Assembly: GCA_051294375.1 (NCBI GenBank)
Contig: CM119265.1
Coordinates: forward strand, 25,947,057 to 26,011,056
Length of the DNA stretch: 64,000 nt
Source of the DNA: Paraspadella gotoi
Lineage: Eukaryota > Animalia > Chaetognatha
Direction: 5' to 3'
Below, piece by piece: positions 1-64,000 of this stretch; the first letter of the stretch is position 1; each line of letters opens with the position of its first letter. The notes under the pieces were generated by a model. That model saw nothing but the letters and a program-made list of their open reading frames with translations. It was not told the origin of the DNA and did not search any database. Both the position numbers and the translations under genes were made by a program.

Positions 1-845
1 CTCAGAAGTCACTAAATTATCGTAAAAATATATTATAATTTAATTTATCTTTCAACAGGTGCCGCGAGCCGCATAAGAATAGCTAAACTACATAAAATAA
101 AATAAAAATTGTATCCGTTACAACTTTGGTTTGTATTTCTTCGATGCTACGCTCTCTCTCGGCGCCGTCTTCTCAAATCACCATGTGGCATGGCTTTTAC
201 GTTCTACCGTAACATTACTGTCTATTCGTTTTGATATTAGCGAGACTCTGAATAAATTTAATCTTTTCTTATCCTTCTTCGGAACTTTTGTATTTGGCCT
301 TTACTGCTCAGGCGACAGAGAATAAAGGTTGAATTAGATAAACATTTTGAATGACTTTGCAGTTAGCTTCATTTTTGTATTAACCCGTTCTCTATAAAAT
401 ACAATCACTCAATTCGTAGGAATTTGTCCGTTGTTAATTTTTATCTCTGGAGGTATCGGAGAGTAAAAATCAAAAAGAAATTGGACGTTCGTTCGTTGCT
501 ATAATTCTTTGACGTTCGGTGCAGAAACAAAAGATATTTCTCTCAGCTTCGCCCCATCGACTCCAGGCTTTTCTTTCATTCATGATCCCGCAAAATCCGC
601 CGATGATGAAACCTTTCGCAGACTGGGACTCTCCCCCTCGCGCTCTTCCTACTCGCGGCGTCTTCGACGAATGAGCGAGTTTCTTTGTTTCGTTGGATCG
701 AGGAGCGAACGCGCCGGCGGACGAAACCTCGTGGCTCGAATTTGGCTTTTGTAAGAGCTCCGAGGAACAACTGCGACGAAATACATCGACATTGACGCTG
801 TTTCGGAGATTAGCCGGAACTCTCGTCCGGGGCGTGGAGCCTTGC

Positions 846-3802
846 ATGGTGTCCCCGTTGTCCAAAGGGATGGCGGCCAAGCCTCTCGTCAACGGAGCCA
901 CGGACGGACGGGGCCCCTTTCTCATTGGGGTGGCTGGCGGGACGGCCAGCGGGAAGGTGAGGCTGGTGGGAGGATTAGGAGATGGAACTAGCAATTATTT
1001 ATTATTATTTATTTAATTATTTCTTTTATAAAATATTTTTGGAACAATTCTGAAATGGGCAATTTTTTTTTTATCGGGTGTGACAAACATGAGCTTTTGT
1101 AAATGGGCAATGTATGGAAGTTGAGGAATAACATTTTTTTCTCACGTGTTCCAGACTTCTGTTTGCTCACGGATCATCGAACAACTCGGACAGACAGACT
1201 TATCAGACAGACAGCGAAAGGTAAGTAACATTTGAGAACTTTTATCAAGTCTTCACATGACATGACCAATGACCATTGGTGACTAACTCGTCCTCCATTA
1301 GGTTGTCTTGCTCTCGCAAGATAGTTTTTACCGCAATTTGGGGACAGAGGAGAAGAAATTGGCTTTCAAGGGCGAGTACAACTTTGATCATCCAGGTGGA
1401 ACAACGATATTATTGTATACATGTCGTTATGCAGTATTATTAATAATAATATATCATCCAGATGCCTTCGATTTCGATCTCACCATTCAAACAATGAAGG
1501 ACATTCAAGCGTCAAAAATCGTTCAAATTCCCAAGTACGACTTCAAAAGTCACCAACGCCTCGACTCGGAGGATTGCAACACAATCTATCCAGCAGGTTT
1601 CATATTTTGAAATATTTTAAATATAGTTTTTTGCTTGTCTAATCTATAAGTTTTTTTTTAATTTTTATTAATCTATTGATCCTTCAATAATCTAACCATT
1701 ATGACCCGTATTTCCCGGATGCTGTAGAATCAGGTCTGTGCCAAGATTTTTTCCCCTTTTTTTACGAAACGCCATGGTTTCTATTCTGCTTCTAATTCTG
1801 TTTTTAACTTTAAAAAATATAAAAATCACAGGCTTACCATCTTGGAAAATGAATAAGTCGCCGAAACCTTTTCTAGTTTCAGTAACTTTATAGCTTTTTA
1901 TTTAAAAATTAAAAAAAAATAATATACCAATATAAAAAATGAGCCTTTTCTGTTTCAAATGAGCCTATTTCGAACATAATATGATTAGAAATACCAGAGT
2001 GAGGCATAAAAAATAGGTATATAAAAATATAGTTTTGAAATCAAATCGTTCAATATTGAAATAATTTTTTTTATATAAGTGAATATTTATTAATATAAAA
2101 TTGGAACAACGAATATAAAAATTATCCATTCATTTAATAAATAAGCTATCTTGCCCCTGACTTTGGATAGACTTTGGTGGTTTAAGGCTTTCATCACTCT
2201 TACAAGATAATAATACTTCTAATACTTAATATTAAAATTTAATGTATAGATCCAAACCTTCAGAGGCTGTATTATGTATAAATATAATAATTTATAAAAA
2301 AGATGTTATCATAATCTGTTTAATTGTTTATGGTTAATTATTATAAAAATTGAGGGCTAAATATTTTGTACCATCCTTCACTTCATTAAAACTTCATACC
2401 TATGTTTTTAATCGTATTTTACCAAACAATAGCTCACTCGAATCATAGAAAGCTAAATTTTAAAAATGTATTGTTTTCCCCGCGATTTTGGTATTATAGG
2501 GGGCAAAAGTTAGTCCAAAGTTTAGGCGACTTATTCATTTTCCAAGATGGTATTATGTGAAATGAAACATATGACATATTTACAGATGTGGTGCTCATGG
2601 AGGGAATTCTCGTCTTTTACAATCAAGAGTTGCGCGACATGTTCCATGTAAGGATTTTAGAAATTTGTTTAGATTGGTCAGTGGTCATCCGGAATGAAAT
2701 CGTTTTAATTTTGTTTTTTAGATGAAGCTGTTTGTGGACACCGACCCGGACACCCGTTTATCTAGGAGAGTTCTCAGAGACATGTCCGAACGAGGTTTGA
2801 TCTCCTTCTTTTGCCTTCCCCCCTTATTTTTTGCTTTCACGTTTTTTGTTTTTATTTGACTTGACTATTGATATGCCGGTCGTTCTTTTTTGTAAATGAA
2901 TGTGTGTGAATTTTTATTTTTTTTTGTGGATGTTTTATTAAGAAACTGGAAAGAATTTAAATGCCAGACTTGTTTCGGTTATCGAGGCTGCTTATAGAAA
3001 AAAAAAAAAAAAAAAACATATAAAAGGTAATAATTACAAAAAATAAAAACGGCAAATCGCCTTTTCAGACGTCATTTTGGTGTTTTTGTGCCAAAATTAT
3101 CGAAAAAAAATTTTACTTATTTTTTTTGGACAGGTCGCGATTTGGAGCAGATTTTGCATCAGTACACCAATTTCGTCAAACCTGCATTTGAAGAATTTTG
3201 TCTACCGGTAAAAAAATTTTTTGAATATTTAAATTTCAGAATATTTAAATACCCATTTGTTCGAGTTAGCATTGTAGACTGTAGCGAAATTCTCAAAAAA
3301 AATCTAAATTAAAAATTAAAATTTAATATAAATTTTTAAAAACTGGATAACTTTTTTCGTTTAGTGAAGTCTGCCTGAGATAAAATGGCCTAAAATTTTG
3401 GTTTCCTCGATTTAGTCTAAGAAATATGCGGATGTCATTATCCCGAGAGGAGCCGACAATCTCGTTGCAATTGACCTCATCGTTCAACATATACAGGTTA
3501 GTAATATTTTAATTTTACTTTTTATTCTTTTTTGTGAAATCCTTTCTTTCGTTAACGTTACACATTACACAATCTTTCAAATCGCATTTAGGAATTGCTG
3601 AGGGCGAATGGAAATTCCCATTCTCACTCTCGCGCCGTTCATAGCGGTCGAGTAAACAGGTAGTTACTATTGTGTAAACCTTCCTAGTTCAGGCCTTATA
3701 GGCTTTAACTAACGTGGCTAACTTACTACATATTTTTGTAATTCTTCTTTAAGGAACCGCGCGCGACACAACTCTGATTCCCAAGTCGGTCGTCCGCACT
3801 GA
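846..3802 (+). CDS. UCK2: Uridine-cytidine kinase (UCK1/2 family), 10 exons, ~270 aa
   Basis: Exons 846-956, 1155-1220, 1302-1395, 1462-1596, 2586-2647, 2722-2794, 3134-3207, 3416-3496, 3592-3659, 3754-3802; all GT-AG, phases consistent (813 nt). Motifs: [15 protein letters not shown] (P-loop), [69 protein letters not shown]-terminal RPH*. Confidence 0.95.
1837..2550. mobile_element. Non-autonomous Tc1/mariner-like DNA transposon (MITE) in UCK intron 4
   Basis: ~31-bp terminal inverted repeats CCATCTTGGAAAATGAATAAGTCGCC(G/T)AAAC at both ends, flanked by TA on both sides (1835-1836, 2551-2552); no coding capacity seen. Confidence 0.8.
2095..2212. repeat. Dispersed interspersed repeat family (unclassified)
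   Basis: AATAAGCTATCTTGCCCCTGACTTTGGATAGACTTTGGTGGTTTAAGGCTTTCATCACTCTTACAAGATAA recurs inverted at ~43676-43815 and partially at ~43986-44022, ~21461-21489 and ~49965-50048. Confidence 0.7.
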
Positions 3803-4415
3803 AACTGATCTGTCTTCTTTAAATGATCATTCCATCCCGTTTAATTTAAAAACATGACACCTTTAGATTACCGAAAAAAGTGATTTTTATTAATACAAAA
3901 TGTTGACAACTTTTCCAGAATGACGTAGCATAGAAAATGAACCGATTAAGTATTTCTTTACAATTATTAGAGAAAAAAATCCCAATTTTATGTAAACAAA
4001 ATGTCTTGATCTGGTATTGCGGATACGAAATTTAAAAAATTTCATCCTGATGTGATTAATTTTACAATTAATGAAAAATCTGTAATATACAATGAAAAGT
4101 GAAAGCTGCTTTTAATTCAATGATACTAAATAATTCTAGTTGATTCTTTGATTGGTTTTTTTTTAATGTTTTTTGTTGTTTTTTTCTGTCCAGAAAGTAA
4201 CGAAAATGCAAATGTGATCTTTTAATATTGCACGACACTAGACAGTTTTGGAAAGTCAACAAATAAATAGCTCGATCGAATGAGAACATTTTCGAGACTC
4301 GACTTCATCTTTTAGTGGAAAACTTCAAGGTAAAAATGGGTAATCTATGTACAAGTATGTATTTCGGACTTGGAAAGTTGTTGAAGATATTCGAAAGGTA
4401 TGCAGTAGAAAGAAG

Positions 4416-6524
4416 TTATACTTTCAAGAAATCGTCTGGGTTTCTCAGGAAGAAGAGTATGGCCGTAATTATGTTGAACAGTGTTCCGATTAAGTTCACG
4501 TAGAAGCACCACCCAAGTCTGCGAATGTAACAATCTTTGTTATGAGAAGTTAATTTTAATTATTATCTTAATCTCATGACTTGAAAGAAATATCTGGGAT
4601 ATAGAGGAGATGGGTTTTCTTATTTACGTTAAAAACTGAATTTCTAACCTGTAGTCATTCAGATGAACTTCTCGTTCTCCGCCGGTGTATTTCACTAAAA
4701 TATTCAACATTATTACATTTTTCTTGGGCAATATATAAGTTGTTTTAACAATGAAAGTTTTCAAAAGTTTTTTATCAGTCAATTGAAATTACACTCACCA
4801 AAAACTTTTTTGACGAAGTCATCTGAGAAAATTCTTCCCGTGAAAACTCCCATTCCAATTATAGTAAATATGAGGATAACGATGTAGGAAAGTCCCATCA
4901 GAAATGGTGGATTGTAGCAATGCTTTGTATACAAAAATATATATTGCTAGACTATTATTAATAATAATAGTATTATTATTGATTTTTAAAATTTAGGCAG
5001 GGATAGTAACCTTGTCAAGTCTGTTGCCCATATGGTGGAGTATGGTGAGAATAAAGAATGCGATTTGCAGTGATATGGCAATTCCATAGAAAACCTGAGA
5101 GAAATATAAGGCCATATAGTTATTAACAAAATATTTAATGTTGAATCAGGAAAGTCATTATTTGCTTTTTGGCTTCCTTTTTATGTGTACTATGTTTTGT
5201 AACAATTGTTTGAGAATGAGTCGCACCTGCACAACAGGAAATAAAATTTCTGCTTCATATACTGGAAACCGGTTGTCCTGGTCGTTAAAAACTGTAAACA
5301 GAACACAATTGTTTGTTTTAAGTCTATCCTCTATACATTTTTTACAAATTCAAGGGGTTAGGAATTAACCTGGTGCTATTCTTCTGAATCGAAAATGGTT
5401 TAAGTTGCATCCTTTGTTTGAGTAACAACTTTGATAAAGACCAATGCTAAATTAAAATTGTTTTAAAACATTACCATTTAAGGAAAAACTCGAAATCGAA
5501 TTCTTAGAATTAAAGGTGAAGGTGAGACGCACGCAGGAGTCTGAAATTGATCTTCTGCGATGTTACTATTAAAGTTTTAGGCTTATTTTTTTTACATTCG
5601 CCGCCCGGGATTTTGCGGTCTGTTATTTTTTTTCACTTCTTATGAGCTACGTAAAAATAAAAAAAAGGATACTGGTAAGGGTAAAAAACTTATTACAAAT
5701 CCCTAACCACCCCTATTTCCTAACCAACCTTAACCCAATTGTTAACGTTTAAAAAATATATTTTTCCTTTCCTTTATTTGTTTATGTACGAGTTTTATTA
5801 AGAAATATAAATTTCGGACATGTTTCGGCTTCAATGTAAACCTTCATTAGCGCAAAAACGAATTTATTTGTGAAACAAATATTTTCACAGAAGTCTGAAG
5901 AGAGAGAGAAAGTCTGTAAAAATATTTGCTTCATAAATCAATTCGTTTTTGCGCTGATGAAGGCTTACATTGAAGCTGAAACATGTCCAAAATTTGTTTC
6001 TTTATAAAATTTGTACATAAACAAATAATCTTTTTTTACCTCAAACATAAAAATAGCAATTAAAATAAATTTAAAACAATTATTATTTATTATAAAATTA
6101 TAAAATTTGTTTTACAGAACAAAAAAATGTATATTATTGCGCAAACTGAGACTCGACGCTAAAGGGAAAACAAAGCACCGACCGTTGGTACCTAAGGTTA
6201 GTTGCGGTCGTTGAATAGTCAAGTTATTCAAGTTTTAAATCTTTCTTTTATCATTTTCCACTGATTAATCTAAATAAAAAATGGTAACCTCGTGAGATGA
6301 CCATCTGGGTATTCTCCTCCTAAGTTAGCTCCAGCCCCTGTTGCAGTTCCTGCTCTGTCAATCCAGTGTACCGTTGGTATTGAAATGATGTTGGCAACAA
6401 GCGCCAATGACGCGAAAACTGCGATCAAGATTAATCATTTTTGCAAGTTTTTAATGCTAATTGATAACCGAAATTAACAATTGGTTTTCTTACCCAATCG
6501 TAATACAGTGATAGTAGTCGCCAT
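4416..6524 (-). CDS. PMP22/EMP/MP20/claudin-superfamily four-TM protein, 8 exons, ~227 aa
   Basis: Exons (minus) 6524-6494, 6418-6289, 5446-5370, 5291-5227, 5094-5011, 4946-4799, 4694-4649, 4518-4416; phases consistent (684 nt). MATTITVLRLVFASLALVANIISIPTVHW...SIGLYQSCYSNKGC (claudin W-GLWxxC-C signature), TM2 VFYGIAISLQIAFFILTIL, TM3 LMGLSYIVILIFTIIGMGVF, TM4 LGWCFYVNLIGTLFNIITAILFF. An alternative last splice to an exon ending at 4312 is possible. Confidence 0.8.
5580..6229. mobile_element. Composite non-autonomous element, copy 1: degenerate TIRs, CCCTAA-like tract, internal inverted repeat with hammerhead motifs
   Basis: Collinear with 20354-21027 along its length (GGCTTATTTTT..ACATTCGCCG ... 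GTTGCGG..GAATAGT.AAGTTA); internal inverted repeat 5810-5890/5913-5995. Confidence 0.75.
5954..5987 (+). ncRNA. Minimal type I hammerhead ribozyme motif (Penelope-like element type)
   Basis: CTGATGA-A-GGCTT-ACATTG-AAGCT-GAAA-CATG-TC: intact core boxes, stem II, palindromic CATG stem-III loop and GUC cleavage triplet; stem I weak. Inverted sister copy at ~5817-5850 has CTAATGA. Confidence 0.6.
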
Positions 6525-7698
6525 TATTAGATGGGGAAAAGCTTATTTTTTTAAAAATTCTATTTTTTTCCTGTTTAATTTTGTATATTATTCTGTGTTT
6601 GGATATTTTGTTTTTTCAAAAATATTTGAATGCGCTAGAATTGTGGCCGAAAAGACAGTAACGGAGAACCGTTATCAGTGCCCTTCCTCCGTCCAAAGGT
6701 AAAGATTATAAGGTGATAAGGATTGAAATATTTCCTCCCGTTTCTGATTGTCCTTACTTGAAAAGGGGATTCCATTGATACTCAACGATGAGTAAGAGGT
6801 TCTATTTAAATATATAGCATTAAAGAATTAAATGTCAGGAAGAGCTAACGTGACGTCCGGTTTGTTATTTTTGGACTTATATTCAAAAAACCACTAAGAA
6901 TTGACTGGAACCATCCGTTTCACTCGGTCTTTTAATGTGATTCTGCACAAACAGCCTCCCAAGAGTGATTCCTATTTTCAAATCCCACAACGTTTATTCA
7001 CTTCAAATCTCTTCTATGGTCTTAGATTCTTAGGGTGCAAGTAATGGAAAGGGAGACGGGGGTGAAGCTCGAGAAACGGGATCATACACTCCTCTCTGTC
7101 TCCCTCTTTTTCTCGGCATCGTTTCTGATCTCTCTCTTATCTTTTTCCTCACGATGCCTTGTCCCGTCATCGCGTCGAACTCTCATTCATCCGTAACGGT
7201 TTTTTTTTCTCCGCTGCGTCTTCGACCCGTCGACGTCAGTGGTTGGTGTTCTCAAATCGGACAGGGGGCCCCTGCTGTTGTTGATGTCGATGTTCCCTTT
7301 TTTCGCGCCTCTTCCCGATCCCATAGAGATTGGTCGGCGAGGCTCCTCCTCAACTCGAACTACTTTTCCCGTCTCTTCCGCCATTCTTGCATCCTTGGCG
7401 TCCCTTTTTCTCTCTCTCTATCCTTCTCTCTCTTTCCGTTTCTCAATAAAAAAAGAGAAATGGGAGAGAAAAACGAGGGCATTGGAAAACGTACATGTAA
7501 ATTTTTTAACTCAACGTCGAATTTGAATAGTTTTTTTTTTCGCGCAAGTTTCTTTTTATTTTCAGTTGACGAATTGAATCAACCTGTTATCTTCTTTTAT
7601 TTGATCGACGCAAAAGCTTTATTCCTTCGTTCCCACCCTGCCCCCCTCTTTTTTTCTCTCTCGTGCCTTCTTCGCATCTCACCGCTTTCTCTCTTCTT

Positions 7699-7751
<53 letters not shown>

Positions 7752-8377
7752 GATTTCCGCCAGCTTCTTCGGACTCGCTCTCCCGCTCTCTGTCATCCTC
7801 GTATCGGAAGAGGCGGAGCCCCCGGGAATAACGAAGGGACTTTCGAAGGCGGGACCTCAGATCCTCGCGATTCTCCAGTGGGGCGCTCCACCGAAAAACT
7901 CCGGAGCGGCGAGCGCCCAATCGAGGAGAAAAACTCTTATAACTCTTGGAATCGCGCGACCTACCTCGTGGCGCCGCCGCCGCCGCCGCGCGAGGCCTTA
8001 CCTCGTCCTCACCTTTTTTCCTTGGAACGGATATCAATCGGCAATTCGCTCGAGTGGAGGAAGAGGAGGAGAAAGAAGGGGGAGGGAAAAAAAAGGAATC
8101 TCCCTGACTCGCGCCGCCGCCGCCCCCGCTGCCCCGTGGACGCCGAGGAACTCACCCTAATTTAACTCCGCCCTCTCTTCTCCCTTTCGTCCTCTCCGAT
8201 ACTTTTGCTTGGAAGTAAGTAATTTCATCGTAGCTCAAAACTTTCAACTTTTATTAAATTAGTATGCCTTGATGAGTTAATTACGCTTCAAAGAACCCGC
8301 GACGTCTCAAGCCCTTGTAATAGTATTGTTTTTTTATGTGTGTTCCAGCCCTGGAGTCGAACGACCAACCTTCGGAT

Positions 8378-12637
<4,260 letters not shown>

Positions 12638-12756
12638 ACGGACGCTCCGCGCACTTAAAATCCCTCCGGCGCGTGCGACGAAAATCTTCGCGTGCATCTT
12701 GTCGCTCGCCAAAAGTTTTACGCGCACGTCTCGCCCAAGACAATGAAATCAAAGGC

Positions 12757-12791
<35 letters not shown>

Positions 12792-14644
12792 TTTGTTCCC
12801 ACGTTTCTTTTCGTGTCAAATCGAAATACGAAGTAAATATAAAAGCGATTTATCACAATCCGTCGAATTAAAACTTTTCATCTTTTTTTTTCTCTGTCGA
12901 ACTGATTCGGTAGGGTTTATTTCTGCCCCTATTTTCTCACCCTCCCTAGTCCCTACCCATTACTATTTGTTTCCCTTCTCTTCTCTCTTTCTTTCGTCTT
13001 TTGTTTGAGCGAAAACGAAGGTGTTTTTAAATTCGTTTATCTTTTTAAATGTTAATTATTGATACGATTTATTTTAATTTTCAATGCGTGAGTGTATACG
13101 ACATGATATATTTTATTTATTCCGCCTCACATCCAAGTGAGGATTTCCCCAAATTTCTCAAAATCTCGCGCGATTAAGTTTTTAAATCTTTAAAAATATG
13201 AAGCTTCGTTTTTGCCGCAGACTTTTCCGGCCGACCCTCTTGCGAGGACAATATCTTCATATCAGTTCTCAGTTATCACTGGTTATATAAAAAAGTTCTC
13301 TTTTTAAAGTTTTTCTTGTACAGATAGTTTAAGTACTTTACAAGCGTTGAAAATAAAATTATAAACGATTATTCATACTTCGATGATAATTATAATTATT
13401 TTTCGTTTACAATTTAATGCGACAAGTTTTAAAACTACAGAATTTCTTCTGCCAAGAAAATAAAAAAACGACGAACTACTGTATCCTAGTTTTATTATCC
13501 TAGTTTTATTAGACTTCATAAAGTAGACTTACTTTTTAGTTTCAAAAGTTTTAGGACTTTCCAATACATTTATTCTCACCTTTCTCATTTTTATTTTGTC
13601 TCGTTTTAAAATTTATTGTTAAATGTATAATGGAGTTATTGTACATGGGGTGCCCGTTAATATCTCTCGAGTCACCGCTGTTTATATTATATTTTCGACT
13701 TCACTGACCAATTCCGGTCAATTTAGTTTTGTGGGGGTTCCATTCAGCAATATGTAAAAGACTTGGAGATGGCGTTTCTGCTTCTGCGAGGTTTCCTGTA
13801 ATATTAGCGTTCGCAATGAAACTATCGTTTTACGTCGCTCAAAATGTTTTGAGGCATTCCACGAAGTGAATTTGTAAATAACGTTAAATTTGTTCGTTTA
13901 TGTAAAAAAAGGTTCTAACAAAACGAATCCTAAAATACTTTTCAGACTCCGTGAAAAACATTGTTTGCTTTTTTTCCCCATTCCAAATTCTATTTTAAGA
14001 TTTTTCCATTTTTAGTTTCAAGCTGTTAACCTCTGTCCAATACCCGTGTATGATGACAGAATTTATTTTAAAACAACATGTAGAACGCATGTACATGTTT
14101 ATGTTTTATTATCATTTTTAAATTTCTCGTTATACCACATCAAAAAAGGGAGAGAGGTTAGTGGCGTTTTTTTTATTGTGAATAAAATTGTTCAATTCGA
14201 AATCTATTCAAGCGACCGCGAAAGTTTATTCATTTATCCGATCGTCATTGATGATTATTCCTGCTCCCCCCCCCTCTCGGTCCCCCCCTTCTCCCCCCCG
14301 CTTCCAATCGCATTACCGATGTGTCAAAGAGCTTTTTATCATTCCAACTTTCGGAAGCTGAGATTGCCTGTGACCCAATCCTGATTTCTTCAGATGCAGA
14401 TATATCTTATTCCCTCGTTGAATTTTGCCATGTACATAAATTGACGGCATCTTACATTAATTTGAGAGTTTTCAGTGTATACAGGGTCTAGTGATAGAAA
14501 TTAACTGTAAATAAATTGCGATAGCTAGCAAACGCATTGTGTAGACTTCTTATAACAAGACAAATTTCCTAATTAACTTTTATTCAAAGGGTTTGTCGAG
14601 GCCGCAATAGCCACATGCTTGTCGCTTTTTCTTTCATCAAAAAT

Positions 14645-17600
14645 TTAAGTCCTCAGCTCATTGACGACCAGCGGAACGCAAGGGAAGGTGTTCTGCGGCG
14701 ACATGATGCGGGCCACCATTTCCAGGAAATGATTGAAGTACTGAAAAACAAAATATGACGAAGGATTTATTTAATCAATCAGCTTGGTCCGATTACTCTT
14801 TGCTCTCCCGTCCTCTCTCGAATCATTTTTAACTCGAGCCTTAAGGCTAGTTTTCGTTTTTGTTTTTTTTTGTCTTTCTCATCCTTTTGACTCTTCGCCT
14901 ACTCTTTTTTTCTCTCCCCCCACCTTCGTCGCTCTATCCTCTTCTTCCTCGTTAATCTCCCCCACCTTCCTCCATTCACCCCCCCCCGCTTTCGCCACCT
15001 GTAGCGAGAATATGTGGTTGTTGCTTGGCGTGGAGACAAGGCTTTCGATCTCACTCACTCCCGGGTAAGTGTAGGATCCGATGAGGAGACCGAAAACGTT
15101 CGTCCGCAGCTTCAACTTGGCCGCTGTCGTTCGTACGTCTGCCGGGAGAGTCCGACGGGGGGGGAGGGGTGAGAAGATCGAAGTGTCTTATTTACAAAAT
15201 GGGAGGTATCGTCTCTAACTCGAAATGTACTTTCCACATCGTAACTACACAAACAACGGGATTCTTTTCTCTCTCACCCGCTCCGCAATTCGAAAGTCCG
15301 TCTGTCAGTACCAAAACGTCCTTGACGGATTTCCCATGTGGGCGCGCTCCTGATTTTATTTCGGGGGGGGGAGGGGAAGAACGTTGGAGATAGCGGAACT
15401 TCATACGATGATGAGCTAGAGACTTAATTTATATTAGTAGCATTTAAGTAAGTATTAAAACATTTCAGAAAAGTTTAAACTTTGCATTTTTAATGCTCGG
15501 ACAGGCTAAAATTACTATAATGGATGCGGGAAATTTTATTATCTGACTCCGGATATCGAGACAAACGAACTTGGTTTACGGTAACTGTAAAACTAACTCA
15601 GTAACTGTATTTGTATTCCGTCTGTCTCTTCGCGTTTCAAACTCAAAATCATCTACAGATACGTATACCTGACGAGGGATCCGAGAAAAGCTGCTCGGTC
15701 GCGAAGTGGAGCGCATCTCCGGTGCAGGTGGCGCCGCGCATTGGCTTCACTGATCGAATGGCGCCTTGCACGCCCTGGAAAACGAAAAAAAGCACATTCA
15801 GTTCTTTAACAAATAACATATATTTTGCCTCCAAAGTCTCATCTACCTTGAAAGCTTTACCTTTAAACACTTCACCCCCAAAACCTCTGTCACGATTTAC
15901 CTTCACCCCCAAAACCTTTTCTCATCACTAATCTCCCCACCCTATCTTTTATAAGTCCACCCTCCGCAAAACCTCGTCTCCAGACCCCTTCTCCGAACCC
16001 TCCTCTTCCCTGAAACTCTACCTCCAAACTTCTGCCTAACCTCAAAACCTTGTCTCAGAATTCACTCGGCTTATCTTCAAACCTTTTACCTTAAAACCTC
16101 ATCAACAAAACCTCTTCACAACCTCAAAAACTTGTTTCTGAACCCCCACCTCCACCCGTGAACCACGCCTCAAAACCCTCGCACCCGGGAATGGACCTGC
16201 AAGGAGAAATAATCGTCGAACTTAAAGTCGAGTCGAACTCGATGATCGAAGGTGACGAGGGCAACTCGATTCTCATTTTCCCCTCCGCCGATTCCGCCGC
16301 ATATCTTGCCCACCAACTCGGCCAACGCTTGCATCGTCTTGGCGAATTGGTCCTCCGTCAGACTTCCTGCCATTTGGAGGTGGGGGGGAAGGGGGCGAGT
16401 GGGGATTGGAGAGAGAGAGAGTGGGGGCATTTTAAGTTATTTTTCTTTTTGTTTACATCTAGTTCGTATTTGATTCTGAGGTTCAAACTGAAAAGTTAAA
16501 GATCGATTATAAATATAAATAAATAAAAGGAACGGAAGATGAAAAAAAGGAAAGGTAAGCAAATGATAAATTGAATTATTTTTAAAAGTAATTTTGAGTA
16601 AATTTAAAAAAATTGACTTCCGTCGTCTATCGATCGACGCTGATTTTTCGTTAAACTGCAACTTTCATCAAATTTCTATCCTCGATATCAGTTCATAGAA
16701 CTGAGTTCTATCTGTTAAACGATGTCAACTCTAAAACATCACAACAGGACTGTCTAATTCTATGTCTAATTCTGTCTAATTCTATGAATTTTTATTCCGT
16801 TTAAAATATAATCAAGTACTCAAATAGTAATATGTTTATTTTAAAAGCAGTAAAAATAAACTGTGACACGTGGCAATGATAATTAGATTTGAAAAAGGCA
16901 ATAGGAGAGCGAAATACGACCTCGTGAAACGTGAAGTCAAGTTTATAGGAAAATGGGAAAGGTCGCGCTTTGAGAATCGCATGTACCTACTTTTGTAATT
17001 TCTAAAAAAAATTAATTTAAAAAAAAAATTTGTTTTAATTTTTTTCATTGGTAGCCATGGTGTTATCCTTTCTTTATTTGCGATTTATATTTAGAGAAAA
17101 CAGTTTTTAATGAATTACAAAAAACGATTTTATTTGTACATATGCGAACATGTTTCGACTCTATTTTCGAGCCATCATAGAGTCCAAATAATATACAAAT
17201 AAAATCGTTGTTTGTAATTAAATAAAAACTTTTCTCAAAAAATTTTCATTTAATTTTAATTTAAAAAAAATTTATTTTAAAACAAGATTTGGAGGATCAA
17301 ACCCTGGTGAGAGGAGGATTTTATTGATTGTTTTTCAAAAAATTATTATTCAACAATATCAAATTTAAAAAATCTTCGCCCAAAGTAGTAGAAAAAAACA
17401 TTTCGTAAGTACGATTCTCAGAACGCTAGGTTAAAAAGCTGATGAACTTATCTAGGCCAAATATTAAAAAATATCAATAAATATAATCTTAAAATGCAAA
17501 ATATACATTTTAAACAATTCAATTACGCAAAAATCAATGTTGCATCTTTTATATTTTGGTTTTTGTTATCGATTTGTTTGTTTTTGTTTTCTTTGAGCAG

Positions 17601-20600
17601 GCAAGACTCATGTTGCTTAATTCTTGTGCATTTGTTTTTGAAATAAATAAAGCACTTTCAAAGCGTTGAATTGATAATTCAATATATCGTGGAGAAGGTT
17701 TTTTTATTCTCTTCTGCATGTAAGCAAACATTTTTCTATGTTCTACCAAAAGCTTCTTTCCAATAGACGATTTTTGTTTTTCCAAACCAATTTTTCCCTT
17801 TAACATTCGAAAATCAGATGCAAGATTGACTGTTTGAAAAAACTTTAAACTAAATCTAAACTACTTCTATTACCGTGAGATATGCGAGCGATATTACTAA
17901 ATACCGTTTTATATCGATCGAAAATAAATCGAAAATCTCCCAAATTCTTTTTCTCCTAGACATTAAGGCGGGCCAAAATTGAACACTTTTTTAACATCTC
18001 GTTCTCTTAAAATTTTTTTTTCCTTCTGCTTTTAAATCGATTTTCAATTCAACTTTTTAAATTAGTTGAGGCTTTTAAATATTTATTAATAATAATATAT
18101 AACAATGACAAATTAATTTGTTTTAGTTTTATATTTTAAGAACGGTTTCTTATAAAGCTTAAAATGTTAAATAAAAGTTAGTACTATAATTTTTTTAAAT
18201 TTTTATAATAAATTACTTAAAAATAGACAAAACTTCATCATTGACTGAAATTTATAGTTTTTTAAAATTTTTATCAATAAAACAAAAGAAATTTTTAAAA
18301 ATTATAATAATAACCTTTATCATACTTATAAAGCTTTATCAGAATCTATTAAAAAATATAAAAATTAAAATTTTTTAAAACTTTATATAGTAATAAAATA
18401 ATTTTTAAATGCTTCTGTGCGCTTATCTATAATAAATCTTAAAACTATTTTTATTTTTATGTTCTCTAACAGTTACTTTACTATTATCTATTTGAGAAAA
18501 CTTTTAGTTTTCAACTTGTTCCATTCTATAATTTTTTAAAACATTGTTTGCATAATTTAGATGGTAAAAATGTCAATCAGGTCACATAAACGAGCGTGAT
18601 GTGTCATGACATTTAGATTAATAATTTTTAAGTAATATAAAAATATTAATATGGCGTGATGGAACATTATCTTCAAAATACTAAAAACAATTAAAATGTC
18701 CTGAGCAAAGTGAGAATCGCTTACGCGGTTCACGAAATGTGCAAAGTTGAGCGGAACATTAATTATTTAATATTGAAATATTAAAGTTTGCCTTTTCACT
18801 CGCGTCTCTCTTGTAACGGAAACAAACGAAAAACTCCCTTTGATTACTATCTTGGATACCGATACAGTACAAATGATCTTTATTTGGCGCAATAAATAGC
18901 GAAAAAAAAATCAGTTCTGCCGTAACTCGCTCTTTTCATTACATTTCTTACTTTTTTTTTCCGAGTAGTCAGCTAGCCTAAATCCACCAAATATTACAGC
19001 AAACGCTTTCAAGCGATACAATTACCATAAAACGGTATTTTAAAGTTATAATTTTTGGCCAAAATGATGTAAAAATCGACTCAGTAATCTCCTTTTGGTC
19101 TGGCCTAATTTTCCCAGAAAGCCCTATTTATTCTTAAATTCAGAATTAGGTTAATTTTTTAAGTTAAAGATTGGGTTTAAGGTTAAGCTTAGGGATTAGG
19201 TTAAGGGTGAAGCCAGTTATTATGGTTAAGGATTATGTTAGTTATTAGGATTAGGGACTAGGATTTATGGCTAAGGGTTATAGTTATAAATTAGGCAATA
19301 GGGTTTAGGGTTAGGGTTCTGGATTAGGATAGAATTTGAGATTAAGATAAGATATTAAGGTTAGGTTATAATTTGAAGAATATATTTAGGTTAAATACTA
19401 AGGTTAAAATTAAATTCCGGGATAAAGTAACTGAAATAGGGCGCTCTGGGAAAAAGAGAACCCTCCTTTTAACAAATAATACCGAATTCCTTTTTTTTAA
19501 ATGACAAGATCGGTTCATCCAATGTGTTGAGCCGCACTGACTTTAATTTCACGTGTATTTCTCGTGACATGAAATGACATGACGCAACAAGAAATGACTA
19601 CATGATTACAATAATTTTTTTAGCTTATGTATTTTCTAAATTTTTTCTTTTATTCTTAATAGTTTTAGGTTTTCCTGAAGGCGGCGCTAGCAGTCCCTTT
19701 GATTTGAGGTTTTTTCAGTCTTATCAAATGAGCAACTATAGACAAATTATAACGCATTTTTAACATAAGAGGGACACACCGATGGACAGACATACCGACC
19801 GATCGAAAAGCGACTCATAGAGTTGCTCCGCTAGTACTGGCGGCGCAAACTAATTGTGTAATTTGATCACCACCCGCCGCCTTTGGTGCGACTCGGTTTC
19901 TGGCAGAACATCGCGGAGAAAACGGAGAAGAGGAGACCGAAGAGGAAGACGCCCGAGGGGACGATGGCCGGGTGGGCGAAGAAGAAGATGGTCAGGGAAG
20001 AGAACTTGGTAGGTTGAGTCAGAACCACCTTGGGTAAGGAGAGGTGAGGTCATCGATTAAATACCAATTTACGAGTCTATCGAGTGTCTAATTCATAAAT
20101 TTTAAATTCTTTTTTTTTTATTTTGAAAAAATTGTTGGAAAATTATTTTAGCTTTAGAAATAGAAGAAAAAAATTTTTTTTTAAAGATTTTTAAAGTTTT
20201 TTATTAAAAATTAAAAAGGTTTATTAAAATTGAGAGAAAAAGAAATAAAATTAATAAAAAAACTATAATATTTAAAAATTCTAACTTCAGCGTGAGTACA
20301 ATATTTTTTTATATACATTTTTGATATACATAAATCAAACCGAAACTAATTTTGGCTTATTTTTACATTCGCCGACCGGGATTTTGCGCTCGGTTATTTG
20401 TTTTTCGCTTCTTATGTTATGAGCAACATATAGAAATCTCTCTACGGAAAAATAAAAAAAAAGGGTAGAAAACGTTTTATTACAAATTGTATTTCAAAAC
20501 CTCCCCTTACCCTAACTACCCCTAATCCCTAACCACCCCTATCCCTAACCAGTAACCACCCTTAACCCAATTGCTAACCGTTTAAAAATTATAACATTTC

Positions 20601-21154
20601 ATTTCGTTACGTTATTTGTTTGAGGTGGAAAATGAATTGTTTGTTTACATCCGAGTTTTATTAAGAAATATATATTTCGGACATGTTTCGGCTACAATCA
20701 GCGCAAAAACGTATTGATTTGTGAAATAAATATTTTCAAGTTTGAAGAGAGAGAGAGAGTCTGTAAAAATATTTGTTTCACAAATCAATCAACCTGTCCG
20801 AAATTTATGTTTCATTTTCTACCAAAATCATGAAAATAGCAATTAAAATAAATTTAAAACAATTATTATTAATTATAAAATTATAAAATCTGTATTACTG
20901 CACAAAAAAGTGTATATTACTGCGCTGAGACTCGACGCTAGAGGGAAAACAAAATGAAATGGATTAACAAACCACCGACCGCTGGTACCTAAAGTTGGTT
21001 GCGGACGTCGAATAGTAAAGTTACCCCTAATTTTAATGGCTTGTTGATTGCTGTTTTTGATAATGAGAAAAAGGACAATAGACCTTATAATGGGACAGTC
21101 TGCACGAGCCCAGTGACCGTCCACGCTTCTTTTCAGCCAGGCCCGCGGCGTCAC

Positions 21155-21190
<36 letters not shown>

Positions 21191-23856
21191 ACATGACACC
21201 AATGAGGTCAGGATAAATCACGACATCACCTTCGCAAACGTAGCTCCCCTCATGAATCTTAGAGACGTTGCAGATTTGAAGGATGGAGCCGATCCTCCAA
21301 GTCGTCGTCCGCCCGTCGTCAGTCACGCCGTCCTGATTGGATGAGAAGGAGAATGACAAATAGAAACGCTTCAGTGATTAGTGAAGCTAGTAGCAAGTAA
21401 AGTAGCAAGTAAAGCTCGTAGACTTGCAGGGAGGAAGGCCTCAGGCCCCATGCGAACTTAGCCTGTCCAAAGTCAGGATAACTTATTTAAGGAACGACTG
21501 ATTAGTTTTTCCATTGTTTGAACCAATTTCATTAACCGCCCCCTCCACCCCCCCTCCCCTTTTCACCTTGAAACATCTCATGAGGGCGAAGGGGATTTCC
21601 TCAGTGACGTTGGGATTGTTGGCGTTGGCGGCGACGCCTCTCGCGCCGTCGACGCCGCACGCGTAGTAATCGCGCCGCTCCTTCTGCCACGTGATCGTAG
21701 CCGCGCGAAGTTCCGGGAAATAGTCGGCGCGGCAGTCCAGTTGGAACTGCGCCCCCAACTGGCAAAAGGATGTACGAGGATTAAGTGACAGTCCAGTTGG
21801 AACTGCGACTCCAACTCGTAATCAATGATGGTATTAGGATGGCAGGTGGCAAGTGATGTCAAACGGGCAAGTAGCAGTTATATGGACCTGCCAGCCAAGT
21901 AGGGAATCGATTGCTCTTGCAGCTTCACCTTGGTCTTGATCTCGTGCTCGTGTTCCAAGAGATTGTCCACCAACTCCGACTTGACGTCCTCCGGATCCTT
22001 GCAGTTCCTCTCTACGTCGCCGCCAGAGGTCGTCGCCGTCAAAATGGCGACGATCAAGATGGCGGCGATTCGGGCGACGGAGCCACCCTGGGAGTTGCGA
22101 GGCCCAAAAATGAGGAAGAAATACAACTAAAGTCTTGAGCTTATTTTCTCTCGTTTTTAGGTTAGGTATTAGGTTAAGCTTTCGGTTAGTAATGAGGGTT
22201 AGGTTTAACGGTTAGGGGTTACGGGTTAGTGTTTGATATAAGGAATTAGAGTTTAAGGTTCGATAAAGGACTAGGCTAGGGTTAAGGATTAGTCCAGGAA
22301 TTAAAAAAAACAGAAATGTGGCGATTATGAAAAAGAGAAAAGACTTTTTGATAGGACAGTCGGTAAATCTGTAAAATTACTTAGAAATGTTTGTAAATTA
22401 ATACAGGAACATTGAATAAAAGAATTAATAAAAATAACAATTTTTATTTTACCTCGTGGAAGGGCGAGGGTGGCGCCCGTCGTCTCATGTTATGTTTTTT
22501 TTTTAGTTTTCTTTTTTTTCTTTTTGCTTTGGTTTCCGGAGATGGAACGCGCGATCCGGGTCGTGAGTCAGAGGTGAAGGGGGGAAGGGACGAGACCAGG
22601 TCGGGGGTGGGGGCGAGAGGGAGAAAGGGGTTGTGGGGTTGAGAATTAGGGTCGAGGGGGGGAGGGTTTTGTGGTGGATGGGGCGGCGATCCTCGGTGGT
22701 AGAAAGGAGACTCGGTCACGTACGTACGGGCGGCGTGTAAACGGGTGAGTGCAAACGACGTGCGAACGGCTGCGTGCAAACGTGGCTCGCACGAGAAGAC
22801 GTAGTTAAATATTATTTAAAAATTAATTTAAAAGATCAGAAATTGAAGCTAGAAAACTAAACCAGGAGAACAGGTAAATTTTTTTTCTCGCTTTTGTTTG
22901 TTTATTTTTTTCTTCGTCCAAAAAATCGATTTTTTTTTCATCCGCGGGAAAAAGTGACAGGGAAGAGAGAGAGAGAGAGAGAAAGAGAGAGTCAACTTTA
23001 ATTCCAACTCCGAAAAAAGCAACAACGTCGATGAAAGGCAAACGCTAAAAATGCTCAGGTGAACTGGGAAGAAAAGGAGACCGAGTGATTGATTCCTCGC
23101 TTCAAGTTGTTATGGTTTCCTCTCATCCAAGTTTATATTAATTTTCAATTGTTTTATTTATCCCTTTGGGCACTCGTTTCGTTAGCTTTTCGTTTTGTTT
23201 CGTAGCGATTTGATGAATTAATTTGGTTTAGTTTCGTTTTATAGTATATAAACTATATATACTAAAATTTCGATTACCGTTTTCTCTTCCATATTCAGAC
23301 TGTGATCAAGAAAGGCACGGGTCATGAGTGTCGTTGTCGTTTTGTTTCCTAGTCAATGTTTCGTTTTGAGGCGAGAAAACAAAACGAAGAATCTCAAAAA
23401 AAAAAAAGAAAAAAGCTGAAGAAAAGAAGGAAGAAGCGAAGGTGAGTGAAGGCGGGCGAAGTTTAGACGATAAATGTTTACCTGAAATGGAGAAAGGTAA
23501 TCATTTTTATTAACTAAAATAGGCTATAAATATGTAATAAAACGTTCGCGAATTTCCCGTATCTCTGGTAGGACTCTTTGAAGACGGGTTATAATGATAA
23601 AAATCGGTGATGACACTAATGAGTGATGACTGATGCCACAGTTGACAACCGTAAAATCAGATTTGATAAATTTTTTTTGACGAAAAAAGAAAGTATTGAC
23701 TGCTGATTATCTGTCGGGTGGATAACATGCATGTAAGGCAAAAAAATATAAATATATTGTCCACCTCGAATTACAACAGAATACAAAAAGTGTCTGATAA
23801 GTCATGTTACTACTACTATTTCTAATCTCTCCTTCTCTCGGTCTCTTTCTTCTTCT

Positions 23857-23925
<69 letters not shown>

Positions 23926-25361
23926 CTCTCCACTCGTACTACAATCGCATCGCTGCTTTTTCTCTTCTCCCTCATTCTGGTGCGGTGCAATTGAAGAGAA
24001 CAAATACATCCACAAGGCTGCAACCCCAAGCGTTCCAAAGCACTTGTACCAATCTACTATTTATTAAATCTGACAGTCAAGAACCCTCGCACTCGAAATT
24101 TTCAAAGAAGAGAAGAAAAATGAAGATCCGACGCCAACTGAAACAATAAGAAACATGCAATGCCGTTGCCGACCTTTTAAATATAACCATCTGAAAAAAA
24201 AGGGACTACGACGACGACGACGACGACGACGACGCATCCTTGGCGGGCGACGATGACGAAGAGATCGATTGATACTTAGTTAACAATTGATAGCAATAAA
24301 TTGACAATTGATAGCAANNNNNNNNNNNNNNNNNNNNNNNNNNNNNNNNNNNNNNNNNNNNNNNNNNNNNNNNNNNNNNNNNNNNNNNNNNNNNNNNNNN
24401 NNNNNNNNNNNNNNNNNNNNNNNNNNNNNNNNNNNNNNNNNNNNNNNNNNNNNNNNNNNNNNNNNNNNNNNNNNNNNNNNNNNNNNNNNNNNNNNNNNNN
24501 NNNNNNNNNNNNNNNNNNNNNNNNNNNNNNNNNNNNNNNNNNNNNNNNNNNNNNNNNNNNNNNNNNNNNNNNNNNNNNNNNNNNNNNNNNNNNNNNNNNN
24601 NNNNNNNNNNNNNNNNNNNNNNNNNNNNNNNNNNNNNNNNNNNNNNNNNNNNNNNNNNNNNNNNNNNNNNNNNNNNNNNNNNNNNNNNNNNNNNNNNNNN
24701 NNNNNNNNNNNNNNNNNNNNNNNNNNNNNNNNNNNNNNNNNNNNNNNNNNNNNNNNNNNNNNNNNNNNNNNNNNNNNNNCAATTATTAAGCTAATATTTA
24801 ATAATTATAAAAACGGTAGATAAATCAAAACTGTTCTAAGAAAAATAAGATGTCTGTCAATGAAAAAATTATGATTTTTAGGTGATTTGTATATTTTTTT
24901 AAAACTAATTTATAAGTACATCATTTAAAACTAAAAAAAAAACTGAAAAAAATGACTATACATTGTACAATGCCCCATACCCAATTAGTCTTTTCCCACC
25001 CAGGCGACAGCGTGACTTAAAAGCGAATCTGAAAGATAACGAAGACTCGCGAAAGAAAAAGAAAAAAAAAAGGAAANNNNNNNNNNNNNNNNNNNNNNNN
25101 NNNNNNNNNNNNNNNNNNNNNNNNNNNNNNNNNNNNNNNNNNNNNNNNNNNNNNNNNNNNNNNNNNNNNNNNNNNNNNNNNNNNNNNNNNNNNNNNNNNN
25201 NNNNNNNNNNNNNNNNNNNNNNNNNNNNNNNNNNNNNNNNNNNNNNNNNNNNNNNNNNNNNNNNNNNNNNNNNNNNNNNNNNNNNNNNNNNNNNNNNNNN
25301 NNNNNNNNNNNNNNNNNNNNNNNNNNNNNNNNNNNNNNNNNNNNNNNNNNNNNNNNNNNNN

Positions 25362-25393
<32 letters not shown>

Positions 25394-26342
25394 GACTAAT
25401 GAGTAGAGGTCTAAGACCTGGAGTTATCGGCTACGTAGGCAATAATGGAAGCTTTGGTTTTATTTTGCAGATTCGCTTCTATCTACCGTTTTTATCGTTT
25501 TTTAGTCGGATCTTCTAATCCGCAGATTCCGACTCTATAATTCACATTGTCGGTCTGTTAATCAATTAATTAATAAATAATTAATCGGACAATTAATCAA
25601 TCTATTAATTATTCAATCAATCTATTTATTTAGTTATCTATAAATTAATTATTCAATCAATCAATTTATTTATAAATTAATTATTTAATCATTTAATCAA
25701 TCAATCAAGTCAATCGTTATCGGCATTATTGTCGTTGTCGCCATCATCGTCGTTTTTGCTTTTATCGTGGTAAGTGACGAAAAGATCTAAAAACAAACAT
25801 TTCAGACCAAATTAATTAATTTATTAATTAAATTATTATTTTAGTTTATATAGATTGTATTAATTAATAAATAATGATCGTGGGCAGATCCGACATCGTT
25901 TGCTCAATCTTGTTCTTTTAAAAAAAATTAAAATTTTAAAATATAATTAAAATTCTTTCAGGATATATAACTGAAAATATTATATATATAAATCTAATAT
26001 ATACATTTTTTTGGAGCGCGCAATGGTCATCGCGCTAAAGTCTACACAGTAACGGTAAACAGGCGATGGTCAGGTTGAAAAGAGGCGCGAATAAGTCAAT
26101 GTAAAAAAAAAGCAACGAAAACTTTTTTTCTTTAAATTATAAAATAAAGGCGTCCGTCCGTCTTCCTTCTCNNNNNNNNNNNNNNNNNNNNNNNNNTTGT
26201 TTATTGGGTTTGTTTTGCTTTCTTTTTCATAAAAACGATGAAGTTTCTCAAACTCGTTTGTATTTCGGGGTTTGTTGCATGATAAGTCGTTAACACGAGA
26301 GGGTAGGATGTGAGAGACGAGAGGAAGAGATGAGAGGAGAGC

Positions 26343-26388
<46 letters not shown>

Positions 26389-27186
26389 AAGAGAGAGAGA
26401 GAGAAGAGAGAGAAAGGAGAGAGAGAGAGAGAGAGAGAGAACTCTGCGAAAACACTCACAAAAGTGATAGAGGCTCTGAGAATGGGAGAAAAAAAAACTT
26501 TCTAGGCTGCGAAACTTACTTTCCTTTAAAAACTTAATTCCTTGAGACAGCAAAAAAATAATAACGACATTTACAATACAACATTATTTGAGGTATTGGG
26601 TTTATTTCTTTTTTCTACGACTATACAATAGACAATAAGAAATGATGTACATGTGAGTGAGATCTTCGGTTAAAAAAAAGTAATAAATAAAAAATTAATG
26701 TGAGGGATTTACATGTGATATGACGGGAAAAGAATGGGAAGAGATTTAAAAAAGTCTGTAGAATGAAAAGAAAAAATGCAATAGATGAATACACACCACA
26801 AGTGGAAATTAAAAAAAGTATCTATAACCGGGGGGGGAAAATATAACGAACTTAATTAGAAAAGGCTAATTCTGTTGATAGATTGATAATTAGTATTTTT
26901 GGGTGAATATTACTTGGTATCAAGAATTAAGTAACATATTAACCATGGCAACTTGGTTTATTTTTTGATTTGATACAAATACCTTTTCTTTCAATAACTT
27001 AAAAGTTTTGAGTAGCGATGAGAGAATAGAAAAAATGTGACAGGAATTTTGTTGTGTCTTATTAATATATTATTCTATAATTAAAGATGAGCACTGTCAC
27101 GAAAAACGTGTTGAGTAAAACGAATAAGGAATCACTGCGAAACTAGAAGGATAAAGCGCGAGGAGAGAGAGAGGCAACGATTGGAG

Positions 27187-27234
<48 letters not shown>

Positions 27235-30200
27235 AGAGAAGATGAGAGAGGTCCCTATTATGGCAGAGAGTATAGTATGAAAAATAATAGAAAAACTATG
27301 TTTGACACCTGAGAAATACAAAAATACGTCTGAAGGATCTAAAAACTATTGGGAAATCTGTTTCATACAAAAGTTGTCATAGCTTGTCGTTATATGAGTG
27401 AGCAAAATGAATAAATAGACTATACTCTTGCTCTTTGCGCCTGACTGTTCGCGATTAGAGAGAGGCTCAAGCGAATGAAAAACTATTACAAAAGCTCTTG
27501 TTAATATAAAACGAGTGAAACATATAATTTGGGAAAAGAGAATAAGAACAGAAAAACAAAAGTTGTGGCCGTGAACTATGGATAAAATATTTTTGTAAAT
27601 ATAAACCTAAAGAATGGAAAATACTAGTTTTAGATATGTATTTATAAACCTTTTTTCATTATTTTCTTCTCTCTGGAGAGAGAGAGAGAAAGGGCGATAT
27701 TTTAATCTTTTTTTACGAGCGAAAAAACACGAAGAGACACAAGGCAATATGGTGAGGAAAATTCTATATATAAGGTAAAAATAAAAAATTATACAATTGC
27801 TGGTTGCGTCGAGTCAAAATAGCGCATATAAAGAGAAAAATAATGAGATAGTTTGAAAGTGAAAAGAACGTGAAGTACACTTTGACAGACTAGTCCAATA
27901 GTATGGCCTTTTGAGATACCATACATACATACATTGATACATAGTTTAGCAAATAACTGAGTAGAACTTTGACTGACCTGATCCCTTTAGAGCTTTATTT
28001 GAACATAACGAAGATCTTAGTCGTCATACTCAAAAACTTGTACTTTCCAGATTTTTCTCAAGCTTCAAGTTTTTAAAAATACACTTGTTGAAGATCCAAT
28101 TATTCCTTTGAGGAATATAGAATATATCATTTCTCGACAACATTAACACTTTCGGTCTTTATAAGTTTCATATTTTTTATTAATCAGATGAAATATATTT
28201 GCAATAAAAAAAAAAAAATTCTTAAGAAACTGGTATACAAATTAATAGCTTGATTCCGATGGAGTTTAGGCTTGGTAAAGGATAGCTTGGTTTCGTAGGC
28301 GCGAGATACACATTTTGCTATGAGAAAAATTACTGGCACCAGAATTCATTTGTTATTTACTGCAATTAATAGAAGTTCACTGAATCTTAAGGGTTCATAT
28401 AGTTTCTGTGTCCGGGTCAATTTATTTCACCGAAGGTTAATACTAATTGGAGAGGAATGGTCGGGAAGGAAGAGAGAGAGAAAGTAGAGAGAGTAGCAGA
28501 GATGAGAGCAGAGTAGAAGGAGAGTATTGAGAGAGAGAGACGAGCAGAGAGAGAGAGAAAGTACTCTAATAAGGGGAGAAGAGTGAAGTAGAAAAATTAA
28601 ATTATCCTGATAGGTCCGAAAATTGAGCCCCATTACATAATTAATATATATAATATATTGCGCACAATTTATTTTAGGTTTTGTATTTAGTTCGTGCTGA
28701 GAGAGAGGAATAGAGACGAGATCCCAAAATACACGGGGATAAAAAAGTATAGAGAAAAAAAAAGTAAAGTTGATGTACAGTAAAGCACAGAAGTATTTGT
28801 ATTTAGAATTATTTAAAGCGCTGATAAGGTTATTCGGCGGTAAATGAGCGAATTTCAAAATTCTTATTTTTAATATTTTGGGGTCTCTCGTGAACTATTA
28901 GCCTGACGTTCAATAAAAAAGTTTGTTTGTTTCATTTCTTTTATTAGAAATTAAACAAATATAAATGTTTTTTGTTTTTCGCTTGGCGCGTCAGTCCGTC
29001 GCGATACGATTGAGGCTTATGTGTGAGAAGGAGAGACCTATAGTCATTAAACTTGAGCCCTTAACTGTTACTTTGTCGATTAAACAAAAATAAATAAAGA
29101 ATTAATAAATACGGGCGGATTGTCCAGGAAAATGATAAAAAGAGAAAAAACCTCTACAAAAAGTTTTAGTAGCTATTAACGTAAAATAATAATATATAAC
29201 AAAAATAAAGAAAAAAAATACTATTGCGTATTTCTTTTTTTGTTTAAATATGAAATAACCGGGATGGTCAGATAAATGGAACCGAGCGGGACGGACGACG
29301 CGCACCTGCGCGCTCGTTAAGGTCTGAAGGTCGAAGGTCGATGGTGGGGCAGAATTCGCAATGTCAACTCCTAATTTTTTTCTTCTTTTTAATTTTTATT
29401 GATGGAAATTAAAGGTGAAGGAAAATAAATTGAGAATTAAATATGTATTTCCTGGTTTTTCTCATGTTTTCGCTGTATTTTGAAGTCCTTTATTTTTTCA
29501 ACTGCAAGTTTTGTCGTTATGTTTTTTTATCATATGTGGATTTACTCGTTTCGTTTTTATATCCTGGTAGCGACAATGACGCCGGAAGAACGCCACCGAG
29601 CCGAGCCATCGACGAACAAGCGCAACGAACGACCGCCGACTCTATTCTGACCAGAAGCCGACGTCAAGGGGCGTGCATCTGTCGCAGAACTCGGACGCCG
29701 GCCGCTTTGCACTTGGAACGGGGAACAGCGCCCACATCGCGAAAGTACGAGTAACGGTGTCGAGATTGAATCTCTCTCTCGTCAGGTGGACCAGCACCTG
29801 ATAGAAAGGAGAGTACGGGGGTGAGAAAAAGAAGGGAGAGAGATTGGTATGTACGGGGGGGAGAGAGATGGGGGGTGTGGGAGTATATTAATTATTATTA
29901 TTATGATTATCTCAATGATTATATTATTATTATTATTATTGTATAACATTATATATTTATTCCGAGACATAATAAATTTCATATAAATGGCAGCTGAAAA
30001 ATTTAACAATCTTCTCAAGATGACTGTTATTATAATGTACTCTTTACATCTTTATTATCTTTTTATTCTCAAGCCGGAGGTACTCAGAGAACGGTGCTGA
30101 TAAATGCGGGCAACGCGGAGATCAATATTTAATGAAAACGGAAGGAGCACGAAGGATTCTCTTTAACTGAATGTTCGATCTCGAATATATAGCAAAACGG

Positions 30201-33200
30201 AGGAAATTGACTTAAGTCAAAAGCGCGAAGGAAGAAATAATTTAGCAGAAACGCAAATAAAACAGAGTGAAGAACATAGATAATAAGCACAGAAATAAAA
30301 AAGAATACTAATCAGATATATCCAAATAGAGAAATAACGGGGAATATCATCGAACCAGAAAATAAAAACTTGTTAATCGATCGATAACTCCAGATTTGCT
30401 CTCAAATTCATTTTTATTGATTTATCTCTGCATTTATATTCAAAATTCTAAATATATTCATGTCATTAATCAATATAAATTCAGTCCAATCAATCAAAAT
30501 CTATAAATCAATTAATCACATTCATTATCTGGTGGGGTGCGCAAGAAATAAAAAACTCGCATTTTGTTTACTATGACAACTCATGAACCAAAAAAAAAAC
30601 TTTGGATTTTCATTGTGACGCCTTCCCAAAAATGTTCAAACGACGTAATTTGATATTTTAATTAGGTTGAAATTGAAGTAAAGAGACGAAAGTGGTCGAA
30701 ACCAGAATACTCTGTATTAATTAAACTTTTCTTAACAATTTCAAGTTGGTCCTACAAGAAAATTATTGCATTAATTCGAAATAGTACTAGACTATTCGAG
30801 TTACTTTTAGTATATTTTATGATTAGAATTAATATTTATGGTGAGAGTACACTAACCTAAAGCGGGTGCAACAATCGGTCGAATAAGAAAGCCTAATATC
30901 AAAATGAGAGTCAACGAGAAAATATATAGGTAACTAACCATCTAATTAAATTAGGGTCGAACTATTAATCATCGTATCATTGTCATGAAATAAAGACGAA
31001 ATTCATGACACGAACTTTCGTTAACAAAGTTTAATTCATTAGCATCATTACCTTGTTTTCATTTTCGTTATGCAATACACACTTAACGCCAATAAATATG
31101 GACATGGGCGTGGTCCACTTAGAGAAGAATTAACGATATCTGATAAAAGAAGCTTATAAAGAGCGCCACCTGGAATTGCACAAAAGGGTAAACTGACACA
31201 TTCCGAAGTGATGGGGATTGGCAGCGATCAACACTTTGAGGTGAAAGAGAAGAAAGAGGAGTGAGAAAAGATTAAAACCGTTAAACAGACGCCACGTGGT
31301 TGAAAAAAGAAAAAGTTGATTTTGACCTGATAAAATAAGTTGAGACAAGTATTTAAAACACAAAATTGTATATCTTTACAAAGCGCACCTGTACAAAATA
31401 TTCAAATCAAACAACTATTTAAATTTTAATGAAGCACTACAAAGGGAACTACTACGTACAAATCAGGCGAGGATAATTATTAAGTGCGAAAATTTCAAAC
31501 TACTATATACACTAACTTAAAGTCCCCAAAAAAATATGTTATATAATTTGATCCTATTGTGAGGTTTAATAAAAAATCATCTTATTCGTATTTAATTTAT
31601 ATTTGAATTCCAAAGATCTAATGAAAAAACAAATATTTACTGGTGAAAAATTTGTAGAAGTAAAAATGTCCTTAAATTGCTCAAATTATTTACCAAAACC
31701 CAACCTCACATTTTGGAACCGTGATGCATGTAATATAATCGTGAGTGGCGTGTCCGTGGTCGGACTCAAACCACGTGGGAATCTGGTTTAGATCCAATTT
31801 TCTTTAGGCAGCCACACGGTGTAAAGCAGAGACGAAGACAGAGGAAGGGCGGGCAGACGGACGAACGGAGGAGAGACGTAAATAGACAAGAGACCATCGA
31901 GTGGACGTTATGAGCGCAACTTTAGGAAAGACTCAAGTAACAATAATGATAGTTGGTAGAATTGATCCCACGAAGAGGTCGCAAGAATTTGCCAACGCCC
32001 CACCGCAAATCATGAAATAGCAAATCGAGTAAGCAATCAATCAAGCCATTCGTTAACACAGCCCGATTTCTCTCGACGGAGTGGTTGTAAACTAAATCTA
32101 ACGGAGCTGTTCTACTCCAAAATCAATCGACAGACTACCAATCAATCAATCAAGTCCGAACTCACTTGAAGTGTTGTTCCTGATTGGCGACGCCAAAGGC
32201 GACGGACGGCGAAGACGAGTTTTGAGGATCGCGTTGTTGCATGACTGCTGCTAGCTGCTGAGATTCCCCGCTGCTGGCCGGCCAAGGGAACTGAAGCTGG
32301 AAGTTAGGGCGGTCGAGAGGGCCGATAAGGGACGGAAATGAACATCGATTCGCGAGATCGTCGACCCGGACGCGCAGAACGTCTCCGTCTCTCTCTGGCG
32401 GCCGGAAGACGTCGCCCCCGTGAAGGCGAGCCGGGGTCGGTTTCTTCCGGCGCGTCACGCGCTCTTCGAAGCCACCGCCCGCCGCGATTTAGAGTTTGCC
32501 TTCCGCCTGCTTCTGCCGCCGCCGGCGTGGGCGCCAGAAGACGCCAAGTCGCACGACCCCGAACGAGTGTCGCCGCCACGGAAGACGCCGGTGTGGGATC
32601 CGTCTTTGGGGGGACGCCAACAATGTTTACACCTTTCGTCCCTTCTGGCCGCGAGAACAGACAGCAAACGCTGCCTCTGCTCTCGGCAGATGACGAATAA
32701 AAGCGACATCTGCGGGATCATCCACAAGCGCCAAGTCTCGACGGGGAGGAAACGCCGAAAGGAGGAATTCCGGGATGCCCGCTCGACGGCCCAGGCCTTA
32801 ATCGGTAGAGAAGGGGGGGGCAAGAATGAAATAACATACGTTATATATAAATACTCGACTTAATTTGAGAAATAAAATCATTTAAATATGTAAATATTAA
32901 AAAATATTCATGAACTAGAATGCCCGAGTTTGTTATGATAATCGAGAATTTGTTTAATGTGTGTTGGTTTTTTTTTGAATCAAGTGAGATTTTGAACTAT
33001 TTAGTGGATTAATTGATTTAGTTTTCAATAATGCGTTTTTCGCTTAATTTATCCCGATTACCGATTCGACGATACATACATTTGTGCAGGCAAGAGGAGA
33101 TTTTGTGAGACAAGACGTTATCATTTTACATTACATTTTATTTAAGTATTTTCATTTATAATTATATTCTAATGGATATCATATATTGTATTATTATTAT

Positions 33201-36200
33201 ATAGTTAAATTATATTTATCCAATAATATATATAATAATATGGTCACCTTGAGCAAAAGCAGGATCAACACACGTTTTCCTTGTCATCAGAATTATTGAT
33301 GATGCAAGCGATAGCCTTGCTCTCTCTTAAGGATGACCCGGATGCCAGTGGCCGGCGAGAAACGATCGATGGCAACGTCCTGACGAAGCAGTCGCACCGA
33401 ATTCGTCCACTATTTGTCCACGTTTTGAGATGGATAGTGACGTCCGTTGTAGTGAAGTGGGCGTCTTCGATCTTAGAAGTTCTTTGGACAAGAAGGAACC
33501 GCGAGTTCTCAGTTTCGTGCGTATCTCAATGGAGGCGGCGTGGGACGTCATCAAAGATATGGAGGGAGGAATGGTGGACGAGTGTGGGCGAGTGTGGGCG
33601 CGGCAACCGGATTTCGGTGGTGGTGGGAGAAAGATGTGGGGCGATAGTATGTGGAGGAGATATTTTTTGTTTTGTTTTTGAGAGTTCGTTTTATTTTTTT
33701 TTTTTTTTTTTTTTGTAGTTGAGAGGAAATTTTTTGGAAATTGATCGCTAAAGTTGTTCCGTCCGTCCGTTTTTTGTGTGAGAGAATATAATGGAGAGAG
33801 AGACAATATATTTTGAGAGTATACAGCGTTTTTCGTATAATTTGGGTTTTTATTCTGGAATCCACGTTCGATTAACAAGTGTTTTTTTCGATTTTTTTTA
33901 AATGTGTTTCGGCACAAGAAAAAAATTTATATAAAAAAGAAAATCGGAGATGAAGGAGCGAATTTTATTTTTTTGGATGCGTGGATGAAAAAAAAAGAAA
34001 ACATGGGTAATGATGTTTTTGGTATTTAATGTTTTTTTTTTTTTTTTCAATTTTTTTCAGCAAAAAAAAATGTTTTTTAATGATTGTACACTAGATCTAA
34101 GAAGCGTACTTTGTGCGAAAGAAGGCTGTCGGGACAAAGCTGGAATGTGGAGAGGCTGAAGAGAGATGTAGAAGATACGTCCTCTCTCTCTCTTCTCTCT
34201 CTGCTTCTCTCTTTTCTCTCACTCTTCTCTCTCTCTCTCCTCTCTCTTTCTCATATTCTCAGACAGAGCGTGTTTGTTTTTCATTGAAACGCGCGGAGCG
34301 ACGCCACTTTGTGATTTGCTTAATTTTTCCCCGTTCCTGTCATTACTTCCTTTGAGCGACGTAGTGTAAGATAGAAGAGCAGCACGACTTTCGTCCTTTG
34401 AGCGGTACGCGAATTTAATTCCTATTAAGTTTTACTTCTCTCTTTTATGGGTGCGGCGAGGGGGGCGGGGAAGTGAGGGGAGGAAGGGTTGAAGGGGGCG
34501 GGAAGGGGGTTTGAGGAAGGGCGGAAGGTAGGGGAGGGGGAAATAAATTGCCTTCCGCTTCACTTGAACTTTGATTTGCCGACGATGGCTACAGTGAAGG
34601 CGTCAAAGATGGCATAAGTTATAGCAACCAAAGAAACATTATGATGGCCTCAGTGATGGGATCAAAGATGATATAAGTTATAATGTCAAAGATAGCAATG
34701 TCCGCTACAGCACGAATGATTGCGTCAACGATTGAATCAGTGATGTCATCAAAGATAGCGTAAGTGATGGCATCAAAGATGGCATCGTGACACGAGCAAC
34801 TTGAGACTTGGAAGTGAATGACTCCCTCGCCGCGTTGACAAGTTTCGTCGCTGACTGACGCAAATGGAAACTTTGGTTTTTTTTTCTCTTCGAACGCTGA
34901 CAAGGCTGTTGCGTCGAGTCAAATCAGGTTGAAAGGGAAAAAGAGACAAAACAAAAACATTTATTTACACACCTGTGCAAATAAATATTGCTAGATTCCT
35001 TCATTATGAAAAATGTTATAGGTCAAAGGTTATAAGAAAAAAGAACCATTGGTGCAAATTTGGTTAAAATTTAGCAATCCATTTGTGAGCAATGATTTTT
35101 TAAAAGTAACTACTCAAATTTACATATTTCATATTTCAAAAATCAACTTTTTCCATATAATTTTTTTTATGATGCATTAATAAAACACTCAAAAATCAAG
35201 GCTTAACTGCATCCTCGGTTTTCCTCAGATCTTCAAAAATGTTTTTTCCCCCTTTTTTTGTTTTAACCATTTGTTTTTTTTCTGTTGCTCTTGAATGGCG
35301 GGACCAATTTTTTAAAAACTTACACATATAGATTCTATTTTCAAAAATCTAAATTGACCAATTAAAATTTTTGTGAATACATGTATAAAACGCTCTTTAT
35401 TTAGGATTTAAGAGTGTCCTTTTTTTTTTGCACAGGACTGTATATACAAAAATACATTGTGTATACATTATTTATATATATATCAAAAAATTATAATTGA
35501 TGGCGAAAGAAAGAAAGAAAAACAGTAAATCGAAAAAATTAAAAAGAATATTTAAATAAGTAAATACAACAAAAATTGAAAAATTTGAAGAAAAAAAAAT
35601 TATACTTTGANNNNNNNNNNNNNNNNNNNNNNNNNNNNNNNNNNNNNNNNNNNNNNNNNNNNNNNNNNNNNNNNNNNNNNNNNNNNNNNNNNNNNNNNNN
35701 NNNNNNNNNNNNNNNNNNNNNNNNNNNNNNNNNNNNNNNNNNNNNNNNNNNNNNNNNNNNNNNNNNNNNNNNNNNNNNNNNNNNNNNNNNNNNNNNNNNN
35801 NNNNNNNNNNNNNNNNNNNNNNNNNNNNNNNNNNNNNNNNNNNNNNNNNNNNNNNNNNNNNNNNNNNNNNNNNNNNNNNNNNNNNNNNNNNNNNNNNNNN
35901 NNNNNNNNNNNNNNNNNNNNNNNNNNNNNNNNNNNNNNNNNNNNNNNNNNNNNNNNNNNNNNNNNNNNNNNNNNNNNNNNNNNNNNNNNNNNNNNNNNNN
36001 NNNNNNNNNNNNNNNNNNNNNNNNNNNNNNNNNNNNNNNNNNNNNNNNNNNNNNNNNNNNNNNNNNNNNNNNNNNNNNNNNNNNNNNNNNNNNNNNNNNN
36101 NNNNNNNNNNNNNNNNNNNNNNNNNNNNNNNNNNNNNNNNNNNNNNNNNNNNNNNNNNNNNNNNNNNNNNNNNNNNNNNNNNNNNNNNNNNNNNNNNNNN

Positions 36201-36234
36201 NNNNNNNNNNNNNNNNNNNNNNNNNNNNNNNNNN

Positions 36235-36270
<36 letters not shown>

Positions 36271-39200
36271 AATTTCAGAATTACTCATTGACTTTTTGCA
36301 TTCATCAGTCCTTAGAGGATATTGATATAGTCAATATATAGTCTGTTCAATCTTCTAAAAAATTAACCATAACAAAATCAAGCTATATTCCACTGTTTAC
36401 TTGTCGAGTTTTTCTTCCTACCACCAGAGGGACGGCCGTTGGCACTCCGCCATTTTGAAGACGAAATAACGAAAAAAAATGTCATCGGGAAATTCGATCG
36501 TAACTCGTGACCAAAAATCATATAAAGAAACAAAAAATGATTTATGCGATGATAACTCTTATCTTCGCGCCAAGTCAATACTTCATGTGCATTCTGCAGT
36601 TACATCCGGGTCTATGCTCTATTTGTCAATGCTAGGCGCGACTTCACTAACTTAACAAGATGACAACAGACCAAACAAGGTAGAATAGACAGAATTAGAA
36701 TAGAATAGAATAAAATAAAATAGAATTAGAATATACAGAATCAAAATAATCTAGAATTACCCTCTTTTCAAATCAAGGTTGCAATTTTTTAGGACATTTA
36801 AGCTAATATATTTTTTTTTCATTGGTTTCTCTCATATCTCTAATAAAGAAAGATAAATAATATCTAGAGGTGTAAAAGGATGTTTTAAAAATTATCCCTT
36901 TGTGGAAAAACCAAAAATCGCTGCGAACTTTTAAATGACATCTTTTGAACAAAAAAAAAATCCGTGAAATTCTGCTCTCCCTCCGATAACTTTCCCTCCG
37001 ATAACTTTCCCCACTGTCTCTCTCTCTCCGACTTTTCTGCGTACAACCTCCAAAAAATGTGGGAAAAGTCGAAAAAGTTGTAGATTAAATCCAGGGTAAA
37101 CAAAAGAACAGCTTTTCTTTTTTGGGAGGTAAAAAAAAAAAACCCAAAAAACGGGGAGGGAAAATTTGGGGAAAATCGGCGACGATCGGCCGATCGGGAA
37201 GAACGAGGCGCGAATGGTATTCGTCGTTTCTTTAACAAAACCTTGTTTCGCTTCTTGTTTTGGTTTTTGATAAATCTAAATATAATTATTCCTGATCTTA
37301 ATTTTAAAATGAATTTTCAAGCATAATCCTTTATTAAATCTTAACCCTAATCCCTAGCTAACCTTATTCTTAAACTTGAAAACTAAATTAATGGAAAATT
37401 TAAGTCGAATTGGGGCGCTTATGTCAATTATTCTACTACCGCAAGTTTGGCAATTATATATTTATTCTTTGCTTTTTCGCATCATTTGAACTGTTCCTAC
37501 CCGAAGCTCGATCGATTCCAGGTTCGTTTTTGCGCATTAATCTAATTTGCATATAGTAGTAGGAATTTTTGGTTCTTGTCTCTTTCTGATATCCTCAAAG
37601 CTTTACAGGTTATCTTCTTGAAATTAAATTTTAGCACGATTTTTTGAAAATTTGTTTTATTTTACTAAATGGTTGGATGACTTTTTTCTTGGCTATAAAA
37701 TTAATATAAAATTCGCTTCCAAATTTATTCATTGAAGAATTAAATATATTATAAAAGCTATCTCATTTGCAAAATTGATANNNNNNNNNNNNNNNNNNNN
37801 NNNNNNNNNNNNNNNNNNNNNNNNNNNNNNNNNNNNNNNNNNNNNNNNNNNNNNNNNNNNNNNNNNNNNNNNNNNNNNNNNNNNNNNNNNNNNNNNNNNN
37901 NNNNNNNNNNNNNNNNNNNNNNNNNNNNNNNNNNNNNNNNNNNNNNNNNNNNNNNNNNNNNNNNNNNNNNNNNNNNNNNNNNNNNNNNNNNNNNNNNNNN
38001 NNNNNNNNNNNNNNNNNNNNNNNNNNNNNNNNNNNNNNNNNNNNNNNNNNNNNNNNNNNNNNNNNNNNNNNNNNNNNNNNNNNNNNNNNNNNNNNNNNNN
38101 NNNNNNNNNNNNNNNNNNNNNNNNNNNNNNNNNNNNNNNNNNNNNNNNNNNNNNNNNNNNNNNNNNNNNNNNNNNNNNNNNNNNNNNNNNNNNNNNNNNN
38201 NNNNNNNNNNNNNNNNNNNNNNNNNNNNNNNNNNNNNNNNNNNNNNNNNNNNNNNNNNNNNNNNNNNNNNNNNNNNNNNNNNNNNNNNNNNNNNNNNNNN
38301 NNNNNNNNNNNNNNNNNNNNNNNNNNNNNNNNNNNNNNNNNNNNNNNNNNNNNNNNNNNNNNNNNNNNNNNNNNNNNNNNNNNNNNNNNNNNNNNNNNNN
38401 NNNNNNNNNNNNNNNNNNNNNNNNNNNNNNNNNNNNNNNNNNNNNNNNNNNNNNNNNNNNNNNNNNNNNNNNNNNNNNNNNNNNNNNNNNNNNNNNNNNN
38501 NNNNNNNNNNNNNNNNNNNNNNNNNNNNNNNNNNNNNNNNNNNNNNNNNNNNNNNNNNNNNNNNATTGTCACAGTCATGATGGATTGATTTAATTGATTC
38601 TATTGATTCTTAAATCTTGAGTGCTAAATTTAACGTATAAGTTGATTGTTGTATTATTATATTTCATGGTTGTCTAATGGTTAGTGTTGTGGTCCCTCTA
38701 CTCAATATTTCGCCTACATTTACAGTTAAAATTTTATATTTTTACATTTATACTTTATTACGCTCATGTTTTGACTTTTACCATTTTTAAAGTTTTAAGA
38801 ACGTTTTTATTTTTAAGTTATAACGTTTAGGTAATGTTTTTGCTTTTTTGATTTGATGTTTTTCGTCTACTGAAAAAAAAAATCCTTTCCTTATTGTACG
38901 TTCCTAATATTTAATGTTTATTAACGTTTCAACCTTTAACGTTCTTGAAAGTTTGTTTATACATTTATTATGGATAAGCGTTTAACTTTTTATAACGTTT
39001 CTTAAAAAAGAAAGAAAAAAAATTATATCTTGAACATTTAGACAACGAATACGTTATTAACGTCTTCGGACGGTCATACGTAATTCCTAGTACACCCGAA
39101 TAAATATTAACAGTGTTTTGACTGTTATTGTGTTTGTTAAATAAAAATCAAATTCTAATACTAAAAGTTGGCAGCTTAAACCAACGATTGAATGAGCAAT

Positions 39201-39954
39201 TTGTCCACTCAACCTCGAGCGACTTCTCACTTCATCTTCCTACTTCCTCTGACCCATTTTTATTCCGACCGATCGCCGACGAACGCGACCCCGCGCCCCC
39301 TATCCAACCCGAACCGTGACCCCGCCGTGACCTCGGCGCTTTGGGGNNNNNNNNNNTCCCACCCTCGCCCCCCCCCACTAAAACCTGACATATCGACGAG
39401 GAAGAGGATGTCACGCGGTTTGATCTCCGCTCGACCAGATTGGTAGTTGGCCGTCGCTGACGGAGAAAGAAACGCCCGTTCGAAGCGGAGGGCTGTCGCG
39501 TCCAAGTAGTCGACTTTCGCTTCAATGGGGGGAAATGAATGTAAGAATGAAAGGAGAAATGAATGTAAGAATGAAAGGAGAAATGAATGTAAGAGTGAAA
39601 GGAGAAATGAATGTAAGAATGTAGGGAGAAATGAATGTAAAAATGAAAGGAGAAATGAATGAATTTCAAATGAGAAAAAATTGAAAAAAAAATAAATCAA
39701 AGAATGAACAAATAAATGTAAAAATATTAATGAATAACATATTTAAGGCTGATTTTGAATGAATCAACGAAGTTACTGATATGCGTGAATGAGTTAACAA
39801 TGTATTAAGATGTGATTGATTGAAAATTCTGTGAAGGTCTTAGGAGTTTAAAATATTTCTCTCAACAAGCCATATATTACTCTAGTTATAATTTAACTCT
39901 TTCGCCGAATGAACTAAGACCGAGTATGTTGGCGTTACCAAACACAATGAAGGA

Positions 39955-39998
<44 letters not shown>

Positions 39999-40011
39999 CT
40001 CTCTTTCTCCT

Positions 40012-40076
<65 letters not shown>

Positions 40077-40262
40077 CGTCTGTCAAATCCGTTCAATCAG
40101 TGACAGAGAATCGTATCTCGTCTTTTTGTTGTTGTTGTTGTTTTTTTTTAAATGCTCTTTTGTTCGGTGCGCCTTTCTCGCGCGAGCGAAAAATAGGAAG
40201 AGAGAGAGAAGAGAGAAAAGAAGAGAGAGAAGAAGAGAAGAGAGAAAGAGAGAAAGAGAGAG

Positions 40263-40346
<84 letters not shown>

Positions 40347-42778
40347 AAGAGAGAGAGATTACAGAACAATACAACGTCGAACAATAAATACAAAAGGAAC
40401 AAAAGAGAAACAAAATCAACCGACGTTCACGCTACTTATTGTGAGACTCACCCGACCACCCCTCTTCACTCACCCACCCCTTCACCTTAGATCACCAATC
40501 TTTTTCACCCTTACCTCCCCCCTTCCCCCCTCACTCTCTCACATCCATCCGTGCGCCGAAACTCCTCCGTTGGCGGACAGGGAGCGCCCCCGTTTCGCGG
40601 CCGGATGTAGACGACGCGCGTGCGACGTTGGACGCTCGTTAGCCCGTCGGGCACGCCCCAAGCCCCCCAGGGGCTGTAGACGCATCCGAAAGATCTAAAA
40701 TGGGAAGGATGTTACAGGGAGAAAGGGTTTTCAACGGATTATCGAATATTTTACTGTAGCTCTGTTTCACTAATAAGATAATCTTTGTGCAGAATAATGA
40801 TGTGTCATAAACATTAAACAGTGTAAGAAAACATTTAGCTGGGGCCTGTCTCGATCTATATTGAGTTCATCATCGAGAAAAAGTAGAATCGTAAAAGTAA
40901 ATAAAAAAATAAATAAATAAATAAATAAATAAATTTAAACCTTGCCTGTTTATCGTGGGCAGATTAAACCACGAGTTAACCTTCGGCAGAAAATTTAAAA
41001 TCGTCACGAGAAAAGCAAGAAGGATGACGCGCGAAACCGAGACTCGTCGCGCCCTCCAGCGGCTAAATGGAAAATTACGAAAGAACAAGTTTGAGCAAAC
41101 AGTTTGATCTGCACGCGGGCATTTAGCGGTAAGAAGCGAATCAGATGATAAGTTATGATTAATCTTGGAATTTATTTTTTGATTTAAGACAAATTACCGT
41201 CAATGTTTATTATTCATAATTTTTTGGAGTCTGATCTGCTTATCAGAAGATTCCGACTCTATAATTCTTTGTCGGTCCGTCGGTCCCACCCCTAAATCTT
41301 GTCGGTAAATAATTTTTAGCATATTAGAACATCATATTATGCTATATTAAGAAAAAAAAATAAAAAACGATGTCCGTCCGTCCGTTCGTCCGTTCGTCTG
41401 TCTGACGGTCCGTCCCCCCTTAGCAACTAACTCAAATTACTCGTGATTGGATGAATGGATTGGAATGAAATTTTGTGTGTGGTTAGGAAAGTGTATGATT
41501 GAGCTGGATATAAGGTTTCGATGGAATCGTGCGGGTGGAAATGAGTTTAAATGGAAAAAAACATAAGTCACTTTTATTTGAATCTTTTTAATAATTTTAA
41601 TCCATAATTAATCGATTTATTCATTATTAGATGGATAGAATGGGATTAAATTTTGTGTGTGGGTAGGAAAGTAATTAGCATTAGTAATTCATTAATAATA
41701 GCAATGGCAATACATTAGTATTTAGTATTGAGTAATTAGCGTTCAAATATCAGGGGAGAAGAACGGACAGACATACAGACAGACAGACAGACGGACGGAC
41801 GGATAATTTATCATAATTTGATGTTTAAAGATGATGTAAGTGATTTACCGACATGATTGTGGGGCGGACCGATGGACCGACCAAGTGAATTGTAGAGCCG
41901 GAATCTGCTGTAAGCATAACCGGCTGAAAACAAACGGTTATTCCAGGGACTTAAGACAAATAATCAAAGAAAAGTAAAAACGTACTTCGTCGGGAAGTGT
42001 AATGTTTGGAGAGCTCAATGTTAAATAGATTTATGTTTCAACTACGTAAATACAAATAACGTTGCCCCTTCATTTTTTTTAAACAAAAAAGTAAACTTAT
42101 AATAGGTCAGGTAAAAAATAGGAAAAAACATCGAAAATGAGTGACAATTAGTTAAACTTTAAGACGTATAAAATATTGAAAAAATACGTAATGGAAAAAA
42201 GACAAAATTAAAAGAGTGTGGAGTGAATGTACAGTTTAAACTTCCGATTTAATTTATGTCATGTTGTTTTCTGAAGAATTACAAACAAATTTGGTTTTAA
42301 TCTTTAAGGTTTCTACGTGGTATTCGTTATTTCCTTTTTGATTAAAAAAACCAAGTTTAAGATAACTTCCTCAAAACTTTTAAGAATATTTAAACAGTGA
42401 ACAATTAACCGGAAAATGTTGTTCCGCCTCCGGAAGAGGGCGGGAAGAAAAGTGACGCAAATCTGACATTAAACAAAAGACTAAATGAAAGTGAAGTTTT
42501 AGTTTGAACATTAAACAGACTAAATTAAATACGAAAAAAAAAATTGAGAGAGAGTTGACTCACCCTTTGGTTTGATCATCGAATTCACAAAGAAGGAATG
42601 AGAGACATTCGTGGCTTTTAGTGTCATGGCTTTCGGAGCGACTTTTGGAGCGGCTTTTAAAGCTGCTTCTTTTATGGCAGAATTTAGCGTCAGGATTAAC
42701 TTTTTGGGCTTTTGTTTTGATTTCGAGTGGATTCCCAACTCTTGTGGGCGTCATTGACGAAGATTTTATATATTTCAT
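14645..42778 (-). CDS. Thrombospondin type-1 repeat + von Willebrand factor A domain protein, 9 exons, ~391 aa
   Basis: Exons (minus) 42778-42564 (least certain), 41062-40973, 40694-40543, 39519-39385, 16366-16197, 15774-15669, 15349-15278, 15138-14999, 14740-14645; phases consistent (1176 nt). Hydrophobic VILLAFLVTILNFL; TSR GCVYSPWGAW...QRRTRVV..RPRNGGAPCP; vWA PRDILFLVDMS|GSL...RVALVTFD...ATCTGDAL...DVLVLTDGLSN with all MIDAS residues. Confidence 0.75.
17092..17240. repeat. Inverted repeat enclosing a degenerate hammerhead motif
   Basis: Arms TTACAAAAAACGATTTTATTTGTACATAT / ATATACAAATAAAATCGTTGTTTGTAA flank minus-strand CT(-)ATGA-T-GGCTC-GAAAATA-GAGTC-GAAA-CATG-TT (17180-17147). Confidence 0.55.
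19109..19455. mobile_element. TIR-bounded element filled with degenerate TTAGGG-like repeats
   Basis: TTTTCCCAGAAAGCCCTATTT and AAATAGGGCGCTCTGGGAAAA are inverted; the interior is a degenerate (TTAGGG/TTAAGG)n tract. Confidence 0.6.
19505..19852 (-). mobile_element. Helentron-associated (HINE/DINE-1-like) non-autonomous element
   Basis: On minus begins TTAGTTTGCG...GCAACTCTATGAGTCGC, followed by a GTCC/GTCT-type tract, and ends ...ATCTTGT; same layout as the family at 25.5, 41.2 and 46.5 kb. Confidence 0.45.
19867..22488 (-). CDS. Single immunoglobulin-domain type I membrane protein, 6 exons, ~241 aa
   Basis: Exons (minus) 22488-22453, 22087-21929, 21758-21567, 21332-21230, 21157-21084, 20028-19867 (726 nt, phases consistent). 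Signal peptide IAAILIVAILTATTSG; Ig motifs LGAQFQLDC, ITWQKE, SILQICNV..IHEGSYVC; TM AIVPSGVFLFGLLFSVFSAMFC; short tail QKPSRTKGGGW*. Confidence 0.75.
20354..21027. mobile_element. Composite non-autonomous element, copy 2 (homologous to 5580-6229)
   Basis: Same termini, CCCTAA-like tract and GGACATGTTTCGGCT...GCGCAAAAACG block; hammerhead parts carry deletions. Confidence 0.75.
25501..25914 (+). mobile_element. Helentron-associated (HINE/DINE-1-like) element
   Basis: 5' TTAGTCGGATCT..AGATTCCGACTCTATAATTCAC..TGTCGG and 3' CGTGGGCAGATCCGACA..TTTGCTCAATCTTGTT, shared with 46451-47122; T-rich flanks. Confidence 0.6.
34580..34790. repeat. Degenerate ~24-bp tandem repeat (GTGATGGCATCAAAGATGGCATAA-like)
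   Basis: Recurrent TCAAAGATGGC/GTGATGG units at ~24-bp spacing. Confidence 0.6.
34968..35440. mobile_element. Tc1/mariner-like MITE
   Basis: TA-CACACCTGTGCAAATAAA ... TTTTTTTGCACAGGACTG-TA: inverted termini with TA flanks. Confidence 0.65.
39530..39665. repeat. 24-bp minisatellite (GGAGAAATGAATGTAAGAATGAAA)n
   Basis: About 5.5 tandem units adjacent to a minus-strand splice acceptor. Confidence 0.85.
41228..41925. mobile_element. Two HINE/DINE-1-like copies in inverted orientation
   Basis: Forward head ATCTGCTTATCAGAAGATTCCGACTCTATAATTC + (GTCC)n at 41232-41420; reverse head (CAGA/CGGA)n...GAATTGTAGAGCCGGAATCTGCTGTAAGCA at 41760-41918. Confidence 0.65.
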
Positions 42779-43078
42779 ATTTTAGAAGGGGAAATTTTTT
42801 TTGTTGTTGACAATTTCTCGTATTTTTTAATAAAAATCTAAAAAAATTGTTTTAATCAAAATTTCGATGAAATTAGTATTTTTAGTCTTTTTAATTCGAT
42901 TTGTAATGAGAAGCTGAAGAGAAAAATATCGTCAGTTAAATGCGTTTTCCTATTTTATTTCTAATGCGACGAAATACGTAAATGAGATTATTCCTTCATG
43001 CAAATGAATTTTTGGCGAAAAATCTATCACCGGGCGATTGTTAGCGGCGTCGAGAAAGAGAATAAGAGAGAGAGAGAT

Positions 43079-43111
<33 letters not shown>

Positions 43112-45118
43112 TTAATTTATCACAAATTCCAAAAATGAACCGGGGAGAGGGAGCAAGAGAGCAGAGAGCGAGAGGACAGACAAAGAAGTACCAAGATAAA
43201 AAAAACAAACAATGAGTGGACCTAAAACTTAAAAAAAAATATTCTAAAATCGAGAGATCATTTCACAACATCGCTCTAACGCAAATTGAAGAAAATAGCG
43301 AGAAAAAAAAAGAGAAAACATTAAACAAAAAAAAAGTTGAGGAAAAACAGAACAAAGTCGAGGGAGACCAAAAGGTAAGGACTAAGGTGAGTCTACGAAG
43401 GTAAGTTAGGCGGGACGAAGAGCGGAGGAAAAAGAACAAACGCTGAATAATCCAATAAAGAGGGGTTACTTAAAATATAAGCCAAAGAAGTGTCTAAGAA
43501 GATAACTATAAGAGAGGCTTTGGTAAAAATACAAAATAGTCGCATGGTCTTTTTATACAATTGAAACATTCTTTGAAACATTATACCACTTCATTAATAG
43601 CCAGATACTCTGGGAGTGAATAAACAAGACTGTGAGAGAGTCTTGATTGAAAGCTTGCAGGGACCTGCTATGTCATTATCTTGTAAGAGTGATGGAGGCC
43701 TTTAAGTTAAAGTTAAAGTTAAAGTTTAACCACCAAAGCCTGTCCAAAGTCAAGGGCAAGATAGCTTATTTATTAAATGAATGGATAATTTTTATATTGG
43801 TTGTACCAATTTCATGGAAGAAAGAATGAATGTATATATAAATAAACCAACACTTCCTTGGGAGAAAATAAAGGATAAAAATAATTAAAGATAAGTCACT
43901 CCAAAAATAGTAGTATATGGCGCGATAAAGCTTAACAGATGTGGTCTAATTAAAAATATTAATTTCTTCCTGAAGTATTCTCGTAATTATCTTGTAAGAG
44001 AGATGGAGGCCTTAAACCACCAAGATTAATGAATTAAAACGAAAAGGCACGAGTTTCCGCTTTCAAGAAAAAAAACCGGGACATTGTCTACTCAGCTGCC
44101 CGATGCCTTTTCAAAGGTAAAAAAAAAAAGAAGAAATCCAAAGAAAGAAACGCAAATGGAAATAAAAGAAAATGGAAAGAAAAAAAGAAAAAGAACGAGG
44201 GAACGCGGGAAAAAGAAAGAGAAAATGAAGAGGTAATGAAAAGAGGATAAACTCTAAAAGCGGGATTCTATCTTAGGGATTTTTGGCAGCGGGGAGGAGG
44301 GTAAGGAGGAGGAGGAGGAGGAGGGAGGAGGCTGGGGGAGGGATGTCGATTGCCAAAATGACAAAAGGAAGAACCAAGTTCGACAAAGAGACGTTTATAT
44401 ATGTTTAAAAAAAAAAAGTAGGATTATCTGTAAAGGGACGTTTGATGTTTTTTTTTTTGTTTTTTTTGTTTTTTATTTTGTTTTTTTTGTTTTTTTTTTT
44501 GAAGTCGATCCAAGCGACTTTGTCGTCGCCGGTTGTGAAATGTGATAAATCACTAATCAAGAAGATCATCGCTTCGATGTCTTTCGTTTTTTCTTTTAAC
44601 TTTTGTTTACAGGAGGTTTTTTAATCGAAGTTAATCTTTTTTTTTAATTAGCTACTTTATTTACCTACTTAGAATTTCAATATAAACGAAATAAATGGCG
44701 AAAATTTGAAATTTGAAATATGTTTTTAAATCTAATTGTTAAACAAGATTCGTTTTAGCGTATAATATTAATAAGGACAAAACGATGAAAACAAACGATA
44801 CTTCGAAAACTTTCTCAAGATCTTTTGTTTTATATTTAACTCAGCTAAAATCCGCTGTGAATGTACGGCGTCTTGAGCGACGAGAATAAACAAAAGACAC
44901 AAGAGAGTAAAAAATAGTAAAAATTCAAGAAAATAAAGTTAAGTTTATTATTTGATAATTCAAATGCGATGTGATTAGCCTAAGACGAAGCTTAACTCAG
45001 ATTACGAAGATATTCTTTAAGCATACTCTACTTCTATTCATTAGCGACATTATCATTGTGAACTTTATCTTTTTTTATTGTTCGTTTTTTTCTCAATTTT
45101 TTTTTCTTTCTTACAATT

Positions 45119-45368
45119 ATGTTGAGAAATGTATTGATTGTAGCGCCTCGGAAGTTGTTGCGAAATTCCCAGTGGATTCGGGGCGGAGACTGCGGTGTTG
45201 TCGGCGTGGGCAATCGGATCGGCGTCGGCGGCAGCAGCGGCGGCAGCAGCGTCGGCAGCGTCGGCAGCATCGGCGTCGGCCGAGGATTAAAATCGTCAAA
45301 AGGCAAAAGTAACGAGTCGATGGAGATGCCGACAAAGGCAACGTCACAATTGGCCGACATTTTGAAAA

Positions 45369-45449
<81 letters not shown>

Positions 45450-48400
45450 CGATCCATCTCACCCCTCACAATTTCAGATACGAAGATAATCCTGAAACTC
45501 AAGCCAAAGTGGAGAGAGCGTATTTGGAAGGCTACACCTCGAGATTGATGCAAGGATATCAGGAGGCGACGAAGAAGCCGGCGGGAAGAAGATGTCAGTG
45601 AAGCGTGAGACAACAATAGTTCAGACGAAAGACAACAGACAACAGCAAACACATCTAATAAAAGGAAAAACAACACACAACAGCAAAGATAACAGACAAC
45701 AGCAAACACATCTGATGAAGGCAAAAACAACACACAACAGCAAAGTCAACACACAACAGCAAAGATAACAGACAACAGCAAACACATCTGATAAAAGGAA
45801 AAAACAACACACAACAGCAAAAACAACACACAACAACAAAGATAACAGACAACAGCAAACACATCTGATAAAGACAACACAACACCCAACAGCAAAGAGA
45901 CAAAGACACAGCTGCTTCTTCTTCATCTGATTCCCCCCCCCCTCCTCCCTCTTTTCCCCCACACTCCCTCCAGTCCTCGAGTGGTTCCTCGGCTGCCTTT
46001 TCTTCATCTGGTTCCTCGATTTCGCCTTCGAAGTCGCGAAAGAAGTGAAGCGAATCAAAGATGATCAAGGCGGGAAGGATGGCGCCGCCGGATCGAACTC
46101 GGCGGATAACACGACGAAGGTAAGGGCTGGTAAGGCGCTGCTTTTGATAAGTTGATATGATTGATTTGATTCGATTTGATTGGATCGCGTTGGATTTATT
46201 GGATTTGACTCAATTCGATTAAATTTGATTTCATTGGGTTTTATATTATTTGATTTGATTTGGTTGGATTGATTTGTTTTGATTGGGTTGGATAATTGGA
46301 TTGATTGTGTTGGATTCAGTTAATTTGAATAGGTCGAATTGATTTTATTGACTTGAATTCGATTAGATTTTTGATTTGATTTGCTTTGGGTTGGATTGAG
46401 TTAATTTGATTGGATTTGACTTAATTTGATATAATTGACAGAATTAATTTTTAATCGGATCTGCTTATCAGCAGATCCCGACTCTATAATTCACTTTTGT
46501 CGGTCCTCAATCTTGTCGGACATTCACTTATATCATGTCAGAACATCGAATTATGATAAAATTGTTGTCTCTCCGTCTGTCTGTCTCTCTGTCTGTCTGT
46601 CTGTCCTGTCGTCAAAAAACACCAATTACTTGTGATTAGATGGATGAATTTGGAATGAAATTTTGTGTGTGGGTAGAGAGTGTGTGATTGAGCTGGATAT
46701 GAAGTTTCGATGGAATCGTTGAGTGAAAATCAGTTTAAATGGAAAAAACAAAAAATATATTTCACTATTTGAACACCAATTACTCATGTTTGGATGAGGC
46801 GATTGATCTGAAATTTTTTATGTGGGTAGGAAAGTGTGTGATTAAGCTGGAAATCAAGTTTCGATGGAATAGTTTGTGTGGAAATGAGTTTAAATGAAAA
46901 AAAACTAAAAAACCTGTTTTTTCTTTTTATATTAAATGTAAATGCAAGATGTATTCATTAATCATTTAATTATTCAGTTTAATTAATAAATTAGTCTATT
47001 AATTAATAATAATTAATTAATCAGTCAATTAAACAATCAAAAACAAATTTCGATCAAATCAATTAAAATTAATTACCGATAATCATCGTGGGCGGAGTCC
47101 GACATGTTTGCTCAAACTTGTTTTACTTACTTTCCATTCTTGAAATCTTTTCCTTCCTTCCTCGCTTCAAAATTTTATTCCTTCTTTTCCTTTCCTCCTT
47201 CCTCTTTTCTTCCTCCTTTCCTCCTCCACCCCTCCTTTCCTTCCAAAGCCCAAGAACGACGAATTCCGCGGGGCCGGATCAAACATCTTCCATGAAAGTA
47301 GATCTCGACAATAAAGAAAGCGAATCCAGAGACATCAAAGTCAGATTCGCCGACGTCAGAGGTCAATGACAGAAACAGCGAGAGTCCGGGAAGAACCTTG
47401 GCTTCCTTCGCATTTTAGAGCTCCGAAAACGCGTGATTTCAAAGATAAAAACTTTTCCAGTAACGCTTTTCTTTTTCTAAGCTTACTTTTCTATAACGTC
47501 CCGTCCCGACGGATAGACAAATAGAAAAGTAGATAATCTAGATAATCTTAATAATCTTGAATAATCTTAATCATTTTTTTTATAATCAAAACGTCTCAGT
47601 ACCAGAGGATGAATCCTCAGAATGCCCCCCCAATCCAACCCCCCTTCCTGCTTCCCCCCTCTCCGATCCTCCCCCCCGCCAAAGGTGTCGACGAAGGCGA
47701 AGGAAGAGCTCGAGTTTCATCGTCGACTCCTCCGCGATCCCGAGAGGTTCTCCCGTTTGGGCGGAACTCTTCCGAAGGGGTGCTTGCTCATCGAAATCCT
47801 GGGGTCGGGAAGACTCTCTGGCCAGAGCCGTTTGCAGGTGAAAAAAAAAAATCGGGAGAAGAGGGGGGGGCTTTATTTAGGGGGGGGTAGTGGTTTATTT
47901 CTTTCACGTCGCTTGTTTTGCGTTGCCTTTTCTTTCCCAAATCCAAGGCGAGGCGGGCGTTCCTTTTTTCCACGCCTCCGGTTCAGAGTTTGACGAAGTC
48001 TACGTGGGCATGGGCGCACGGCGCATGCGCCAACTATTCGCGGCGGCGAAGGCGAATCAACCCTGCGTCCTTTTTATAGACGAGATCGATTCTTGCGGCG
48101 CCAAAAGAATATGTAGGATTGTGGTGGGCGACATTGATGAAGTCTGTTGATCATTTGTTTAATCTGAAGGAGGTCATTGGTAGGAATATTATTATCATTA
48201 TTTGTCCAATAAAATTAATTAGTCTAACAACTCCGTCTATTGGCTGGAACTATAATAGTGAATCTACACAACCCCAGCCTCCCAGATGCACCCTTTCGCC
48301 AATCACACCGTCAACCAGATGCTGACAGAGATGGACGGCTTCACCAAAAACTCGGGGGTCATCGTCTTGGGCGCCACCAACCGGAAGGAGAATCTGGACG

Positions 48401-51400
48401 AGGCGTTGCTGCGGCCGGGGAGGTTCGATGTGGAGGTGAGGATTAAGATAATGTGATGATGATGAAGACGTCGTTTATGCGACTAAAAGTTCATTAAGTC
48501 GTCGGGCATTGCTTAAGTTCACCCCGCCTATTTGTATGACACCTTCAGTCGTGATCCGGTGGCCCGTTGAGTAAAGCCATCAGCTCATGACCACTAGGTA
48601 CCGGGTTCAACCCCACGTCGGGCTCACCAGTTTGGATAAGGTGCTAAGGTGGCTGAAGATGACTATCCGCAACTGCTTTAACCCCTCTCGCAGCTGTGGA
48701 ACAGATCCTGGGCTTGGAACCAGGCTCCTGGGTTTTCCACGCCCCAAGGCCGTCTTCATGTTTCCTGCAGGGTAGGTATCGAGTTCTGATTGAACCCGGT
48801 ACCTAGTGGTCATGAGCTGATGGCTTCACTCAATGAGCCACCGGGTCATGCTTATAGGCGAGATGTACTTATGCAATGCCCGACTACGATTCCATCAATC
48901 CAATCTATCCATCTACCCAATCCATCTCATATGGATACTTTCTATCCATCTACCCAATCCATCTCATATGGATACTTTCTATCCATCTATCCAATCCATT
49001 CCCTACCCAAGGTCCAGGTCAATCTTCCCGACGCCAAAGGCCGCGAGGAGATTCTCCAATTTTACTTGGAGAAAGTGAAGGTGGAACCGGAAGTCGATGT
49101 GTCGAACGTCGCCAAATCGACGCCGGGATTCAGCGGCGCCGACTTGGAAAACCTCGTCAATCAGGTGGCAGTTCTAGGGACGGCGTTGATGCTAAAATGT
49201 AGTAATCGAGAACCTCGGGGCGCCATGGGTCGTTTTGGGTATGAGCTTGTTTGGTTCTGATTCTTTTGTATTGTTTATTTCTCCTTCTGTCGGCTTTGGG
49301 TTACGTTTTTGGATTACCTGCTTTTAAATATTTTTTAAACTAAAAACTATCGTTTATTAATTTTTAGAATCTCGCAAGATTCCTTGTTCGACTGTATTAG
49401 ATTGAATTAGACTAAATTTTAAAATGAATATAAATTGATAATTTTTTGCTTTTTAAATGAATTCGTCTCACGAATTCACACCAGGCGGCCGTTCACGCGG
49501 CCAAAGAGAAACACGTAGGAATCACCAAGGCGGATATTGGTGAGAAGAGTTGAGATGAAGAGTTGAGATGAAGAGTTGAGAAAAAAAGTTGAGATGACCC
49601 CAGACGGCCAGACGGCATCAGACTTACAATTATTACCGGTTGGGATGACCCAGATTAACAAAATGTTTGCCTCTACTCATTATAATAATAGCCTTAATAG
49701 GTAATAGTAATTGTCACTCGAATTCATTTTTCTCGACGTTGCTTGATAGAATGGGCCAAGGACAAAATAATCATGGGGCCGGAGAAAAAGGGAAAGATCA
49801 TGGACAAAGAAACATTGAGGAACACGGCGTATCACGAGGCCGGACACACGGTTGTCGCCTACTTCACTCAGGTATCTTTGAAAGTCAGGCAACAAAAATA
49901 AAAACAAAACAAAAAAACAAAAGGTAGCTTTTACTCATTCAGTCGTGGTTTTTTATAAAATTGCTACAACCAATATAAAAAAATATCCATTGGTTTAATA
50001 AATAAGCTATCTTGCCGCTAACCTTAAACAAGCTTTGGTGCATTAAGGTCATTGTTTTGCCTCCATATCTTTTTTTTTATCCTTCTCTTTCTAAGCCTAT
50101 TTCATTGGAGCTACATACAAAAAATACGTGATTTAAACATTGAAAGCTTTGTATGATACTCAATTACTCATTCGTTTCTAAGCTGACCTTTTTGAAAACA
50201 GAAACAGAAAACAGAAAACCGAAAACCCATCCCACCCCACAACCCCCTCGAAACCGTCTCGCCCTCCACCTCCAGCACAGCTTCCCGATCCACAAAGTGA
50301 CCATCATCCCGCGCGGCCAATCCCTCGGCCACACCTCATTCATCCCTTCCTCCGAGACGGACCTCACCAAGAAGCAGCTGGAGGCGCAGCTCGACGTAGC
50401 GATGGGCGGACGCATTGGGGAACACATCCTCGATGGAGAGAAGGGCGTTCCCAAGGGGGTCACCACTGGAGCCAGCGCTGACTTCTCGGTGAGCGGAAAT
50501 GTTGAGAAGGGGAAGGGGAGAAAAGATATGAAAAAGGAAAGGAAAGGAAAGGAAAGGAAAGGAAAGAAAGGAAATGAAAGAAAAGAAAAGGAAAGAAAAC
50601 AAGGAAAGGAAAGGAAAGGAAGAAGAAAAAAGGAAAGGAAAGGAAAAAATGAAAGAAAAGAAAAGGAAAGAAAACAAGGAAAGGAAAGAAAGGAAAGGAA
50701 AGTAGAGGAACGGAAATTGAAGGAAAGGAAAGGAAAGGAAATAAAAAGGAAAGAAAAGAAGAAAGGAAAGGAAAGGAAAGGAAAGAAAAGGAAAGGAAAG
50801 AAAAAAGGAAAGGAAAGGAAAAGAAAGGAAATGAAAGAAAAGAAAAGGAAAGAAAAAAGGTAAGGAAAGGAAAGGAAAGTAGAGGAACGGAAATGGAAGG
50901 AAAGGAAAGAAAAAAGGTAAGGAAAGGAAAGGAAAGGAAAAGTAGAGGAACGGAAATGGGAAGGAAAGGAAAGGAAAGGAAATAAAAAAGGAAAGAAAAG
51001 GAAAGGAAAGGAAAGGAAAGGAAAGGAAAGGAAAGGAATGGAAAGAAAAGGATAAAGAAAAAAATTAATTATTGGTAAATAAAATTAAATCTTAATGAAA
51101 AAATTAAGTAATTTTTTTTTATTTGTAATAGATTTTGATACTTAGCTTTTTTATCAATAACAACTGGATCATGTGTGAAAAAAAATTTTTCAACCTACCT
51201 CCTACCTCCCACCGCCACCTCTCATTTCTTCTCTCCAATCCCATCTATTCTCTCCCATCCCATCTCTTCTTTCCCATCTCTGATGCCATCTATCTCCCAT
51301 CTCTTCTCTCCCATCTCCCATCCGATCTCTTCTTTCCCATCTCTGATCCCATCTCCCATCATTTCTCTCAGAGCGCCACCAACCTGGCGATTTCCATGGT

Positions 51401-51509
51401 GACGCGCTACGGGATGTCGCCTCCAGTCGGGATGAGAGTCTTCGACCCAGATATGAAGGATGTCAGCAACGTCACCAAGAAGCTCGTCGACGGAGAGATT
51501 AAACGGTGC

Positions 51510-51554
<45 letters not shown>

Positions 51555-53658
51555 TTTATCTCTCTCCTTTTCTCTCTTTATTTAAAATGAAAAAGTAATT
51601 TGCATATTGTAGTGTGACTTTTATACAATCGTTTATTTCAAAGACAAAAAATAATACACTACATTATTTTTCTTAAAAATGTTTTTTTCATTAAGTTTTT
51701 TTTTATGTATATGATAAATTTAATGTATTTTATTTTTCCCATAACACCCCATCCTTCCCCCCCCCTTCTAGCCTCCTCGACGAATCCTTCGCCCGCGCCA
51801 ACAAACTACTCTCCCTCCACGCCTCCGCCCACCGTTCCCTCGCCGAGGCGCTGATCTCGAGAGAGACTCTCTCGCTGAAGGAGATCGAGGATATTCTCGG
51901 GCCTCGAGGAGAAGCGGGGGATGAGGCGAAGACGAAAGCGAGGAAGGAGGAGGTAGAGGGAGGGAGGGAGGGAGGGAGAAGGGAGGAGAGGGAGAGGAGA
52001 TAGAAGGATGAGGGAGGGAGGGAGAGGGGAAGAGGAAGAGGAGGAAGGTGGAGGGAGGGAGAGGGGAAGAGAAAGAAGGATGAGGGAGGGAGAGAGGGAG
52101 GGAGAGGGGAAGAGGAAGAGGAGGTAGAGAGGGAGGGAGGGATGATACCAATTCGCCTGCAATTTCAAAGCCAATTCCTCTCCCACTCTCTCTCTCTTCC
52201 TCTTATCTTCCAATCCTCCAATGACAGACTAAACCCCAAGCCACCGTCACCGCCGCCACCGCCGCCACCGCCCCCGCCACTGCCGCCACTGCCGCCACAA
52301 CTTCCGCCGCCGTCGCCGCCATTACGACCAAATTGATGGGCGTCGAGGAAAAAGTCGAAGACGTCGACGACATTTTCCAAGACGACAACGACAACCCCTT
52401 CAACAACGACTCTGGCGCTGAAAAAGACGAAGATGGCGACGCGGCGCCGTTGACGGGGAGCTGGAGTGACGACAGTTCGGACGGAGACGTCGGGGCGCCG
52501 CTGACGAGGGGTTGGAGCGACATCTTCAAAGTTAGTCTTGACCGCAACCCAGTCATCGATGAAGCTTGTTCGGATGTCGGCACTGGGGCATGTCGGAACG
52601 ACGCCAAATTCGACTCGGGTCTTATTAGTGACGCAACGCCGGTTACTGGACATTGGAACGACGCCATCAACGCCGGTCTCAACCGCAACGCCGGGTCACC
52701 ATTGACGCCACGTTGGAGCGATGACATTTTTAAAGAAGACGCGGCGCCGTCTATGGGAAATTGGAGTAACGCTGTCGACGCCGGTTCTGAATGCGACGCC
52801 GGGGCAACACCGACGAGGCGTTGGATCGTCGACGGCGACAAATCTGAAGTTGATAAATTTTGGAGCTTTTCGACGGAACGAGTCGAGATAGAGGCGTCGG
52901 TCGGTCGGTCGGAGTTGGAGAAGAATCTTGGCGATGCGGATGGAGACCGTCTTGAAGGATCTGCGATGGAGAATCGGAGAATCGAAGACCAAGACTTGAA
53001 CCCTACGTATTTAGGTTTGGACTCAAATTTAAACTTAGATTTAAATTCAAATTAGGAAATATATTGAAACTTGGATTTAGTCTTAAACTTTGATTTTTTA
53101 GGTTCAAACTCGGCTTTAGAAGCGAAAGGATCGAAGGATACTTCGCTAAAGACGGAATGCGCTGAAGAGACGATCTCCGAAAACTCGGAAAAGATTGAGG
53201 ATGAGAAAAGTGTTGAGGAACCGACGAAGATCCGTTGGATGTTTGAAGAAGATCCAGGAGAAGGTCGCGAGTTCGAGACGGACGCGTCCAGGTTGTTGAA
53301 GGTCGACGTTGACGACTGCGTCGAAGCTGGGGCCTCTGGAGACGCGAGAGACTTTGGCCTTGAAATAAAAGCGGGAGACGGAGGGGAAGGTCCCGAAATG
53401 GACCGACCGACCGATTTAACGGACGGAAAGATCAGTTTGACGAACGGACCAGAGAGTTCGACAGACGGACCGACCGGTTTGACCGACAGACCGACCAGTT
53501 TGACCAACGCCGGAGACTCTCAGAATTCCAAGGGGACGTTGGCCGAAGAGTCGGGCCGACGCTCGACGTGCGACTGCGGGAAGGATGATTGCGAGTGGAC
53601 GTCGACGAAAAGAGTCAAGTCGAACAAAAGAACATCGTGGTTCAACTTTTTTAAATGA
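45119..53658 (+). CDS. YME1L1: Mitochondrial ATP-dependent zinc metalloprotease YME1L (FtsH/i-AAA), with apparent frameshifts in exons 4-5 and a putative long acidic C-terminal extension
   Basis: Exons 45119-45369, 45478-45593, 45974-46119, 47249-47361, 47685-47837, 47948-48112, 48278-48435, 49012-49164, 49485-49539, 49750-49871, 50276-50488, 51372-51505, 51772-51952, then putatively 52228-53014 and 53102-53658. Presequence-like [55 protein letters not shown], Walker [51 protein letters not shown] zinc motif, [10 protein letters not shown]. Confidence 0.9.
45620..45900. repeat. Degenerate CA-rich minisatellite in YME1L intron 2
   Basis: Repeated CAACAGCAAAGATAACAGACAACAGCAAACACATCTGATAAA units; source of spurious Cys/Val-rich minus ORFs. 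Confidence 0.8.
46451..47122 (+). mobile_element. Helentron-associated (HINE/DINE-1-like) element with internal tandem repeat
   Basis: Head TTAATCGGATCTGCTTATCAGCAGATCCCGACTCTATAATTCAC, (GTCT)n tract, two ~150-bp internal repeats, tail CGTGGGCGGAGTCCGACATGTTTGCTCAAACTTGTT. Confidence 0.7.
48552..48848. mobile_element. Element bounded by inverted tRNA-derived (SINE-like) heads in YME1L intron 7
   Basis: Arms 48552-48610 and 48790-48848 are near-perfect inverted repeats with A-box-like TGGC(T/C)C.TTGAG and B-box GGTTCAA; the left arm continues CCCCACGTCGGGCTCACCA, resembling the tRNA-Lys 3' end plus CCA. Confidence 0.6.
50530..51060. repeat. (GGAAA)n simple repeat
   Basis: Degenerate pentanucleotide array in YME1L intron 11. 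Confidence 0.9.
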
Positions 53659-56352
53659 AAATATGGAATGAAATGAAATTAAATAAAATTTAATAAAAAT
53701 GAAACGGAAGAATGGAAAAAAAACCTTTGTATAAATCGAATGAGCAGTGCTTCACTTTACTTGTATTTTACGATTCCATTCAGAGAGAAAAAAAACTGAT
53801 CAGAAACTGGACTTGATTTACTTGATTTGATTTGATTGATTTGACTTCAGAAAGTGCCGATAGGCCTTCGCCAGCAGACACTGTTTCCCCTTCATTTTAT
53901 ATATATTTTGGCCTTTTTCTCACTGACTTCGTCGCTTACCCATTTACCTCGTTTTACTTACTCTCGGTTCGAGTTAGACCTACTTAGAGTGGCGCCCATA
54001 AAGTTGCTCGAACCCTTAACCACGCCCTGAGTACTGTGCTAAACACCGACTTTTAAAAATTAACCTTGGCTTCGAGACCGAAAGACCCCAAAACAATTCA
54101 CTAAGTCCTTGACCCCGTCTCTGCACTTCTCACCCACTTTCTCTCCATTTCCGCCAAAAACTTTTTGACTGACTTGATTTCTTTTACTCGACTGACTTTA
54201 TTTGATTGAATTGAATTGAATTGAATTGAATTGAATTGAATTGAATTGAATTGAATTGAATTGACTTGACTTGATTATTCTGACTAAGTTTAACTGATTG
54301 AATCGATTATTTCAACTTTGTCAAAAATATCTCAGATTTCAAGATGGGAAGAAAAACTCGGAATATTACAATGATTAAATAGTGCTTTTATTTTGAGGTA
54401 AGTAAAAACATTAGGTAGTATTGAATATGATTCCTCAGCCAAAATTAAACAATGTCATTAAATGAAAGCTTAATATCAAAATATTTCGGATAATAAAAAT
54501 GGTAAATTTATATCATTTTTTTTAGATAGAAAATTATTAATAACTACATAAACTAGATTTTGAAAACTTGCTTAAAAAAGTCTTTAAACAATACAAAAGA
54601 TAATAAGTAAATAGCATACGGCAATATTATAAAACAAGTTTCGATTTTGCTTGACTTGAGTAGAGTACTGAGCAAAAAGAAAAATACCTAAAAAAGAAAT
54701 AACATACGTAAGGAAGCAGCTAAACTTTTTTTTAAAATATTGACGTCAAAAGACTTTGGCTGAAAGATAACGTTACCTCGTAAAAAAGCAAAAAAACTCG
54801 TACGTACTTAAGTTTTGTTTTGACTTCTCAAAAATATTACATAATAATTAATAAATGAAGCAAGGTATCATGGACAAAAAAAACTGATCCGAGATTATGG
54901 AGCAAAAAGGCGTGCACGGTATGATCAGGAAATGCCAGCGATTGACCTTCTTATTCACAACCAATAGAATTTGGATCATACTTTCGCGGATTTGGTAAAC
55001 TCGCTTTTTTTTAAAAATGGCTAAATTTGATCGAAATTAGGATTATAAAATTTGTTAAAATTTGTAATGACCACGAACGTTCACTAAATTATTTTTAAAG
55101 ATAAGTAAGGCGGTGTGTTAAATAAATGATATCTTTTTTTTTTTTATAGAAAATGGTTACAGAAATGGTTCCCAAATTGACACATTACGAGATAAAATCA
55201 TTAATTGAAATAATTTGGCCAAATTAAAGAGAAAGAAGCAAAAATACCAAAGAAAAATCGAGTCGAATGAAATCGGACAAAAAAAAAGTAAAAAAATGTG
55301 AATTGAATTCTATTTTAGGAAAAGTGAGGCCTTCGAGAGAGAAAAAAAGCTCGAAAAGATTTGGATGTGAATCGGTTCCATTTACTCTCTCTCTCTCTCT
55401 CTCGTCGTCTCTCTTCTCCGGATCGGTATCGCGAGTTTTTTGGTCTCTCTGTCGCACTCACCATGTCTCTCTTTTCTCTTAGACGTCCGTCTTCTCTCTC
55501 TCTCTCTCTCTCAGCTAAAATTGGCATGATTTTTATTAATATTATATTTTTTTTTAAAATGGTATAATACGGACGTCGACTGGCAATTTATTGTCGTTTT
55601 TTTTTCGAAGAGACGAAGAATTACAAGAAGCACATGACGTAACTATTAGGATCGAGCAAGGATATCGTCAAGTCAGAAATGGTATAATGGAATTTTTTGG
55701 AGTCCGTTCAACACGGGAAATTCATATTGGATCTATATTCATAACAAAAAATATTCTCGAAACAACCATTTGTAATTTAACTTTATTCAAAATGCGGAAA
55801 CCAAGTTTTTATCCAAACAATTTGAACTAAATTAAATGAAGATTTTTTTTTCCTGAAGTATTTTGTTCTAAATATACCAAATTGAATTTAACAAATGAAA
55901 AATATGGAAAATTTTAAATTAAAAGAATTAAATCAAAATAATTCATATTTCTCTTTATAAAAACGACAAAAGAAAACCTATGATAAAACTAAAATGTAAT
56001 TATTTTTATTTACAATAATTTTTATGAGCAAACATTCGAAGAGGAAAACAAGAGGAGTTTAATTTCATTTTATTTTATACAATGGTAAGAATTCGTTGAA
56101 TAACAAGGTTATGTAAATAAATAAATAAATAAATAAATAAATAGAGAATTGAACAAATAAATAAATAAATAAAGAAAAAGCGCCTTTTTAGGTTTGGAAA
56201 GCAAAGATTATTTTAAAATGCGACATAAGCTTTTTTTTTTCATCGTTTTTAATCCGTACAAAAAAGCTAATAATACGACTTAATTAAAAAAAATATTGAC
56301 TAGATGTCAGGGACGCTTATTGGAACATCGGTTAATGGATAAACCATTTCGG

Positions 56353-56469
<117 letters not shown>

Positions 56470-56587
56470 GGTGTCGGGTGTTAAAAAAAACTTTATTTAC
56501 ATCTGGAGAGAAAAAAAGGGGAAAAAAAAACCAATTAGCACTTTGTCACTATTTCCGAACGCTAAACCACTTTGTCGTCCTTGTCCT

Positions 56588-57657
56588 TTACGAATTTCCG
56601 TTGTCTTTGTCCTCGACAAAGATCGACGACAATCTCGTCTCTCCTTTGTCCTTCTCTCGTCCCGAGGAATATTTGTCTTCGCTACCGAGTTCCGATTTGT
56701 CCTCGGATTCCGTCTTTTCCTTTCCCAAGGAGACGACTCTGTCTCTGTCTTCGTCTCTGTCTCCCTCTTCGTCTCCCTCTCTATCTCTCTCCACCACGAT
56801 CTCCTCGGCCGTGACGTCGTTGTCGCAAAACGGCGCCGCCTCCTCGGAATCCGAGTCGAAGGCTTCGTTGCTGCTGCACTCTCCGCTGCTGCTACTACTG
56901 CTTCCGCTGCTGCTTCCGCTGCGGCTGCTGCTGCAGTTTGAGGATCCGGTCGAGTCGTCGTCTCGAGGTCGTCTTCCCAATTCCCTCATGACGATCGCCT
57001 CCATGGAGACGGAGGCTGAGTTCCTGCCCGCGGACGCCGCAGACGCCGCCGTCGCCGCCAGAAGCGCTTCCACTTCCTCCTGCTCCAGCCGCTGCTGCAA
57101 CGCGGCCAGCAGAGGGCGCGGCGGGATCGGCGGGGGCGTCTCCTCTTCCTCTTCCACGTCGTAATCGTCGACGTCGTCGTCTTCCTCTTCTTCTTCTTCC
57201 TCCTCCTCCTCATCGTCGGGCGAGGCGACGATCCCGGAGGACGTCGTCGTCGTCGTCGTTCCGTCGTTGGAGGACGCGACGGAGATGGCCGAGGTGGCGG
57301 AGGTGAGGGTGACTCCGAGTGGGTGGTGGGGGTGTTGCTGATGGAGAAGCGGATGGGGGTGATGTTGATGTTGCTGTTGTTGGGCGGCGAGTCCGAGGAT
57401 GGAGTCGACGAGGTGAAGGTTGCGTTGGATGATTCGTTGTCGGTGAACCGTCGTCGGTGAGACGAGGATGTGACTGAGAGGTGGGAAGAGGTGGTTGATT
57501 GGATTTGGATTTTATGAGAGGTAGGAGGACGGTGGTTGATTGGATTATGATTTTGATGAGAGGTAGGAGGAGGTGGTTGATTGGATTTGATTTAATGGGA
57601 AATGGATTTTGATTACAAGAGATGAGATAGAGGAAGAAGAAGGAAAGAGAAGAGAGA

Positions 57658-57713
<56 letters not shown>

Positions 57714-60700
57714 AGAAGAGAGAGAGAAAAGAGAATGCTTTCAATCTCCAATTTCACCTGCAATTTCTCTCTGGTGAGATTGGCAGCATCCTCTTCGAGA
57801 TTCTCCGCCTGGATGATCCTTCACCGTCGACGACCGATTGCAGGGAGGTCACGTGACGGTCAACCATCTCCATCAGTTTCTTCACGGCGAGACGGACCTG
57901 GGGGGGGGTGAGGGGATTGGGGCGGTGGAAAGCAAAGAGCTTAATTTGAGGAAGTTTTGACTTTGACTATAGCAACAAGGAAAGCCTGAAGGCTCTGAAC
58001 GTCATTTTTATATGTCTCACAAAACCTTTCAATTTCACCGATTTATAATTTATTTTTCACTATTGAAACAAACTAGATGCAGTGATGCGAGCCAATAAAT
58101 GTCAACTTTCATCTTGAAAATATCAACGCGGTCATAAGGTGAGCCTCAAGTATGTAAAGGATGCAAATTGATTTATAAGCTCATTTTAACAATTGCAACA
58201 ACCCCAGTGCAGTTCCACTTTACCTGCTGCACCGCGTAATCAATCTGCTCGTTTTGAGCAGACGACAAAACTGAATCTCGTCGCTCGACCGACTTTTCGA
58301 AGATCTTGTCGGTGGAAGTCGTCGAGACGGGAGAGATGACCATCAACGCCTCTGGGGGTGGTGCTGGGAATGCCGGTTGGCGGGGTGGTGAAGTGTGGGG
58401 TGGATTGGCGAAGGGGGGAAAGTGAAAGAGAAATGACGGTTAGAAAAACAAACGGACAATTTAGCTGCAGAAAAAGAATTCGTTTTATTGTTCTTAGCAT
58501 GAGAGAGAGAGAGAGAGAGAAAGAGAGATAGAGAGAGAGAGAGTTTAAAATCAAATTTCGTGATTTAATTCTTGGGATTAGATTGGATTTTCTTCTCCCT
58601 GGAGAAGAAAACAATTTTATTGAAATTTTCTTTTTTTCTTTTTTTTCCGTTTTGGCCAAAGATTCTCTGTGGGAGGCGTTTGAGGAAACACATTTCCAGA
58701 TACAACTTTTTAAAACCTCAATCGTGACAATGAGTCTCAATAACTAAGCAAACTCGAAAAGTCTATGAAAATCGTAAAAAAAACAAATATTTCGGGGGGA
58801 TTTCCTTGTATTAAACCGAAGAGAATAAAAACAACGAGAAAGATTTTTTACAGCGAAGTTCGATTCAAAATATGTCGTCTTGAAAACTCCTCGCGCTCCA
58901 TCCAACCCAACGTCCGTCGCCGGCCGCTGACCGATATTCGAGCAGCCCGTCGGCTTTGACTTTTTAGCCCGATTTTGCCGGTCTGCGTCGGTCCCTTCCG
59001 CTCTGCCCGTCGGCCCGTGCCTTCGCCCGTGTTCCCCTTTGCTCTTTTGCCCGCTCCGTCCATTTATCGTCGTGGAGGAGGGACGCCTCTTCGAGCGCTG
59101 AACCAAAAAAAAAAAATAATAATAACATTAATTATTATCTATTGGTTAATTTGTTAAGCAACCAAAGAATCGTTACTCACGCCGAGGTGGCCGAATTGGC
59201 CGAGGAAACGCTGGGCGTGGCTCGCGCCGGCGGCGGAAGCGAACTCGGCGGTCGACGCGGCGGAAAGACGTCGCTGCTCTCGTCTTCGAAATTGCCGTTG
59301 GCGTTTTCTTCCGACAAGGTGGCCGAAGTCTCTCGGTTGGCGTTGGTGCTGGGAGTGACAGACTCTTCTTTGTTGGCGTTCTCTTCGTCGCCACCCGGTT
59401 CTGCCTTCGCCGCTGTCGGGGAGAAAAAAAAAGGGGGGGGAAATCATTATTCGTCGTCGTCGTCGTCGTCGTCTTTCTCGTTTACCTCCGCCTTTCCTCG
59501 GCGGGCCTTCGTCGAACGGGTCGCCCTCGTAGGCCTTCAACGCGTTTATCACTGAAATAAAATAGAAACCATTTTAGTCGTTCGTTCGTTCGTTGGTTCG
59601 TTCGTTCGTTCGTTCGTTCGTTCATTAGTTAGTTGGTTGTTTCGTTTCTTTCCTCAACCACTCACCGACTCTGCAATAAAGCGTGTTCCAATATCCAAAG
59701 GCGCAAAGAATCCATTTGTGGAAAAGTTTGTCGTCTTTCTTGCATTCGGTCTTCCAATAATTCATCAGGTCTTGTGCCGTTTTGATCTTCCTGCGGGGGG
59801 GGGGGCATCGAGCGGGACAAAATATCTCAAGACAACGAATGGAAAAAAGGTGCGCATTGAACCCTTTCTTCCTCAGCCCCATCACGTACCTGCTGCACAT
59901 TTGCCTGGCCAGTGTGGGACCAATGCCAGGAACAACTGTCGTTGGGCATTTGTTGAGTTCTTTCTTGAGGAAGGCCTCCCACTTCTTTGAGCCGGGGCCG
60001 ACCTGGGAGGCCGAGTTAAAGAGGATCAGTAACATACAATGCTCGATCGGGGACGAATTGAACTTACGATGTGCGGGGGACCCTTGACGTGGGAGTCTAT
60101 TGGAGGATGAGCTTTCTCCCATTCGTTAAAAGCGTTGATTACTGTACGAAAAATTGGAAGAAAAGAACTTAGGATTTGCCGTCACTTAAGTTTTAAGTTA
60201 ACGACTAATTTCTACAGGTTTTAAGTACCACAGCCCCTCCGTACATCTTTTGTCCTTCCCTTCCCCCGCTCCCTAATCTCTCCCTCCCTCTCTCTCTCTT
60301 TCTCTCTCACTGGTCTTAGCGTAGAGCCGGTTCCACGGCCCGAACTTGCAAGCCAACCATTTTGCGAATCGATCGTCCTTCTGCTTTTTCCACTGATCGT
60401 ACAGATGCGAGGCTCTAGTGAACTTCTCGCGTTTTAAAAAGTAGCTGAGAAAAAATCCGCATCCCGGTACTGCGTCCACGGGCAACGCGTAAAGGTTGTC
60501 GCACGCCTGCCAGTTCTCGAACTTTTTCGTCTTCAGCAACGCCTCTGTTCCGAGGTAAGGAGGACAATGGGGTAAGTTAATCCGAGACGACGAAAAAGGA
60601 CCAAGCTGAAAACTTACCTTCTTTCTTTTTCCCCCCGCCTTCTTCCCCCATGTTGGCGGTTGGTTGGAAAAAAAAAAAACAAATACAAAAATAAAATAAA

Positions 60701-61594
60701 AAACAAAAAAACAAAAAAAAAAAAAAGGGAAAAAAGAAAAAAAAAGGGAGAAAACGCCGACGGGTAAAGGGGAAATGTAAGAGGAGAATCTGCGTTGTTT
60801 GTTTATCGACGAAAAACTTTTCGTCGCGTTAGTCTGTATGTTTAGATTAAGCGACGCGAACGATGTATGTTGAGAAGAGCGAATATTAACGAATGACGGA
60901 GAAAATCGAGGCCGAAAATATTTATTAATATTTAATCGTGAGTTTAAAAAAAAAGTTTGAAGTAAAATCGCAGAATGTAAGGCTTTTTCTCGCTAACCAG
61001 AATTTGGTTTTCTATCTAGTTACAACTACGATGTTTCTTTTTTTAAAAAAATTATTTTTTTAAATCAATTTTTAATAAATTCCTCCAACAAAATCTATAA
61101 ACTTTTTTGGCGCTCTGATAGGTAAAGCGAGGGCTGTATCCCTTCCACGAACCGATCAATCAATCCCCACCCACATCCCTCAGCAAACGCCACCTTCTTT
61201 GAACAACTCCCCTCTCTCATCTGCACCCTTCTCCTCAGGGCCTCACCCGACGAGCCGTTGGAGGCGCCGCCCGGAGTGGAAGAGAGAGAGGCTTCCGAGG
61301 CGAGTCTCGATGCTTCGTCGGGATTCGTGGATGAGGATGCGAGGAGGCGGTTGACTCCCTTGACGATCATCTCCGCGCAGCGTTTGAGGCGCCGGATGTC
61401 GCTGTCGTCGCCTGAATGCAATCAGTGAATGAGGAGGGGGGGGGAGATGACGAAGGTTAATTATTTTATTATTTTTGTTGTTGTTTTTTTGATTGGTGAT
61501 GGGGAAATACACGAGGTAATTGCTTGGTTGAGTGATTTCAAAGGAGGGTATACTGGGCAAAATAATATAAATTTCTATCTTTCTTTCTTTGTTT

Positions 61595-61682
<88 letters not shown>

Positions 61683-62176
61683 TCCATATTTATTTCATTA
61701 TATCTTTCTCTATTTCTTTTTATCTTTCTATCTTTCTTTTTCTTTCTTTCATTCTAACTTTTCGTCTTTCTTTCTTTCTTTTTTTTTTATTTCCTTTTTG
61801 TGGCCAAAAATTCATTTCTTTCGACACTAAACAGGATAAATCGGCACAAGATAAGTTCGTTGAGGCGAAAACCTTCTCAGGGAGGAATCCCTTATTAAAT
61901 GGCCACCCTGACGTCGTTGTCGTCGTCGTCGTGGTCATCATCAGCGTCGTCGTCATCGCTGTCGTCGTCATCGCGGTCGTAGGAGTAGTCGTCGGTTTCG
62001 TCGTCGTCGTCGTCATCAGCGTTGTCGTCGTCGTCATTCGTCGTCGTCGTCAGCGTCGTTATTCCCTGTCAGCGTTCAGTTGGCGGTTTTTCAATTAGGA
62101 AATAAGTGAAGGGAAATAGTGAATTCACACGGAAGGAAACTCGCGCCCCCTCGAGGTCCCCCCCCCAAAAAAATGC

Positions 62177-62223
<47 letters not shown>

Positions 62224-63528
62224 NNNNNNNNNNNNNNNNNNNNNNNNNNNNNNNNNNNNNNNNNNNNNNNNNNNNNNNNNNNNNNNNNNNNNNNNNNNNN
62301 NNNNNNNNNNNNNNNNNNNNNNNNNNNNNNNNNNNNNNNNNNNNNNNNNNNNNNNNNNNNNNNNNNNNNNNNNNNNNNNNNNNNNNNNNNNNNNNNNNNN
62401 NNNNNNNNNNNNNNNNNNNNNNNNNNNNNNNNNNNNNNNNNNNNNNNNNNNNNNNNNNNNNNNNNNNNNNNNNNNNNNNNNNNNNNNNNNNNNNNNNNNN
62501 NNNNNNNNNNNNNNNNNNNNNNNNNNNNNNNNNNNNNNNNNNNNNNNNNNNNNNNNNNNNNNNNNNNNNNNNNNNNNNNNNNNNNNNNNNNNNNNNNNNN
62601 NNNNNNNNNNNNNNNNNNNNNNNNNNNNNNNNNNNNNNNNNNGAACTAGTGAAGAGAATAAAGGAAAGAATAAAAGAAAAGAATGAGGAAGTATTTGGTC
62701 TCCGAGTGAAAACAAATCGAGAGAAAAAAAAGAAGATAAGTCGACGAAGATTAAAAAGAAAATCATTTAGGAGAAAAACGTTGTTCATACAAAGTAAACC
62801 GCAAAATAAATTTCAGAATATTACATTCAATCGTGCTATAAGTATAATCGCTTAAGTAAAAGTAAAGACAATAGCATTAGCGAAGTTGTGATGAAAGTAA
62901 TATCACGTAGAGACTTGATTCATTCACAACTGAACTCAACCTCACCTTAAATCCTTCACCCAAATCCATCTGACCTCACTTACCCACTTCTCCCCCCTCC
63001 CCCCTCCACCGCCGCCGCCGCCTTCCCCTCACCTCTCGCGACCGCGTAACCCGATCGGGTGAGCAACGTGATTCCGTTGGCGATCGTGTTCACGTGAGAA
63101 ATCAAGTTGCGTGATCTTTGGTAGGACTTGAAGAAAAAGTCGTCTGANNNNNNNNNNNNNNNNNNNNNNNNNNNNNNNNNNNNNNNNNNNNNNNNNNNNN
63201 NNNNNNNNNNNNNNNNNNNNNNNNNNNNNNNNNNNNNNNNNNNNNNNNNNNNNNNNNNNNNNNNNNNNNNNNNNNNNNNNNNNNNNNNNNNNNNNNNNNN
63301 NNNNNNNNNNNNNNNNNNNNNNNNNNNNNNNNNNNNNNNNNNNNNNNNNNNNNNNNNNNNNNNNNNNNNNNNNNNNNNNNNNNNNNNNNNNCCTCCGACC
63401 CTGGGTTTCCCGCCATTCCCGCTCAACATGGCGGCGTCCAATTCGATCTGAACTTCTTGACATTTGATGAGAAGAATTTTCGAAGTCGCGGTGACGATTT
63501 CGATGTGATGGAGAATGTTCTCGTAGAT
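56588..63528 (-). CDS. 5'-incomplete uncharacterised protein: amphipathic helical region followed by His/Gln-, Ser- and Glu-rich tail with a PxxPxR motif
   Basis: Exons (minus) 63528-(gap at 63391), ~63143-63033, 61411-61247, 58351-58224, 57897-57758, 57473-56588, phases consistent from 63033 onward: IYENILHHIEIVTATSKILLIKCQEVQIEL..., LISHVNTIANGITLLTRSGYAVARGDDSDIRRLKRCAEMIVKGVNRLL, QIDYAVQQVRLAVKKLMEMVDRHV, TPPPIPPRP. Confidence 0.6.
59064..60651 (-). CDS. Tandem double BAF (barrier-to-autointegration factor)-like domain protein with acidic/Pro-rich tail, 8 exons, ~303 aa
   Basis: Exons (minus) 60651-60618, 60544-60311, 60141-60068, 60002-59890, 59790-59666, 59551-59486, 59412-59181, 59097-59064 (912 nt, phases consistent, Kozak-like GCCAACATGG). 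Domain 1 TKKFENW...LPVDAVPGCG..L...LKREKFTRASHL...DDRFAKWL...INAFNEW; domain 2 SKKWEAFL...CPTTVVPGIGPTLA...KIKTAQDL...KKDDKLFHKWI...INALKAY; both align by eye to human BAF. Confidence 0.8.
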
Positions 63529-64000
63529 CTGGATGGAAGGGAAGAGGATGCTTGTCGTCGTTGTTGTCGTAGTTGTCGTCGTTGTTGTTGTTATTTTAGA
63601 CTGTTTTAGACTATTTTTGACAAGAACAACAAGAATAAGAAGAAAAACAAGAATAGAAAGAACAACAAGAAAACAAGAACAACAAGAATAAAAAAGAAAG
63701 AACAACAAAAACCAAAAACAACAGCCACAACAAAGTAAAACTTCGGTGGGTTGTTTCAAATGCATAGTGAGCCACTATGCGTTGCCACATAAAAAGTAAG
63801 TACGTCGATAACATCTAATAGACAAAGGCAAGGGCACGTACAATGTTCAAGCCCACAATCAAAGACATTTTATTAAACGGTGACTAATTCATTCTCTTGT
63901 GGCAACGGGGAGATATCTCCCGACAGCTGGCGCTCAGAGCTTTGGACCTGCAGTTACCACCTAATTTCCCTGGCATCACACTTAACCGTGAGGGGATTGA

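Follow-up and report, generated by a model that had tools for sequence, protein, structure and literature searches.

The window that we analysed, a stretch of 64,000 nucleotides from the arrow worm Paraspadella gotoi (contig CM119265.1), carries on its minus strand a gene of eight exons (60651-59064), whose open frame of 303 amino acids encodes two BAF-type domains in a single chain. Canonical BAF (BANF1) is a single domain of 89 amino acids and is regarded as an obligate homodimer, the dimer face of which serves in DNA bridging, LEM-protein binding and lamin binding. All seven introns of the tandem-BAF gene are of the GT-AG type and between 65 and 169 nt long. The parts of the gene and the two encoded domains are arranged as follows:

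60618..60651, minus strand: coding part of exon 1, with the ATG at 60651 and a Lys-rich N-terminus
60311..60544, minus strand: exon 2, the bulk of BAF-type domain 1, with the helix-hairpin-helix PGCG
60142..60310, minus strand: intron 2, phase 1, matching intron 5 in its place within the domain
60068..60141, minus strand: exon 3, the final helix of domain 1 and the linker
59890..60002, minus strand: exon 4, the first half of domain 2, with the equivalents of Ser4 and Lys6 and the helix-hairpin-helix PGIG
59666..59790, minus strand: exon 5, the second half of domain 2
59552..59665, minus strand: intron 5, phase 1, equivalent to intron 2 through the duplication
59486..59551, minus strand: exon 6, the final helix of domain 2 and the start of the tail
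59181..59412, minus strand: exon 7, the tail, acidic and then rich in Pro, Ser and Arg, without a Pfam match
59064..59097, minus strand: coding part of exon 8, with the stop codon at 59066-59064
58790..59063, minus strand: 3' UTR, with AATACA at 58812-58807 and the poly(A) joined at about 58790
60116..60542, minus strand: BAF-type domain 1, residues 13-98, across intron 2 (family profile E 5e-40)
59526..59999, minus strand: BAF-type domain 2, residues 116-202, across introns 4 and 5 (family profile E 1e-37)

Transcript evidence from five public runs out of four studies (X1-X5; RNA is on record for X2, the others are presumed to be RNA) confirmed that the tandem-BAF gene is real, spliced and transcribed. 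A single X1 contig of 1232 nt comprises all eight exons in order with nothing in between and thus places both domains on one transcript, as an earlier note on this sequence had assumed. Exons 1-7 are likewise contained in a single X2 contig, and X4 and X5 contribute small parts of the gene only. Splice joints were seen directly for four of the seven introns and deduced from contiguous contig coordinates for the other three; at introns 2 and 7, loose ends in X3 match the next exon, and a bin lying wholly inside intron 2 had zero cover in four of four runs. Intron 4, which is open over its 99 nt, was considered as coding sequence and ruled out, being skipped in X1, X2 and X3. The poly(A) site follows about 20 nt past AATACA, with poly-T loose ends in X4 and X5. 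At the other end, the 5' UTR of the transcripts is colinear with the genome up to at least 60666, and a trans-spliced leader, which was sought in these transcripts, was not seen. Just ahead of the start codon lies a long tract that is rich in T and free of AG (60655-60790, minus strand); the transcripts extend into it, and it may represent an unusual U-rich 5' UTR.

The next gene lies about 430 nt past the tandem-BAF poly(A) site. In X3, a single contig connects 22 nt of the tandem-BAF 3' UTR with an exon of this next gene through a GT-AG junction (58363-58222, then 57895-57758; region 58363-58852, minus strand); with a short side of only 22 nt, this join possibly reflects read-through splicing or the true first exon of the next gene. 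X3 contig depth was 20,000-25,000 on the tandem-BAF gene versus 63 on the next gene, figures by which the expression of the two genes cannot be ranked. Upstream, a further minus-strand frame is open at 61098-61421, without a Pfam match, and its end is some 450 nt away from the start codon; with neighbours this close on both sides, the packing of the genes is tight and operon-like. Farther off, the plus strand encodes a YME1L/FtsH-like AAA protease (47250-51900; Pfam AAA, AAA lid and M41), with an apparent frame break near 47790 that may be an assembly error. In a tree that used 26 of 92 hits, with no named arrow-worm sequence among them, the YME1L-like protein groups on a long branch with six unnamed proteins (75-76% identity, support 100), compared with 50-61% identity to named annelids, nemerteans, molluscs, nematodes and an insect, a placement that would suit an isolated phylum of animals. 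Further minus-strand exons, at 16173-16436 and 40514-40711, code for a von Willebrand A domain and a spondin-like TSP1 domain. Neither a second tandem copy nor a separate canonical BAF was detected within the window in a six-frame profile scan.

The two domains of the window protein are 37% identical and align with a score of 147, where the best of 2000 shuffles reached 64. Introns 2 and 5 interrupt the codons of residues 90 and 194, which are equivalent places in the two domains, and together with the shuffle-tested alignment these matching phase-1 introns bear out the internal duplication that the earlier note had proposed. Its residue assignments also hold in our alignment: K6, P19, G25, G27, A42, F59 and W62 occur in both domains, and positions 43/47/50/51 read S/D/K/K in domain 1 and Q/N/K/T in domain 2. 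Throughout, BAF numbering is that of the human protein, taken from a PDB alignment for positions 1-64 and mapped end to end for 69-89; the labels W84 and Q73 likewise refer to human BAF. Two further descriptions need to be narrowed. The motif FGxWNxLY is indeed shared by both domains of the window protein, but its family-wide form is [FL]GxWNxxY, in which the L is not kept. Similarly, the succession of an acidic and a Pro/Arg-rich tail part applies to the window protein (61 residues with 16 D/E versus 5 K/R, then 40 residues with 11 Pro, 7 K/R and no D/E; net charge -4), whereas the tails of its relatives are acidic throughout.

The window gene product is a BAF-domain protein, not canonical BAF. 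Taken singly, its exons match PF02961 alone, plus a weak HHH below cut-off, and with 17 and 16.7 bits they stay under the PF02961 cut-off of 25 (exon 2, E 0.008). The two Pfam hits that had been anticipated were obtained as two stretches in each of four full-length relatives (51.5-52.6 bits), and PF02961 is part of the precomputed annotation of all 36 relatives described below. A family profile searched against the PDB retrieved BAF chains only (7 sequences, best E 0.0013). With exon 2 alone, neither the search of solved structures found a match nor the word search any longer relatives, and its single-sequence model was poor (pLDDT 54) and uninformative in a fold search, where nothing exceeded Z 4.4. 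For the relative P0072, AlphaFold (43 alignment rows) predicted two confident domains, both near pLDDT 90, joined by a disordered linker and followed by a tail, both below pLDDT 50. The packing of the domains, for which the earlier note had suggested this modelling, is thus addressed in a relative and with a pTM of 0.40, a value that is also lowered by the 60-residue disordered tail and the shallow alignment of 43 rows. The model of P0072 domain 2 superimposes on human BAF with Z 14.2 and an rmsd of 1.8 A, 88 of 88 residues being aligned (Foldseek TM 0.88), with a range of Z 13.8-14.8 and rmsd 1.6-2.0 A across BAF structures, and the next family follows at Z 6.6. Domain 1 of P0072, which was modelled confidently and shows an identical pattern of helices, was assigned to BAF without a separate structural match; it is taken to be BAF-type because of its Pfam annotation, the cross-match between the two domain profiles (E 1e-16) and the similarity of a relative's domain 1 to BAF clusters in the Atlas (0.92-0.93). 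Small unnamed Atlas clusters of 79 and 111 amino acids, which score 0.91-0.93 against the domains and carry viral or oomycete labels (taxa from 4 records each), are hinting at further divergent BAF-like proteins.

The earlier note treated the gene as a one-off, a view that our searches overturn, since it belongs to a family that is conserved but has no name. Searching exhaustively with exon 2 yielded 21 hits, among them four long proteins of repetitive sequence, which were judged to be chance matches and set aside. A profile built from four full-length relatives led to 36 clusters at 90% identity from MERC (a marine transcript catalogue), JGI and Logan, so that the search for other multi-BAF proteins proposed in that note proved productive: both domains are whole in 35 of the 36 relatives, and one is cut short. 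None of the 36 clusters has a protein name, and neither do the members inspected in ten of them. No related loci were found in JGI metagenome contigs or in viral contigs. The relatives share 42-53% identity with the window protein across the two domains and follow a common layout of two BAF-type domains, both net basic (+2 to +9), a basic linker of 19-31 amino acids and an acidic tail of 55-180 amino acids. Seven short relatives and P0156 leave the alignment exactly at the intron 2 point, with the Gly expected from read-through into a phase-1 GT intron, and intron 2 is therefore likely common to the family. P0012 and P0020 have a single domain of the first-domain type and may be paralogs or faulty predictions; P0020 stops right after the domain, as canonical BAF does, yet without Gly47. 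P0022 is another single-domain relative of the first-domain type.

In a tree of 19 proteins, first domains and second domains formed two groups with support 100, with about 65% identity within each group and about 32% between them. The duplication predates the spread of the family, and the sequences support an old internal duplication as the origin of the two domains. This long separation could also mean that the domains have become specialised, with one binding DNA and the other, together with the acidic tail, binding histones or another protein, as an abundant nucleosome-associated or histone-storage factor. The strong conservation of each separate domain group would suit such a division of labour, as would the Gly-to-Ala exchange at position 27 of domain 2, the private aromatic and Cys residues of domain 1 and the tails, which in 32 of 35 relatives carry a net charge of -10 or below, with a median of -25. 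A precedent is given by BAF-L, a vertebrate paralog with weak DNA binding that has been linked to sperm chromatin remodelling (review PMC13443024). We nevertheless consider this explanation unlikely, as K6, G25, N70 and the Ser/Thr at position 4 are kept in both domains and the tail of the window protein has a net charge of merely -4.

The retained residues are mainly those of the DNA side. K6, N70 and R75 are located on the DNA face of BAF (PMC8606531), and phosphorylation of S4 frees BAF from DNA (PMC11811190). K6 and G25 are present in both domains of all 36 relatives and N70 in 35 of 36, and position 4, which corresponds to the VRK1 site, is occupied in all 36 by Ser in domain 2 and by Thr or Ser in domain 1. 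Other positions are kept unevenly: G27 is Gly in domain 1 of 36/36 relatives, but Ala in domain 2 of 33/36 (Gly in the window protein), and a K or R at position 75 occurs in domain 2 of 29/36, but in domain 1 of only 4/36, where Asn prevails (24/36). P19 is found in domain 2 of 8/36 relatives only, and W62 in domain 1 of none.

The opposite applies to the dimer face, the centre of which is Gly47 (PMC6212729). Gly47 is absent from either domain in all 36 relatives, where position 47 is D or E in domain 1 (31/36) and D in domain 2 (35/36). Position 44 is never hydrophobic and always polar, position 50 is mostly K and position 51 mostly K or G. Judged from these substitutions, the canonical helix-3 dimer face is lost, and the remodelling of the dimer interface that had been read from the window protein extends to the whole family. 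The groove for LEM proteins, which contacts them across the dimer through F39, Q48, V51, L52, L58 and W62 (PMC6212729), is affected as well: contacts 51, 52 and 58 are replaced in nearly all relatives, with position 52 polar in both domains of 36/36 and position 58 mostly not Leu. The lamin tail domain is also bound by the BAF dimer (PMC6212729). Among its Ig-fold contacts, which we scored as A12, P14 and F88, position 14 is D or N, position 12 is Ala in about a third of the relatives and position 88, as numbered by end-to-end mapping, is never Phe. By the same sequence comparison, the LEM-binding groove and the lamin contacts are lost.

Release from the nuclear envelope through the loss of these contact residues could have turned the protein into a cytoplasmic binder of foreign DNA, with an antiviral or anti-transposon function, as an offshoot of the role of BAF against viral DNA, which BAF has been found to bind in the cytoplasm (PMC5638020). 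This seems very improbable to us: the high and even conservation of about 65% per domain and the one copy in the window suit a housekeeping function better than an arms race, and the Lys-rich stretches could serve as nuclear signals.

A set of residues private to the family, C26, F28, C65, W69 and Y73, is invariant or nearly so, and several positions on the old dimer face are fixed in a new form, namely Q44 (36/36) and D47 (35/36) in domain 2 and Y46 and W84 (both 36/36) in domain 1. The private residues and the kept residues of the old face may form a new contact surface. Invariant cysteines are found at positions 26 and 65 of domain 1 and position 65 of domain 2, and a further Cys of domain 2 lies in its inserted loop in 34/36 relatives. 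Through a new interface of this kind, the two domains could pack as a rigid pseudo-dimer, or the protein could dimerise. This would explain why polar and aromatic residues are conserved at or close to the old face (Q44, D47 and Q48 in domain 2; S43, Y46 and W84 in domain 1) and why the linker is confined to 19-31 amino acids. However, two Asp residues would then confront each other in the middle of a BAF-like interface, the P0072 model has a low-confidence linker besides its pTM of 0.40, and in a reduced set of 13 sequences the candidate positions are mostly at or below the median conservation of the domain, which makes a fixed new interface quite improbable.

On balance we lean, if only slightly, towards a mechanism in which a pair of monomer-type BAF domains, held together in cis by a tether, bridges DNA with no need to dimerise. 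Each domain would grip the backbone of double-stranded DNA non-specifically as a monomer, and since each domain is likely monomeric, it would fall to the flexible basic linker, in place of a dimer interface, to bridge or loop two segments of DNA. The model of P0072, in which no fixed packing between the domains is predicted, is consistent with a replacement of dimerisation by tethering. VRK1-type phosphorylation of the kept Ser/Thr4 would release the protein from DNA, and the acidic tail could damp DNA binding, by analogy with HMGB1. Tandem BAF would be nuclear, yet would dock neither on LEM proteins nor on lamin. Given Ala27 in domain 2 and the Asn at the Arg75 position in domain 1, DNA binding may be weak in one of the domains or in both. 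Against tethered bridging speaks the lower DNA avidity of monomeric BAF (G47E) (PMC5638020).

The tandem BAF of an arrow worm ties in with a loss reported for this phylum, as arrow-worm lamins lack the lamin tail domain according to a figure legend (PMC10125929). Arrow worms could have rebuilt the link between chromatin and nuclear envelope: their lamins lost the tail that BAF binds, and a tethered double BAF that only bridges DNA replaced canonical BAF. We regard this replacement as doubtful. If it were true, nature would have shown that one nucleus can be built by bridging only, with dimerisation, LEM binding and lamin binding all dispensable. In human cells, the formation of a single nucleus requires DNA bridging by BAF and not LEM binding (PMC5638020), and the tethering role of BAF is likely restricted to animals (PMC5630835). 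BAF is not mentioned in the main text or in three supplement files of the arrow-worm genome paper (PMC12460157), whose further gene tables could bear on this. A described tandem BAF was not found in the literature searched, a body from which subscription journals were mostly absent, and the accessible part of the review PMC13443024 covers only the BAF homodimer and BAF-L.

Among known systems, BAF/BANF1 itself (PF02961 SAM_BAF; PDB 1CI4, 6GHD, 7ABM, 9J8M) matches domain 2 of the relative in fold and shares with tandem BAF the helix-hairpin-helix, K6, N70 and the position of the Ser4 phospho-site. It differs in that tandem BAF has two domains per chain, a basic linker and a tail of 55-180 amino acids, lacks Gly47, has other residues in nearly all relatives where BAF contacts LEM proteins (51, 52, 58) and lamin (14, 88), and possesses the private [FL]GxWNxxY motif and invariant cysteines. 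In HMGB1-type proteins, two tandem non-specific DNA-binding domains are likewise combined with a basic linker and an acidic tail, but the HMG box is an unrelated fold, and the likeness concerns the layout only. BAF-L/BANF2 of vertebrates is also a divergent BAF paralog with altered DNA binding (PMC13443024). Unlike tandem BAF, with its two domains and no canonical dimer face, BAF-L consists of a single domain and heterodimerises with BAF. The engineered human BAF G47E resembles the tandem-BAF family in its acidic residue at the centre of the dimer face; it is a monomer with weaker DNA binding, which neither binds LEM proteins nor bridges DNA, whereas tandem BAF has two such domains in each chain (PMC5638020). 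A natural family with a G47E-like change in two tethered domains separates the bridging, LEM and lamin jobs of BAF, and it raises the direct question whether a tethered pair of monomers can rescue the loss of BAF.
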